Shown: positions 1-64,000, counted from the first letter of the stretch. The stretch: 64,000 nucleotides of DNA from an uncultured Methanoregulaceae archaeon (GCA_963737635.1 CAVTTL010000001.1:2240001-2304000), one strand, 5' to 3'. The notes: a model not told the origin generated them from the letters alone. Program-made: numbers and translations.

Positions 1-432
1 CGTCCCGGTTTGGTTGAAAGTGAATTGGAATGTGTCCCCCTGATGGAGGACCGGTGAACTGAATAATACCGGCGATGGTTCCACCGAAGTGGCAGTATGA
101 TAAACAGGGTCGAGGTTTGTCCATGTCACTGTAGTCCCTTGTTTCACCGTTATTGATGCGGGAACGAATGAATAATTCTGGATGGCAACCGATGCATTCC
201 CCGAATAGACCGCTACTGTTGCTACGGGAGAGACAGGTGCTGACATCACCATTGTTGTTGTGGCAGGTGGAACGGGTGTTGTTTCTATGGTTTGAAGGAC
301 TGTTTGCGACGGCGAGGCAGTAGGTGTCGGCATCTGCGATGACGATGGAGACATACATCCAGCAATCGAAACGGCGGCGATGAGGATAAGGGTAAAAGCC
401 GCTCCAGGTACAAGGTATGTATGGGCGTGCAT
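1..432 (-). CDS. Cupredoxin (plastocyanin/halocyanin-like) blue copper lipoprotein, C-terminus runs off window
   Basis: Manual translation from ATG at 432 (not in the ORF track): MHAHTYLVPGAAFTLILIAAVSIAGC (lipobox-like), Thr/Pro linker, then VAIQNYSFVPASITVKQGTTVTWTNLDPVYHTATS...GDTFQFTFNQTGT, a typical cupredoxin fold. Confidence 0.85.
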   Translation of the reverse strand, partial: MHAHTYLVPGAAFTLILIAAVSIAGCMSPSSSQMPTPTASPSQTVLQTIETTPVPPATTTMVMSAPVSPVATVAVYSGNASVAIQNYSFVPASITVKQGTTVTWTNLDPVYHTATSVEPSPVLFSSPVLHQGDTFQFTFNQTGT

Positions 433-556
433 ACCCCCACATGATACGGACATATATTAATAATCTTCCCTGGTACAGAACGTCACCGGGCGGAGTTTTC
501 ACCTCGAAAGAGTTTGCAAGACAAAATTAAGGCAGTTTTGAACGTACTATCAAATT

Positions 557-645
557 GCTCAGGGTAAGAGTCAGCAGCACGGGCAGATATGGGAGGGCAG
601 CATGGTGGCATGCTTATCCCTCCCGGCTTCCTTACCCGCCTGAGT
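557..645 (+). ncRNA. Candidate structured RNA (long interrupted hairpin) in intergenic region
   Basis: Nested complementarity: 558-561/641-644, 562-568/631-637, 569-572/625-628, 591-597/618-624, 599-604/609-614. G-U pairs form on the + strand. U-rich tract at 710-717. Confidence 0.35.
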
Positions 646-715
646 CTCGGCCTGCTATCAATCACCCGGGTTCCGGCGTACTCATCGGAGCTGAGTTTTC
701 CATTGGGGGCTTTTT

Positions 716-1750
716 TTACACACCATCATGCCGACGGACAAATACAAAAAGAAGAATGCCACCCATGCATGCACCGATCGTCACGGCCACCGGGAGGGGG
801 GTAAGATTTCCCGGTACGAGCGACGCGGATTTGAGTTCAATAGTGCAGTTGACCGACTCGTCTGCGATCACTCCGACTTGAACTTCGATCGGGATATACC
901 CGTTGAGAGTTGCGTTGATCGTGTGGTTACCCGCCGCAAGACCGGCCTCGGTTAGCGGGGAGAGCCCAACGTTAATCCCATCAAGAACGATCCGCGCTCC
1001 CTCCGGGTTTGTATTTATTAAAAGGGTTCCGGTTTTTGGCTGGAGCGCTGCATTCACTTCTGTAATCGCGCCAGCCTCGACAGTAGCCATTGTAGATATG
1101 GGCTCGTAATTAAACTTGGAAAAATTGATCTGGTACGCGCCGGGACTCAGCCCGGAGAGATTCATCGGTGTATGTCCCTGATAACTCCCGTTGATAACAA
1201 CTGAGGCATTGCCCGGAACCGAACTGATATCGAGAGTACCGGGAACCACTACGGGGGTAACGATGCTCCCAGGAGATGTGGTAGCGGTAACGGAGCTGAT
1301 ACCGGGACCGTTCAGTGATACCGAAATGGTACGTGTACTCCGCTTCATTCAAGTTAGAAAGGTCGTTTGGTCCATCGACAACCCAGATCGTATAGGTGCC
1401 GGCATCGAGACTTCCCCCAGCGACCCGGTATACCAGTTATATTCCCAGTGATTGTTACTGTCGACACTGACCTGCGTAAATCCTCCCTGATCGGCACGGT
1501 TGTTGATATTATCCAGCGCTACACCGTTTGCCGGGAGGTTTGGCCCGGTCAGGAAGAGATAGACGGTCTGGCTGGAATAACTATATCCGGATAGCGGTAT
1601 CGTTTCACCAATGTATGCCTGAACCGAACCGGCTGCCGCTACAACACTTACAACTACAAAGAGAAGGAGAATCCCGGCACACAGGATCCGGTATATACGT
1701 ATCGTTCCCGTCATGCAGGTTTTTTTACCGGTATCCGCTGTTTGTACCAT
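716..1750 (-). CDS. PEGA-domain cell-surface protein with C-terminal TM anchor (two compensating indels near 1415 and 1333)
   Basis: ORFs 1349-1750 and 716-1348 are in the same frame and the shifted frame bridges them (SLDAGTYTIWVVDGPNDLSNLNEAEY). Signal peptide, two PEGA repeats (GTLDISSVPGNASVVING; GTLLINTNPEGARIVLDG), C-terminal PLP-TM-RR. Confidence 0.8.
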
Positions 1751-1783
1751 AGTCAGGAATAAAAATGGAGTCTGGTTATACCT

Positions 1784-3307
1784 TTATTTGGCAGTTGTGT
1801 TTACCTTCGCAGTCGTATTCGACGTCAGAGGCAGGGTGGGGAGAGGTGTAAGCACCTGAGTAGGAGTGGGGGTAGGTGTGGCAAGCGAAACCTGCATATC
1901 AACGCTTCCATAGGGGATGGTTGTCGAATCGGTTTTTACAGTGGTGCCATCATTGTACACGTTAACCTTCAATGCATCACCGGAGCCATCCGTTTTCTGG
2001 ACAGATACAGCAATCGCGTACTCAGTCGGGATCCTGTAGAAATGATCTCCTGTATCAGTCACTTCCTGCTGCGCTCCCGGGACACCGACGGACCCGCTAT
2101 AGGTCTTGTCGTACGTAATCTCAACCCAGACGCCCGACTGCGGGACAACTGTTTGTGGGGTCGTCGGTACCTTAGTCACCACAGCAGTTAGGACCAGAGT
2201 TGGAGTCGGGGTTGGCAGGGGAGTCTGCGTTGTCGGCAGGGGTGTAGTAACCGGCGGGGCAACCGTATTCGACCCCTTGTTTTTCATCAGCATAAATCCC
2301 CCGCCCACAACCGCTATGATTACAATAACGATAATAATCGCAGCGATGAAACGCGTATGTTTTTTCCGGGGTAATTCAGGTACCGGGGGGAGTGGAGGAA
2401 TTGTCGGCACTGACGGGGCTGCGAGTGGGACCGCTACCGGTGCAGGATTGGTGGCTGCAACCGGAGCCGTCTCAGCGGGTGTCTCGGGGGCAGGCACCGG
2501 CGTTGCCGGCGGGACAGGTGCCGGTTCAGGGATCGCTGGTGGTATTCCCGTCCGGGGAACAGAATCCTCTATGAGGGGTTCGATTGAGTGGATGATCTGC
2601 TCGATTGGCCGACCCTTTCGATCCGCTTGTCCCATTCCCGTCACCGGAACTGCAGAGATCTACCCGCCGGAATAGAACTGCCCGGCCTCTTCCCCAGGAA
2701 TGACGACCTTTGTCCCGCATCGGTTGCAGAACGTTGAACCCGGGGGAATGCGGTTTCCGCATCTCCCGCAGAACGATCCCTCAGGAAGTGACGTGGTTTC
2801 GACGGGTTTAGGGGGGAGATGGCTGGTTTCCACTACAATCTTTTTTATGGGCCGGGCTGTTTCAATCTTCTTTTTTACCCCGGTATTACCGGGATAATCC
2901 GGGCGGGCTTCTCCCTGCGCCTGCGTATCGGTAACCATATCGGCCGGATACGCTGCTGCCTCGGCGATATTTTTCTTAAGGGCTTTTACCCATTCGTCAG
3001 CCTCACGCCTTCGCTCACCGGCGGTCTGCCTGACAAAGGTGAGCGCCATTTCACGTGTATCCGCCGTATCGGTCAGGATAGTGAGCGTAATGACCGGGTC
3101 ACGGATAGCATTCTCGCCAGCCGTTACATTCCGGATTGTGATCAGCGATATCTGCTGTGTCGGGACAACATTCTTCTCGCTGTCGATGATGATGAGGCGT
3201 CGATTGGTGAGCACCAGTTCAAACGGTACAGATTTAACCTTAACATGCTGCGCCGTCAGGACAATAGACTCATCACTTTTCAAGTCGGGATAGCCCATGA
3301 TTACCAC
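1784..3307 (-). CDS. PH-like domain / zinc-ribbon / Pro-rich single-pass membrane protein (interrupted by in-frame TAG at 2660-2662)
   Basis: bPH-like N-terminus (ELVLTNRRLIII), CxxC-x10-CxxC ribbon (FCGRCG..FCNRCG), Pro/Ala linker, TM helix, Thr-rich ectodomain. The two ORFs are in the same frame. Confidence 0.7.
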
Positions 3308-3387
3308 GTTCTCTACTATACGTTTGCATGACCTTTGACTAATAAGTATTTATCACGTATTTTATTTTACCGGTAAATGTCAGTCAC

Positions 3388-4674
3388 TTACCCGTTCCAA
3401 AGGCACTCGCGATCGTTCATATATGGTCGGAGCACCTGTGGTATGGTTACCGATCCGTCGCGGTTCTGGTAGTTCTCAAGGATACACCGTAACGCTCTCG
3501 AAGTTGCAATGGCAGTCGAGTTGAGTGTGTGGACATGCTGCTTGGACTCGAAATTTTCTTTGTCGCGCACCCGGATGTTGAGACTGGCTGCCTGGTATGA
3601 AGTACAGTTTGAGCAGGATACGACCTCTTTGTAAGCATTTTCCCGGGGCATCCATGCCTCGATGTCATATTTCTTTGCTGCGACCGTCCCGATGTCCCCG
3701 GTGCAAATATTAACCACATGGTACGGGAGTTCCAGTTTCCTGAACACATCTTCGGCATTTGCAAGGAGTTCTTCGTGGATCTGCCATGAATCCCCGGGCC
3801 TGCAGAAAACAAACTGTTCGATCTTCGTGAACTGGTGAACACGGAAGAGTCCTTTGGTATCGAGACCGTGCGCCCCAATTTCCCTTCGGAAACAAGGCGA
3901 AATGCCAGCGAGACGTAAAGGCAGATCTTTTTCCTCGAAGATCTCATCCTGGTACATTGCAGCAATAGGATGCTCACTTGTTGCTATCAGGTACGCGTCA
4001 TCGTTATCAATCTTGTACATGACTTTTTCAAAATCGTCAAGATCGGTGACGCCTTCGTATGAGCTGTGGTTGATCATGAACGGCGGGATGACCGGAGTGA
4101 ATCCTTTCTTTTCGAGGAGATCGAGCGCAAAGCGCTGAAGTGCGAGGTCCAAGAAGACGAGGCTGCCTTTCAGGAAATAGAAACCCGCACCAGAGATCTT
4201 TGCCGCCCTTTCAAAATCGGCCCAGCCTTTGTCGGCAGCAAGCTGCCCATGGTTCCGAATCTCGAAATCGAAGGTTCGGGGCGTACCGACACGACGGACC
4301 TCTACATTCCCGGAATCATCACATCCCTCCGGGACACTCTCATGAAGAATGTTTGGCAGGCGCATAAGCCGGGTGCGGATAAGGTTTGAAATCGCCTCCT
4401 GCTCAGCGTCATTTTCCTTGATCTTTTTGGGAAGTTCGGCAGCTTCTGCCATCAGAGGCGCCGGGTCTTTCCCGGTTTTTCGCGCCTCGTTGATCTCCCG
4501 TGCTATGGTGTTTCTCCGGCGTCGCAGTTCATCGGTCTGTACTTTAAGCTCCCGGGAATGTGCATCCTTTGCAAGTATTTCGTCCACCCATGCAACCTTA
4601 TCCTGAGCGTTTCTTTTGAGCAGATCGGCTTTTACAATCTCCGGGCTTGCCCGGACAAACCTGATTTCAAGCAT
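3388..4674 (-). CDS. serS: Seryl-tRNA synthetase (canonical type)
   Basis: N-terminal coiled coil, LIATSEHP, motif 2 FRREIGAHG..GLFRVHQFTKIEQF, EVVSCSNC, HTLNSTAIATSR. GAGGTG RBS upstream of ATG 4674. Confidence 0.97.
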   Translation of the reverse strand: MLEIRFVRASPEIVKADLLKRNAQDKVAWVDEILAKDAHSRELKVQTDELRRRRNTIAREINEARKTGKDPAPLMAEAAELPKKIKENDAEQEAISNLIRTRLMRLPNILHESVPEGCDDSGNVEVRRVGTPRTFDFEIRNHGQLAADKGWADFERAAKISGAGFYFLKGSLVFLDLALQRFALDLLEKKGFTPVIPPFMINHSSYEGVTDLDDFEKVMYKIDNDDAYLIATSEHPIAAMYQDEIFEEKDLPLRLAGISPCFRREIGAHGLDTKGLFRVHQFTKIEQFVFCRPGDSWQIHEELLANAEDVFRKLELPYHVVNICTGDIGTVAAKKYDIEAWMPRENAYKEVVSCSNCTSYQAASLNIRVRDKENFESKQHVHTLNSTAIATSRALRCILENYQNRDGSVTIPQVLRPYMNDRECLWNG

Positions 4675-4960
4675 CTGATGCACCTCTACGATAATCCCTG
4701 GCCTTTGTCCAAAGGGATCTTCTGGCTAATGTAATTCCTGTATTAGTGTAACATGTTTTACCTTATTATGTTTCGATGCGCATCCAGGTAAATCCACATA
4801 ACACTATTATGTTGTTAAATTTATCGGAGAATTTTTGTTTTAAATTGCCCGATTTGAATTTCGTTTGCGTAAAAACGGCAGAATTGCGCCAGCGTAAAGA
4901 ATCTATGACCGTGATAATCCCAAAAACCAAAAAAACGCCCGTCGGAAGCGATATTATTAT

Positions 4961-5093
4961 ATGAGCTCGGCGTCAACTTTTAAGAAATGAGGAGACGGGC
5001 TGTTCTGCTCGTGCTCTCCGACTGCCATTCGGATCGAATGGGGGGATGATCGGCACAATGCACTGATTAAAACAATGAGTTCGTGGGTGACGC
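4961..5093 (+). promoter_or_regulatory. Structured 5' leader upstream of the Mg2+ transporter operon
   Basis: Hairpins 4991-5019 and 5024-5041. 4970-4975 is complementary to 5088-5093, overlapping the GGGTGA RBS. 20-codon uORF at 4987-5049. Confidence 0.35.
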
Positions 5094-6362
5094 ATGGATT
5101 TTCTGTCTAAATTCTATTTTAACTACCGGAAAATAATCAAGACCATCCAGATATACCTGTTGCTGGCAGGTCCCGGGCTTATCGTGATGATTGCGGACAA
5201 CGACGCCGGTGGCATTACTACCTATGCTGCAACTGGTGCGCAATACGGATTCAACCTTATTTGGTTCCTCATCTTACTCGGGCCTGTTGCGTATTTTGTG
5301 CAGGAGATGACAGTCCGTCTGGGAGCCGTCACCAAGCACGGGCATGCAGAAGCGATCTTCAATGCATTCGGCTCGTTTTGGGGTTGGTTCTCTCTCATTG
5401 ACTTAAGTGTTCTCAATTGGCTTACGATGGTCACCGAGTTCATAGGAATGACCGCGGCGCTCAGCATATTTGGTTTTCCACCAATACTTACTGTCATAAT
5501 TGTTATTCTTGTAATGTTCGGTATAGTCATGTCAGGACGGTACTGGACATGGGAGAAGATCACGATGGTCTTCTGCGTCGTCAACCTGATCTATATTCCG
5601 GCAGCAATCATTCTCCACCCCTCGGTTTCTGATATTCTCCAGAAGGGTTTAATTCCCAACTTTCCGGGAGGCTTTAACGGCCAGCTCTTCTTCTTCCTGA
5701 TGGCAAACATCGGAACAACGATCGCACCATGGATGATCTTCTTCCAGCAGAGCGCCGTCGTCGACAAGAATATGAAGGAGAAGGATATTCCGTGGGGGAA
5801 ATTTGATACAGTGATGGGGGCCTTTTTCACCGTTGTCGTTGCAATATTCGTCCTCATCGTGACAGGTACGCTCTTGTACGGCCAGAATATAAATGATGCC
5901 GGAGCCGCAATTAGGGCGATAATGCCCATCCATCCCTATGTAGGTACCTTATTTGCCATCGGTTTATTTGATGCCGGATTCCTCGGCGCGATCTGCATCG
6001 CGCTTACCAGCTCATGGGCATTTGGGGAGGTTTTCGGATGGGCGCACTCGCTAAACTACAAGGTGAAAGAAGCATTTTGGTTCTACGTATTCTACTTATT
6101 AGGGCTGACGACCGCGGGAGCCGTCGTGCTCATTCCGGGAGCCCCGCTAGTACTAATTACTCTGTTTGTGCAAGTTGTCGCTGTGACTTTGTTGCCGGCA
6201 GCGCTGGTCTTCCTCATCATTCTCCTCAACAACGAGGATATTATGGGAAAATACAAAAATAGTCTCTTTGACAATATCGCGAACATATCGATCGTTGCGT
6301 GCATTATCGTATTGTCAACACTCTACGGCATTAGCACGCTGTTCCCGAACCTGTTCGGGTGA
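5094..6362 (+). CDS. NRAMP-family divalent cation transporter (Mg2+-type)
   Basis: GPGLIVMIADNDAGGITTY TM1 motif (DAGG variant rather than MntH DPGN), QEMTVRLG, IGTTIAPWMIFFQQS; about 11 TMs. Confidence 0.9.
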   Translation: MDFLSKFYFNYRKIIKTIQIYLLLAGPGLIVMIADNDAGGITTYAATGAQYGFNLIWFLILLGPVAYFVQEMTVRLGAVTKHGHAEAIFNAFGSFWGWFSLIDLSVLNWLTMVTEFIGMTAALSIFGFPPILTVIIVILVMFGIVMSGRYWTWEKITMVFCVVNLIYIPAAIILHPSVSDILQKGLIPNFPGGFNGQLFFFLMANIGTTIAPWMIFFQQSAVVDKNMKEKDIPWGKFDTVMGAFFTVVVAIFVLIVTGTLLYGQNINDAGAAIRAIMPIHPYVGTLFAIGLFDAGFLGAICIALTSSWAFGEVFGWAHSLNYKVKEAFWFYVFYLLGLTTAGAVVLIPGAPLVLITLFVQVVAVTLLPAALVFLIILLNNEDIMGKYKNSLFDNIANISIVACIIVLSTLYGISTLFPNLFG

Positions 6363-6375
6363 GGGAGGGAGAGAA

Positions 6376-6588
6376 ATGGTAGCAATTGAAAGTGTCTTCG
6401 GGGATCGGATAGGAAGTATCCTACGGAATTCGACGGAAAAGATCCGCAGCATTAACCAGAAATATGCGAAGCCTCAGATCAAACTATCAAGAGGAGCGGC
6501 GTTCGCCCTTCTCGGCCTCAGGCTGTACCTCATCCTTCTAGTTGTTCTGCTTGCCTACAAATTCTGGACAATTGTTACGGGAGCCTGA
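6376..6588 (+). CDS. Small (70 aa) single-TM protein of the Mg2+ transporter operon
   Basis: ATG 6376 after GGAGGGAG; C-terminal TM FALLGLRLYLILLVVLLAYKF; tightly packed between the two flanking genes. Confidence 0.75.
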   Translation: MVAIESVFGDRIGSILRNSTEKIRSINQKYAKPQIKLSRGAAFALLGLRLYLILLVVLLAYKFWTIVTGA

Positions 6589-6589
6589 C

Positions 6590-7870
6590 ATGACGCAGAA
6601 CGAGACTGCCGCGGGTGCGGCAAAGATCGCAGACCTAGAAATCTTTCTAAGCGAGATCCTGAGTATCCCGGTCATCCTTCGGGGAAAAAAAATAGGCACA
6701 CTCAGCGACCTGATCATTGTGGAGACGGCCCGGATACCTGAAGTAAAATCACTGTATGTCACGCGATCGTTTGGGAAACCCAGCCTTATCATACCTTGGG
6801 AAAACGTTGTGGAGCTGGCTGAACGCCAGATCGAGGTCGATATTCCTAATCTTGAACAATTCGAGGCGGAACCTGCCGAAGATGCAATCCTTCTCAAAGA
6901 TTATGTGATGGATAAAAAGGTGCTCGATCTTGAAGAAAGCGAAGTAGAGGTCGTGTATGATATACGGCTCATCCAAAGAAACAAAAAACTCTATGTGACT
7001 GATGTGGATACGGGGAAATCTGCACGTCTGAGAAGATTCGGCCTAGGACTGTTTTCAAAGATCGTCTCCGCTGATGCCAAGGATGACCAAATGATCTCCT
7101 GGGCCTATATCCAGCCGCTACCCACCAACATCGGCAGTTTCAAAGGTAACGTGAAACTGAAAGTATTAAAGGAAAATCTCGCGGAAATTCACCCGGTTGA
7201 CCTTGCTGATATTCTCGAAGAACTCGATCACGATCAGAGGGTTGCTGTCTTTACTTCGCTTGACAACGAACATGCATCTGACACTTTAGAAGAGATCGAG
7301 CCAAACGTCCAGCGGGATATTATTGCCTCTCTCGATATAGAAAAAGTGGTTCCTCTTATCAACACCATGACGCCCGGTCAGGCTGCCGATGTCCTCTCGG
7401 CCATCCCCCATTCTCAGGCCGAGGATATCCTTGAGGCCCTCAGCCCCGATACGGCAAAGAAGGTGCGTGCGATCATGGAGAAACAGGAGGAGAAGGTGAT
7501 CCATTACACAACCCAGAAGATCCTGAAATTCCTCCCGGATACGCTGGTCGAGTACGTACAGAACGATTATCCGAGTCATGCCCGGGGAAAAGATGTCATC
7601 ATGTACGTCTACGTGGCGGATTCAGGAGATCATCTGCTGGGGGTCGTCGATCTCAAGGATCTGCTGATTGCAGACGACAAAGCGCCCCTCGCAGCGATCA
7701 TGTCAGAAAACGTGATCAGCCTGAATGAAGGCAGCACGCTCAAGGAAGCTTCGCAGGAGTTCGAGCGATACGGTTTCCGGGCCCTGCCGGTCACTGATGA
7801 CGATAACCGCCTTATCGGGGTTATCCCCTACCGCGATGTCATGAACCTGACCCATCACTTCCTCGAATAA
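6590..7870 (+). CDS. MgtE intracellular-domain protein (PRC-barrel + MgtE_N + CBS pair, no TM)
   Basis: PRC-like repeats, HPVDLADILEEL MgtE_N motif, CBS domains (YVYVAD..LLGVVDLKDL; ALPVTDDDNRLIGVI). Confidence 0.9.
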   Translation: MTQNETAAGAAKIADLEIFLSEILSIPVILRGKKIGTLSDLIIVETARIPEVKSLYVTRSFGKPSLIIPWENVVELAERQIEVDIPNLEQFEAEPAEDAILLKDYVMDKKVLDLEESEVEVVYDIRLIQRNKKLYVTDVDTGKSARLRRFGLGLFSKIVSADAKDDQMISWAYIQPLPTNIGSFKGNVKLKVLKENLAEIHPVDLADILEELDHDQRVAVFTSLDNEHASDTLEEIEPNVQRDIIASLDIEKVVPLINTMTPGQAADVLSAIPHSQAEDILEALSPDTAKKVRAIMEKQEEKVIHYTTQKILKFLPDTLVEYVQNDYPSHARGKDVIMYVYVADSGDHLLGVVDLKDLLIADDKAPLAAIMSENVISLNEGSTLKEASQEFERYGFRALPVTDDDNRLIGVIPYRDVMNLTHHFLE

Positions 7871-7944
7871 GGTGGGAACAGATCAGGTATTGGGGCTGGT
7901 GTTATTTTTTCCGCGATCATGGCAAAGAAACGGGCAATCCGATA

Positions 7945-8589
7945 ATGGAAGCATCGATGAGCATAGATCGTAACGCAGAAAACTGGGAAAAGGATTACTC
8001 ACATCGGGGACGCATCTGGGGCGGCGCTATGCATCATCCTCTGCCACTCAGCGCCGGAGACCGTGTACTCGAACTTGGGTGCGGAAGCGGGAAGACCTGT
8101 AATTTATTATTGGAAAAAAAGTGCGAGATTATTGGAGTCGATTTCTCAGCTTCCGCACTACACCTGTGCAGATCTTACACACCGGAGAGAACGGAAGGAC
8201 ATTTTGTCCTCGCGGATGTCTGCGGCCTACCCTTTCCTGATGCATCGTTTGATGTCATCATCGCCTTCCATATCATCGGCCACCAGTCCGCCGAAGGACG
8301 TACGATCTGCGTTAATGAAGCCGCCCGGGTAATGAGAGATGGGGGAACCCTGTATTTTTCCGGTTTTTCCAAGGAGGACTTCCGTTCCGGTACTGGTAAT
8401 GAGGTTGAACCGGGCACCTTCATGCGGAAAAGCGGGATCGCCACCCACTACTTCTCTGAGGATGAAGTATTGGCACTTTTCCGGGGACTGATTCCCTGTG
8501 AATGTTTTACCCGGCACTGGACGATGAAAGTGCGCGGACATTTGCTTCCCCGTGCCGAGATTGCAGCCTCATTCAAGAAAAACTCCTAA
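7945..8589 (+). CDS. Class I SAM-dependent methyltransferase
   Basis: VLELGCGSG motif I, GVDFS, LPFPDASFDVI. Confidence 0.9.
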   Translation: MEASMSIDRNAENWEKDYSHRGRIWGGAMHHPLPLSAGDRVLELGCGSGKTCNLLLEKKCEIIGVDFSASALHLCRSYTPERTEGHFVLADVCGLPFPDASFDVIIAFHIIGHQSAEGRTICVNEAARVMRDGGTLYFSGFSKEDFRSGTGNEVEPGTFMRKSGIATHYFSEDEVLALFRGLIPCECFTRHWTMKVRGHLLPRAEIAASFKKNS

Positions 8590-8681
8590 AATACCGGGCA
8601 TATCGTTAAATCAAGTCATAACAAGAAGGAATTATTAAATGGCGTAACAACCTTCTTTTCTTCCTCACGGGAAGTGATTGT

Positions 8682-9215
8682 ATGAAGAAACTATTCCTTC
8701 TTGTACTGTTTGTGTGTATCGCAATAGTCGGATGCGTCATGGCAGCAGTTCCTGCTGCCAACCAGACCCCCACCGTAAACGAAACAACGGCCCCGCAGCT
8801 TATCGGCGGAGACATGGGTACCTACCTTGTCACAGCAAACGTTAACGGGGCAAACGTCACCTTCGATTCGGATTACAAAGGTGTTATTACCGGTGGCCAG
8901 CTTGCTGTCAGCGTGTACACCACCGGTACCCCATACCGTATTATCACAGTCGAGGCTCCTGGCTATGCCATTTATTCTGCGAATATCACGCAGTACCCGG
9001 GGAAAAACGAGACCGTAGATATTCCGGTTACGCTGGTCCCGCTTGCTGCGGCCAACACCACCGTTCAGGCAAATGTGACTTCAATGGTAAGCCTTTCTCC
9101 AGAAATGACTACAGCTGCCGCGTCTCCGGCCCCCACCCAATCCGGTAGCCTGCCGTTTGCTGCCTGTGCAGCCTTTGTTGTCATCGGCATCTTCTCGATC
9201 CGATCACGGCGTTAA
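8682..9215 (+). CDS. Secreted PEGA-like surface glycoprotein with C-terminal sorting/anchor signal
   Basis: Signal peptide, GGDMGTYLVTANVNGANVTFD, many N-x-T sequons, TQSGSLP-TM-RSRR tail. Confidence 0.75.
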   Translation: MKKLFLLVLFVCIAIVGCVMAAVPAANQTPTVNETTAPQLIGGDMGTYLVTANVNGANVTFDSDYKGVITGGQLAVSVYTTGTPYRIITVEAPGYAIYSANITQYPGKNETVDIPVTLVPLAAANTTVQANVTSMVSLSPEMTTAAASPAPTQSGSLPFAACAAFVVIGIFSIRSRR

Positions 9216-9380
9216 ATAAATCATCTTCTTTTTTCAAGTCCGTTCTGGCGAATCGGTGTTACGCTGGTGCCCAATGCTATTGATTGCGTATTAGTACCAC
9301 GGTCAGCCCGGTTTTTACTGCAGCTTATTGTCCCGTGTCCTATGTTGATATAGGCAGTTTGTCCAATATCTATACTATTC

Positions 9381-10037
9381 ATGCTAGAATCGCTCGCAGG
9401 CCTCATCTTTCATCTTGATCAGCACTTGGCTGGAGTTGTACACACTTACGGTATGTGGACCTACCTGCTGTTATTCTGCATCATTTTTTTTGAGACCGGG
9501 TTTGTCGTCACTCCGTTCTTACCCGGGGATTCCCTGCTCTTTGTTTCCGGGGCACTGGCTTCAGTCGGCATTCTGAACCTTAATCTCCTGATCCTAGCCT
9601 TTTTTCTTGGGGCTGTATGCGGTGATACGGTCAATTACTGGCTGGGTAACTTCATCGGAATCCACGTTTTTCAGGAACGGTTCCCGAATCTCATAAAAAA
9701 GGAGTATATTGACGATACCTATGCCTTTTTCGAGAAGTATGGAGGTACAACCGTCTTTGTCGCCCGGTTCGTGCCAGTAGTCCGGTCGTTCGCACCGTTT
9801 CTTGCCGGTGTCGGTACAATGGAGTATCACCGGTTCCTCTTTTATAATGTGCTCGGGGCGATCTCCTGGACGCTTACCGTGGTTCTTGCCGGGTATTACC
9901 TCGGAAGGCTTCCCATTGTGCGGGAGAATATGAATCTGCTCCTCCTCTTTGTAGTCATAGTGACCGCTGGGACGATCCTCCTTCTCATTGCCGGGCTCAT
10001 TAATTCATACCTGCATAAGAAACAGCATGAGCACTAA
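9381..10037 (+). CDS. dedA: DedA/VTT family membrane protein
   Basis: FETGFVVTPFLPGDSLLF, GDTVNYWLG, ARFVPVVRSFAPFLAG. Confidence 0.92.
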   Translation: MLESLAGLIFHLDQHLAGVVHTYGMWTYLLLFCIIFFETGFVVTPFLPGDSLLFVSGALASVGILNLNLLILAFFLGAVCGDTVNYWLGNFIGIHVFQERFPNLIKKEYIDDTYAFFEKYGGTTVFVARFVPVVRSFAPFLAGVGTMEYHRFLFYNVLGAISWTLTVVLAGYYLGRLPIVRENMNLLLLFVVIVTAGTILLLIAGLINSYLHKKQHEH

Positions 10038-10146
10038 TGGTATGGGCTTACCGGTTTCGTATCAATCAATATCCTCTATGTGACCCTGTTTTTCAAACTT
10101 CAAAAAATAAGACATTTGTTCCTCATTCCTGAGGTGAACGCTTGGC

Positions 10147-11226
10147 CTATTTTCCGAAGGTTACAATCATACCGTTATTATCAACTTTTGTCGCAATCGC
10201 GATTTCAAGCCCGATAGGCGAAAGAATCTTCTGGATCTCTCTGCGATTCCTGCTCGTCACGATTGCTATTGAAGGACCCACAGAACTCATGCCGACGAAC
10301 TCGAGACCGGTTTCCCGCAGCATGCTCATATACTGGTAGATCCGGTAACTGTGGTGCTCGACTTCCGCCCGTTTTGAACCTCTAAATTCGATTTCCCAGA
10401 CAACATCCCCAATCTTTCTTAAATCGCCACGTTCGAGCGCCGGAATAAAATCCATCATGAGGAAATATGCCTTGAGTTCCCGGTCCCGGTAATCAAGCGT
10501 GCGGGCCCGGTTCATGAGAAGGTCAAACTCTTTTGTACCTGCCGACGAGATATCCGTAGGCGGCACGACAATAAAGACATTCTTTCCTTCTGCAAACGTA
10601 TGGTGGTATACGATGACGAGTTCATCGCCCATCACCGCCATGCCCCCGTGAGTGCTTGCTGCCGGCCCGACGCCGGTCTCAAAGCCAAACGCTATGGTGC
10701 CCTCTGCGGTCTCTTCGACGTAATTATGGCCGATGAGTTGGCGGAGCTCAGCATTCGAGAGCGGGGCACCAACCGCTTCATTTAAAGCGGTTGCCACTGC
10801 GATCATTACCGTACTTGTCGACCCGAGGCCGACATGCTTACGTTCGTGATCGGTCGCTTTTATCCTGAAACCACCAGTGTAGCCGACGGCTTTGTTAAAG
10901 ACTGCGACAAAGTTTTCGATAATGGCTGACCGGTTGTAATCGATCACCAGTCCCTGCCGGGTGCATTCAACCTCTGCGGTACAGTAGCACTGGATCGCAA
11001 AACCGATGCCTCCTCCCCCGGCATGATCCGGGGCAAACCGGTTCATGTCAAGTACGGAAAGATGGATCCGGGCCGGTGCTTTTACTATAACTTTCCCTTT
11101 TTTCGGATGCAGCCGGTACGTATTCTTTTCAAGGTCAAGCGTTTTTGTGATCTCACCGGGAAGGAATGTCCGGAACTCGTATTCTACGAGATCGAGATCG
11201 CCACCGCGTATCATCATAACGGGCAT
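10147..11226 (-). CDS. GHMP-kinase superfamily protein related to beta-RFAP synthase
   Basis: PARIHLSVLDM, GGIGF, HVGLGSTS, GMSSVGP motifs. Confidence 0.75.
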   Translation of the reverse strand: MPVMMIRGGDLDLVEYEFRTFLPGEITKTLDLEKNTYRLHPKKGKVIVKAPARIHLSVLDMNRFAPDHAGGGGIGFAIQCYCTAEVECTRQGLVIDYNRSAIIENFVAVFNKAVGYTGGFRIKATDHERKHVGLGSTSTVMIAVATALNEAVGAPLSNAELRQLIGHNYVEETAEGTIAFGFETGVGPAASTHGGMAVMGDELVIVYHHTFAEGKNVFIVVPPTDISSAGTKEFDLLMNRARTLDYRDRELKAYFLMMDFIPALERGDLRKIGDVVWEIEFRGSKRAEVEHHSYRIYQYMSMLRETGLEFVGMSSVGPSIAIVTSRNRREIQKILSPIGLEIAIATKVDNNGMIVTFGK

Positions 11227-11439
11227 TGTCTGTCACCGGTTATGATCCTTCTAGCAAAGAAAATGTTTCGATTTCATCCGGTGAAAAGAAGTGCCAACCA
11301 AACCTGATGACCGTTAACGAAGTCTTTATTGATGTTTCACGGATAGAAAAGTTCCTGTTGTATTTATATTTCAGTACGGGTTAACCGATGGTAGACACGG
11401 AGATCTTTGTCTTCGTTTATTATGCGGGGGTGGGGAAGG

Positions 11440-12625
11440 ATGATGAAAAAGACCGTCATGGATGTTGACGTTCGTGGGAAACGGGTACTTATGCGGGCAG
11501 ATTTCAACGTCCCCCTCAGCCCCGACGGAAAGATAGATGACGATAGCCGGATCCGGGCATGTCTTCCCACGATAACGTATCTTGTCAATCAATCCGCCCG
11601 CGTAATCCTCTGTTCCCATTTGGGGAGACCTCACGGAAGGGTAGACGATCGCCTGCGTTTGGGACCGGTAGCCCGGCGGATGTCAGAACTACTTGAAAGA
11701 CCGGTCATATCGCTGCGGGAAGCTATTGGGCCTGATGTCGAGCGAACCGTATCCAGTATGCAGGATGGCGATCTTGTTCTTCTGGAAAACCTGAGATTTT
11801 ACCCCGGGGAAGAAGAAAATGATCCCGGTTTTGCCAAAGACCTTTCCCGCTTGGGAGATCTTTTTGTGAACGACGCCTTTGGTGCGAGCCACCGGGCACA
11901 TGCATCCGTTGTCGGCATCGCTCAATTCCTTCCCTGCGTCACCGGTCTTCTCATGGAAAAGGAGATCGAACAGCTCGAGTAGTCTCTTTGAAAAACCTGC
12001 CCGACCTTTTGCGGTCATCCTTGGCGGGGCAAAAGTAGAAGAAAAGATCGGGATTCTCGAAAATATTATTCCCAAAGTAGATCTCGTCCTTGTTGGCGGG
12101 GGAGCGGCTGCCACGTTTTTGAAGATACAAGGGTATCCTACCGGAAATTCCCCGGTGGAACCTGATACGATGAAGGTTGTCGAAGTAATTTTGAAAAAAG
12201 CGGTGGCCCGCGGTGTACGGATCCTAATTCCTGAAGATATAGTCGTCACCGAAAAACCGGAACCGGGTGCGAGTTCAATGATAGTACGATCAGACCAGAT
12301 CCCTCGCGATTATGGTATCGCAGATATCGGCCCTCATACCATTGCAACGTTTATAAAAGAGCTCGGGCAATGCCGGACCGTGGCATGGAACGGTCCGATG
12401 GGCATGTTTGAGATCCCGCAGTTTTCGAATGGAACAAAATCCATTGCATCGGCTCTTGCCGATCTCAGGGCCACTACGGTCATTGGAGGAGGATCAACAG
12501 CCGAAGCCGTAACCCAGTTCGGGCTTGCAGAGAGGATGACCCATGTCTCTACCGGCGGAGGTGCTTTTCTCCGATTTCTTTCCGGGAAAGCCCTGCCCGG
12601 GATTGAAGTTCTCGCAAACAAGTAG
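11440..12625 (+). CDS. pgk: Phosphoglycerate kinase (bacterial-like; 1-nt indel near 11977)
   Basis: [53 protein letters not shown]; split across ORFs 11407-11982 and 11879-12625. Confidence 0.93.
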
Positions 12626-12727
12626 GAAATGCATCATCTCTCGAGATTATCTGGCGAATGGGCTGCGGAAAAACAGAGAAATCACAAATCCAGAAATCAC
12701 TAGTTATGCCGGAATATGCGGCTTCGC

Positions 12728-14098
12728 TTACTTCGCTTCAATCTGCATTGCCGGATCAGCGTCCCGAATTATCTGCAGGACCTCGGATATCCGTTTGTCC
12801 ATGCATCCTTTTGTATCAGCTTCAAGGTTAAGCCGGATGAGTGGTTCTGTATTGGAAGGTCTGATGTTAAACCACCATGAAGGATATTCCATGGTAAGCC
12901 CGTCAAGGGTATCGGTCTGTGCATCAGGAAACGCGGCTCTGAGAGCTGCGACGATTGAATCGCGCTTGTTCACCCGTATGTTGATTTCTCCGGTCGAGGA
13001 ATATTTTTTCAAGGGAGATAAAAGCAATGAAAGCGGCTGGTTTTCTACCGAAAGCAGGTTGACCATTTGAGCCATGGCGAAGATGCCATTGTCGCAGAAC
13101 CCCATGTCACGGAAGTAGTAGTGGCCCGAAAGTTCACCTGCAAACAGGGCATTTTCCTGCCGCATCTGTTCCTTAATGAATGCATGACCCACCCGGCAGC
13201 GGATCGCTCGCCCGCCAAGACGTGAAACCGTCTCGGCAACTACACGGCTCGAGCGCAGGTCATAGAGGAATGTTGCACCAGGCTCTCGGGCGAGATACTG
13301 TTGTGCGATCAGGGCGGTGACGAGGTCGGAAGGAATCCTTTCTCCCCGTTCATCGACAAAGATGCACCTGTCTGCATCCCCGTCAAATGCAACCCCGAAG
13401 TCTGCACCCGAGTTCAGGACCATCCCTTTGAGTTCATCCGTTGCAGAGTCGAGGAACGGGTTTGCACCGTGATGGGGGAAATTGCCATCGGGATCAAGGT
13501 TTACTGCCACCGGAGCAAGTGAGGGAAATTTCAAAAAAAACTGTCGGATTTCCGGTCCTGCCATTCCATCCCCGGCGTCGATAGCGATAGTCAGAGGTCT
13601 TGGGTTGTGAATGAAGCTTGCGACGGTATCGACGTAGGAACCGGTCAGATTTCCAGTTCTGTACGAACCGGAAGAAGGGAGATCCGATGCCCGTCCTGAT
13701 CCGTCCATCTCTGCCACCATACGCTCGAGTGCAGGAAGCCCCTCATCTCCCGAAAGGGGGATCGCCTGTTCACGACAGAGCTTGATACCATTTGTCTCCG
13801 GGGGAAGGTGAGACGCGGTTATCATCGCGCCGCCATTGAACTTCCCTTCGATGATGGAATAATATAGGAGTGGAGAGCTGGTCAGGCCAAAATCGGTTAC
13901 TGTGCCTCCTGACCCGACGTATCCCCGGATAAACGCGGATGCGAGAGCCGGTGAGGAAGGGCGACAGTCTCTTCCAACTGCAATTGAGCCTGATCTCATA
14001 AGGTCTGCAAAAGCGGCACCGATCTTTTCGGCAGATGTTTCATCCAGTTCGCCAGGGTACGAACCCCGGACATCATATGCTTTGAAAATGCCGGTCAT
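12728..14098 (-). CDS. Phosphomannomutase/phosphoglucomutase
   Basis: IFKAYDVRG, TASHLP phosphoserine loop, FDGDADR metal loop, GELSGH, RPSNTEP. Confidence 0.95.
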   Translation of the reverse strand: MTGIFKAYDVRGSYPGELDETSAEKIGAAFADLMRSGSIAVGRDCRPSSPALASAFIRGYVGSGGTVTDFGLTSSPLLYYSIIEGKFNGGAMITASHLPPETNGIKLCREQAIPLSGDEGLPALERMVAEMDGSGRASDLPSSGSYRTGNLTGSYVDTVASFIHNPRPLTIAIDAGDGMAGPEIRQFFLKFPSLAPVAVNLDPDGNFPHHGANPFLDSATDELKGMVLNSGADFGVAFDGDADRCIFVDERGERIPSDLVTALIAQQYLAREPGATFLYDLRSSRVVAETVSRLGGRAIRCRVGHAFIKEQMRQENALFAGELSGHYYFRDMGFCDNGIFAMAQMVNLLSVENQPLSLLLSPLKKYSSTGEINIRVNKRDSIVAALRAAFPDAQTDTLDGLTMEYPSWWFNIRPSNTEPLIRLNLEADTKGCMDKRISEVLQIIRDADPAMQIEAK

Positions 14099-14127
14099 AA
14101 TTATATCCTGTTCACCAAGTTCGTCCT

Positions 14128-14884
14128 TTATTCCTTATTGGATGCTGCGGCCTGATCAGCTACCGATTCAGTTGCACGCCGAATCTCCTCTTTGTTTCCC
14201 AGATAGTAGTGACGGACCGGGTGCAGGGATTCATCAAGATCATAAACCAAAGGAAAGCCTGTTGGGATGTTTAGCCCGGTAATCTCGTCATCCGGGACTC
14301 CATCGAGATACTTGACGAGGGCACGGATGCTGTTACCATGAGCGGATAGTATGACACGTTTCCCGTCAACCACAGTGGGAGCAATGAACCCTTCCCAGTA
14401 CGGCACCACCCGTTTCAGCGTATCTTCCAATGATTCTGTGGTGGGGAGTTCGTCTGTTTTCAGACTTGAATATCGCGGGTCAAAGCGCGGGTGCCGGGGA
14501 TCGTTTCCGGCAAGTGCCGGTGGCCGGATGGCGTACCCCCGGCGCCACGCATGAACCTGTTCCTTCCCGAACTTCTCGGTCATCTCCCGTTTATCCATCC
14601 CCTGCAGGGCACCGTAATGCCGTTCATTCAACCGCCACGAATGATATATGGGGAGGTACATCAGGTCCATGTCATCCAGGACGATCCACAGGGTCCGGAT
14701 CGCCCGCCTGAGCATTGAGGTGTAGGAAATATCAAACGAAAAACCGGCATCCTTGAGGAGGCCGGCAGCCCGGTGAGATTCTTCCTTTCCCTGATCTGAT
14801 AGGTCAACGTCGGTCCAACCGGTGAACCGGTTCTCCCGTTCCAAGGTACTCTCGCCGTGACGCAGCAGTACCGATTGTGAACAT
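14128..14884 (-). CDS. gpmA: 2,3-bisphosphoglycerate-dependent phosphoglycerate mutase (indel near the N-terminus)
   Basis: ATG 14884 gives MFTI; the shifted frame gives VLLRHGES, then [37 protein letters not shown]. Confidence 0.92.
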
Positions 14885-15066
14885 TCCGGCCCTCGTTTAA
14901 ATTATTGATATTTTAGACAGTGTAACGTTGTTATGAGATAATAAATATCCTCGTATAATTCTATGGAAACCGGTTTAAAACGGGGATTGGTTCATTTAAA
15001 CTCACTTTAAAAGGAGTGTTTTTTTACACACTACCACAGTGATAAATGACACGGGATCCGATGAAA

Positions 15067-15624
15067 TTACTTTACAACACGATCGAAGAAGATGTTCTTC
15101 CCCGATACCGAGAGCGGGATTGCATAAGCGACGGTACAGTCTTTCCCTAACAATCCAAGATCCAGAGCAACCGATCCGGCTGTGTACATGATCCGGTTAT
15201 CCACATTGTGTACCTGGGCAGTCTTTGCCGCTGAGCCGACTGCTATTCCCAGATCCGCCATCCTCACCGCGCAGTTAGGACCGGCAAAGGGTGTTGTGCG
15301 TTTTCTTGCCGTGCGGGTTGCCTTTGTAAATGCAGCACAGGTAGCATACCCGCATGCCCCGCAATTTATCCCCACAGCAACTTTGCCACAGACCCCGATA
15401 ATCAGGCAGGCATCGCTAGTGGCAACATTTTTCGCATCGCGCAAGAAGAAACCCAGTCCTTGTTTTGTGCCGAACTCCGTCATTGCCAAAGAGAGTTTCT
15501 TTTTCTGCGCTGTTGTGAGCAAAGTAATGAGAATCTCGTCCTGCCCCTTTGCTTTGGGTGCGGTGCGGGCTGCAAGGGCCATAAGACCGGCGACTCTGGT
15601 CACTGCAGTTTTCTCAATAGTCAT
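15067..15624 (-). CDS. DUF2148-type ferredoxin-domain (Fe-S) protein
   Basis: AARTAPKAKGQD, CGACGYATC, DLGIAVGSA, VDNRIMY, GKNIFFDR. Confidence 0.85.
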   Translation of the reverse strand: MTIEKTAVTRVAGLMALAARTAPKAKGQDEILITLLTTAQKKKLSLAMTEFGTKQGLGFFLRDAKNVATSDACLIIGVCGKVAVGINCGACGYATCAAFTKATRTARKRTTPFAGPNCAVRMADLGIAVGSAAKTAQVHNVDNRIMYTAGSVALDLGLLGKDCTVAYAIPLSVSGKNIFFDRVVK

Positions 15625-15675
15625 ACGTGAGTATGAGAAGTTCCGGGAAGATAAAGAGAAGGGATGGCCCGGAAT

Positions 15676-16092
15676 CTAAACCCGGAATGCGACACCGTCA
15701 AACAGGGCAATCGTTTTCTCGCCTTCGTATACGATGACGCGATATGTCTCGCAGGATCCGTTCGAGGCAATACGCTCTGCAACCGCAACAAGCTGGCCCC
15801 GGGCAGGTGCAATATACTGGATATGCACGGAGATGGCTGTATAGTAGTCTTTGCCGCAATTGGATGCAATGCCAAAAGCGTGGTCGGCAAGAGAGAAAAC
15901 AGCTCCGCCATGCGCGATGCCGTGCGGGTTAGACTTTCCTATACAATCCATCTCGACACGTGCATAACCGTCACGGGCCTCGGTAATATGCATACCCAGC
16001 AACCGGCCAAACTCGCTTTTTTCGAATGACATGATCGTATCGTTTTTAGATCCCAGGAGTTGTTTCTCCGGCAATTTTCGAGTCCCGGTCAT
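15676..16092 (-). CDS. PaaI-family hotdog-fold thioesterase
   Basis: NPHGIAHGGAVFSLADHAFG motif. Confidence 0.9.
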   Translation of the reverse strand: MTGTRKLPEKQLLGSKNDTIMSFEKSEFGRLLGMHITEARDGYARVEMDCIGKSNPHGIAHGGAVFSLADHAFGIASNCGKDYYTAISVHIQYIAPARGQLVAVAERIASNGSCETYRVIVYEGEKTIALFDGVAFRV

Positions 16093-16304
16093 GGAATCCC
16101 TACCCAAAGAACATACCTCATCCGTATCTCATGCTTCGATATACTTTCACGTTTGTCGCTTCGAGACAATTTCTATTGGTATTGATTACTCTTTGGCAAT
16201 TCGAATCTGTCTTTTCACGCACAGAATGATCTTTGATAAATCGAGATAAATAACAGTGCTCTGGACGCATCTTCGATTTATATCTATTTTCCCCATGTTA
16301 CTTG

Positions 16305-16572
16305 TTCTTGTGATTCCGGTGAGAGAGAGGGATCTCCGATACCAAAAAGAGACCCATCATATTTCCTTCACCAATTCTTCGCTTCAATATGACTGATTTC
16401 ATTCCTCCGGGATGTCAGCCTCACTATCTGAGAAAACGATCCGCATGTTAGGCCCATCCTACTCTGCTGTTATCGCAATCTGAGTGGAATCAACAATATC
16501 GGCACTGAACCGCTTATCCTTTTCCAGAAAGAGTTTCCCTAGTTCAAGGAGGTTCATCACCAATATAGAGCC
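16305..16572 (-). pseudogene. Degenerate remnant of a hybrid REC-histidine kinase
   Basis: Fragments LYIGDEP / LLELGKLFLEKDKRFSADIVDS (REC start) and MRIVFSDSEADIPEE* / GLFLVSEI / SLTGIT (HATPase end), with stops and frameshifts. They resemble both ends of the intact kinase at 45046-47347. Confidence 0.6.
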
Positions 16573-16593
16573 GAAGTCTACCGGATGATGATT

Positions 16594-16995
16594 CTATTGT
16601 CGGATCGGACTCTCTGAATGAGCTGCTGAAATAATTGACCGTATTGTCGTTTCGAGCCCATCAAGATTAAAATAAGAGTCAGGAATTTTCGGAACAAGAG
16701 CAACCCGGCCATACCGTATAAGATCATCTTCCGGAATGAGATTTTGCCCTATCCTGAAAAAAACAAAGGGCACCATGTTCCCTTTCTGTCTTATGTTGCG
16801 AAGGAGAGCAATACCGGCTGATTCTCTGGAGATATAATTGGTAACAATGGCGTCAAAGGAAATATACTCCATTTTCCGCATCGCCTCTTCAACAGAGTAT
16901 GATGTTTCAATCAGGATATCTCCCCCCCGCTCAAGAAAACTCCTGGCGGTATCCTCTAAAGGCGATTCTTCATCAACATAAAGTACGAAAATCAC
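16594..16995 (-). CDS. Stand-alone atypical receiver-domain protein (phospho-Asp replaced by Asn)
   Basis: VLYVDEE..FDAIVTNY (canonical DAIVSDY in the window's kinases)..VPFVFFR..VPK. Confidence 0.8.
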   Translation of the reverse strand: MIFVLYVDEESPLEDTARSFLERGGDILIETSYSVEEAMRKMEYISFDAIVTNYISRESAGIALLRNIRQKGNMVPFVFFRIGQNLIPEDDLIRYGRVALVPKIPDSYFNLDGLETTIRSIISAAHSESPIRQ

Positions 16996-17115
16996 GAATA
17001 ATCACCCGTTTAGGTCCACAATTCTCCGGATTGAAAAAGATTAATTTTCCTCTATTTGTTCAGAGATCTTTTCCAATCCGTCAGAGTCAAACTACGAAAC
17101 CAGCCTGTAAAACGT

Positions 17116-17655
17116 TCAGATTGACGTATCCACATCTTCCAACAGCTGCTTGATATCGATCCAGATGATCAGTTCGTTCTTCTCTTTGTCTTTGACCTTT
17201 ACTTTCCTCTTGATAATTCCAATGATAGCCGTGTCTTCCTTGCTCACGGATGCAGATGTGTAATCTACCTGATTTGCTTCAAATGTCGAAACCGATGTAA
17301 CATCGTCGACGAGGATTCCGATCTTTGTACCGGTAATCTTATCGTCGAGAACGATAATTCGCGATGATTCAGCTGCTACTTTGCTGTTCTCTGTGATGTT
17401 GAGTCGTTGTTTGAGATCGATGATAGTCGTGATCTCGCCCCGGAGATCGATGATCCCTTTTATGTATAATGGCACGTTGGGAAGTTTGGTAATCGTGGTG
17501 TATTCAACGACTTCCTTGACATCAAACAGATCGATGGCAAAGAGCTCCTGGCCCAGGACAAACTCGACGATCTGGATGCTGCCCTGCCGTTTCCTGGTTG
17601 TAACCTCTGGAGTGGGGTCTTGCGCAACCTGTGGCTCACTTGGTTTTGCCGCCAT
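17116..17655 (-). CDS. cheW: Chemotaxis coupling protein CheW
   Basis: IVEFVLGQELFAIDL..VKEV, KGIIDLRGEITTIIDL, GILVDDV. Confidence 0.95.
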   Translation of the reverse strand: MAAKPSEPQVAQDPTPEVTTRKRQGSIQIVEFVLGQELFAIDLFDVKEVVEYTTITKLPNVPLYIKGIIDLRGEITTIIDLKQRLNITENSKVAAESSRIIVLDDKITGTKIGILVDDVTSVSTFEANQVDYTSASVSKEDTAIIGIIKRKVKVKDKEKNELIIWIDIKQLLEDVDTSI

Positions 17656-17669
17656 GATAACGCCCCGGG

Positions 17670-19148
17670 TTAATTCACCTTGAATTTCTTGTTCGCTTCC
17701 ATTGCCTCGATCGCGATTTTGTCAACGGTTTCCATCATCCGGGTGATCTCGTCCAACGCGGCTGATGACTCTTCGGTTGCTGCTGCAGCATCGCCTGCTT
17801 CCTTTGCAGTTTGTTCTACCAAGCTTGCGACCTCGCTGACACTTGCCGTTATCTCTTCCGTCGTTGCAGCCTGCTCCTCAGTAGCTGCCGCAACTTCCGT
17901 CGCACTCGCAGCCACCTTTTCGATAGCGGACGCAATCTTGTTGAAGGACTGCAGCGTTTCGGTCACCATCTTCGAACCCTGTTCGACCGTCCCTTTCGCG
18001 TCGTTCATCGCAGCTGATGCGTTCTGGGTGCTCTTTTTGAGAGAGGCGATCATCTCTTCGATCCGCTCAGCTGAGTTGCGGGATTCCTGAGCCAGCGATT
18101 TCACTTCAGTGGCGACGACCGCAAAACCACGCCCTGCATCTCCGGCGCGTGCCGCTTCGATCGCAGCATTGAGCGCCAGCAGGTTTGTCTGGTTGGCCAG
18201 TTCGCGGATAAGTATGACAATCTTAGAGATTTCGCCCATCTGTGACTCCACCTCGGTTACAATCTCGTAGACTTTTGCTGATGAGGTAGAGATCTCAGCC
18301 ATACTCTTCTCTGCCTTCCCGGCGAGCTCAGCACCGGAATGGGAAAGGTCGTTCGTCTGCTTGGAAAGCGTTGAGACCGATTCCATGCTCGATGTAATTT
18401 CTTCGACGGCTGCGCTCATATCCTGCATCGCTTTCGCAATCTGATCCACACTCTGGGAGACTTTTTCTGCGTTGCTGCTGACTTTGCTCGCATTCTGGGC
18501 GATCTGTTGGACACCTTTAGAGCCCTCTTCAACACTGTGGGTCGCATTATCTGCCGTCGTGACCAGATTCTGCATCTTCTTGTTGACATCAGCGATATTG
18601 TTTTCAAGATTGACAACAATCGCTCGGACTGCATCTCTGACTTTAATAATCTGATCATGGGTCTCTTTTGTGTCTTCGTCAGGTTGCGATATTGTGTACC
18701 TCGGTGTTAGGTCCCCGGATGCCATTATCGCATAGACCTTTGCCATTTCATCAATCTCATGGGACATATACTCCTGAACTTTGACTATCTTCGTGACTTC
18801 GTTGTATGTGAGATAGAGGTACTTCACATCGCCTTTTTCATTCAGCAGCGGGATGTTCGTCCTGACCACGACATGCAATCCGGAAGGCGTTTCAATAGTA
18901 CTCTGTCCAACGGTTGTCCGCCGGCCATTGATTGCATCAGTCACCGATTCACCAGAGTCCTTAAGGTACTTCATCATTCCCTGTGCCCGGAAATCGGAGT
19001 ACTTTATCGCAAGCAGTCGATCCTTATTGTACCCGACCAGCTTGCTGAATGCATCGTTCACCATGACAAACTTAAGATTGGCATCCACAACTGCATGAGC
19101 CAGTGGATTCCTCTCAAACATTTCTGTTAATTCCTGTAACTCAACCAT
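17670..19148 (-). CDS. Soluble PAS-domain methyl-accepting chemotaxis protein
   Basis: N-terminal PAS, HAMP-like segment, signalling tip [40 protein letters not shown]; no TM helix. Start is ATG 19148 or GTG 19157. Confidence 0.95.
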
Positions 19149-19153
19149 GTTTT

Positions 19154-19741
19154 TCACCCGAGTCTAATGACCTGTTCTTTGTAAACTTCATTCATCAATT
19201 CGCCAAGACCTGTGTACATCGCAGATAAGCCGCAGATGATACCCACAACACCAGCGATCCCAAGGACTGCAGTGCTGCCGATTTGGTTCCCCGCAATCAG
19301 AAGGAGGAACAAGGCGGTGAGGAGACCAAAGACAACCCGGAGCGCTATGGATAGTCTGAATGTAATAATGAACATCACGAGCGAGAACAAACCCCAGAGC
19401 GTAAGAAACGATACAAGCGCTTCTTTTTCAAGCGGGACACTCCAGCCAAGTGCTGGCATGAGGATCAGCCCCACGAGCGAGATCCAGAAAAAACCGTACG
19501 AAATGAACGCTGTCATACCAAAGGTATTATTCTTCTTCCATTCCATGATTCCCGCGATAACCTGCGCAAGGCCACCGAAGAATATACCCATCGCGAAGAT
19601 CACTGAACCCATCCCAAAGAGTCCTGAATTATGCAGGTTCAGGAGAACAGTCGTCATTCCGAATGCCAATAACCCAAGCGGTGCCGGGTTAGCAGTTATG
19701 TCAGCGATACTAATCGCATCCTTGCTTTTTTCAATATCCAT
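19154..19741 (-). CDS. satP: Acetate uptake channel, GPR1/FUN34/YaaH (SatP/AceP) family
   Basis: Signature [11 protein letters not shown] and FISYGFFW; 6 TM helices. Confidence 0.93.
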
Positions 19742-19765
19742 TTTTTCACCACTCCTTTCTTTTAC

Positions 19766-19918
19766 TCATTTCAACGTTACTGCCGGCAGAGCAGTATAAT
19801 CATCGAACTTCTGTACGAGTTGATCCAGAACGCCAAAGTACTCCTGGATATCTGTCTCCACAGATCGTTGACTCAATGAATTTCTGGTTTCGTCCAAACC
19901 CAGTTTTCCCATGCTCAT
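19766..19918 (-). CDS. Putative 50-aa small protein heading the satP operon
   Basis: MSMGKLGLDETRNSLSQRSVETDIQEYFGVLDQLVQKFDDYTALPAVTLK*. GAGG RBS-like element upstream; ends 24 nt before satP. Confidence 0.5.
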   Translation of the reverse strand: MSMGKLGLDETRNSLSQRSVETDIQEYFGVLDQLVQKFDDYTALPAVTLK

Positions 19919-19937
19919 CCTCAATTATCTGAACCGC

Positions 19938-20050
19938 AAAAACCGGAAGAATCCGGTTTTTTGGGTTGTAAATATCCATTTTCCTTAATATTATTTAAAC
20001 TTTTTGTTCTATGATGATTATTGAATTTGATTATTGAAGATTAACAATAA
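19938..20050. promoter_or_regulatory. Divergent promoter region with hairpin and repeated operator-like motifs
   Basis: 10-bp inverted repeat 19938-19947/19952-19961; TTTAAATA TATA on - strand at 19992-19999; TGATTATTGAA direct repeat at 20015-20025 and 20028-20038; TTATTG-N8-CAATAA palindrome at 20031-20050. Confidence 0.55.
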
Positions 20051-20096
20051 AGATATATATTGGCAATCAACAATTATTATTTAATGAGATGATATT

Positions 20097-21788
20097 TTGG
20101 AACGGGAAAGCGAATTAGAGCGAATCAAGGATATCTTAAAAATCAATCCCAAAGGGTTGACTATTGAGGAAGTATCGAAAAAACTTTCGCTTAACCGGGC
20201 AACAGCCGCAAAATATCTCAATTCCTTGGTAATGGCAGGGCTGGCAGATCTGCGGGAATTGGGACGGGCCGAGCTTTTCTATATAAGTCATCGGGTTCCG
20301 TTGACCAACATGTTAAGTCTGGCGTCGGATCTTATTCTGATATTGGATAAAGATCTCTTCATACAGGAAGCAAATGACACCTTGCTGGCTTATTTCAAGG
20401 TTTCAAAAGAAGAGCTGAAGGGAAGGCAATTGGAGCATTCATCTCTTGCCCCATATTTTACCGAAGAGCATTTAGCCGCTCTGAAACAGGCACTTGATGG
20501 ATCGGGAAGCAGGTTTGAACTCTATATCGATGGAATCGGTCAGGATCAGTTCTTCCGGATGAAATTAATACCCGTCGTATTCGAAGAAGGTGAGCGCGCT
20601 GTCGGTATCGTATTGGAAGACATCACCGAGATGAAGAGATACCAGCAAGAACTTGAAAACCGTGTTGTTGAACGAACCAATGAGCTTGTCGTCACCAATG
20701 AGGCCTTGCATAAGCAAATACGGGATCGTATCCTTGCCGATGAAGCACTTCGGGAGAGCGAGGAAAAATACCGGGACATCTTCAATAACACCAATGACGC
20801 CATTCAGATCATCGAGCTTGACGATAGTGGATATGCTGGCAGATTCATAGACGTCAATGAGCCTACCTGCCGTCTGTTACAGTACACTCATCATGAATTG
20901 TTGCAGAAACGCCTCTTGGATATAGAGACAAATTATTCCAGGAAAAATATAGATCTGATCGAGAAAGAAATGAGAAAGGCTGGATCATCGACATTCGAAA
21001 CAGAGCTTATTAGAAAAGATGGGGTTCTCATTCCGGTTGAAGTTAGTCTGCATCCTGTTGCATTAAAGGGGAGACACGTGGCCATATCGGTGGTCCGGAA
21101 TATTACCGAGCGTAAACAATGCGACATGGCAATAACAAAGGCAAATAAACAGGTCACCTTGCTCACGGCTATAACCCGTCATGATATTCTGAATCAGCTC
21201 TCGCAGCTGGAAGCATACATATCTCTTTCAAAAAAACAGCCGGGTAGTGGTATATTTGCTGATTTGATTCAAAAAGAAGAATCTGTTGCCCGTACAATCC
21301 GGCGCCAAATCGTGTTTACCCGGGATTATCAGCATGTTGGAGTGCAACCTCCTCAATGGAAGAATGTAAAAGGTACAATCTCTTCGATCGTTTCAACCGT
21401 CCCTCTTGGGGACATATCTACGATTCTCGATACGGGAACACTGGAGATATATGCTGATCTCCTAGTCGAGAGAGTCTTTTTCAATCTCATTGAAAATACC
21501 CTCCGCTATGGAGGGCATGTTACAAGGATCCGCGTATCATATCAGCAGAAAGAAAATGAAATGATCCTTATCATTGAAGACGATGGCATCGGCATTCCAG
21601 AAGAGGATAAGGATAAGATTTTCACCCGGGGATTTGGGAAAAATACGGGTTATGGTTTATTCCTCGTTAGGGAAATTCTATTGATCACCGGTATTACAAT
21701 CAAAGAAACCGGTGAACCGGGCAAAGGTGCACGGTTCGAAATGACCGTCCCGAAAGGTGCATGGCGATTTTCAACATCACTACAATAG
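20097..21788 (+). CDS. Winged-helix HTH-PAS-PAS histidine kinase
   Basis: N-terminal GLTIEEVSKKLSLNRATAAKYLNSL HTH, two PAS domains, H-box TRHDILNQL, N-box FFNLIEN, EDDGIGI, GFGKNTGYGLF. Confidence 0.92.
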   Translation: MERESELERIKDILKINPKGLTIEEVSKKLSLNRATAAKYLNSLVMAGLADLRELGRAELFYISHRVPLTNMLSLASDLILILDKDLFIQEANDTLLAYFKVSKEELKGRQLEHSSLAPYFTEEHLAALKQALDGSGSRFELYIDGIGQDQFFRMKLIPVVFEEGERAVGIVLEDITEMKRYQQELENRVVERTNELVVTNEALHKQIRDRILADEALRESEEKYRDIFNNTNDAIQIIELDDSGYAGRFIDVNEPTCRLLQYTHHELLQKRLLDIETNYSRKNIDLIEKEMRKAGSSTFETELIRKDGVLIPVEVSLHPVALKGRHVAISVVRNITERKQCDMAITKANKQVTLLTAITRHDILNQLSQLEAYISLSKKQPGSGIFADLIQKEESVARTIRRQIVFTRDYQHVGVQPPQWKNVKGTISSIVSTVPLGDISTILDTGTLEIYADLLVERVFFNLIENTLRYGGHVTRIRVSYQQKENEMILIIEDDGIGIPEEDKDKIFTRGFGKNTGYGLFLVREILLITGITIKETGEPGKGARFEMTVPKGAWRFSTSLQ

Positions 21789-22012
21789 TCAGGGATTATG
21801 AGTATGCCAAGCAGGATGATAGTCTGGAAAACAGAAACGACCTCTTCATTACGAGAGGGGGTCCCATCGTTTAGGTGATTTTAATATTATCTTGTGTTCT
21901 ACCATTTTTCAATTTGTCATTTAATATGTATTAAAAACAGAACACATATATCAAAGTTATAATAAATCTTGATGACCGCATATCGGATGTGATTTGAACG
22001 AGGACAAAAAAA

Positions 22013-22372
22013 GTGACCTATTTTACGGAAAAAGAAGAAGAATTTACGAACCTCCTCATTGAGATTGGGATGAAAAAAAATGTGGCAAAAGTGCTGGTTT
22101 TCTTAGCGAATATTCAGGAAGCAACATCACGTGAAATCGAGCGAGGGACCGATTTACGCCAACCGGAAGTAAGTATTGCAATGCAGCACCTGCTGGATCG
22201 TGGGTGGATTGCAAACCGCGAGAGTAAGGCCGAGAATAAAGGACGCCCGGTTAAGATCTATAAACTTGCAACTCCCGTAACCGATATCATGGACAGCATC
22301 GAAAAAGAGATGATGAAAATAACAACCAAAAAACTTGCTCTGGTTCATAAATTACAGAACTACATTAATTGA
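22013..22372 (+). CDS. Winged-helix transcriptional regulator (ArsR/TrmB-like, methanogen family)
   Basis: SREIERGTDLRQPEVSIAM..KGRPVKIY. Confidence 0.85.
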   Translation: MTYFTEKEEEFTNLLIEIGMKKNVAKVLVFLANIQEATSREIERGTDLRQPEVSIAMQHLLDRGWIANRESKAENKGRPVKIYKLATPVTDIMDSIEKEMMKITTKKLALVHKLQNYIN

Positions 22373-22470
22373 TGGAATTAGCTAAATCAGTTTTTGATTT
22401 TTTAGAACTCGAAGAATACGATTTCGGCGTAGTCGATATTCTTCTGCATTTAAAAAAAAATACGTATAAT

Positions 22471-23170
22471 TTACTTGTATTTTTTCTGAGTATATGCATA
22501 CTTTTGAGTCTCCCCACCATGAGCGACGATATAAAGCCACTCATACAGGGATTTGAACGTGCCGTACTGCTGGTACCTGCGCATAGAGAAACCAACTTTT
22601 AATTTGCCGTCGAACCGGATTTTTCCCAAATCTTTCATGCGCATCGCAATCTCGATATCATCTCCGGCGTCAATGCAACGATACATGCCAGCCCTTATAA
22701 ATGCCTCCTTGCGAAACGCAGTGTTACAACCGAGCGTATAATAGAAGGTGCGGCTGTAAAACCCAATACGGGAGAAGGTATTTGCGAGGAGAAGCGAGAA
22801 ATGGTTACCGATGCTGTCCTCTATGGGATAGACTGTGCCGTAAACCTGTACGATCAGCCGGATTAGCGAAGTCCTTCCTGATACGATCGATCCAATCCGG
22901 CGGGAGGATGCAGTCTGCATCGGTCGAGGCGATGATATCACCTTTTGCTGCAATGACCCCATCGTTTCGTGCCCCGCCGACTTTTTTGCTCTTCTGGATG
23001 AAGACTTTGTCGGCATATTTCCGGGCAATTTCGCAGGTCTTGTCAGTCGACCCGCCATCGACTACGATAATCTCGTACTCGTTCTTGCTGACTGTCTGGT
23101 GCGAGAGTGAGACCAGGCACTGGGCTATGTTCTCCTCTTCATTAAAGGAGGGGACAATGACCGAAATCAT
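22471..23170 (-). CDS. Family 2 glycosyltransferase (indel near 22858)
   Basis: ISVIVPSFNEE, IIVVDGGSTD, ARNDG, TDAD; continuation GCNTAFR..DDIEI..SMRR in the second frame. Confidence 0.88.
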
Positions 23171-23242
23171 GCAGTATGAAAAACTCCTGTACTTTTTTGG
23201 GTTGGCGGATTATAAGGGTGATGCCGGAAACAAAAAATCCAA

Positions 23243-24555
23243 TTATGATGGATGTGATTGTATAAACTCCAGTACACTTCGGATGCATCCGTCCATATTG
23301 AGGTATTCGAACTGGGCAAACCGGCCCACGAGCGGGATATCGATCGCCTGGCAGAAATCACGGACGACGGCAATGTTCTCCTGGTACTTTTTATCATATA
23401 CCACGTAAGCAAATGACTGGCGCACTACTGAAGAAAACACCACCTGGTCCGGTGTAATAAGTCCCATATTGGCGAGCATCCCGGTGACCTCATCGATCAG
23501 ATCTTCATCGCTCATCCGCGCCACGGGATCTCCTGGCTGGTGAGTGATCTCGGAAAGAATGGCACTGCAGCCTTCCGGCGCCACGTGCCGGCTGTATTGC
23601 GAGGGAAACGAGATCCGGTTGGTCTTACCAAGCGCCGGGTCGGGGATGTAAAGCCAGGAGTATCCCGGGACATCCCCCCGAATGCCAATATTAACACAGG
23701 CAAGGGAATTATAGGTAAGTTTGTCACAGGCCTTCTTTACTTCAGGTGGTACCCCGTGAAGCGCTGCAATCAGGTGCTGGAGGGGGATCGTAGAGATTAT
23801 CCGATCTACCTTGATCGTTTCTGAGCCATTACTGATGAGCCACTTCATTCCCTGTTTCCTTATGGAACGGATCCGGAAATTGTTTTTTATGAATGGCTCA
23901 ACCGCCGGGCAATTGCTTTTACCAGAGATTCGATACCCCCGTCAAGCGGGTACGAGAAGACTGCCTGGTGGATGTACCCTTCTGTGGAGATGCCGATAGC
24001 GGATTTGATCACATCGTCGATTGGTGGTCGCGGGATCCGCCCATCCACCCAGTGAAGAGACATGCTGTCAGTCGGGTACTTCCAGATCTTCTCGTTATAG
24101 GGAACCATATAACACTCAGCGATCCCTTTCCCAAACGTGTAATAGATCCAGTCACGGAATGTCCGGGGGGGCGCAAGTTCGCCTTTTTCTACGGCAACAA
24201 GAGTCTTGACAAACTCGCTGATACAAAAGAACCGGTCCTCTGCAGGAAGATCACTAAGGCCGTTCTCAAAGGGGTACTTCACGTACCTACCCTTATAGAA
24301 GATCTTCGTATTCCGGATGTTCTCCTGTTCGTTTCCCTGGATCATCTTCCGCATGAAGGCGAGGACTTCAGCATCACGTGAGAAGATAATATGCGAACCG
24401 CCGGTATCGAAGGTAAACCCATCCGAAATATAAGACCGGCAGAGCCCGCCATATTCCGGCTCTGCTTCAAGGATCACGAGATCGGTGCCTTTTTCATAGA
24501 GGAGCCGGGCCAGTGTCAGGCCGGATAAGCCGCCCCCGAGAATTGCCGTTTTCAC
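23243..24555 (-). CDS. FAD-dependent oxidoreductase (protoporphyrinogen oxidase / UDP-galactopyranose mutase-like; indel near 23903)
   Basis: GGGLSGL dinucleotide motif, GGLCRS, FDTGGSHIIFS, PYNEKIW, GRFAQFEYLNMD. Confidence 0.85.
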
Positions 24556-24709
24556 TGCCCCAATAGTTGGCTGGCAGAACTTATAGAATTCACCCTGATA
24601 GTAGTCCGCGGGAAAAACATTCGCCGACCTAATGCCCTCCGGATCAAAACGATAATGTTATGCTATGACATAGCAGACCAATAATTCATACCCCGGAGGG
24701 TAGATCAAA

Positions 24710-26293
24710 GTGGATCTGATTATTCAGTTTATTTTGGCCATCCTGCCCATCCTTATGATCTTTATCGGACTTGTCTTCTTCAAGCAGTCCGGTACGCTTA
24801 TGGGCATTCTTGGATGGATTCTGACGGTTATCATAGCGGTCATTTTTTTCCAGACCAGCGTTCCTGTGGCATTGGCAGCGTCATGGTATGGCGTACTCTC
24901 TTCGTTTGGAATCTCGCTGATGGTACTCTTTACCATCCTGCAAGTCACTATGATGGATTTAACCGGTGCGATCGCCAGCATTACGGCATACATCAAAACT
25001 ATCGCGGCAGAGCGGTACGAGCAGATAATGATCCTGAACGTAGGTTTTGGGACGTTTTTAGTCTCAATAGGGGCAACACCGGTGACCATGCTCCCACCAA
25101 TCATGCTTGCGCTAGGATTCTCACCTCTTGCCGCAGTTGCCCTGCCCTGTATGGGGTATGACCCGCTTACTTCATTCTCGCTGCTTGCCGTCCCGATCAC
25201 ACTGCCGGCATCGGCCTTTGGTCTTGACGTGAGATCGCTCGGGATCACGGTCGCCTGGTTCCTGCCGGTAATATCGACCGGTATCGCTCTCGCTATGCTC
25301 TGGGTCGCCGATGGCATCACTGGTGTGAAGAAAGGATTCCTCACGGCACTTGTCGCAGGCCTGACACTTGGGCTCTGTGCGATCCTCTTTGTGCATATCC
25401 TCCCGGCAGCGGCCATCGGTCTTGTTGGGGTCTTCTCGGGCGTCGTTACTGTTGCCGTCCTCTTCCTGATGAGAAAGATCCGGGGCAGGCCGCTTGATGT
25501 TTCAGAGCCTGCCACAATAGCAGCAGCAAGAGAAGAAAGGAAGAGTAAGATGCCGCTCTGGAAGGCATCGCTTCCCTGGCTAATGCTCGTGATCTTCTGT
25601 ATCATCATCAGCATCCCCGTCATCCAGGGTATCCTGCTTGCGTCCCTTGGTAACCTGCAGAAGATCCCGGTTATGGCCGACCAGATAGTCAACCTGAAGC
25701 TTTTAAATCAGGCGTACTTCTGGGTGCTGGTAAGCACCATTATTACCGCGCCGATTTTGATCCGGTCAAAAGATGAACTCAAAAAAATTACCACGGTCTG
25801 GCTGAAACGTTCGTGGAGCCCGACGCTTGCCGCAATGGTCTTTTTTGCTATTGCCTATGTAATGGACTGGTCAGGAAAATCCGTAATCAGCGGTGCACTC
25901 ACGTTCGCACCGAATGCTTCCGGGTTCAACATGAACATCGTTATTGGCACCGTGCTTGCACTCGCCTTCGGCCTTGCATTCCCGCTGATCAGCCCATCGA
26001 TGGGCCTGTTCGGCTCGTTTGTCTCAGGCAGCGAGACCTCTTCCAACGTCATGTTTTACGGCATCCTCAAAAAATCGACCGAAATGCTCAACCTTGACTT
26101 CATGAAAGTCTACGCCGCGCATATGGTTGCGGGAGGTATCGCATCAGGTATAGCGGTCGCAAAGATCATCAATGCTGCAGCTGTCGTCGACAAGATCGGT
26201 ATCGAAGGAGAGGTTGTCCGCAAAGTCGCACCGGTTGCGATTGTGCTGACTATCATCACCGGTATTATGCTGGCGCTGATGCTGATCTTCTAA
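24710..26293 (+). CDS. L-lactate permease (LctP) family transporter
   Basis: About 14 TMs, LGFSPLAAV, GLFGSFVSGSETSSNVMF, KIINAAAVV..GIEGEV. Confidence 0.85.
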   Translation: MDLIIQFILAILPILMIFIGLVFFKQSGTLMGILGWILTVIIAVIFFQTSVPVALAASWYGVLSSFGISLMVLFTILQVTMMDLTGAIASITAYIKTIAAERYEQIMILNVGFGTFLVSIGATPVTMLPPIMLALGFSPLAAVALPCMGYDPLTSFSLLAVPITLPASAFGLDVRSLGITVAWFLPVISTGIALAMLWVADGITGVKKGFLTALVAGLTLGLCAILFVHILPAAAIGLVGVFSGVVTVAVLFLMRKIRGRPLDVSEPATIAAAREERKSKMPLWKASLPWLMLVIFCIIISIPVIQGILLASLGNLQKIPVMADQIVNLKLLNQAYFWVLVSTIITAPILIRSKDELKKITTVWLKRSWSPTLAAMVFFAIAYVMDWSGKSVISGALTFAPNASGFNMNIVIGTVLALAFGLAFPLISPSMGLFGSFVSGSETSSNVMFYGILKKSTEMLNLDFMKVYAAHMVAGGIASGIAVAKIINAAAVVDKIGIEGEVVRKVAPVAIVLTIITGIMLALMLIF

Positions 26294-26327
26294 TTTTTCC
26301 TGTTTTTGAATAGTAAAAAAGAAGAGA

Positions 26328-26831
26328 TTATTTGCTGCTCGTTACAGTTTTTGTACCGCGCAAAATCCCAATCTTTCCGGTCCGTATCAGCTCCTTGATC
26401 CCGAACTGGCGCAACAGTTTCTCCATCGCATCGATCTTAGCCGTATCACCGGCAATCTGGAGAATAACCGACTTTGCGCCCACATCCACAATCTGGGCAC
26501 GAAAGATGGTAGCAATCTGCATGATCTCGGCCCGGGTCGTACCCTGGTCCGCGGTCACCTTGAACAGAGCAAGCTCACGCTCGACCCTCTCACTATCGGT
26601 CAGGTCAGAGACCTTAATCACATCAATGAGCTTGTTGAGCTGTTTCATTACCTGTTCGACCTGAGCATCGTCTCCGATTACAACGATCGTGATCCGGCTC
26701 ATATCAGGTTCCTCGCAGGTGCCCACGGCCAGGCTTTCGATGTTAAAACCGCGACGGGAGAAGAGCCCCGTAACCCGGGAAAGAACTCCCGCTTTGTTCT
26801 CCACAAGCACGGACAATGTATGCGCTTTCAT
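26328..26831 (-). CDS. ilvH: Acetolactate synthase small (regulatory) subunit
   Basis: LSVLVENKAGVLSRVTGLFSRRGFNIESLAV ACT domain; KQLNKLIDVIKV. Confidence 0.97.
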   Translation of the reverse strand: MKAHTLSVLVENKAGVLSRVTGLFSRRGFNIESLAVGTCEEPDMSRITIVVIGDDAQVEQVMKQLNKLIDVIKVSDLTDSERVERELALFKVTADQGTTRAEIMQIATIFRAQIVDVGAKSVILQIAGDTAKIDAMEKLLRQFGIKELIRTGKIGILRGTKTVTSSK

Positions 26832-28508
26832 AATCGCGGATGCCCCCCGATCATCTCGTTAATGGCGGCACCGGCCGGGACCATGGGAAAAACATTTTCC
26901 TCGCGTTCGATCCGGAAATCAAGCACGAACGGCCCATCATGGTCAATCGCGGCTTTTAAGGCCGGCATCACCTCATCGCAAGACTCCACTTTGATCCCTT
27001 CAATACCGTACGCCTGCGCAATCTTGGTAAATTCGACCGGCGGGAGTTCGGTATAGGAATAGCGCCGGTCATAGAAGAGCTCCTGCCACTGGCGCACCAT
27101 GCCGAGGTACATATTATTCAGAATGGCAATTTTCACCGGGATTTTATATTGCGCGACCGTTCCCATCTCCTGAATGTTCATCTGAATACTTCCATCCCCG
27201 GCCACATCGAAAACCGGGAGATCGGGTCGGGCAAAGTGCGCCCCGATACGCTGCGGGAAAACCATACCCCATCGTGCCAAGACCTCCCGAAGTAATCCAT
27301 GTACGGGGGTGGCGGAAGCAGAAATACTGCGCAGTCCACATCTGGTTCTGGCCCACCTCCGAGACGATCACCGCATCACCCTTTAGCAGTTCATTCATCT
27401 GCTGGAGAATGAACTGGGGATGCAGGCACCCGTTGTCTTCGCCATAGCGAAGGGGATGGTTCTTTTTCCAGTGTATTATCTTCTTCTGCCATGCCTCGCA
27501 GGCATTCTTTTTTGCAAGACTGGCAATTATATCTGCAAGCACGGTTTTTGTATCCCCGACGATCGGGACATCCACGCGCTTGTTCTTCCCGATCTCAGCC
27601 GGGTCAATATCGATATGGATAACTTTTGCATGCGGCGCGAACGTGTTTATGTTACCAGTAACCCGGTCATCAAACCGCGCTCCGATTGCAATCAGGAGAT
27701 CGCACTCGGTAACCGCGAAGTTCGCATACTCGGTGCCGTGCATCCCCAACATGCCAAGATTAAGCGGGTGATCGCAGGGAACACACCCGATACCCATCAG
27801 GGTCGTTGTGACCGGGATGCCATGGCCGGAAGCAAAGGCCACGAGCTCCGCTGAGGCATTGGACGAGATCACCCCGCCGCCCGCGTAGATGAGCGGCCGT
27901 TCAGCCGCCGTGATGAGTTCAATGGCCCTGTCGATCTGGCGCTTGTGCCCTTTATAGGTCGGGTTATAGCCCCGGAGAACCACCTTTTCCGGGACAACCG
28001 GCTCCTTGACCGACCGGGTATTCACATCTTTGGGCAGATCGATAAGCACCGGCCCCTGACGCCCGGTGCCCGCGATATAAAATGCCTCTTTTACCACGCG
28101 GGGGATATCTGATGTGTCCTTCACGAGGTAGTTATGCTTTGTGATAGGCATTGTAATTCCCTGGATATCCGATTCCTGAAAGGCATCGTTCCCAAGCATA
28201 GTGGTCGGAACCTGGCCGGTAATGGCAACAATGGGAACTGAGTCCATGTAAGCCGTGGCGATCCCGGTGACAAGGTTGCAGGCCCCGGGACCGGAGGTGG
28301 CAAGGCATACCCCTACCCGACCGCTCGCGCGTGCATAGCCGTCCGCGGCGTGCGCTGCTGCCTGTTCGTGCCGTACCAGGATATGCCGCAATGGTGAATC
28401 GTAGAGTTCATCATAGATCGGCAGCACTGAGCCGCCAGGGTAGCCAAACAGCGTGTCTGTACCCTCGCGCTGCAGTGATTCAACGAGGAGTTTTGCCCCG
28501 GTCTTCAT
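26828..28508 (-). CDS. ilvB: Acetolactate synthase large subunit (indel near 27249)
   Basis: [43 protein letters not shown], then [18 protein letters not shown] in the second frame. Confidence 0.96.
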
Positions 28509-29995
28509 GTTCGTTCCTCAAGTAGTCTGTTCATTCCGGCGATCATCGCCTCGACGCTCGCCATGATAATATCAGTGCGGGCGCCCCGTGAAGTAATTAT
28601 CTTCCCGTCTTTACTTAACCTTACGGTAACTTCGACCAGTGCATCAGTACCGCCGCTGATCGCGTCTACATGGTACTCTTCGAGCCGGATGTTCCCGACA
28701 TCGGCAACTGATTTTGCGAGTACCTGCATCGCTGCGTCAACCGGCCCGTCACCGGTTGATGCGCCGGTCATCTCTTTTCCCTTCACTTCGAGCGTAACCG
28801 ATGCCGTGGGCATCATGCTGCTTCCCGAAACAACGGTAAACTGCCTCAGCTTGATCGTGGGTTTGCACTCCATTGCGAGTACCGAATCGGCAATAGCCAT
28901 AAGATCCGCATCGCTGACTCGTTTCCCTGAGTCTCCAAGGTCTTTTATCCGGGCAACAATGGCTTTGAGCTGCTGTGCGTTAGGCATGTACTTCATTTCG
29001 TGGAGTGCTGCTTCTACGGACGCGGAACCGGAGTGTTTTCCGAGCACAATCCGGCGTTGCCGCCCGACCTGCTCTGGCCGGATGGACTCATAGGTTGCCG
29101 GTTCGCGGATTACACCGTGGGCATGGATACCGCTCTCATGGGTAAACGCCATCTCACCGATAACGGCCTTGTTGACCGGCAGCGGGACTCCCGTGAGCCG
29201 GGAGACTAGGGTCGAGAGGGCATAAATCTCCTCTTTTTTTATCCCGGTCGGGTACCCATAGAGCACTTCAAGCGACATCACCAATTCCTCAAAGGGCGTG
29301 TTTCCCGCCCGTTCCCCAAGGCCGTTTACTGTCGTATGAGCGCAGGTGGCACCAGCCTTTAAAGCCGCGACCGTGTTTGCAAGGGCAAAACCAAGGTCAT
29401 CGTGACAGTGGATCGAGAGCGGCGCGATCCCGGCAAGCGGCGGGATGAACGCTGTAATCTTCTCCGGGGTCAGGAGACCTACGGTGTCGCAAAAACAGAG
29501 CCGGTCGGCCCCGTGTTCCACGCCACCGGAAAAGATGTCCGAAAGGAACCGCTGGTCGGCCCGGGAAGCATCTTCTCCCGAGAGTTCCACGATGAGTCCA
29601 CGGCTTTTTGCGTACTCTACCGAGCTCCAGGCCATCTCTGCAACTTGGTCGCGAGTCCTTCGCAGCTTCTTTTCAATGTGAAGGTCACTGACTGGAATCA
29701 CAAGGTGGACCGAATCGGCACCGTTATCCGCAGCATAATCGATATCGGCGTTTATGGCCCGGACGAACGTACAGGTCTCGGTCGGAAGCCCGGCATTCGC
29801 AATGAGCCGGATCGCGTCCTGCTCTCCAGCGGATGTTGCAGCAGAGCCGGCTTCGATAACATCGACACCTACGTCTGCAAGCCTGGTCGCAATTTCCAAC
29901 TTCTGATCCGGGTTTAACGATACACCCGGGGTCTGTTCCCCGTCCCGTAACGTGGTATCAAAAAAGCGCAGTTTACTGGCGAATAAAACACTCAC
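28505..29995 (-). CDS. cimA: (R)-citramalate synthase (LeuA/CimA family; CimA-like)
   Basis: [33 protein letters not shown], LeuA-type allosteric C-terminal domain. [13 protein letters not shown] segment and linkage to ilvB favour CimA over LeuA. Confidence 0.75.
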
Positions 29996-30130
29996 TCATG
30001 GCAGACACCATGCTACAGAACTAGGAAAGCAGACTATTAAAACATTCGGACACCGGAATGCCCGAACCAGAATCCTTACATGTCCTGATCGGGTAAATTA
30101 CCGTACAAGGGAAAACGATAGCGGGAGACT

Positions 30131-30805
30131 GTGGCCATGGATACATATAATGCAGATCACGAGTCGCCGGAGCAGATTGCTCCGACTATACAAAAGAACT
30201 GCACAAGGCTCGGGGCACTCCGGACCCGGGGCGAACTCGGTGCAGCGCTTGCACAGATCGTACTGTTGTACTCACCCCGCGATATCCGGCAGTTGATGCT
30301 GAACTTCGGAAACACAATCCGGGACATCTCCCCGGAATACCGGGCGGAACTCGAAACGGCAATAACCGGTCACCTGATCGGGAGATACCAAGAGATCCGG
30401 CTCATGAGCCAGCAGGGCGCATTTGCACGGATGAAAGAACCGGTAACGGATGCAGAGAGATCCTACTGGAAGATGGTGAGTGTCCAATGCCGGCCTGGTG
30501 CGGGGAGTCTCCGGCTCCGATTTTTGAAATTCCTGCTTGCCGGTTTCTGTATGATTGTCCGGCAGGAGCCGGGTCACCCGGTCGGACTCCGGTTTCCCGG
30601 CGGCGACCGTGTCGAGCTTGTCGAAGGAGTGTATTACTGCCCGGTCCGGGAAAAGGCAAATGATGTCGATGCAGCCCTCTGCCCATTCTGTCCCGCACAG
30701 CAGACCCCGGCAGTCGGGTACTTAAAACCGCCGGTAAACGCAAGTGAGCACCGGAAGCAGGAGTTTATCGATAATTGTTACCGGTATCATAATTTCAACG
30801 GATAA
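30131..30805 (+). CDS. UPF0305/DUF2115 methanogen-specific protein
   Basis: EPGHPVGLRFPGG..YYCPVREK...LCPFCPA motif. Confidence 0.8.
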   Translation: MAMDTYNADHESPEQIAPTIQKNCTRLGALRTRGELGAALAQIVLLYSPRDIRQLMLNFGNTIRDISPEYRAELETAITGHLIGRYQEIRLMSQQGAFARMKEPVTDAERSYWKMVSVQCRPGAGSLRLRFLKFLLAGFCMIVRQEPGHPVGLRFPGGDRVELVEGVYYCPVREKANDVDAALCPFCPAQQTPAVGYLKPPVNASEHRKQEFIDNCYRYHNFNG

Positions 30806-30937
30806 ATAAACCTGAACGGAAAGGTAGGAAACAATTGCCCTGCCTGCCACCAGACAGTACGGATCCGTTTTTTCGGAGAGATTCTCCGGTAAGAAAAATG
30901 CCGATATTCAAAAAAACAAGTCACTACATCTTGGGAC

Positions 30938-31594
30938 TTATTCCGGTTTTACGTCTTTGATCCATTCTGAGCCCGTTCGTTCAAGGAACCGGGAGGTCCG
31001 TTCCTTGGGTTCTGCATGGATCTTGTAGTGGGCAAGCAGGGCCCGTACACAATCCCGGGCTTCATCTGATGTCAATCCGGTGGCGACCTGTTCTCCCTGC
31101 CGTGATTTAAAACCGCTGTGCCCGCCAAAGAAAACAGTCCATCCTTTCGTGGTTCCCATAATACCGATATCCCTTACCCGGCTCTCCCCGCAACACCGCG
31201 GGCAGCCGGAAACGCCAATCTTGATCTTTGCCGGGAATTCCTGGCCCGCATATTCATCGGATATCTCCCGGGCGAGACTGACGGAATCCTGCGTGCCGTT
31301 TTTACAGTACGAAATGCCCGGGCAGGACTGGACATAGCGTACCCCGGGCGTTATGGATGCCGTCCCAAGCGCCCCAAGATCTCTTCTAACACTCGTAATA
31401 TCCTGTTCCTGAACGCCGACGAGAAGAAAGCGCTGGCCGGAGGTGATCTTGACCATGGGAATGGCGTATTTTTTTGCCACCCGCGCAATGGTTTCCAATT
31501 CGTCTGGCGTAACGACCCCCGCCGGTATCCGTGTCTGGATCGCATAGGTTTTCCCGTCCCTTTGAAGTTTTGCACCGTACGTGATATCGGTCAT
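30938..31594 (-). CDS. Small nitrite/sulfite reductase-like protein (NIR_SIR ferredoxin-like + 4Fe-4S/siroheme domain)
   Basis: RIPAGVVT..KITSGQR, CPGISYC (CX5C), PAKIKIGVSGCPRCC (CX3C), DIGIMG. Confidence 0.85.
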   Translation of the reverse strand: MTDITYGAKLQRDGKTYAIQTRIPAGVVTPDELETIARVAKKYAIPMVKITSGQRFLLVGVQEQDITSVRRDLGALGTASITPGVRYVQSCPGISYCKNGTQDSVSLAREISDEYAGQEFPAKIKIGVSGCPRCCGESRVRDIGIMGTTKGWTVFFGGHSGFKSRQGEQVATGLTSDEARDCVRALLAHYKIHAEPKERTSRFLERTGSEWIKDVKPE

Positions 31595-31908
31595 AATATT
31601 TCCCGGATTACGTCGTTTTTAGAGCATTATGAATTCATGGAATGTACATAGGTTCTCTCTACAAATGGCCAACCTGCCTCATCCATGATCTTAAAACAGC
31701 TCATAGAACTACTCGATTGTTGGTGTGAAATGTGTAGTGGTCGGCGGAAATATTTTATTGTTCCCTGAAAACGCTGAACTTAACCTCCTGTGACCACAAT
31801 AGATCTCCTGCCGGGTGCAGGATTGATAAACCGGGCCTCCCTAAATTCACAGTGCAACAAAGGAGACTCGTATATTAAAGACGTTTCATACAGATTTCCG
31901 GTGACTCT

Positions 31909-34011
31909 ATGACAGATCCTGTACCCTCGCTTGATTCCCCGTATCTCTACATTAACCGCGAATTGAGCTGGATCCGGTTCAACCATCATGTCCTGGAAGA
32001 GGCACAGGATGAGAAACACCCACTCCTTGAACGGGTGAAGTTCCTTTCCATTTTTGCCAACAACCTCGACGAATTTTTCATGATCCGGGTCTCAGGACTC
32101 CAGCGCCAGGCTGCGCAGGGGGTGCTCAAGGCTCCTCCTGACGGGATGACAGCATCCGAGCAGATCCTCGCGATCGAAAAGGCGATCCTGCCCGAACTCG
32201 ACCTCCAGTACGACTGCTGGAATAACGAAATCCTTCCCCGGCTGGCTGCCGCCGGTATCTTCATCCGTCCCTATAACGAGCTCAATGCAGAGCAGAAAAA
32301 AGCGCTGCGCACATTCTTTGTTGAGGAAGTATTCCCGGTACTTACGCCGCTTGCTTTCGATTCTGCCCACCCGTTCCCCTTCATCTCTAACCTCTCGCTT
32401 AACCTTGCAATTACCATCCGCGATCCGAAGGGAAAGGAGCTTTTCGCCCGGATCAAGGTGCCTACCGGTCTCTTTCCCCGGCTTATCCGTGTCCCGGACG
32501 CTCGTTCAATCGTCCATCGTGAGGATAAACAGGTGTATCTCGTATACCTGGAAGACCTCGTTGCCGCACACCTCGACCTGCTCTTCCCCGGTCTTGAAGT
32601 GGTAGGTGCCTCCCCCTTCCGGATCACCAGAGATGCCGACCTTGACATCGAAGTCGATGAAGCGTCCGACCTCATGACCACAGTCGAGGAGATCATGGAG
32701 CAGCGTGCACGGGGAACTCCGGTCAGGATTGAGGTAGATTGCTCAATGCAGGAAAACACCTGCCATATGCTCGAAAAGAAACTGGGTATCGGCTCCCACA
32801 TGCTCTACCGGATCGGCCACCCAGTCGGTATGGCCGATCTCATGGAACTCCTCTCCCTCGACCGTCCTGATTTAAAAGATCCACCCTTCCAGCCATCAGT
32901 CCCACCTGAACTCGCTGAGGAAAAGGACATTTTCTCTGCCATAAAAAGAAAAGATATCCTCCTTTTCCATCCTTACGACAGTTTCTCTCCGGTTATTAAT
33001 TTTATCCGGCAGGCGGCCCATGACCCGGGCGTCCTTGCCATCAAGATCACGTTGTACCGGGTGGGTTCCAATTCGCCGATTGTCCGGGCGCTCATGGAGG
33101 CCCGGGAGAACGGAAAAGCCGTAGCAGCCCTCATTGAGCTCAAGGCTCGGTTTGATGAGGAAAACAATATAGGCTGGGCACGGGCGCTGGAACGCGCCGG
33201 GGTCCATGTGGTCTACGGTGTTGTCGGTCTTAAAGTCCACGCGAAAATTTGTATGGTAGTCCGTCGCGAAAAAGACGGCATCCGTCGGTATATGCACCTC
33301 GGGACCGGCAATTACAATGCAACTACAAGCCGGATCTACACAGATTTTGGTATGTTCACCTGCGACCGGGATATTGGCGATGACATGGCAAATCTTTTCA
33401 ATTTCCTGACCGGGTACGCCCGCTTCGATCAGTACCGGAAACTTGCTGTCGCTCCAGTGACTCTCAGGAGCGCTATCCTTTCAAGAATCGACCGGGAGAT
33501 TGCATGCCACCGTGAGCACGGCGGGGGGCATCTCATTTTCAAGATGAACGCACTTGTCGATTATGAGTGCGTCACGGCCTTGTACCGAGCCTCGCAGGCC
33601 GGGGTCAAGGTCGATCTTCAGGTCCGGGGTATCTGCTGCCTGCGACCGGGCATTCCCGGTGCAAGCGAGAACATTACCGTCAGCGCTATCGTCGGGAGAT
33701 TTCTTGAACATGCGCGCATCTATTACTTCAGGAATAACGGCCAAGATGAAGTGCTTCTCGGTAGCGCCGATCTCATGCCGCGGAACCTTGACCGGCGCGT
33801 TGAGGTGCTCTTCCCCATCACAGATCCCACACTAAAGAAGGCACTTCTTTCGATCATCCTGGATACCGAGCTGAGGGACAACCGGCAGCTCCGGCTGATG
33901 GCGATCGATGGGACATACATGCGGAAACGTCCCGCCCCGGGAGAATCACCGGTCGACTCGCAGTCCTGGTTCCTCGAACACAAAGGGGTATGGTACCATG
34001 CCGGAACCTGA
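31909..34011 (+). CDS. ppk1: Polyphosphate kinase 1
   Basis: YINRELSWIRFN, NLDEFFMIRV, HPYDSF, ELKARFDEENN, LKVHAK, GTGNYN, GRFLEHARI, SADLMPRNLDRRVE. Confidence 0.98.
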   Translation: MTDPVPSLDSPYLYINRELSWIRFNHHVLEEAQDEKHPLLERVKFLSIFANNLDEFFMIRVSGLQRQAAQGVLKAPPDGMTASEQILAIEKAILPELDLQYDCWNNEILPRLAAAGIFIRPYNELNAEQKKALRTFFVEEVFPVLTPLAFDSAHPFPFISNLSLNLAITIRDPKGKELFARIKVPTGLFPRLIRVPDARSIVHREDKQVYLVYLEDLVAAHLDLLFPGLEVVGASPFRITRDADLDIEVDEASDLMTTVEEIMEQRARGTPVRIEVDCSMQENTCHMLEKKLGIGSHMLYRIGHPVGMADLMELLSLDRPDLKDPPFQPSVPPELAEEKDIFSAIKRKDILLFHPYDSFSPVINFIRQAAHDPGVLAIKITLYRVGSNSPIVRALMEARENGKAVAALIELKARFDEENNIGWARALERAGVHVVYGVVGLKVHAKICMVVRREKDGIRRYMHLGTGNYNATTSRIYTDFGMFTCDRDIGDDMANLFNFLTGYARFDQYRKLAVAPVTLRSAILSRIDREIACHREHGGGHLIFKMNALVDYECVTALYRASQAGVKVDLQVRGICCLRPGIPGASENITVSAIVGRFLEHARIYYFRNNGQDEVLLGSADLMPRNLDRRVEVLFPITDPTLKKALLSIILDTELRDNRQLRLMAIDGTYMRKRPAPGESPVDSQSWFLEHKGVWYHAGT

Positions 34012-35596
34012 ACCGGCGGCTACTATCCCCGGTCCCTGTATCTTCGGATCAGAAAGGCTGCTCCCTCACATAGATGCCATCTCACATGAAATCGCCGGTG
34101 TGAGGGCTGCTGATGATATTGAACCCGTCCATCGCATGCGGGTCGCCTCACGCCGGCTTCGTGCCGCCCTTCCCCTTTTTTCTTCCTGTTTTCCGGAAAA
34201 AAACTTCCGTTCATGGATGCACGATATAAAAAAGATCACCCGTGCCCTTGGGGCTGCCCGGGACGCAGACGTCCAGATAGCGTTTCTGAAAAAATATCTC
34301 AAAACACAACCGGACGTGAGCTCTCCGTCTCCTAGTACTCAGGCACAGGTTGTAAACCCTGTTGCGACCCTTCTTTCCCGGCTCCAGAAACGACGCAGTA
34401 CCTTTCAGAAGCAGGTGATCTCGGTGCTTAATGATCTGGAGCATTCACAAGCAATCTCCCAGCTGCAGGCAGCATGTGCCGCACCCCCTCAACCGGGAAA
34501 GGTGGGAAAGAGGACACGTTATTCCGGGATCCTTCCGGTCGCCACCGACCGGATCGGAAGGCGTATACAAAAGGTACACCAGTATGACCCCTTCGTGCAC
34601 AACCCGGATGCCGTGTTCGAGCACCATGCTCTCCGGATTGCAGCAAAGAAATTACGGTACACAATGGAGACCTACGCCTCCCTCTACAGGCGCGATCTCA
34701 AAAAACCTATCGCACGAATAAAGCGACTCCAGGATCTCCTCGGTGATATCCACGACTGTGATGTCTGGATCGAAGAGATGTCCCTTGCGATCGTAAAACA
34801 ACGTGCACGCCGGCATCCTCAGAGCGCTCTGCCCGGCACGTCAGTATCTGCAGTTGCCCCCCTCCGCCGGTTATTGATCAACCGCGAGAAACGCCGGGCC
34901 CGGCTATACCGGCAGTTTGTCCGGTACTGGGACAGCCTTGTCCACACCGGTTTCTGGGACACTCTGCAGACGGATGTGCTTGCGGGACAACGATCGGCAT
35001 TCATTAATCACCGCGTTCTCCCCGCAAAAGAGGAGCGTGAGGCGTTTGGACAACTTGCAGCTCTCGCACCCGATCACGACGCCCACAGCCATATCGTGGA
35101 AATGCTTGCACTCCGACTCTTCGACGAACTGACGCCCCTCCACGGTCTTGGCCCCCGCGACCGCATCCTTCTTTCCTATGCCGCGATGGTGCACGATATC
35201 GGCTGGAACCAGGGACAGGCAGGCCACCAAAAGAAAAGCGCAGAACTGATCCTTTCCCGTACCGGCCTTCCAGTGCCGGTCCGTGAGCAGGGTATTATTG
35301 CCCTCGTTGCCGGGTTGCATGGCGGGCACACGCAGATCCACCCACCCGGCTTTTTTGGTCTCCTCCCGCCAACCGACCAGAAACGGGTGCGCATCCTCGC
35401 CGCACTCCTCCGGGTCGCTGATGGACTTGATTACCTTCACGCTGGTAGTGTCACCGGGCTTCGCTGTGCGATCCGGGGGCCGGATGTTCTTTGCACGCTT
35501 ACCTGCATGGGCGATACGGCAACCGAAAAAGCAAGGGCGATCCGGAAAAGCGACTTGTTTGCTGAAGTGTTCGAAAAGATGCTGGTGATAGCGTGA
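33998..35596 (+). CDS. CHAD domain-HD domain fusion protein
   Basis: CHAD motifs VHRMRVASRRLR, LGAARDADV, HALRIAAKKLRY, LQDLLGDIHDCDV; C-terminal Ppx-like HD domain (HDIGW, LRVADGLD). Confidence 0.9.
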   Translation: MPEPEPAATIPGPCIFGSERLLPHIDAISHEIAGVRAADDIEPVHRMRVASRRLRAALPLFSSCFPEKNFRSWMHDIKKITRALGAARDADVQIAFLKKYLKTQPDVSSPSPSTQAQVVNPVATLLSRLQKRRSTFQKQVISVLNDLEHSQAISQLQAACAAPPQPGKVGKRTRYSGILPVATDRIGRRIQKVHQYDPFVHNPDAVFEHHALRIAAKKLRYTMETYASLYRRDLKKPIARIKRLQDLLGDIHDCDVWIEEMSLAIVKQRARRHPQSALPGTSVSAVAPLRRLLINREKRRARLYRQFVRYWDSLVHTGFWDTLQTDVLAGQRSAFINHRVLPAKEEREAFGQLAALAPDHDAHSHIVEMLALRLFDELTPLHGLGPRDRILLSYAAMVHDIGWNQGQAGHQKKSAELILSRTGLPVPVREQGIIALVAGLHGGHTQIHPPGFFGLLPPTDQKRVRILAALLRVADGLDYLHAGSVTGLRCAIRGPDVLCTLTCMGDTATEKARAIRKSDLFAEVFEKMLVIA

Positions 35597-37218
35597 AGGC
35601 CAAACAGAAGATTGGGGCCAACGGGCGCATTGTCGCATTTATCGATATCGGGACGAATTCCGTACGGATGCTTGTGGTCCGGTTCAATCCCAACCACTCT
35701 TACAGTATCCTTTCCCGCCAGAAACAGCAGGTGCGCCTCGGAGAGGGAGAGTTCGATGACGAAGAAATTACTCCTGATGCCATCGACCGTGCCTGTGTCG
35801 TCTGCCGGAAGTTCGTCGACCTTGCCCGCTCATTCAATGCCGAAGAGTTTGTGGCAGTTGCCACGTCTGCGGCCCGTGAGGCTTCAAACCAGAACCTCCT
35901 GCTCAACCGGTTGCGGCATGAGTCGCTGATCGATGTAAGGGTGATCTCAGGCCTTGAAGAGGCGCGCCTGATCTATCTGGGTGTTGCAAGCGGGCTGCAC
36001 CTCGGTGATCGGCAGGCGTTCTTTATCGATATCGGCGGGGGGAGTACGGAGATCTCGGTCGGCGGCCAGCAGCAGTTCCACATGCTTGAGAGTTTCCGGT
36101 TGGGAGCAATCAGGCTCACGAACCTGTTTTTTTCGGATAATCCCGCAGGATCTGTGCGCCCGGACCAGTACCGGATCGTCCAGCAGTATGTTAAAAATGC
36201 CATTATTCCCACGGTTCAGAAGATCAAAAAACATAACATCGATCTCGCGGTAGGCAGCTTCCGGCAGTATCATGAACCTTGCCGATATTGCCCAGAAAGC
36301 GCTCCATCCGGAGGGAAATGCTCCTTCCGGTGTGATCACGTACCGGGATCTGAAAAAAGCAATCGACCTGCTCTGTTCGGTCCCGCTGGAGGAAAGGCGC
36401 AGGATCCCCGGGATCAATTCCGAGCGGGCAGATATCATCATTGCGGGGGCGGTGATTCTCGAGACGTTCATGAAAGAGCTCGGTTTGGAGGCCATGACAA
36501 CCACCAGCCGTGGACTGCAGGACGGCCTTTTGATGGACTATCTCTCCCGCATGGAAGACTTTCCTCTCTTTGGGACGCTTTCCCCCCGTGAAAGAAGTGT
36601 GCTCCAGCTGGGCAGGTCCTGCGGAGTTAACGAAGCGCATGCCCGGACCGTCACCCGGCTCGCACTTGAGATCTTTGATTCGGCAAAGGAGATACGACTG
36701 CACAATTATGGAGACTGGGAGCGCGAACTCCTCGAGTATGCCGCGTTCCTCCACGACATCGGGTCATTTATTTCGTTTACCAATCACCATGCCCATTCCT
36801 ATTATATCATAAAGAATTCCGACTGCTGGGTTTTGACCAGAAAGAGATCGACATTATGGCCAATATTGCCCGCTTCCACCGCAAGAAAAAGCCGAGAAAG
36901 AAACGCCTCGATCTCCCTGAATTTGCCGACAATGAGCAGCGGATGGTTCTCGTCCTTGCCATGTTTATCCGGCTTTGTGAAAGCCTTGACCGGAGCCATT
37001 CGGGTTTTGTTCAGCACGCGGAGTTTGTCCGGGCCGAAAAAAACGAGGTCGTGCTGGATATCGTAGCGGAGAACGACTGCCAGCTTGAGATCTGGGGCGT
37101 GGAAGCTGAGCAGCGAACCTTTGAAAAAATCTTTATGAAGCGCCTGAAAATCGAAGTGATTTCACCGAGCACCTGCGACGGGCAGAAAGAAAACGAGAAT
37201 ACCTCTACGGTACGGTAA
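35593..37218 (+). CDS. ppx: Ppx/GppA exopolyphosphatase (indels near 36258 and 36823)
   Basis: IDIGTNSVR, VATSAAREA, EEARLIY, IDIGGGSTE, RADII, HDIG; three ORF pieces join. Confidence 0.93.
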
Positions 37219-37269
37219 CAAGAGGTGGGCCCGGGCCAGGTTCCCGATAAGTGCCATGCTACCTCCACC

Positions 37270-37683
37270 TTAAGCCAAGGTTCCTTCGTAATCCATTGTC
37301 CCGCAATCGGCATCCACGCTCACGCGCGTCCCGGTTTTCAACCGGGTAAGCGGCACCACCGGGCGATCAATCATTGGTATATTCCCAATGATCGCGCCGG
37401 TGGCAATAATGGGCTCAGCCTCAGTATTTACGATAGCCGCAGGAGCATGACCGTTCCGGGTAAGGGCGTACATCACATAGGAACCGACTGTCGATCCCTT
37501 ACCATAAGGAAATGCGAGGACGGTACCAGCTACCGATATACCCTCAAGGGGGTGGCCCTTCTCTACGACAACTCCTGTCTCGGGATCGACTCCGGAAAGG
37601 AAAGAGATCGGTTCGGGGCTTACAAGCAGCCTGCCTGCACCTTTCCCCCGGGAAATACTGCGACCGGTAATTATCAAAATCAC
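37270..37683 (-). CDS. DUF126 / AcnX swivel subunit (probable phosphomevalonate dehydratase small subunit)
   Basis: ISFLSGVDPETG..HPLEG..GKGSTVGSYV. Confidence 0.88.
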   Translation of the reverse strand: MILIITGRSISRGKGAGRLLVSPEPISFLSGVDPETGVVVEKGHPLEGISVAGTVLAFPYGKGSTVGSYVMYALTRNGHAPAAIVNTEAEPIIATGAIIGNIPMIDRPVVPLTRLKTGTRVSVDADCGTMDYEGTLA

Positions 37684-37712
37684 ACCACATAAATGGTTGA
37701 AGATTGAGATAT

Positions 37713-38879
37713 ATGAGTAATATGGAAGAGACCTCGGTTGATAACCCGCCTCAAAACGAGCTTAAATACCAGATCCAGGTTAACGAGCTCGAGGCGGCAC
37801 TCCTTGAACAGAAGGTCAGAGCCGAAGATCTCCAGAAGGAAAATGCGCAGCTGAAGCGGGAAAATAACCAGCTCAAGCGCATGCCGCTCTTTGTCGCGGT
37901 AATCATCGATATTCTGGAGAACAACGAGATCTATCTCCGCCAGCAGGGAAACAACCAGGAATACCTGACTCATGCCTCCGAAGAGCTCAGGCCCCTGTTG
38001 AAACCCGGGACAAAAGTGGCTGTCAATAACGCGCTTTCTATTGTCAAAGTCATAGGGAACGTGTATGATTCCCGTGTCCGGGTGATGGAACTGGAGGAGT
38101 CACCGGAGATTTCGTATACCCAGATCGGCGGGTTGTCCGATGAGATCAAGGAAGTGCGTGAAGCCGTGGAATACCCGCTTACGAAACCTGAGATCTTCCG
38201 GCGGATAGGGGTCGAGCCACCCAAAGGTATCCTGCTTTACGGTTCGCCGGGGACCGGGAAAACCCTGATCGCAAAGGCGGTCGCCCACGAGGCAAAGGCT
38301 ACGTTTATCCGCATGTCAGGCAGCGAACTTGTACACAAGTTCATAGGAGAAGGGGCGGGACTCGTCCGAGAGCTCTTCACACTTGCCCGCGAACGGGCAC
38401 CGGCGATCGTCTTTATCGACGAGATTGATGCAGTCGGGAGCATGCGGACAAACGACGGGACGAGCGGTAGTGCCGAAGTGCAGCGGACGCTCATGCAGCT
38501 TCTTGCAGAGATGGACGGCTTTGATAATCGTGGCGAGATCCGGATCATGGCGGCAACAAACAGGGTCGACATGCTTGATCCTGCTCTCCTGCGGCCCGGC
38601 AGGTTTGACCGGTTGATCAAAATCCCGCTGCCCGACCGTACGGCACGACTTGAGATCCTCAAGATTCACTCAGGCAAGATGCACCTCTGCGATATCAGCC
38701 TCGAAGTTATTGCTTCCATGACCGAAGGCGCTACCGGGGCAGAACTCCAGGCGATCTGCCGCGAGGCCGGAATGATGGCAGTGCGCCGCGATGCTCCGGC
38801 AGTGGAGATGAAGGACTTCTCGGACGCCTTAAAGAAAGTCAGGGCCGACACGACCACAGACACCCGGATGTATACCTGA
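37713..38879 (+). CDS. pan: Proteasome-activating nucleotidase (PAN), paralog 1
   Basis: Coiled coil, GSPGTGKT Walker A, FIDEID Walker [18 protein letters not shown]; C-terminal MYT (HbYX). Confidence 0.96.
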   Translation: MSNMEETSVDNPPQNELKYQIQVNELEAALLEQKVRAEDLQKENAQLKRENNQLKRMPLFVAVIIDILENNEIYLRQQGNNQEYLTHASEELRPLLKPGTKVAVNNALSIVKVIGNVYDSRVRVMELEESPEISYTQIGGLSDEIKEVREAVEYPLTKPEIFRRIGVEPPKGILLYGSPGTGKTLIAKAVAHEAKATFIRMSGSELVHKFIGEGAGLVRELFTLARERAPAIVFIDEIDAVGSMRTNDGTSGSAEVQRTLMQLLAEMDGFDNRGEIRIMAATNRVDMLDPALLRPGRFDRLIKIPLPDRTARLEILKIHSGKMHLCDISLEVIASMTEGATGAELQAICREAGMMAVRRDAPAVEMKDFSDALKKVRADTTTDTRMYT

Positions 38880-38928
38880 AACCTGGCGTCCGTGAAAGGG
38901 GCTGTCAGAAGGTAGATGGAGAGCCCGG

Positions 38929-39438
38929 ATGAATATTCTTTTAATCCAGCGGGAAGGCACCGATCTCCATCACACTTTATTTTCGTCTGAAACCAGCCGG
39001 CTCGCCCTTCGTTTTTATCACCCGAAAAAGGTGTCCTGCGGGGTAACGATTGCGGTTGCATCCTTAGGAAGCGCCTTATCCCTCGTTTCAGAACTACGCT
39101 GGTATCTCCGGCGTTATGTGCGGGAAACCCTCTTTGAAATCGAAGAGGGTATCTTCTGTACCCATAATCTTGCGCAGGATATTTACTATGAACGTACTGC
39201 TATCCTCAGCAAACCGTGGGCATTTCGCCGGATTTATGGGTTTTTCCCGGGAAAACCAGCCTGCCGGCTCGTCATGGCACCAGGGTCAAATGCCAAAGAT
39301 TATTCATCTGAACTAACGGGCACCGATACCATAATCGAAGTATGGTGCAATGAAGATGAGGTGGAAGATATCGGGGAATTGATTCCTCTTGAAGAGTCAG
39401 GCGTGCCCCCTGGTACTCTGGACGGTCCGGGCCCGTGA
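38929..39438 (+). CDS. Conserved archaeal protein (DUF5804-like) downstream of pan
   Basis: DLHHTLFSSETSRLALRFY..SLGSALSLVSELRWYLRRY. Confidence 0.65.
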   Translation: MNILLIQREGTDLHHTLFSSETSRLALRFYHPKKVSCGVTIAVASLGSALSLVSELRWYLRRYVRETLFEIEEGIFCTHNLAQDIYYERTAILSKPWAFRRIYGFFPGKPACRLVMAPGSNAKDYSSELTGTDTIIEVWCNEDEVEDIGELIPLEESGVPPGTLDGPGP

Positions 39439-39466
39439 ATTGGTGAAATCACAAAAAAAATCTTAC

Positions 39467-41746
39467 TTACAGCTTTGGGGATAACCCATCTACCGTAATT
39501 GAGATACAATTCAAAGATGGCTTCGTGAACCTGTATATTCCCTTCGGCACCGTAATCTCAAATCGCGCACCTCTGCCCGACTCGCCAGTTTCAGTTATAG
39601 TGATATCGGTGATCGATAGGATCTCCCGGGCAAGGAACAATCCAAGCCCGGTATTTCTGCCGTATCCCCGGTCAAACAATCGCGGCTTGTCTTCAAGGGA
39701 AACTCCGACACCATCATCTTCGCAGATTATGGTGAGGCTGTCATCAGCGGCATTTTTGAGGCACGTAAAGCTGATCTCACTCAGGCAATTACCACCGTAC
39801 TTGAGTGCATTATCAATTAGGTTATAAAATACCTTTTCCAGAAGAGGATCAGTAAAAACCTCCAGATCCGTGCAGGAATCATTAATGGTAACATTCGTGA
39901 GAAGAAACGCCTGGCGAACTTTGGAAATCAATCCGGAAATACTCTGCCATTCCGGCATTTTGACGCCGATATTCTGGTAATACCGTGTGAACGAGAGCTG
40001 GGTCCAGATCGTACGCACGGAGGCCTCACACCGTATGAGATAATCTTCCACAGTGGGGTTTCCATTCTGGCTTTTGGCAAGATCGAAGTATCCATGCAGC
40101 GCGAGCAACTGGTTCAGGATATCGTGACGCGTAACATCCATTAAGAGGTTCAGTTTTTTATTTGCGATCTCCAGAGAATGTCCGGCTGCTTTGCGATCGG
40201 TAATATCCCGCACAACTGCAATACCGATGCGTTTTCCCCGCAATGCCACTACATGAACGTTGATTTCGACAGGAATGAAAACGCCATTTTTAGTAATACG
40301 CATGGTCTCAAATGTCGAAGATCCCATTGTTTTCAACTCTTTTTCAATCTGGTCTCTTGGTTTACTCGTATCCCCGGTATCCAGATCCCATGGACTTTTC
40401 TGCAATAATTCGTCACGGGAGTACTGCAGCATCCTGCACATTACATCATTTACATCAAGGAACCGGATCGGATCACCATTCTCATCCAGATTAACTATCT
40501 GAATCGCATCGTTGATATTATTGAAAATATCCCGGAATTTTTCCTCACTCTCTTTTAGTTCTTCTTCTGCCTGCTTGAGCTGGGTGATATCACGGCCGAC
40601 AGACTGGTACTCCGTTACATGACCCTCGGCATCAAAGATTGCCCGGTCACTCCACTGCTGCCAGCGAATTTCGCCTGATGGCAAGATAATACGGTGAGCG
40701 ACTGCTGCAACCGGATGGTCCCGGGTCAGCGACGCAAAGGACTGCCGGACGACCGCCTTATCCTCTCTGGGAATAATGGGAATGAACCTTTTTCCAGTCA
40801 GTTCTTCCCTTTTTTTATTGAAATACCGGCAGTACGCACTATTAACAAAGACATGCGTCCCGTCTGGACGGAATCGCGAGATAAACTCGGTCTGATTTTC
40901 GACGACATTCCGGAATCGCTCCTCACTCTTGCGGCGTTCTTCTTCCGCTTTGTCACGTTCAGTAATGTCCCGGATCGATTCAATAGCACCGACCACCTGA
41001 CCCCGCTGATTGAAAAGAAGGCTGGCCTTTCCCATGAGCGTGAGAGGTTTTCCTTTCGGTCGGGCTAAATTGGTATCGGCAACAAGGACATTTTCTCCGC
41101 GCACTATATTCGCGTACGTTTTTTCAATCTTTTCTGTCGGTTCAAGAATCAGATCGATGAGCATGGGACGTCTGGTCCCATAGAACGGCATTGAGTGCTC
41201 ATGATTATCCTTTCCAAGTATTTGTGCAGCTGGAACGCCGGATACTTCCTCCATTGCCCGGTTCCAGACGATCACATGCCCAAATGTATCAATAGCAAAG
41301 GTCGGGTCCGGGAGGGAATTGACCATATCGGTCTCCCGGTGTTCCAGGTCCCGGATCTGCTTTTCTGTTTTCCGTTGCTGGACTGCCTGACGGATCTTAT
41401 GCGCCAGCTCGGTGAACTGCGCCTTTGCCTCCCCGCCTTTCTGAATGTAAAAATCTACACCGGCATTGAGGGCCTCAACCACGATCTCTTCCCGTCCTTT
41501 CCCGGTGAAAATAATGAACGGAACGGTATCTCCTGAGGCCCGGACTTTTTTTAAGAATTCGATCCCGTCCATTCCGGGCATCTGGTAATCTGATACGATG
41601 GCATCGTATTGGTTCCGCCTAAGTAACCCCATGGCTTTCAATGCTGAATCCACGGTTTCGATGCTGAAATCGCCCGATCGCTCTAAATAGAGCTTGGTGA
41701 TATCAAGTAAGGCGGGTTCATCGTCAACGTACAGGGCTTTAATCAG
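39467..41746 (-). CDS. Hybrid REC-PAS-PAS-PAS histidine kinase (probable CTG start)
   Basis: Frame is open upstream of the ORF-track start to CTG ATT AAA GCC CTG TAC GTT GAC GAT GAA (xIKALYVDDE); DYQMP, three PAS/PAC, TRHDILNQL, HATPase. Confidence 0.9.
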   Translation of the reverse strand: MIKALYVDDEPALLDITKLYLERSGDFSIETVDSALKAMGLLRRNQYDAIVSDYQMPGMDGIEFLKKVRASGDTVPFIIFTGKGREEIVVEALNAGVDFYIQKGGEAKAQFTELAHKIRQAVQQRKTEKQIRDLEHRETDMVNSLPDPTFAIDTFGHVIVWNRAMEEVSGVPAAQILGKDNHEHSMPFYGTRRPMLIDLILEPTEKIEKTYANIVRGENVLVADTNLARPKGKPLTLMGKASLLFNQRGQVVGAIESIRDITERDKAEEERRKSEERFRNVVENQTEFISRFRPDGTHVFVNSAYCRYFNKKREELTGKRFIPIIPREDKAVVRQSFASLTRDHPVAAVAHRIILPSGEIRWQQWSDRAIFDAEGHVTEYQSVGRDITQLKQAEEELKESEEKFRDIFNNINDAIQIVNLDENGDPIRFLDVNDVMCRMLQYSRDELLQKSPWDLDTGDTSKPRDQIEKELKTMGSSTFETMRITKNGVFIPVEINVHVVALRGKRIGIAVVRDITDRKAAGHSLEIANKKLNLLMDVTRHDILNQLLALHGYFDLAKSQNGNPTVEDYLIRCEASVRTIWTQLSFTRYYQNIGVKMPEWQSISGLISKVRQAFLLTNVTINDSCTDLEVFTDPLLEKVFYNLIDNALKYGGNCLSEISFTCLKNAADDSLTIICEDDGVGVSLEDKPRLFDRGYGRNTGLGLFLAREILSITDITITETGESGRGARFEITVPKGIYRFTKPSLNCISITVDGLSPKL

Positions 41747-42233
41747 GATAAATCACTTCTGAATCATTTCAGCAAATTTCCCGGTGATTTCGAGATACTC
41801 ACCGTTATCCACTTCTTTTTCAACCCTCGCCAATGGTATATGCCTCATCGAAGGAGATGGGGAATAATTCCGAATCTCGCTGGCGTACCATACATTGTAT
41901 ATCGACAGATTGTGTATATATTAATTGTCAAATCTCTATTGTATATCTTCATAAATATAGAGACAATCCGTAATTGATACACTTTTGACTCTGATATTTC
42001 GGCAGGACTTCATCGATAAAACAGGAGGGAGAATTTTCACGATGCCATTATTCACTAGAATAATCCTCCGACAAATTATCAAAATCTGATTTCGAGTCCG
42101 GTGAACTTACCTGATTCCCAGATAACCTCAATGAAGACCGATATTTCGATCGACGACGTTAAATCAAAATTCGGTTTCGGTTAATAAACAACAAATGATT
42201 GGAACAAAAATAGTTGACCCCGATGATTACCCA

Positions 42234-42893
42234 TTATGCCTTTTGAATTCCTGCCAGTTTTATGGTAAATGTGAGGTTATATCCAGCAAGAGGATTATTT
42301 GCATCCCAGGTGATTGTCTTCGGCGTGACATTGATGATTTTTACCAGGCTGTAGGAATTTGTTGGTCTGTAATGAATTCTATATGATTGTCCGACGACAA
42401 AAGTCTGGTTTGCAATAGGACCGGTGCGGTTCAACGTCTGGATGAGTGCCGGGTTATACGCCCCATATGCTTGGGTATACGGTAGGATCACTGTTTTTGT
42501 CTCATTTGTTGACATCCCGGTCACTATTTCCTGAATACCGGAGATGACACTGGAATTACCGAGAGTAAATAGAAGAGGGGTGCTGTTCATGTTCGATGAA
42601 ATCACAGTACCATTTTCAAACGCTTCAGTGTAATACACAGTAACGGTATCCCCGTTGGTAGCAACCGATCCGGCAAAAAAGATGAATGCACCTGCTGCAG
42701 CGACGAGGATTACCACGATCACGCCAATCATCACGAGGAAGTTTCTGGATTTCTGCTCCGGCTTAGCATCAGCTTTGTTTTCAGGCGTCTGGTTCACAAC
42801 ACCGGAAGTACTTTCCGGAACATTCGGAGTTTTTTCTCCAGCGCTTTCATTCTCTTTCGTCATTTCTTCTTTTATGGGTTCTGGTTCACTCAT
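42234..42893 (-). CDS. Membrane-anchored FKBP-type peptidyl-prolyl isomerase-like protein
   Basis: N-terminal TM, GDTVTVYY, PLLFTLG, AYG, DANNPLAGYNLTFTI. Confidence 0.85.
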   Translation of the reverse strand: MSEPEPIKEEMTKENESAGEKTPNVPESTSGVVNQTPENKADAKPEQKSRNFLVMIGVIVVILVAAAGAFIFFAGSVATNGDTVTVYYTEAFENGTVISSNMNSTPLLFTLGNSSVISGIQEIVTGMSTNETKTVILPYTQAYGAYNPALIQTLNRTGPIANQTFVVGQSYRIHYRPTNSYSLVKIINVTPKTITWDANNPLAGYNLTFTIKLAGIQKA

Positions 42894-43043
42894 ATTCCTT
42901 CACTTCACCGTTATCATAATACTCTTAAATTTTGGCGCAGAACGGGAAAAAGTTCACGGTCACTGATGATTCGCCGTTTAACCGACCAATCGAAAACTGA
43001 GATCTATCCCTTCGAGGGTGGCACTACTAGAAACAATAGATGT

Positions 43044-44354
43044 TTATGCAAACATCCGCCCTTCTACGTCAGGATGGGTACGGCTGAAATCAATACGAAC
43101 CTTTTCGATTGCCTGCAGGAAATCCTCACTGGTAATCGCGGTACGCTCGTTCCTGATGGCGTACATCCCGGCTTCCATGCAGATCGCACGGAGGTCCGCC
43201 CCATTCTTTCCTTCGGTGAGGTCCGCTATTTCCTGGAGATTAACCGTGTTATCCATGGTGAGGGACCGGCTATGGACCTTCAAGATGGAAAGCCGGCCTT
43301 CTTCATCAGGAAGCGGGATCTCTATGATCCGGTCAAACCTGCCTGGCCGGAGCAGTGCCTTATCGAGGATATCAATCCGGTTCGTCGCTCCGATAATTTT
43401 CACGTCGCCCCGGTTCTCAAACCCGTCCATGCCGGCGAGGAGCTGCATGAGAGTGCGCTGTACTTCACGGTCTCCCGAAGTATTCGCCTCGGTGCGCGAG
43501 GCGCCCACTGCATCGATCTCATCGATGAAGATAATTGTCGGAGATTTCTTCTTTGCAAGGTCGAAGAGTTCGCGGACAAGACGGGCGCCCTCTCCGATAT
43601 ATTTCTGGACAAGCTCGCTTCCCACAACCCGCATGAAATGCGCATTCGTTTCGTGGGCAACTGCCTTTGCAAGCAGTGTTTTTCCGGTCCCCGGTGGCCC
43701 ATGAAGCAGAACACCCTTGGGAGGTTCGATCCCAATCTGGGTGAAAAGCTCGGGGCGCTTGAGGGGGAGCTCCACTGCCTCGCGGATTTCATTTATCTGC
43801 TCTTTTAACCCCCCGATATCAGAATAACTTTCCTGCGGGGAATCCACTAGTTCCATACCATAGACTTGTGCGTCAAAAGAACTCGGCAAAAGTTCGACAA
43901 TGGCAAGAGACTGCTGGTTAAGCGTGCAACGGACACCGGACTTAAGATCACCCGGGTTAATACTGGGAGAACTTCGCACTAAGAACCTTGGTCCGGCACT
44001 GCTCCTGACAATAACCCGGGTGGCATCGACTACATCAACGATGGTTCCGATGATAAGCGGCGGGCTCCTGAGCTGTTCGCTCTCGCTCTTGAGTTTCCTT
44101 ACCTCCCGCTCGTACCGGATCTTCTGGGTCTCGATATATCGTTTGTCCGCCTCAATTTGGCGGATCTGCTCGCGGAGCTCAAGGTTGCGTGACTCAAGAC
44201 CGGTCACCCGTTCCAGCATCTGGGTCTCGAGATCCTGTTTGTCGTTCTCGATCCTCTGGAGCTGGTCACGGAGCTGTTCAGTGAGGGTGCGGTACAGCCT
44301 ACACAGTTCTTCCGGGGTCTGTGCATCGGCGGTGTCGCGGAGAATATCGCCCAT
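43044..44354 (-). CDS. pan: Proteasome-activating nucleotidase (PAN), paralog 2
   Basis: Long coiled coil, [29 protein letters not shown]; C-terminal MFA. Confidence 0.96.
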
Positions 44355-44408
44355 CGGTTCCTCAATTAGTTATATAGGGAAATCGTCATATAAAGTGTTT
44401 GTGAGATT

Positions 44409-44914
44409 ATGCAGTGCGAAATGTGTGGAGAAACAATTCGCGGCATCCCGAAACTGATCCGTGTGGAGGGCGCAGAACTGCAGGTCTGCAGCCGTTGTGG
44501 AAAATTCGGTACCGAAGTGCAGCAGCCCCGGAGAGCGGACGTGCAGCGACCGGCCGGTCTGCGCAAGGGGCTGCCAAGGCGCCGGCAGGACTTCCTGTGC
44601 AGCGGAAACGAGATATGTTCGATTACATGGAAGGCGAGATAGCTGAGGATTATGCCGAACGGGTAAAGAACGCCCGGATGGAAAAAGGTCTCTCCCAGAA
44701 GGATCTTGCCTTGCAGCTGATGGTGCGGGAGCTGCTCATAAAAAAGATCGAAAAAGGGGAACTGATTCCTGAAGAAGAAGTCAGGAGAAAACTTGAGAAA
44801 GTTCTCGGCATCAAGTTGGTCGATGTACTCACGACAGATGCGGAGAAAAAGACCCAGGGGAAAATTACCCAAACCCTTGGCGATCTTACTATCATCCGGA
44901 AATCTAAGAAATAA
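44409..44914 (+). CDS. mbf1: Archaeal multiprotein bridging factor 1 (Zn ribbon + HTH; indel near 44550)
   Basis: MQCEMCG..VEGAELQVCSRC, then EIAEDYAERVKNARMEKGLSQKDLA..TLGD in the second frame; divergent from pan. Confidence 0.92.
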
Positions 44915-45045
44915 CCACGAGAATATCTCCATTTTATGCATTTGAGTCCCTGAAGGACAACCGTTATCATGTTTTGTCTTAAAGGGAAGTACCAATAGCA
45001 GTTAAGATCCAGATAAGATTGCAAGGGACCGGGCCCAAGATTGGT

Positions 45046-47347
45046 ATGATCTCTATACTCTATGTCGATGATGAATCGAGCATGCTTGAAATTGGAAAAC
45101 TCTTCCTTGAACGGAACGGTCAGTTTTCTGTCGACATCATCACCTCTGCACCGGCGGCACTTGGCCTGCTTGCCGCAAAAAACTTCGATGCCATCGTCTC
45201 GGATTACCAGATGCCCGTAATGGACGGGATCGAATTCTTAAAAAAAGTCCGGGCTTCGGGAAAGACCATCCCCTTTATCCTTTTTACCGGGAAAGGACGG
45301 GAAGAGATCGTTATTCAGGCGCTCAATGAAGGCGCAGATTTCTACCTCCAGAAAGGTGGGGACCCTCTCTCTCAGTTTACTGAGCTCTGCATTCAAGCTC
45401 CGGCATGCCATCCAGAAACGATGGGCGGAAGATCGCCTCCAGGCCCAGGAAAAGCGTGAAGCAGAAATCATTAACTTCCTGCCCGATCCCACCTTTGCCA
45501 TTGACCGGACAGGAACGGTCATTGTGTGGAACCGGGCGATGGAGGAAATGACCGGGGTCAGGCCTTCAGAAATCCTTGGAAGAAATAACTATGAGCATGC
45601 TCTTGCGGTATACCACGAACGCCGCTCAATGCTCGCGGATCTCATCCTTACCCCGGATCCTCTCTTCGAGAAAGAGAGGTATATCTATACTCTCCGCGGC
45701 AGCAGGATGCTGACCGCTGAGACGGTTTTCCAGAATGCTGACGGGACAAATGTGCATCTCTGGGGTAAGGCCAGCCTTCTCCTTGGCGAGAAGGAAAACA
45801 TCGTAGGCGCGATAGAATCCATCCGCGACATTACCGATCAAAAAAAGGCGGAAAAGGAACTTCGTGCCGCGTACGAGCAGATTGCCGCAGCCGAGGAAGA
45901 ACTGCGCAGCCAGTACAATAAGCTTACCGAGGACGAGCAGATAATCCGGGAAAACGAGGAAAAATATCGCGAGCTCATCGAAAACGCCAACAGTATAATC
46001 CTCAAGTGGGATGAATCAGGGATAATTACTTTTGCAAATGAATTTGCCCGTGAATTCTTTGGCTTTTCCCACAAGGAAATCATCGGAAAACCGGTTATAG
46101 GTACTATCGTACCTGTCTCTGAATCAGGATCTGACAGAGATCTCCGTCAGATGATTGCTAATATTATCCGCCATCCTGAGGATTACATCGTTAATGAAAA
46201 TGAGAACATCACCCGGGATGGACGGCGTGTCTGGGTCCGGTGGCACAACAAACCCCTTTTTGATGAGAATGGAGCGTTTGCGGGTCTGTTAAGCATCGGT
46301 ACGGATATCACGGAGCATAAACGCATCGACGCTGCACTGAGAGAGAGCGAGGCGAAGTTCCGGGGCATATTTGCAGCTGTTTCAGATGGGCTTGCGTTGA
46401 TAGACCGGGAAGCCGGAACAATTATCGACTGTAATACCGCGGTACCGCTCATGTACGGCTATTCTAAGGATGAAATACTTGGCCTGCCCATGACCGCCCT
46501 TTCAGCCGAATCTGATGCAACACGTGCTGCGATAACAGAGGCGCAACCATATATACGGGACCGGTTTCACAAAAGAAAGGATGGTAGTGTCTTTCCGGTT
46601 GAGATTACCGTAAGTGTCACGTGCCTTCAGGCGCGCGAAGTGATAATCGCCGCTATCCGCGACGTTACCGAGTCCCGGAGGGCAGAAGAAGCGCTCCAAC
46701 AGGCAAACAGGAGTCTCGCTCTCCTTACCCATGTGACGAGGCATGACATCAACAACCAGCTTTTCGCGTTGAACGGTTTTCTTGGGTTACTTCACGAGAA
46801 GGTCAGGGATCCGGCACTTGAGGATTATTTCGCCTGGATCTCCCAGACAAATACCCGGATTTCTTCCATGATCCAGTTCGCTAGTGCGTATGAGACCGTG
46901 AGAAAAACGGATCCCGTATGGCAGGACATACGGATTCTCGCTGAAACTGCAACACACCAGATATCATTGGGGAATGTTATCGTGAAAAATGAGATCCCTG
47001 TCGGAGCGGAAGTTTTTGCCGATCCGCTGATAGTCAAGGTCTTCTATAATCTCATCGACAATTCGATCCGGTACGGAGGTAAGATTACCACGATCCGCTT
47101 CACTCTTATTGACCGGGAGGACAACGGGATTATCGTTTGTGAGGATGACGGTGCCGGTATCCCCAACGAGAATAAGGAGAAGATATTCGACCGCGGCTTT
47201 GGGAAGAATACCGGTCTTGGGCTCTTCCTCTCCCGCGAGATTCTCTCTCTCACCGGAATCACTATCCATGAAAAGGGAGAACCCGGGATGGGAGCACGGT
47301 TTGAGATTACCGTACCAACCGGAGCATACCGGTATACGGTAAAATAA
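45046..47347 (+). CDS. Hybrid REC-PAS-PAS-PAS histidine kinase (indel near 45387)
   Basis: ILYVDDE..DYQMP..FYLQKGG, three PAS, TRHDINNQL, HATPase GFGKNTGLGLF. Confidence 0.9.
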
Positions 47348-47450
47348 TAATGTTGTTAGGCTGTTTTACTCATAATTGGTTGAAGGGTAGTTATTCAGTC
47401 TCGTGAAAGCCAATGGGGAAATCAGGCAAAAAATCGGGACATTCCTGTCT

Positions 47451-47936
47451 CTACCTTTTTTGTGCGACCATTTCTATTTCGACTTTTGCCCCTTTTGGCA
47501 ACCCGGCGACCTGCACAGCAGCCCGGGCCGGGTAAGTACCGTCGAGATAGGTTGCGTAGATCCCGTTGACAGTAGTGAAGTCGCTTATATTTGTGAGGTA
47601 GATCCGGGACTGGACCACGTCCCCAAAGCTGAGACCTGATTGCTGCAGGATTGATCGGAGATTCTCCATTGTCTGTGTGGTCTGCCCTTCAACGCTGCTG
47701 CTGGTGAGGTTTCCCGTCTCTGGATCGATCCCGATCTGTCCTGAAAGGAAAACAAGGTTGCCGGATTGCACGGCTTGGTTATACGGTCCGATCGGTTTTG
47801 GCGCATTTATGGAAAATACTGCCTGAGGTGCGGAATGTACCGACTGGGAAAGGAAAAACCCGGCGAGCACCACACCCGCAAGAATCCCGCAGGCAAACAC
47901 CAGCACGAAGATAAAAATATTTTTATCAGTTGCCAT
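47451..47936 (-). CDS. RidA/YjgF family enamine deaminase with N-terminal TM helix
   Basis: APKPIGPYNQAV, LSGQI, VNGIY, PARAAVQV..LPKGAKVEIE; hydrophobic residues 7-29. Confidence 0.9.
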   Translation of the reverse strand: MATDKNIFIFVLVFACGILAGVVLAGFFLSQSVHSAPQAVFSINAPKPIGPYNQAVQSGNLVFLSGQIGIDPETGNLTSSSVEGQTTQTMENLRSILQQSGLSFGDVVQSRIYLTNISDFTTVNGIYATYLDGTYPARAAVQVAGLPKGAKVEIEMVAQKR

Positions 47937-48058
47937 CTGGGGTCACATCCGTGGTAATACACGACTCTCTTTGTGAAAGATATAACTGTCGAAACAATAA
48001 TCGTGGAGGGGTCCCTTTTTGTAGACCAGCTAATGAGGGGGAGCAGCACTGATAAAAA

Positions 48059-48709
48059 TCACGGATTCTTCCGGACCAGACGTGCCCCGAGATCGTACGC
48101 CTTCTGGCAATCTTTCGGGAACTGCACCTCCCGGTGTTTCTTCTTCTCTTCCGGGTCAAAGAGCGTGGAGACATATTTCGAATAATCATCAAACTGGTAC
48201 GTGTCGGTGACAAACATCGACTCGCATGACCCGAAGATCCGTGCCATTGCCATTTCCGTCAGCTGCGCATTCCGGTCAAAGCCCATCTCCTTCACCATCT
48301 CCTCCTTTGCCCCGGCTGTGTAGATGAAACCGGTCCGGATCTTCCTTCCGAAGAGCGTGGACCTCGGGGGGTCATAGACTGAATACTGGTACATCAGCCG
48401 TTCGAGGAAGCACCGGGTCTCTCCGGTAGTGATCGAATAATATATCGGAGAGCCGATCAGGATCGCGTCGGCTGTCTCGACGTTTTTGAAGACTGGAGTG
48501 AGATCGTCTTTCTGGGCGCAGTGCCCGTAGCTCTTTCCTCCGATCCGTTTGCAGGAGAAGCAACTGATGCAACCTCTGTAGTCCAGATCGTACAGGTGGA
48601 TGAGTTCAGTCTCCGCCCCTTCCAACTCAGCGCCTTTACAGGCATGTTCGAGAAGCGTCGCAGTGTTCCACTTTTTCCGGGGGCTCCCGTTGAACGCGAG
48701 AAGTTTCAT
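48059..48709 (-). CDS. Iron-sulfur flavoprotein / NADPH-dependent FMN reductase family protein
   Basis: NGSPRKKWNT, CISCFSC..C, GSPIY, FLERL. Confidence 0.9.
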   Translation of the reverse strand: MKLLAFNGSPRKKWNTATLLEHACKGAELEGAETELIHLYDLDYRGCISCFSCKRIGGKSYGHCAQKDDLTPVFKNVETADAILIGSPIYYSITTGETRCFLERLMYQYSVYDPPRSTLFGRKIRTGFIYTAGAKEEMVKEMGFDRNAQLTEMAMARIFGSCESMFVTDTYQFDDYSKYVSTLFDPEEKKKHREVQFPKDCQKAYDLGARLVRKNP

Positions 48710-48841
48710 AAGAATGTGTCGGAAGCTTAGGATAAAATGGTGAGGGACCTTTTTCCTGATGGTAGTGTGGGGGGGGCGAGAATTTGAAATTTTAATTAGA
48801 AAGAGGATTTAGATTCAAGGCGGAAAACTCCGACCCGCCCA

Positions 48842-49114
48842 TTTTATATACCCCGACCATGATACATGTTATCATGCAGGAAGAGTGCGCCAGCGCCCGT
48901 GAGGGTTTTTTCCCTCGGGAATGTCTTTATCCGTAAAAGCGCAGCACCCGTCCTTCGCATCAGTAATGCCATTTCTGAAAATGTAAACGCAGGCAGCATC
49001 GGCTATCGCGTTTTTGGCTTTTTTCAGCCTTTTCGGCTTCAGGTATTATCCCTGATACCGGTAATTTCCTTCATATCTGATCTGTTGTTCAGGGCTGAAG
49101 GGGGAGTTGTTGTT
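48842..49114 (+). promoter_or_regulatory. TATA box and about 240-nt structured leader with uORF upstream of the aro operon
   Basis: TTTTATATA at 48842-48850; uORF 48874-48936 [20 protein letters not shown]; hairpin 48896-48919; stem 49018-49030/49092-49104 covering the RBS. Confidence 0.45.
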
Positions 49115-49906
49115 ATGAGAGGTAAAGAAATTCGTCTGGAACGTATCATGAACCGAAATACGAAAAAAACTGTCATCGTACCGATGGATCACGGTGTCAC
49201 CAACGGCCCGATCCAAGGCCTTATCGACATGGGCCAGACCGTGAACCTTATCGCTGACGGCGGGGCAAACGCGGTTGTCGGCCACGTAGGCCTCGCCCTT
49301 TATGGCCACCGGCAGGGAGGGCGCGACATCGGGCTCATCCTGCACTTGTCGGCCTCTACCTCGCTCGGCCCGGACCCGAACGAGAAGGTGTTGGTGAACT
49401 CGGTGACCAATGCTCTTAAGATGGGCGCCGATGCAGTCTCGATGCACGTCAATATCGGGGCCGAATCTGAGGCCCGGATGCTCCAGGACCTTGGGAATGT
49501 CGCCATCGAGTGCATGGAGTGGGGCATGCCGCTACTTGCGATGATGTATCCGAGAGGAAAAGACATCAAGAAAGAGAACGATGTCGATCAGGTGAAGCTT
49601 GCCGCCCGGGTGGCAGCCGAGCTTGGGGCAGATATCGTAAAGACCGTGTACACCGGCGACCCGGAGTCCTTCCGTGAAGTGACCCGGGGTTGCCCGGTGC
49701 CGCTCGTGGTCGCCGGAGGTTCAAAGACGGATGACCGCACAACACTTGAATTGATCGAAGGCGCAATGGCGGGAGGAGCAGCAGGGATCTCGATCGGCCG
49801 GAACGCCTTCCAGCACCGGACACCGGACAAGTTTGTCCGGGCGGCGGCATGCATCGTGCACCAGAACAAAAGCGCCGAGGAAGCGCTGAAAATCCTCAAC
49901 GGGTAA
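49115..49906 (+). CDS. aroA': 2-amino-3,7-dideoxy-D-threo-hept-6-ulosonate (ADH) synthase, class I aldolase family
   Basis: [34 protein letters not shown] (Schiff-base Lys), GRNAFQ. Confidence 0.9.
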
Positions 49907-49916
49907 AGTGGAAATC

Positions 49917-50698
49917 ATGATAGGAAAGGAGATCAGGATCGAACGGATCATGGACAGGAACACGGGACGTGCGGTGATCATCCCGATGGACCATGGCTTT
50001 TCCATGGGACAGATTGACGGCCTGCTGGACATGACTAAGGTCATTACCGATGTGAGTGAGGGAGGGGCAAATGCGATTGTCCTTCATAAGGGCATGGTAA
50101 AAAGAGGACACCGGCGGCACGGCCGGGACATCGGGCTCATCGTGCATCTGTCGGGCAGTACGTCGCTCAACCCGGACCCGAATGACAAGGTGCTTGTCTG
50201 CACGGTGGAAGAGGCAATTGCGCTCGGAGCCGATGCGGTCTCCATCCACATCAACCTCGGCGCCCCAAACGAATCCAAGATGCTTGAGTCCGGGGCGAAG
50301 ATCGCCCGGGACTGCAACCGCTGGGGCATGCCGCTCCTTGTCATGATCTACCCCCGGGGTAAGGGTATCGACCCCAGCTCACCGCAGACCATCGGGCAGT
50401 GCGTGCGGGTAGCTGAAGAGCTGGCGCCGACCTGATCAAAACCAGTTATCCGGGCAGTCCCGAGGCATTTTCCCGGATCACCAAAGCCTGTTCGGTGCCG
50501 GTCTTTGTCGCTGGTGGCGAAAAGATCAGCGACCTTGAATCCCTCGAGATGATTAAGGATTCGGTAGCGGCGGGAGGGGCAGGTGTCTGCATGGGAAGGA
50601 ACGCGTTCCAGCGTGACAACACCCGGGCGTTTGTCCATTCCATCTGCCGCGTCGTACATCATAACGTCGACCCGAAAAAAGCATTGGAGCAGCCGTAA
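49917..50698 (+). CDS. Second ADH synthase / DhnA-type aldolase paralog (indel near 50424)
   Basis: IIPMDHG, GADAVSIHINLG, MIYPRG, (G)ADLIKTSY after frame correction, GRNAFQ. Confidence 0.85.
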
Positions 50699-51688
50699 AT
50701 GAAGCAGTTCTGGGTGGATGCCCGCCCGTGGAACAAGGAGATCGTAACAACCGCAATTGAGAGCGGGACGGATGCAGTCGTGGCCGACCGGGCCGAAGAA
50801 GTAAAGAGGCTTGGGAGAATCACGACCGTGGCACCGGACGGCGATCTCGTTCCCGGGAAAGACGTGATCGAGTGCACGATCACCGACAAGGCGAGCGAGA
50901 ACGAGGCAGCCGCGAAAGGAAAGAACAAGATCGTTATCGTTACCACGAGTGACTGGACGGTTATCCCGCTCGAAAACCTTGTCGCCCAGTCCGACCGGAT
51001 CATCGCAGCCGTAAAAGACGTCCACGAGGCGGAACTCGCCCTGCACGTCCTTGAAAAAGGAGTGTACGGCATCCTCCTGAAAAACACCGACCCGGCAGTG
51101 GTAAAAGCGGTCGCTTCGCTCATCAAAAGAGAGTCAGGCAGCGTCCGGCTCGTCCCCTTTACCGTGATGAAGATCCAGCCGGTGGGCATGGGTGACCGGG
51201 TCTGCGTGGACACTTGTTCAATGCTTTCTGACGGCGACGGTATGCTGATGGGGAACACTTCATCTGCCATGCTCCTCGTTCATGCCGAGACCCTCGAAAA
51301 CCCATACGTTGCGCCACGCCCGTTCCGGGTGAATGCCGGCGCAGTGCACGCGTACATCCTGCTCCCGGACGGGAAGACGGCGTACCTTTCCGATCTTTCC
51401 ATCGGGGGACAGGTACTCGTTTCTGACAAACGCGGCACCGCCCGATCCGCAATCGTGGGGCGCACCAAAATTGAGCGTCGGCCGCTGCTTCTCGTAGAGG
51501 CAAAGGCAGAAGGTGGGGCAAAAGCGAGCCTGATCCTCCAGAACGCTGAGACCATCCGGCTTGTGACCCCTGAGGGGAATGCCATTTCTGTCGTGAACCT
51601 TGCTGCCGGGAATACGATCCTCGGCTGTGAACTTGAAGGCGGCAGGCACTTTGGCATGCCGGTCAAAGAGACGATCCGCGAGAAGTGA
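50699..51688 (+). CDS. aroB': 3-dehydroquinate synthase II
   Basis: DWTVIPLEN, GMGDRVCVD, RPFRVNAGAVHAY, GRTKIERRPL, LQNAETI, GRHFG. Confidence 0.95.
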   Translation: MKQFWVDARPWNKEIVTTAIESGTDAVVADRAEEVKRLGRITTVAPDGDLVPGKDVIECTITDKASENEAAAKGKNKIVIVTTSDWTVIPLENLVAQSDRIIAAVKDVHEAELALHVLEKGVYGILLKNTDPAVVKAVASLIKRESGSVRLVPFTVMKIQPVGMGDRVCVDTCSMLSDGDGMLMGNTSSAMLLVHAETLENPYVAPRPFRVNAGAVHAYILLPDGKTAYLSDLSIGGQVLVSDKRGTARSAIVGRTKIERRPLLLVEAKAEGGAKASLILQNAETIRLVTPEGNAISVVNLAAGNTILGCELEGGRHFGMPVKETIREK

Positions 51689-52515
51689 GCATGAAGGCAG
51701 GCATCATTGGCGGCACCGGGAAGATGGGCAGGCTCTTTGTCCCGGTCTTTGAGCGGGCGGGATACGACGTTGTGGTCTCAGGGCGCTCGACAACCATTAC
51801 GAATACTGACATTGCACAGACCTGTGATCTGGTGATCGTCTCAGTTCCCATCCGGGATACCGTGCGGATCATCGGTGAGATCGCACCATTGTTACGGGAG
51901 GATCAGCTTCTCTGCGACTTCACCTCGCTTAAAGCCGGGCCGGTTTCCGCTATGCTCGGATCAAAGGCAGAAGTGATCGGGCTCCACCCGATGTTCGGGC
52001 CGACAGTATCGTCCATCAGAGGCCAGACCATCGTTGTGTGCCCTGTGCGGACGACTGATGTAACACTCAACAATCTCAAAGGCATCTTCCTGCGTGAGGG
52101 TGCGGTATGTACGATCACGGCACCAGAGGAACACGACCGGATGATGGCCATTGTGCAGGGGCTCACCCACTTTGTCACGATCTGCATGGCTGATTCCATT
52201 CGCAGGCTTGGCGTTGATATTCATGAGACCGAGAAGTTCATGAGCCCGGTCTACCAGATCGAACTCTCCCTTGTGGGAAGACTGCTCTCCCAAGATCCGG
52301 CGCTCTATGCCGATATTCTCGAACAGAACCCGTTTGTCCCTGAAGTACTTGCAGCGTGCCGGTCTGCAGCTGCAGAACTTTCAGCGATCGTGAACAGCGG
52401 CGATCCTGAGGCCTTTGCAGAATTCTTTTCCCGCGATACCCGGCATCTCGGTACCTACTGTGAGCGCGGCCAGGTGCTTACTGATGCCCTCATCGATTGT
52501 ATGGTGAAAAAATGA
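51685..52515 (+). CDS. tyrA: Prephenate dehydrogenase
   Basis: GIIGGTGKMG, DFTSLK, HPMFGP, EEHDRMMAIVQGLTH. Confidence 0.93.
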   Translation: MSMKAGIIGGTGKMGRLFVPVFERAGYDVVVSGRSTTITNTDIAQTCDLVIVSVPIRDTVRIIGEIAPLLREDQLLCDFTSLKAGPVSAMLGSKAEVIGLHPMFGPTVSSIRGQTIVVCPVRTTDVTLNNLKGIFLREGAVCTITAPEEHDRMMAIVQGLTHFVTICMADSIRRLGVDIHETEKFMSPVYQIELSLVGRLLSQDPALYADILEQNPFVPEVLAACRSAAAELSAIVNSGDPEAFAEFFSRDTRHLGTYCERGQVLTDALIDCMVKK

Positions 52516-53303
52516 GCGTCATCACCCTCGGCCCCGAAGGAACATTCTCCCACGAGCTTGCGCTCAGGCTGAAAAGTGACACGATCGTTCTTGAACCAAC
52601 TATTGCCCGCATCTTTGCCAGCGTGGCAGCAAGTAAAGGAGATGGCATTGTCCCGATTGAGAATTCCGAAGCCGGCGGGGTCGGTGAGACCCTTGATGGC
52701 CTGACGAAGTACCCCCTTTCGATCACTGCCGAGATGTACATGCCGATCCGCCACCATTTTGCTTCCCTTGTGCCGCTTGATAAAATCCGGGTGATCTATG
52801 CCCACCCCCAGACCCACGAGCAGTGCAGCACATGGCTTGAGCAGTGGCAGGTGCCGGTGATCCATACGAGCAGCAACGCATCCAGCGCAATCGAGGCCAA
52901 AAAGACCCCGAACGCCGGGGCGATTATATCAGTCTCGGCGGCAGAGATCTATAAATTGCCCATCATCGCAGAACACATCGAGAACAATCCAGAGAATACA
53001 ACCCGGTTTGTTCGAATTGCAAGAACTCCCGGTCCTGACCACCGGCCCGGTAAGTGCAGCCTCCTCATCGACCCGGATACTGACCGGGCCGGGTTGCTCT
53101 ATGATCTCCTTGGTGTCTTTGCAAAGAGGAAGATCAACCTCACCCGGATCGAATCGCGGCCTTCAAAAAGGGGCATAGGAAAATATGTCTTTTTCCTCGA
53201 CTATGCTACAAATGGGTGCACGGACGAGGCACTCCAGGAACTCGGGGAGATTACCACCATCCGTAAACTGGGGTGTTATCCCAGGATCAAGGTTCCCTTA
53301 TGA
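52512..53303 (+). CDS. pheA: Prephenate dehydratase (with ACT domain)
   Basis: LGPEGTFS, VPIENSEAG, NTTRF, INLTRIESRP. Confidence 0.95.
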   Translation: MSVITLGPEGTFSHELALRLKSDTIVLEPTIARIFASVAASKGDGIVPIENSEAGGVGETLDGLTKYPLSITAEMYMPIRHHFASLVPLDKIRVIYAHPQTHEQCSTWLEQWQVPVIHTSSNASSAIEAKKTPNAGAIISVSAAEIYKLPIIAEHIENNPENTTRFVRIARTPGPDHRPGKCSLLIDPDTDRAGLLYDLLGVFAKRKINLTRIESRPSKRGIGKYVFFLDYATNGCTDEALQELGEITTIRKLGCYPRIKVPL

Positions 53304-54566
53304 TCGTAACCCTCCTCGAGCGGCGCGGTATCGATCTTTCCGTCGCTGCCCCCCCATCAAAAAGTTACACGCACCGTGCCCTCATCGCGGCAGCCCTCGC
53401 CCAAGGCACGAGCACGATCGTCCACCCACTCATGGCCGACGATACGAAACTGACCATTGCCGCCCTTGCGCGGCTCGGTATCGCGATCGGTACCGGTGAC
53501 CGTACCGTAACCATCGAAGGGTGTGATGGTGCATTCTCCTGCCCCCCGGGCACAGTGCTCGATCTTGACAATTCCGGCACCTCCCTGCGCCTGCTCGCCT
53601 CATCAGTCACTCCTCGCCGATCACCCGGTCACCCTGACCGGGAGTGCCCGGATGCAGGAACGGCCGGTCGGGCCGCTTACCGATACCCTGTCCCTTCTCG
53701 GGGGAAAGATCACTTTCGCGAAAAAAACAGGTTTTCCCCCGGTAACGATTGGCGGCAGGCTGGATGGCGGGACGGCCACCATCGACGGATCGGTAAGCAG
53801 CCAGTTCGCCTCCTCAATCCTGATGGCAGCCCCCTATGCGCGGAATCCGGTCAGGCTCGCAATCACCGGAACTCCCGCATCGCAATCCTATCTCGACATC
53901 ACGGCCAGCGTCATGGTTGATTTTGGCGCTGTGGTTCAACGCAAAGGATACCGGTACTTTGAAATCAGCAACCAGAACCATTATTCCGGCCATACCTACG
54001 TCATCGAAGGGGACTATTCATCTGCTTCGTATTTCTTTGCGCTCGCGGCGATCTGCGGCGGGAAGGTAACGGTAGCCGGCCTCAACCCGGATTCTGTACA
54101 GGGAGACCGGCTCTTCCTTACTGCGCTCTCGAAAATGGGCTGTCAGGTGACCTTTGCTCATGATGGCGTTATGGTAGAACACGAGGGCCCCCTGTTCGGG
54201 ATAACCATTGATATGTCCTCGGCTCCTGATGCCGTCCAGACGCTCTGTATGGTTGCGGCAGTCGCAAAGACACCCACCGTAATTACCGGTATCGGCCACC
54301 TGAAATACAAGGAGAGCGATCGCATTGCCGTTACCGCGGAACGCTTGAAGCATCTCGGTGCCAACGTGAACACCGATGACGACCGGATCATCATCCTGCC
54401 TGCTTCTCTCCACGGCGGCACGATAGACCCGGTAAACGACCACCGTACAGCGATGAGCTTTGCTGTCCTGGGCCTTGGGATCGGCGGCGTCTCGATCACC
54501 GGTGCGGAATGCGTCAACAAGTCCTATCCCGGTTTCTGGGACGCACTTTCCGGGGTGATGGAATGA
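53300..54566 (+). CDS. aroA: EPSP synthase (indel near 53608)
   Basis: PPSKSYTHRA, NSGTSLR, SSQFASS, EGDYSSA, KESDR, DHRTAM, KSYPGFW. Confidence 0.95.
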
Positions 54567-55952
54567 GGCGGATTGTGCTGTTTGGCTACCGGGGGACCGG
54601 CAAGACGGCAATCGGGACGGTTCTTGCCCGCCGGCTGGGCGTGCCGTTTCTCGATACCGATTCCCTTGTCGAAATGAAATGTGGCCAAACGATCCCTGAG
54701 ATCTTCCGCGAGAAGAGTGAGGATCGGTTCCGGGAGTTGGAACGGGAGGTAATTGCCGGGCTTCCCGCAGACAACGTTATCATCAGCACCGGAGGGGGCG
54801 TGGTGATGGATCCGGTAAACATGGAGCGGCTCCGGGCAGGAAGCGCGTGCATACTTCTGACAGCAGATCTTGCGATTATCGGGCACCGGCTTGCCCACGC
54901 CCCCCGCCCGCCGCTCACCTCACTCCCTCCCGATAAGGAGATTGCGGAGGTTATCGCCCGCCGGCGATATAATTACGCTGCGGCGGCGGATTTCTGTTTA
55001 GATACCAGCCGGACTTCGGTTGAAAACGCTGCCGGACAGATCCTCTCGCTTCTTGAAAAAGGTACTATCCCTGCCCCGGTCCGGGAGGAGGCCTTCCGGT
55101 GGTTTGTAAAGAGCCCCCTTCCCGAACCAGAATGCGACCAGCTGCGGTTCCTCCTCACCGGTCCTGATCGTGACCCACAGACCCGGTTCCTCGGTGTCGC
55201 CGGCTGGCCGTGCAGCCACAGCAAGAGCCCTCTACTCTTCAACCGGCTCTTCGAAAAATACCAGCTTAATTATCATTACACCCGGTTCGAAGATCCTTCG
55301 ATCCGGGACATTATGCAGATCGCACGTGATATGGATGCAAAAGGGCTTTCGGTGACTATTCCTTTTAAACAGGTCGTGATAGCCTGTATCGATGAAATCG
55401 ATGACGCCGCGCGACAGATCGGTGCGGTAAACACCGTCGTCTTTGCCTGCGGATCTGCGTACGGCTGCAATACGGACTGGCTCGGCATACGAAAACCTCT
55501 TGCCAGCTATGCAGGTTCGCATGCAGTACTGCTCGGTGCCGGAGGGGTTGCCGCGGCTGCAGCATATGCGCTTCTGGATCTCGGTATGGAGGTTACGATC
55601 CTGAACCGGACACCGGAGAAAGCACGGGCACTTGCGGAACGATTTGGCTGCCAGTGGGGCGCATGGGAGGATTTTGACGGGAAAAACCCGGATCTAGTCG
55701 TAAATGCAACGCCGCTTGGCATGCAGCCGAACACGAAGAGCCCCCTCCGGGACGATCAGCTCAAGAAGGAGATGACCATATTTGATCTTGTGTATACACC
55801 TCCGGTCACTCCGCTTATTGCAGCCGCACGAAAGGCCGGGCTGCACAACCATCACGGGCACCGAGGTCTTTATTTATCAGGCACGGGAGCAGTTCCGGCT
55901 CTTCTTCGGGATTGACGTTCCAGACACGGCTATACGGGAGATATTGGCATGA
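54563..55952 (+). CDS. aroK-aroE: Bifunctional shikimate kinase (P-loop type) / shikimate dehydrogenase (indel near 55839)
   Basis: GYRGTGKT..DTD..FRELE..STGGG (P-loop SK); HSKSP, SVTIPFK, GAVNT, NTD, GAGG, NATPLGM, DLVY. Corrected C-terminus QAREQF ends at TGA 55952, overlapping aroC. Confidence 0.9.
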
Positions 55953-56935
55953 ACACCTTTGGCAGGAATTTTGCGGTCACAACGTTTGGGGAAAGCCACG
56001 GCCCGGCTGTGGGAGCAGTTATCGACGGATGTCCCACCCGGCTCGCATTATCGGCTGCCGATATCCAGCCATTGCTTGACCGGCGCCGGCCGGGCATGTC
56101 TCCTCTCGTGTCAGCAAGAAACGAACCTGATACGGTCGAGATCCTCTCGGGTATTTTTGAAGGGATGACCACCGGCGCTCCCGTCGCCCTCCTGATCAGG
56201 AACCGGGACATGTACCCGGGGGATTACGAGACGATCAAAGACCAGTTCCGGCCCGGCCACGCGGATTTCACGTACCAGGCAAAATACGGTATCAGGGATT
56301 ACCGGGGTGGCGGCCGGAGCTCGGGCAGGGAGACCGTCGGCCGGGTGGCGGCTGGTGCTGTCGCGTTGAAGTACCTCTCCGGTCTGGGCATTGCAGTCAC
56401 CGGCCGGATTGTTTCCGTGCATGGCAAAGCTGGTCAGCAGGAGATTGAGAAGGAGATCCTTGCAGCCAAAACAGCCGGAGATTCGGTGGGTGGGATCGCT
56501 GAGATCGTGGCAACTGGCTGCCCGGCGGGACTGGGAGACCCGGTATCCGGGAAACTTGACGCGGCGATTGCCGGCGCCATGATGGGAATTGGCGCAGTCA
56601 AGGGAGTCGAGATCGGCGAAGGGTTCGCGGTTGCCGGGCGGTTCGGGAGCGAAAACAACGACCCGATGACCGCAACGGGTTTTGTATCAAACAACGCTGG
56701 TGGTATCCTTGGCGGAATTTCATCGGGGCAGGATATTGTCGTGCGTATTGCTGTTAAACCGACGCCCTCAATTGCAAAAGTACAACAGACCCGGGATGTC
56801 CACGGAAATGTTGTGGAGATCAGGGTAGGCGGCCGGCATGATCCCTGCATTGTGCCGAGGATCCTCCCGGCGGCAGAGGCGATGCTTGCGCTCGTACTCA
56901 TCGACGCCGCGCTGGAGCAGGAGAAATACCGGTAA
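55949..56935 (+). CDS. aroC: Chorismate synthase
   Basis: TFGESHG, RPGHAD, GGRSSGRET, NNAGGILGGIS, KPTPSI, GRHDPC. Confidence 0.97.
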   Translation: MNTFGRNFAVTTFGESHGPAVGAVIDGCPTRLALSAADIQPLLDRRRPGMSPLVSARNEPDTVEILSGIFEGMTTGAPVALLIRNRDMYPGDYETIKDQFRPGHADFTYQAKYGIRDYRGGGRSSGRETVGRVAAGAVALKYLSGLGIAVTGRIVSVHGKAGQQEIEKEILAAKTAGDSVGGIAEIVATGCPAGLGDPVSGKLDAAIAGAMMGIGAVKGVEIGEGFAVAGRFGSENNDPMTATGFVSNNAGGILGGISSGQDIVVRIAVKPTPSIAKVQQTRDVHGNVVEIRVGGRHDPCIVPRILPAAEAMLALVLIDAALEQEKYR

Positions 56936-56975
56936 ATATTTTTTGCCCCGTGTCACCTGATGCATGATACCCTAT

Positions 56976-57614
56976 TCAGGCGGAGAGCAGTTTTGCCAAG
57001 GTGACAAATTCCTCAACAGAGTACTGCCCCTCAGCAGTTGGCACTCCGGTATGGCAGTACACCAGCTCCGAACCAAAGAGCGGGAGAACTGCCCGGGCGT
57101 ACCGGAACGATGCACCCATTACGCCGGTGCAGATGGGTTTTTTTGCCGCATAGGTAAAGGCAATAAGGTTAATAAGATCGTCCTCGTTTCTGGGGGTGAC
57201 GATGATCTTTGGGATATCACCGTAAGACCTGAGCTCCTGTTCGAGGACAAAGAGGACATGGAGCGGCAGCATCTGGGAGCTATGGTAGGAAGCGATGATC
57301 TTTTTTCCTGCTGCTTTTACCTGTCCGGCCCCGCAGGAAAACTGCTGCTCGACATCGACAAACTCCACAAGAGGGATGATCGGTGCGATCTTTTGTTCCC
57401 ATTCATCCGGGCTCCCGAAGTACCGGCCCCCTTCCCGGGCGGAGCGGAACGTTGCGATAACCGGGAGCGGGGAGGTCGTTTTGCATTGCCGCACCAGTTC
57501 AACCGGATTTCCCTCCATCAAGTCAAAACGGAGCTCGATGACGTGTGCACCCTGCGCCTGTGCAGCGGCAGCCTGTCCGGGATCCGTCAGGGAGGCAACG
57601 ATCTGCATGTACAT
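56976..57614 (-). CDS. aroD: Type I 3-dehydroquinate dehydratase
   Basis: IELRFD, TFRSAREGG, IASYH, IPKI, MG..R, TAEGQ. Confidence 0.9.
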   Translation of the reverse strand: MYMQIVASLTDPGQAAAAQAQGAHVIELRFDLMEGNPVELVRQCKTTSPLPVIATFRSAREGGRYFGSPDEWEQKIAPIIPLVEFVDVEQQFSCGAGQVKAAGKKIIASYHSSQMLPLHVLFVLEQELRSYGDIPKIIVTPRNEDDLINLIAFTYAAKKPICTGVMGASFRYARAVLPLFGSELVYCHTGVPTAEGQYSVEEFVTLAKLLSA

Positions 57615-57724
57615 GACGGTTGGCCGGCAGCGCACAAAAAGATACGCCCCGCCGGGAACATCCCTCAAAGGATCTTTGCAGGATACCGGTTTATCCCCTT
57701 CCGGGTCGAAACCTTCCGCTGGAT

Positions 57725-58261
57725 ATGGAACGTACGGCAGTCATGGCAACGATTCGATCCGCATGCGGCGCGCTCGGGTGGTGCGTCCTCCTTTCGATCG
57801 TCCTGCCTCTCGGCAGTGCATATATGCTTGGACTGTCTCTTGCCGCAGCCTGTGCCCAAGTGGGAAGTGCCTTTTTTATCGAGTACGGTTCGATACCGAT
57901 CGGAATAGGTCTTGGTCTGCCTCCGCTCTACGTTCTGCCGGTAGCAACTAGTATCGAGGCCGGGATCTTCCTCGGGATCTATGGCATTCTTGACACCATC
58001 GGGTCGGCATCCGGATACGTTGCCCACTTCCTTGAGTGGACAAGAAAGATCGCTGCACGCTCAAAAATGTTTGACCGGTACGGCATCTACGGCCTGTTTC
58101 CCTGTGAGATCCTGATCGGCGTATACCTGTGCGCCCCGATCTCGTGGTTTCTCGGGTGGCAGAAAGGGCGATCATTTGCGATCACTATGGCCGGGTACTC
58201 CGTCGCTGCAGTGGCAACGACCCTTGCTACCCTCGGCCTACTACGCTATTTCTTTTCCTGA
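57725..58261 (+). CDS. Small multi-pass membrane protein (COG2426 / small multidrug export-like)
   Basis: IEYGSIPIGIGLGL, RYGIYGLF; several TM helices. Confidence 0.65.
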   Translation: MERTAVMATIRSACGALGWCVLLSIVLPLGSAYMLGLSLAAACAQVGSAFFIEYGSIPIGIGLGLPPLYVLPVATSIEAGIFLGIYGILDTIGSASGYVAHFLEWTRKIAARSKMFDRYGIYGLFPCEILIGVYLCAPISWFLGWQKGRSFAITMAGYSVAAVATTLATLGLLRYFFS

Positions 58262-58262
58262 T

Positions 58263-60920
58263 ATGGAGACGCCCATGACAACAGACCAGCATTCTTCCCC
58301 GGATAAAAAGATCCCGGAGCTTCTCGCGCCAGCCGGATCGTGGGAAGCGTTCAGTGCCGCAGTCGCTGCCGGGGCCGATGCCATCTACCTGAGCGGAAAA
58401 CGGTTCGGTGCACGGAAATATGCACAGAATTTTTCCGAGGCGGAGATCGGGAAAGCTGTTTCATACGCCCACACCCGGGGCGTACGGGTGTACGTGACCG
58501 TCAATACACTCGTACACGACCGGGAACTTCCCGAAGTCATGGAGTACCTTATCCAACTCTACGCGGCAGGTGTCGATGCGGTGCTTGTCCAAGACCCGGG
58601 GCTTGCCTCTCTTATAGGGGAGATCGTACCCGGTCTTGAAATCCATGCCTCGACCCAGCTCACCATCCACAATGCTGAAGGAGTGAGATGGGCACACAGC
58701 CTTGGATTCTCGCGAGTGGTACTCGCCCGGGAACTCCCGCTTTCCGAGATCGAGGCAATTGCACAGGCAACCGCGGATACGGGAGTAAATCTCGAAGTCT
58801 TTGCACATGGCGCTCTCTGCTACAGTTACTCCGGCCAGTGTCTGCTCTCGTCTGTTATCGGCGGTAGGAGCGGAAACAGGGGGATGTGTGCCCAGCCGTG
58901 CCGGAAGAAATATTCGCTGGTCACATCAGAAATAGATCGATATGGCCGGCCTACCGATCCCCACGATGTGCCCCTGCCCGGACCGTTCCTCCTCTCGCTA
59001 AAAGATCTTTGCACGTACAGGGATATCCCCCGGCTTGTAGATTCTCCTGTCGTATCGCTAAAAATCGAGGGCAGGATGAAATCCCCGGAGTATGTAGCCA
59101 TTGTGGTCTCTACCTACCGGCGCGCTCTTGATGCGGCTGCAACAGGAACCTTTGTCCCGGATGATACTGCTATCCGGGATCTTCTCCTCGCATTCAACCG
59201 GGGATTTACCCGGGGCTACCTCTTTGGTGATCGCAACGGGAAGCTTATGGGGAGGGACCGTCCGGACAATCGTGGCCTGCCCATCGGGACGGTATGCCGG
59301 TACAATCGAAAGAAGGGGACGGCAACCATCTGCCCAGACCAGCCCTTCTGTCTGGCTCCGGGCGATGGGCTTCTCTTTTCCAATCCCAAAAACCCGGAAT
59401 CATCATGGGGATTTTCCCTCAATACCGAACCGGTTGTGAAACCGGAGGAGATCGAGCTTGCCGTCCCTCGCCCGGTGGAGGGAGGCGCGCGGGTCTTCCT
59501 GACGTCATCGGTCGATCTTGCCGCCCGCGCCCGGGAGATCATCCATCACGGAGGTCCCGGCCTGCGTCACCCGGTGCCTGTCCATGTTGCGGCTAAGGTT
59601 ACTCATGAAGGACGTCTTTTGCTTTCGGGGGTCCTCTATCCACCCGGGAAAGAGCCGGTTGCCATCGAAGAGACCGGGGGCGTTGTGCTCGCTCCTGCCC
59701 GTACAAGCCCAATTACCAGAGAACAGCTTGCTGCACAGCTAGAAAAGACTGGGGGAACGCCTTTTGCCATCACCGATCTCACTCTTGATTATGACGGTTC
59801 CCTCTTTGCACCGGTGCGTGAAATCAACCGACTCAGGAGGGAGTTTTTTATCAAGGCTGAAGAAGCCCTGGTAGCCGTCTCCCGCCCTATCCCGGACGAA
59901 GTAAAAGCGGCCCACGAGCGCCTCAATCGATATAGTGCCAACCATCATCCTCATATCCCGGATCCTCTCAACCGGGGCGTAGAAATTATTCTTTACACAG
60001 ATACCTTCGAATCCATCGAAGCAAGTATCCTTGCCGGGGCAGGGACAATCTGTTTTGAACCTCCCGGTATCCCGAATCCTCGTGGAAAAGACGAAGACAC
60101 GTGCGGGGAAATGTTCGAGGATGCAATCCGTTCCGCCTTCGAGATCTGCCGGACACACGACGCACGGTTCATCTGGAAAATGCCCCGGATCACCCGGCAG
60201 GCTACAACAGGTGTAATCCGGTCCATCCTGCCACGGTTGTATGCGGCAGGCCTTCGTGCATGCATGGTGGACAACCCGGGAACAGCTGCGGCGGTGGCCG
60301 ACGCCGTTCCCGGTCTTACACTCGCAGGAGGAGCCGGGCTCAACGTTTTTAACGCGGAGGCAGTAAGGGTCCTTAGCCGGCTGCCTTTTGAAATATTCCT
60401 CATTTCACCGGAATTATCTTCGAGTGAAATTTCGACCCTCGTTAAAGCAGTACGATCACGGGGACCGGTGCCGAAGCTCGCCGTGTTTGCACAGGGAAAC
60501 CTTGAGACGATGATCACCGAGGACTGCCTTCTTCCCTTTTCCGATCTGTGCCAGCACAACCATGATTCCTGTGCATCCTCCGGATGGTATGGGATCCGGG
60601 ACGAAACCGGGCATCTCTTACCGGTGCGGATTGATAGAGCATGCCGGGGACATATCTTTAATGCCGCTGAAATCTGCCTCGTCAATGCAGTGCCAGATCT
60701 GATGCAGAGTGGTGTTGATGCCCTCATCATTGACGCACGAGGACGCACTGCCGCCTATGCCGGGGAGATGGTCCGTATCTACCAGGACGCCATCGCATGT
60801 GCAACCCGGGGCAGCGGTTGTACCAGTCGCGATTATGCAATACTCCGGAACCGTGTGAAAACGATCGCGCTTGGGGGAATTACCTCGGGTCACTATATGA
60901 GGGGATTGCAGGAAGAGTAG
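58263..60920 (+). CDS. Long U32-family Fe-S hydroxylase (U32 + DUF3656; RlhA-like)
   Basis: PELLAPAG, HASTQ, EVFAHGALCYSYSGQC..NRGMCAQPCR (CX6CX15CX3C), KIEGRMK, FNRGFT, KTGGTPF..INRLRR, GHYMRG. Confidence 0.9.
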   Translation: METPMTTDQHSSPDKKIPELLAPAGSWEAFSAAVAAGADAIYLSGKRFGARKYAQNFSEAEIGKAVSYAHTRGVRVYVTVNTLVHDRELPEVMEYLIQLYAAGVDAVLVQDPGLASLIGEIVPGLEIHASTQLTIHNAEGVRWAHSLGFSRVVLARELPLSEIEAIAQATADTGVNLEVFAHGALCYSYSGQCLLSSVIGGRSGNRGMCAQPCRKKYSLVTSEIDRYGRPTDPHDVPLPGPFLLSLKDLCTYRDIPRLVDSPVVSLKIEGRMKSPEYVAIVVSTYRRALDAAATGTFVPDDTAIRDLLLAFNRGFTRGYLFGDRNGKLMGRDRPDNRGLPIGTVCRYNRKKGTATICPDQPFCLAPGDGLLFSNPKNPESSWGFSLNTEPVVKPEEIELAVPRPVEGGARVFLTSSVDLAARAREIIHHGGPGLRHPVPVHVAAKVTHEGRLLLSGVLYPPGKEPVAIEETGGVVLAPARTSPITREQLAAQLEKTGGTPFAITDLTLDYDGSLFAPVREINRLRREFFIKAEEALVAVSRPIPDEVKAAHERLNRYSANHHPHIPDPLNRGVEIILYTDTFESIEASILAGAGTICFEPPGIPNPRGKDEDTCGEMFEDAIRSAFEICRTHDARFIWKMPRITRQATTGVIRSILPRLYAAGLRACMVDNPGTAAAVADAVPGLTLAGGAGLNVFNAEAVRVLSRLPFEIFLISPELSSSEISTLVKAVRSRGPVPKLAVFAQGNLETMITEDCLLPFSDLCQHNHDSCASSGWYGIRDETGHLLPVRIDRACRGHIFNAAEICLVNAVPDLMQSGVDALIIDARGRTAAYAGEMVRIYQDAIACATRGSGCTSRDYAILRNRVKTIALGGITSGHYMRGLQEE

Positions 60921-61003
60921 CGCGGACTCCGGCACATTCACCCTGGAGCGAAAGGTTGAATGGAACCGGGGGCAAACACCTCATGCACGAGGAATGAATT
61001 ATC

Positions 61004-61672
61004 ATGACATCGCCCCTCATCCTGGTAAATCTCAAGACCTACAAGGAAGGTATGGGTAACCGGGCACACCAGATCGCCACTGCTGCGCAGTTGGTTGCGA
61101 GAGAAACTGGCGCCGTGATCGGTGTTGCTCCCGGCTATATCGACCTTCACCCTATCTGCCACCATTTTGCGATCCCGGTATACGCCCAGCATGTGGATGG
61201 GTACGAACCCGGTGCCCATACCGGCTCTGTTCCGGTCGATGCGATCAGGTTCGCCGGGGCCGCAGGGTCGCTGGTCAATCACTCTGAGCGTCGCCTGACC
61301 CTTGCTGATATCGAATTATCCGTACGGGCGCTCCAGTCGCATAAACTATCTGCGGTGGTCTGTTCTAACAATGAGATCACAAGCGCCGGTGCTGCAGCAC
61401 TTGGCCCGGAATACGTGGCCATTGAACCTCCGGAACTGATCGGCAGCGGGATTTCGGTCTCGAAAGCAAACCCGGAGATCATACAGCGTTCAGTCGCGGC
61501 TGTCCACGCGGTGAACCCGAAGGTGAAGGTTTTAACAGGTGCCGGGATCCAGAGCGGCGAATGTGTGAAGATCGCTGTTGATCTAGGGACGGATGGCGTT
61601 CTGCTTGCTTCAAGTGTGGTCAAAGCCCCGGATCCGGTTACCGTGCTAAGAGATCTCGTTTCAAAACTTTAA
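61004..61672 (+). CDS. tpiA: Triosephosphate isomerase (archaeal short type)
   Basis: [40 protein letters not shown]. Confidence 0.96.
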
Positions 61673-61714
61673 AAAAAAGCAAAAAATGATTTTGTTCCAG
61701 CAAATATACCGGCG

Positions 61715-61822
61715 TTATTTAAGGATGAGGTACCAGACTGCGATAACAACTATGAATAGTACCACACCGATTCCGATCACCGTTACACTGCTGATATCTT
61801 TTGACTTTTCTTCATCCGCCAT
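61715..61822 (-). CDS. 35-aa single-pass membrane microprotein
   Basis: MADEEKSKDISSVTVIGIGVVLFIVVIAVWYLILK*; strong GAGGTG RBS 5 nt before the ATG. Confidence 0.65.
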   Translation of the reverse strand: MADEEKSKDISSVTVIGIGVVLFIVVIAVWYLILK

Positions 61823-61961
61823 AAAAACACCTCTGGTGGTATAAACCACAACAAGAATTCCCTTTTTATCATTATTAATACATTTCGGTCAGCCATTCGA
61901 CGGAAATTATAAAACAGAGTAAAGATTGCGCGGCATTTCGTGCATAGTAAGTATTCCGGGA

Positions 61962-62516
61962 TCAGACGATAAGTGTGATCAGGTCATGTTTGGTGATCAC
62001 ACCTCTCACCATTCGTCCCTCGGTTACCAGCACAGCGTGGTTCTGCTGGAGAATGTTTACCACGGTCTCCACATCCATATCCGGGGGAACCGTAGGAAAA
62101 CCGGGCTCCATCAGGTCCCTAACGATCACAGCGTGCGCGGGATGGAGGCGCTGCTGTTCGATTGCCTTGACGATGACCGCTTCGGAGATGCAGCCGACCG
62201 GGACACCCCGTTCAATCACCGGTAGCTGGGAGACGTTATTCTTTTCGAAGATTTCGACTGCCTGCGAAATACTCGCTTGGGGTGGAACTGAAAGTACCGG
62301 TGTATGCATGATCTGGCTGGCAGTAATTTTTTTAGGCTCGGCACTATTGAGCACGCCGATGATCTTGTTGAGGGTGCTGACCCGGGGATCGACGCTGCCA
62401 GCTTCAATCCGGGCCACCATAGACTGGCTGATACCTGCCCTTCGTGCGATCTCGGTCTGCCGGAGCCCCATTGTTTCGCGGCGGGAACGAAGCTCTTCAG
62501 GACTGGGTATATGCAT
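61962..62516 (-). CDS. XRE-HTH + CBS-pair transcriptional regulator
   Basis: GLRQTEIARRAGISQSMVARIEAGSVDPRVST; SQLPVI; GVITKHD. Confidence 0.92.
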   Translation of the reverse strand: MHIPSPEELRSRRETMGLRQTEIARRAGISQSMVARIEAGSVDPRVSTLNKIIGVLNSAEPKKITASQIMHTPVLSVPPQASISQAVEIFEKNNVSQLPVIERGVPVGCISEAVIVKAIEQQRLHPAHAVIVRDLMEPGFPTVPPDMDVETVVNILQQNHAVLVTEGRMVRGVITKHDLITLIV

Positions 62517-62594
62517 ATGCAATTACTCATAGTGATAGAAAAATATCAACCTTATGCTCATGGTAAAAAAGCGGAAGTGTCTCCTTTCGGCAAC

Positions 62595-63692
62595 CTATTC
62601 CAGCGTACGCCGGAACGTTATGATTCCAAGGATAATCATTATTGATGAGAAAATCAAGAGGGCAATGATATCCATCGCAATTACATTGAACCCTTGGTTT
62701 CTTAGGATGATGCTCCTCAATGCATGTATACCATAAAACTCCGGATTGATGACCGTGATCCAGCGCAGCCAGCCGGGCATACCGATCACCGGGTAAAAGG
62801 CCCCTGAGGTCATAAAGAGAATAAGATTGAAAAACGCAATAATTGGCCCGTATTCCTGCTGCGATGAAAACCGGGATGCAAAGGAGACGACAAAACTGGT
62901 TACCCCAATACTGGCAATCAGGATGACAAGCAAGACGAGCAAAAAATCCTGGAAACTCTGGAGCGTAAGGCCGGTGACCAGCAGATCGATCCAGAAGATA
63001 ACGAATCCCGCGATAAATGCACGCACGGCACCACTGGAAATAATCCCAAAGATGATACTGGATCGTTTCACCGGCGTGACCAGATAGCCTTCGTGGATAC
63101 CGTTCTCCCGGTCCTTGATGAGCGCAATCCCTCCGCCAAATGAAGTTGAGGTAAAGATGGCCATCATGATCACACCCACGCCAAAGAACTGAATATAGGT
63201 GATATCCCCGTAGATCTTGTCGACGTCGATAGGGTTGTGCGCCTTAAGATCCAGGAGGATCTGGCTTACGGCAGCATCAACCAGCGGGGGAGTTATAGAA
63301 TCTGAACTGTCGACGTAAAGCCTGACGGCGTTATCGTTTGAAACTGACGAGGGAAATACGATGACCGCAGAGAGTTTCCCATTCTCCAGGTCCTGTTTGG
63401 CCTGAGATTCATCCGGGTAAACCGTAACATCCAACTGTTTCTCTGCGTAGTTCTGGCTGCCCTGGCTGATATGGTTGAGCTGGTACGCGGCATTCGTAAA
63501 GAGCGGCGTATCATTGTACGGCGGGACTTCTTGGACGACACCCACCGGGATGTGACTGATCGTCCCCCCGAGTGCGTTTCCGAAAACCACCAGGTACATC
63601 AAGGGGATAAGGAGGGACGTTATTACGATTACCGGGTTATTCAGGAATTTCTTGAAATCCCGTTTGAAGATTGCCCGGGGGGCCCTCAGCAT
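62595..63692 (-). CDS. ABC-2 type transporter permease
   Basis: N-terminal TM, extracellular loop, KDRENG..GYLVTPV, SGAFYP..MPGWLRWI..NPEFYGIHALR. Confidence 0.9.
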   Translation of the reverse strand: MLRAPRAIFKRDFKKFLNNPVIVITSLLIPLMYLVVFGNALGGTISHIPVGVVQEVPPYNDTPLFTNAAYQLNHISQGSQNYAEKQLDVTVYPDESQAKQDLENGKLSAVIVFPSSVSNDNAVRLYVDSSDSITPPLVDAAVSQILLDLKAHNPIDVDKIYGDITYIQFFGVGVIMMAIFTSTSFGGGIALIKDRENGIHEGYLVTPVKRSSIIFGIISSGAVRAFIAGFVIFWIDLLVTGLTLQSFQDFLLVLLVILIASIGVTSFVVSFASRFSSQQEYGPIIAFFNLILFMTSGAFYPVIGMPGWLRWITVINPEFYGIHALRSIILRNQGFNVIAMDIIALLIFSSIMIILGIITFRRTLE

Positions 63693-63933
63693 GACAACCG
63701 CCTCCTGTCTTTTCCAGGTCTCCTATCGCTCATCTGGCTGGTCATGCATACCTAACCTTACAATTACCCCGGTGATTTTAAGAGATATGATAGTACGTAA
63801 TTTACCCCGGTTAATCTTTCTCATTTTAGAACCCCCGTGTTCGAGCCTGATTTTATTACCCGAAAATAGACTTATTATCGACTTCTTCTGCTTGGAACTT
63901 ACTAATCTGATTTGGTGAAAGGTAGCTGAACGA

Positions 63934-63952
63934 TTGTGAAATATTTTCACAA
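63934..63952. promoter_or_regulatory. Perfect 8-3-8 palindrome, candidate operator upstream of the ABC permease
   Basis: TTGTGAAA-TAT-TTTCACAA. Confidence 0.4.
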
Positions 63953-64000
63953 AGGTTCATGTCATTTGCAGTATCAGTCGTAAAACCAATAACCGCCGAA

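What the first reader, a model, noticed from the sequence alone, without database searches (positions are those of the whole stretch)
16594..22372. Candidate acetate-sensing module: SatP channel translationally coupled to a soluble chemoreceptor, with CheW, pseudo-receiver and a divergent DNA-binding kinase
Seen: on the - strand the order is 50-aa ORF, satP, PAS-MCP, cheW, atypical REC. The satP stop (TGA 19154-19156) lies inside the GGGTGA RBS of the MCP (ATG 19148), or overlaps a GTG start at 19157. The MCP-cheW gap is 14 nt. The MCP has no TM or extracellular sensor. Facing the operon are a wHTH-PAS-PAS kinase and a wHTH regulator, and the block is visibly more AT-rich than its flanks. Known: GPR1/FUN34/YaaH proteins are acetate channels. 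Many hydrogenotrophic Methanomicrobiales need acetate as a carbon source. Soluble MCPs sense cytoplasmic signals or partner proteins. Inference: the channel may supply the membrane input the receptor lacks, either by physical coupling or by delivering acetate to the PAS domain. That would give acetate taxis toward acetate-releasing syntrophic partners, with its own transcriptional control. I know of no described SatP-chemoreceptor system.
Basis: partly seen in the sequence, partly recalled or inferred. Interest (0 to 1): 0.8.

Follow-up and report, generated by a model that had tools for sequence, protein, structure and literature searches.

The report
Acetate channel paired with soluble chemoreceptor
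In methanogens of the Methanoregula group, a dedicated extra copy of an acetate-channel gene sits five bases in front of the gene for a membrane-less chemotaxis receptor, which makes it a concrete, testable candidate for how these microbes sense acetate.

Summary
On the - strand lie a 50-aa ORF, satP, a soluble PAS-HAMP-MCP, cheW and a degenerate REC. They face a wHTH-PAS-PAS kinase and an MreA-family regulator.

The pairing is not peculiar to this genome:
- A second full copy lies 1.07 Mb away in the same genome.
- In 201 Methanomicrobiales genomes, the 14 best SatP hits (10 genomes, one family) all sit directly upstream of an orthologous MCP.
- In a SatP-seeded metagenome sample, 43 of 48 close SatPs do so, against 4 of 29 distant ones.
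- The junction (GGGTGA, 4-7 nt, ATG) holds in 20 of 21 distinct loci.

Linked SatPs form their own clade. The stand-alone SatP of the same genomes sits behind acetyl-CoA synthetase. All four MCPs of this genome lack TM segments.

Best reading (0.45): a dedicated channel admits acetate so that a cytoplasmic receptor can read it. Physical docking (0.18) and mere co-regulation (0.25) remain open.

Corrections: the start is the ATG; the pseudo-receiver is specific to this copy; the AT-richness is mild; the system is confined to Methanoregulaceae.

This scan noted the same architecture before on other DNA (e1-4192653). No paper describing it was found.

The parts
19154..19741 (-). satP: AceTr/GPR1-FUN34-YaaH acetate channel, receptor-linked paralogue
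   Evidence: PF01184 E 3e-37. NF038013 at 240.7 bits against a cutoff of 50. Gap-free alignment to solved SatP 5YS3 and 5ZUG over residues 17-195. NPAPLGL motif and F27/Y82/L141 constriction kept. Member of the linked SatP clade.
17670..19148 (-). Soluble PAS-HAMP-MCP chemoreceptor (492 aa from the conserved ATG; alternative GTG at 19157)
   Evidence: PF00015 E 3.8e-49 and TIGR00229 PAS. AF2 model of residues 1-175 at pLDDT 91.3 shows a PAS fold plus two helices. Nearest solved folds are NifL and LOV PAS domains. No TM segment. Start defined by junction conservation.
19146..19159 (-). Coupling junction: GGGTGA (satP Gly codon and stop, acting as the RBS), 5-nt spacer, MCP ATG
   Evidence: Read. 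The same layout holds in 20 of 21 distinct linked loci.
17116..17655 (-). cheW: module-specific coupling protein, 14 nt after the MCP
   Evidence: PF01584 E 2.1e-28. cheW follows the MCP in 34 of 35 named loci. It is one of 5 CheW-domain loci in the genome.
16594..16995 (-). Degenerate stand-alone receiver (CheY-like), 120 nt after cheW
   Evidence: PF00072 at 22.3 bits, below the cutoff of 30.2. Asn replaces the acceptor Asp and Arg replaces the beta4 Thr, whereas 9 of the other 11 rows aligned keep Asp at the acceptor position and the FFT and VPK motifs recur among them.
19766..19918 (-). Small ORF (50 aa) in the leader of the satP operon
   Evidence: Conserved peptide F-x-VL-x-x-L-x-QKF-[DEN]-[DE]-Y with synonymous-site changes. 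A profile finds it upstream of satP in the window, L001, L007/L037, L035 and L036 (E 1e-24 to 2e-27), frameshifted in L067, and weakly in L044, L045 and L014.
19992..19999 (-). TTTAAATA box: candidate archaeal TATA box of the satP-MCP-cheW operon
   Evidence: Conserved block in alignment A3. The same box lies about 80-100 nt from the kinase start in linked and unlinked modules. Its function is inferred.
20015..20038 (-). Direct repeat 2 x TTCAATAATCA, 13 nt apart, just upstream of the TATA box: candidate operator
   Evidence: These are the only two matches in the 64-kb window (0.07 expected). ATAATCATCAT-like copies sit at the same place in L035, L036, L037 and L063. The binding protein is unknown.
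20097..21788 (+). Divergent wHTH-PAS-PAS histidine kinase
   Evidence: PAS_9 E 1.9e-22 and HATPase_c E 1.2e-18. N-terminus matches HTH_IclR at 25.1 bits (cutoff 22), and so do 13 of 13 orthologous N-termini. AF2 shows winged-helix topology at pLDDT 83.6. Top folds are ArsR, SmtB and MarR regulators. No Pfam HisKA hit; a TRHDILNQ H-box-like stretch was read by eye.
22013..22372 (+). MreA-family (TrmB-like) wHTH regulator, 225 nt after the kinase
   Evidence: NF053756 at 147.1 bits against a cutoff of 100. MreA homologues also lie near the module in L055 and L058.

Best explanation
This is a chemosensory cassette specific to one lineage, Methanoregulaceae. One promoter drives a small ORF, a dedicated paralogue of the SatP/AceTr acetate channel, a soluble PAS-HAMP chemoreceptor that starts 5 nt after the channel's stop, its own CheW, and usually a CheY-like receiver. 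The cassette faces a DNA-binding (wHTH) PAS histidine kinase.

Proposed mechanism: transport-dependent chemoreception. The channel lets external acetate, or a very similar small carboxylate, equilibrate into the cytoplasm. The PAS domain reads that ligand or its first metabolic product there. The signal then passes through HAMP, the MCP tip and the module's CheW to the genome's single CheA, and on via CheY and CheF to the archaellum.

Shown here: the gene order and domain identities; the tight junction and its conservation; the separate clade of linked SatPs; an intact pore signature; the absence of TM segments in all four MCPs; and a complete che/archaellum gene set.

Inferred: co-translation, acetate as the ligand, the PAS domain as its sensor, control of the operon by the wHTH kinase, and motility as the output.
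For: 1. Recurrence.
- There are two full modules in this genome.
- The 14 best SatP hits in 201 genomes each lie 0-10 nt upstream of a full-length MCP orthologue.
- In the SatP-seeded sample, 43 of 48 assessable SatPs at >=64% identity are followed by the MCP, against 4 of 29 below 64%.

2. Junction. GGGTGA, 4-7 nt, then ATG holds in 20 of 21 distinct loci whose MCPs are 55-88% identical. The flanks vary: upstream kinases are 26-67% identical and the downstream genes differ.

3. A dedicated paralogue.
- One SatP clade (support 100) has 72 rows: 66 linked, 5 alone and 1 at a contig edge.
- The stand-alone SatP of the same genomes lies directly behind acetyl-CoA synthetase in 13 of 22 loci, including this genome. 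This ties the family to acetate use in these organisms.

4. The pore looks working. The protein aligns gap-free to 5YS3 and 5ZUG, with the NPAPLGL motif and F27/Y82/L141/A174 conserved (residue roles from passages of PMC8379382).

5. This genome's receptors look cytoplasmic. All four MCPs lack a TM-grade segment, so an external solute would have to enter the cell or act through a partner.

6. The pathway is present: one CheA, CheB, CheR, CheF and an archaellin cluster.

7. Sensor drift after separation. In 3 of 3 clean sister pairs, the MCP that lost SatP has a PAS/HAMP region 2-12 points more diverged, while the signalling domain differs by <=1.5 points.

8. Background from papers.
- M. hungatei moves towards acetate, an essential nutrient (passage of PMC4704411).
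- Cytoplasmic arrays were imaged in Methanoregula formicica (passage of PMC7534058).
- H. salinarum Car measures arginine inside the cell (passage of PMC7289035).
Against: - No ligand evidence exists. The PAS fold is generic, and its nearest solved neighbours are flavin-binding NifL and LOV domains at 15-20% identity.
- Linkage is not obligatory. Five close SatPs lack the MCP (L102, L108, L109, L113, L133). Also, 17 of 32 assessable named loci and 11 of 25 full-length MCPs in the genome sample lack SatP.
- Nine positions distinguish linked from stand-alone SatPs. One of them, M175, sits next to A174, a position that alters specificity in E. coli, so the substrate may not be acetate.
- The genome carries two CdhC genes, so acetate dependence is not shown.
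- The Methanomicrobiales member with documented acetate taxis belongs to another family. The two large f4 genomes sampled have only acs-satP.
- Related contigs are not independent. The recurrence may trace to one origin followed by inheritance.
- Co-transcription is untested.
Confidence: 0.45

Rival explanations
1. Physical coupling (transceptor). The SatP paralogue is the membrane input module of the otherwise soluble receptor. The PAS domain docks on the channel's cytoplasmic face (termini and loops) and reads occupancy or flux, much as sensory rhodopsins pair with their Htr transducers.
For: - The 4-7 nt junction, with the RBS inside the satP end, is kept in 20 of 21 distinct loci and favours coupled synthesis.
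- Linked SatPs form a separate clade with a long stem (branch length 0.35).
- Two linked-specific changes lie in the cytoplasmic C-tail: M183, and E189 where stand-alone copies have K/R, a charge reversal. Both termini are intracellular (passage of PMC8379382).
- The sensor diverges faster once SatP is lost.
- Elsewhere, AceTr channels carry a fused C-terminal cytoplasmic domain of about 150 aa.
Against: - SatP has no extra domain or extension and aligns end to end with stand-alone solved channels.
- No SatP-MCP fusion was found among 81 longer SatP proteins.
- Many family members work without SatP.
- Most linked-specific residues lie in TM segments or outer loops.
- No interaction test could be run.
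Confidence: 0.18
2. Co-regulation only. The operon is switched on, for example by the wHTH kinase, under carbon or energy limitation and raises acetate uptake and taxis together. The PAS domain senses redox or energy state, or another metabolite, not anything delivered by SatP.
For: - The nearest solved folds are flavin-binding PAS domains (NifL, LOV).
- The kinase<>MCP-cheW unit, with its TATA box and repeats, exists without SatP (L063 and the 505-aa clade).
- About half of the MCP family has no SatP.
Against: - A stand-alone SatP already exists in the same genomes and is acs-linked in 13 of 22 stand-alone loci, yet a separate SatP clade is kept specifically with the MCP.
- Several genomes keep two such pairs: G000, G143, G139 and G127.
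- The sensor domain alone drifts after SatP loss.
- No invariant Cys or His of the kind expected for LOV or heme PAS domains is present.
Confidence: 0.25
3. A chemosensory-like module with a non-motility output. MCP, CheW, the receiver and the neighbouring kinases would control transcription or another behaviour rather than swimming.
For: - The module is embedded in two-component genes: a wHTH kinase, a stand-alone REC and often REC-PAS-HK genes downstream.
- An MreA-family regulator lies nearby here and in L055 and L058.
Against: - The genome has only one CheA, and it lies beside CheB, CheF and the archaellins.
- No second CheA or alternative output gene is part of the module.
Confidence: 0.08
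4. Neutral hitch-hiking. One ancestral insertion of satP next to an MCP was inherited without any functional link.
For: - One origin is not rejected (AU p = 0.38).
- The distribution is narrow: one family.
- Losses occur.
Against: - The junction and gene order are retained across MCP identities of 55-88% while the flanks turn over.
- The SatP-seeded counts are 43 of 48 against 4 of 29.
- Duplicated modules keep the pair intact.
- Pore residues stay under constraint.
Confidence: 0.04

Closest known systems
Car (Htr11) of Halobacterium salinarum, a cytoplasmic arginine transducer
   Same: A soluble archaeal MCP without TM segments that measures a nutrient inside the cell, so taxis depends on uptake (passage and Table 1 of PMC7289035). 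This is what the present module most likely works like.
   Different: No partner gene is listed for Car in that table. Here a dedicated channel paralogue is encoded 5 nt upstream and co-inherited. The sensor domain and the ligand also differ. The primary Car paper was not held.
Sensory rhodopsin-transducer pairs SRI/HtrI and SRII/HtrII; binding-protein pairs BasB/BasT and CosB/CosT
   Same: The receptor's input is supplied by a separate protein encoded beside the transducer gene, and the Htr transducers are physically connected to their rhodopsins (PMC7289035).
   Different: Those transducers have 2 TM helices that contact the partner within the membrane or periplasm. This MCP has none, so any contact would have to be on the channel's cytoplasmic face. 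The partner here is an anion channel, not a photoreceptor or a lipoprotein.
SatP (YaaH) of E. coli and Citrobacter koseri; AceTr family
   Same: About 50% identity by eye over a gap-free alignment (E 3.7e-55 and 3.4e-53). The NPAPLGL motif and the F-Y-L constriction are kept.
   Different: The solved proteins are stand-alone uptake channels. This copy belongs to a paralogue clade kept next to a chemoreceptor and has nine clade-specific substitutions.
acs-satP operon of the same genomes
   Same: It uses the same channel family in the same organisms, and it links the family to acetate assimilation (13 of 22 stand-alone loci).
   Different: It is a different SatP clade, and no MCP or CheW lies within about 4 kb (0 of 22).
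Cytoplasmic chemoreceptor arrays (R. sphaeroides, V. cholerae cluster I, Methanoregula formicica)
   Same: Soluble MCPs with dedicated CheW proteins form arrays away from the membrane. Such arrays were seen in a Methanoregula species (passage of PMC7534058).
   Different: In the passages read, no input pathway or transporter partner is named for those arrays.
Transporter-linked sensing recalled from memory, not checked here: CrbS/CbrA kinases with an SLC5 transporter-like domain (acetate switch); PcaK-dependent aromatic-acid taxis in Pseudomonas putida
   Same: A transporter or transporter-like module is tied to signal transduction for the transported compound.
   Different: Those systems are bacterial and use other transporter families. 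They are fused to kinases (CrbS) or linked only genetically (PcaK). None pairs an AceTr channel with an MCP.

Membership tests
AceTr / GPR1-FUN34-YaaH (SatP) channels | Family profile score above the curated cutoff | tested here: met
   PF01184 at 128.7 bits (cutoff 25); NF038013 at 240.7 bits (cutoff 50).
AceTr / GPR1-FUN34-YaaH (SatP) channels | NPAPLGL(M/S) signature motif (defined in PMC8379382) | tested here: met
   ANPAPLGLL at residues 17-25. N18, P19, L22, G23 and L24 are invariant in 21 linked SatPs.
AceTr / GPR1-FUN34-YaaH (SatP) channels | Hydrophobic F-Y-L pore constriction (F17/Y72/L131 in E. coli SatP) | tested here: met
   These map to F27, Y82 and L141 through the 5ZUG alignment, assuming the chain carries 2 extra N-terminal residues. 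F27 is invariant, and Y82 and L141 are >=90% conserved.
AceTr / GPR1-FUN34-YaaH (SatP) channels | Six TM helices, hexameric assembly, acetate conductance | not testable with these tools
   Only the gap-free sequence alignment to 5YS3 and 5ZUG and strong hydrophobic segments are available.
Methyl-accepting chemotaxis proteins, cytoplasmic class | MCP signalling domain above cutoff | tested here: met
   PF00015 at 167.3 bits (cutoff 34.6).
Methyl-accepting chemotaxis proteins, cytoplasmic class | No transmembrane segment | tested here: met
   Maximum 19-residue Kyte-Doolittle mean is 1.06. This is a simple hydropathy scan, not a dedicated predictor.
Methyl-accepting chemotaxis proteins, cytoplasmic class | HAMP between sensor and signalling domain | tested here: inconclusive
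   Pfam HAMP scores 16.8 bits, below the cutoff of 25. An invariant G-D-L-T lies between two helices.
CheW | CheW-like domain above cutoff | tested here: met
   PF01584 at 99.1 bits (cutoff 23.5).
Response-regulator receiver (CheY-like) | Profile score above cutoff and a phospho-acceptor Asp | tested here: not met
   PF00072 scores 22.3 bits, below 30.2. The aligned acceptor position is Asn (VTNY), and the beta4 Thr is Arg. Of the other 11 rows aligned, 9 keep Asp at the acceptor position; L040 has Asn with an Asp two residues on, and L066 is N-terminally disrupted by a frameshift. This copy is a pseudo-receiver, but the orthologous position in the module is a normal receiver.
Sensor histidine kinase with DNA-binding wHTH | HATPase_c catalytic domain | tested here: met
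   PF02518 at 68 bits (cutoff 26.4).
Sensor histidine kinase with DNA-binding wHTH | DHp/HisKA domain with the phospho-His | tested here: inconclusive
   No Pfam HisKA hit for this protein. A TRHDILNQ stretch was read by eye. The REC-PAS-HK of the paralogous locus scores 26.1 bits on HisKA, below the cutoff of 26.9.
Sensor histidine kinase with DNA-binding wHTH | Winged helix-turn-helix fold at the N-terminus | tested here: met
   HTH_IclR at 25.1 bits (cutoff 22) on the first 100 aa, and 13 of 13 orthologues match. AF2 topology is a1-b-a2-a3 plus a hairpin. The best folds are ArsR, SmtB and MarR regulators, at weak E values of 1e-3 to 1e-2. DNA binding itself was not tested.
MreA family (TrmB-like regulators) | NCBIfam NF053756 score above cutoff | tested here: met
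   147.1 bits against a cutoff of 100. MreA's role in acetate-dependent regulation comes from Methanosarcina (abstract of PMC3419521) and is not shown for this homologue.
Membrane-sensor/transducer pairs of the SR-Htr type | Transducer contacts its partner through its own TM helices | tested here: not met
   The MCP has no TM segment. The pair may work like such a system but is not a member of that kind.
Car-like intracellular nutrient sensing | Ligand measured in the cytoplasm after uptake | not testable with these tools
   Only the architecture fits: a soluble MCP encoded with a channel.

The most novel reading that the evidence does not exclude
The linked SatP is a transceptor. This channel paralogue would serve as the membrane-embedded input domain of an otherwise soluble chemoreceptor. 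The PAS domain would dock on the channel's cytoplasmic face and read acetate occupancy or flux. That would tether part of the cytoplasmic array to the membrane and give methanogens their acetate taxis. It would be the first chemoreceptor that uses an ion or solute channel as its sensor.
Probability: 0.18. Interest if true: 0.85.

Novelty: new variant of a known kind. Interest (0 to 1): 0.6.

Why it matters
Acetate taxis in methanogens was reported decades ago, but no receptor has been tied to it. The review read here says such observations have not been combined with genetics or biochemistry (PMC7289035).

In this genome all four chemoreceptors appear cytoplasmic, and two of them are paired with a private acetate channel. 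That offers a specific answer to how soluble receptors get access to external chemistry. It also names four proteins that can be expressed and assayed.

The kinase<>MCP-cheW unit also occurs without SatP, which provides natural controls. If the channel and the receptor touch, this would be a new way to build a chemoreceptor.

Acetate-directed movement would matter for how hydrogenotrophic methanogens locate acetate-releasing syntrophic partners.

Tried and rejected
- Complex prediction (SatP alignment A2 against PAS residues 1-128 of A1) was answered 'not available'.
- The look-up of sequencing runs listed no RNA holder. Read laying was therefore not used, and co-transcription is untested.
- A search for natural SatP-MCP fusions found none among 81 longer SatP proteins at E <= 1e-10, out of 4169 candidates. 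The tool itself calls this weak evidence.
- AU test for a second, independent origin of the pairing (L061/L062): monophyly of all linked SatPs is not rejected (p = 0.38). Convergence cannot be claimed.
- My interim idea that linked-clade SatPs never occur without the MCP was rejected. There are five exceptions among 48.
- The fold search of the PAS model gave only generic PAS, LOV and NifL neighbours and does not identify a ligand.
- The sigma-70 promoter and intrinsic-terminator scan does not apply to an archaeon. It found no terminators.
- HGT reading of the AT-rich block: the GC dip is mild (4.6th percentile) and the paralogous module sits at the 14th percentile, so it was not pursued.
- Papers not held: Briegel 2015 by DOI, Storch 1999 and Migas 1989. 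They are cited only through the papers that quote them.
- Literature searches for a described SatP/AceTr/YaaH-chemoreceptor pairing found none in the listings, and no listed title or abstract start describes it. Most subscription papers and the supplements were not searched.
- The search of earlier findings by place returned nothing for this genome.

Full report
**Anatomy**

The - strand carries, in order:
- a 50-aa ORF (19918..19766);
- satP (19741..19154), scoring 128.7 bits on PF01184 and 240.7 bits on NF038013 'acetate uptake transporter' (cutoff 50);
- an MCP (19148..17670) with PF00015 at E 3.8e-49 and an N-terminal PAS domain;
- cheW (17655..17116);
- after a 120-nt gap, a receiver-like ORF (16995..16594) that stays below Pfam's cutoff (22.3 against 30.2 bits).

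The + strand carries a wHTH-PAS-PAS-HATPase kinase (20097..21788) and a 119-aa regulator (22013..22372) that passes NCBIfam's MreA model (147.1 bits, cutoff 100).

The satP stop TGA (19156..19154) lies inside GGGTGA. An ATG follows 5 nt later, and a GTG overlaps the stop. The MCP-cheW gap is 14 nt.

An AF2 model of MCP residues 1-175 (pLDDT 91.3) shows a PAS fold followed by two helices around an invariant G-D-L-T, which is HAMP-like. The kinase N-terminus folds as a winged helix (pLDDT 83.6). It matches HTH_IclR in 13 of 13 orthologues.

The block's GC is 0.445 against 0.516 for the genome. That is the 4.6th percentile of 6.5-kb windows, so the dip is real but mild.

**Organism and pathway**

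Record titles of the closest contigs name Methanoregula and Methanoregulaceae. The genome is 2.46 Mb in 4 contigs. It has one CheA beside CheB, CheF and an archaellin cluster, and CheR beside two other MCPs.

It has four MCP genes and four SatP genes. None of the four MCPs has a TM-grade hydrophobic segment: the maximum 19-residue hydropathy is <=1.19, against 2.60 for SatP. The whole receptor set therefore looks cytoplasmic.

A review states that cytoplasmic arrays were imaged in Methanoregula formicica (passage of PMC7534058).

**Recurrence**

*In this genome.* A second complete module lies 1.07 Mb away (L001). Its order is a divergent wHTH/PAS kinase, a small ORF, satP, the MCP with the same junction, cheW, a REC and a REC-PAS-HK. 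Its MCP is 79% and its SatP 77% identical to the window's.

*In the genome sample.* I searched 201 Methanomicrobiales genomes.
- There were 25 full-length MCP orthologues at >=58% identity.
- The 14 best SatP hits (66-100% identity) each lie 0-10 nt upstream of 14 of those MCPs.
- The carriers are 9 of 16 genomes of the genus, counting this one, 1 of 28 genomes from other genera of the family, and 0 of 157 from the other five families.
- Four genomes carry two pairs.
- None of the 22 more distant SatPs (44-60% identity) has an MCP or CheW within about 4 kb.

*In named genome contigs found with the MCP* (35 loci).
- SatP is directly upstream in 15 loci; it is frameshifted in two of them.
- SatP is absent in 17 loci.
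- Three loci are cut at a contig end.
- cheW follows the MCP in 34 of 35.

*In the SatP-seeded sample.* Sampling by MCP is biased, so I also scanned metagenome contigs with SatP as the query (80 loci).
- At >=64% identity, 43 of 48 assessable SatPs are followed by the MCP.
- Below 64% identity, 4 of 29 are.
- These contigs are related populations, not independent trials.

**The junction**

In 20 of 21 distinct linked loci the layout is ...L-G-stop inside GGGTGA, then 4-7 nt, then ATG and a conserved M-[VIAP]-[ED]-L... N-terminus.
- L061 has TAA instead of TGA, which removes the GTG. The ATG is therefore the conserved start.
- L040 is the exception. There the MCP homology begins about 80 nt downstream.

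This layout persists while the MCPs diverge to 55% identity and while the flanking genes turn over.

**Two kinds of SatP**

On a 122-row SatP tree, one clade (support 100, stem length 0.35) holds 72 rows: 66 linked, 5 alone and 1 at a contig edge. Outside it only L061 and L062 are linked. An IQ-TREE of 43 rows agrees: 19 of 21 linked SatPs fall in one clade, with SH-aLRT 87. An AU test does not reject a single origin for all linked SatPs (p = 0.38).

The stand-alone SatPs of the same genomes form other clades. They lie directly downstream of acetyl-CoA synthetase in 13 of 22 loci, including this genome (L003).

These methanogens therefore keep an assimilation copy (acs-satP) and separate receptor-linked copies.

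The linked copy looks like a working channel.
- It aligns gap-free with solved SatP (5YS3, 5ZUG).
- It keeps the NPAPLGL motif and the F-Y-L constriction, at F27/Y82/L141.
- Nine positions separate linked from stand-alone copies: F49, L94, M95, F112, I126, N152, M175, M183 and E189.
- M175 adjoins A174, the equivalent of an E. coli position that changes specificity (passage of PMC8379382).
- M183 and E189 lie in the cytoplasmic C-tail, and E189 replaces the K/R of stand-alone copies.

**The older unit**

The wHTH kinase facing MCP-cheW occurs both with and without SatP. A TTTAAATA box lies about 80-100 nt from the kinase start in both kinds of locus.

In the window this box is at 19999..19992. 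It is preceded by two exact TTCAATAATCA repeats at 20038..20015, which are the only two copies in the 64-kb window (0.07 expected). Similar repeats occur in L035-L037 and in L063, which has no SatP.

SatP and the small ORF therefore sit between a promoter and an MCP that exist without them elsewhere.

On the MCP tree, linkage needs at least 7 changes (22 linked rows, 17 unlinked). A 10-row clade of 505-aa MCPs contains no SatP-linked row (9 unlinked, 1 cut at a contig edge). The direction of the changes is not resolved.

In three clean sister pairs, the MCP that lost SatP has a PAS domain 6-10 points and a HAMP region 2-12 points more diverged than its linked sister. The signalling domain differs by <=1.5 points. 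A fourth pair, whose 'linked' member has a frameshifted satP, shows no such difference. The sample is small, but it fits a sensor whose specificity is tied to SatP.

**Receiver**

The window's REC has Asn at the acceptor position and Arg for the beta4 Thr. Of the other 11 rows aligned, 9 keep Asp at the acceptor position, and the VDD, FFT and VPK motifs recur among them. L040 has Asn with an Asp two residues on, and L066 is N-terminally disrupted by a frameshift. The pseudo-receiver is therefore a feature of this copy, not of the module.

**Mechanism**

The best-supported reading is transport-dependent chemoreception. The private channel admits acetate or a close analogue. The cytoplasmic PAS domain reads it, or its first metabolic product. 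The signal reaches the single CheA through the module's own CheW.

This works like Car of H. salinarum, which measures arginine inside the cell (PMC7289035). It would fit the acetate taxis reported for M. hungatei (passage of PMC4704411), but that family lacks this pairing in the genomes sampled.

No natural SatP-MCP fusion was found. A common 351-aa family does carry SatP plus a C-terminal cytoplasmic domain.

The main rival is co-regulation with a PAS domain that senses redox or energy. In its favour, the nearest solved folds are flavin-binding PAS domains. Against it stand the maintenance of a dedicated SatP clade next to the receptor alongside stand-alone copies of the family, and the lack of an invariant Cys or His in the PAS domain.

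**Novelty**

Seven full-text searches returned no paper whose listing describes an AceTr/SatP/YaaH-chemoreceptor pairing. Subscription papers and supplements were not covered.

This scan noted the same architecture earlier on another genome (e1-4192653). My counts were made independently and agree with it.

I class this as a new variant of a known kind, namely cytoplasmic sensing of a transported nutrient, with a partner encoded beside the transducer gene. It becomes categorically new only if the channel itself proves to be the sensor.

Noticed in passing
L001 (G000:C1:1184000-1198000), about 2945-10135: A second, paralogous copy of the whole module lies in the same genome. Its kinase is split (an 84-aa wHTH ORF at 4743-4997 and a PAS-HK ORF at 2945-4693). 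Its cheW is also split (7562-7915 and 7839-8102). Its REC keeps the acceptor Asp, and a REC-PAS-HK gene follows.
   Followed up: partly
L003 4606-7175 (G000:C1:935605-938175): Acetyl-CoA synthetase (631 aa) lies directly upstream of a stand-alone satP on the same strand. The same acs-satP order is found in 13 of 22 stand-alone SatP loci across two families.
   Followed up: yes
window 22471-23170 and 23243-24555: A family-2 glycosyltransferase and a flavin amine-oxidase-like gene each appear as two overlapping or adjacent ORFs. Together with the split genes in L001 and L002, this suggests indel errors in the assembly rather than true pseudogenes.
   Followed up: no
window 24710-26293 (+): An L-lactate permease family gene (PF02652, E 1.3e-50) lies about 2.3 kb beyond the MreA-like regulator. 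It is another monocarboxylate carrier close to the module.
   Followed up: no
proteins P0004-P0069; P0007, P0051 and P0064 scanned: Many 351-aa proteins carry SatP (residues 18-197) fused to a C-terminal domain of about 150 aa. That domain matches RsbRD_N weakly (20-25 bits, cutoff 24.3; 1 of 3 scanned passes). This suggests AceTr channels are wired to a cytoplasmic domain in other lineages.
   Followed up: partly
L002 4108-9555 (G000:C1:2308108-2313555): The other two MCPs of the genome also lack TM segments. One is split into a HAMP-PAS-PAS ORF and an MCPsignal ORF. They sit with a CheW, a CheR and a ParA/MinD-like AAA_31 gene, just beyond the window's end.
   Followed up: partly
L045 (contig titled Dehalococcoidia bacterium MAG): This contig carries a satP-MCP-cheW-HK module whose SatP branches beside that of the Methanoregula MAG contig L044 (zero-length end branch for L045 on the 43-row tree). 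It is probably a binning error.
   Followed up: no
G041:C8:838703-843151: Here satP-MCP is followed, after a cheW-sized gap of about 0.9 kb, by a second full-length MCP of the same family (60% identity). This is a tandem receptor variant of the module.
   Followed up: no
L108, L109, L113: A small sub-clade of linked-type SatPs has no MCP downstream. Two of the three still face a divergent kinase. This looks like a natural 'SatP only' derivative.
   Followed up: partly
window 17056-17115 (cheW-REC spacer): The 120-nt spacer contains a CTTTTTC run that could act as an archaeal oligo-T terminator. The receiver may therefore not be co-transcribed with cheW.
   Followed up: no
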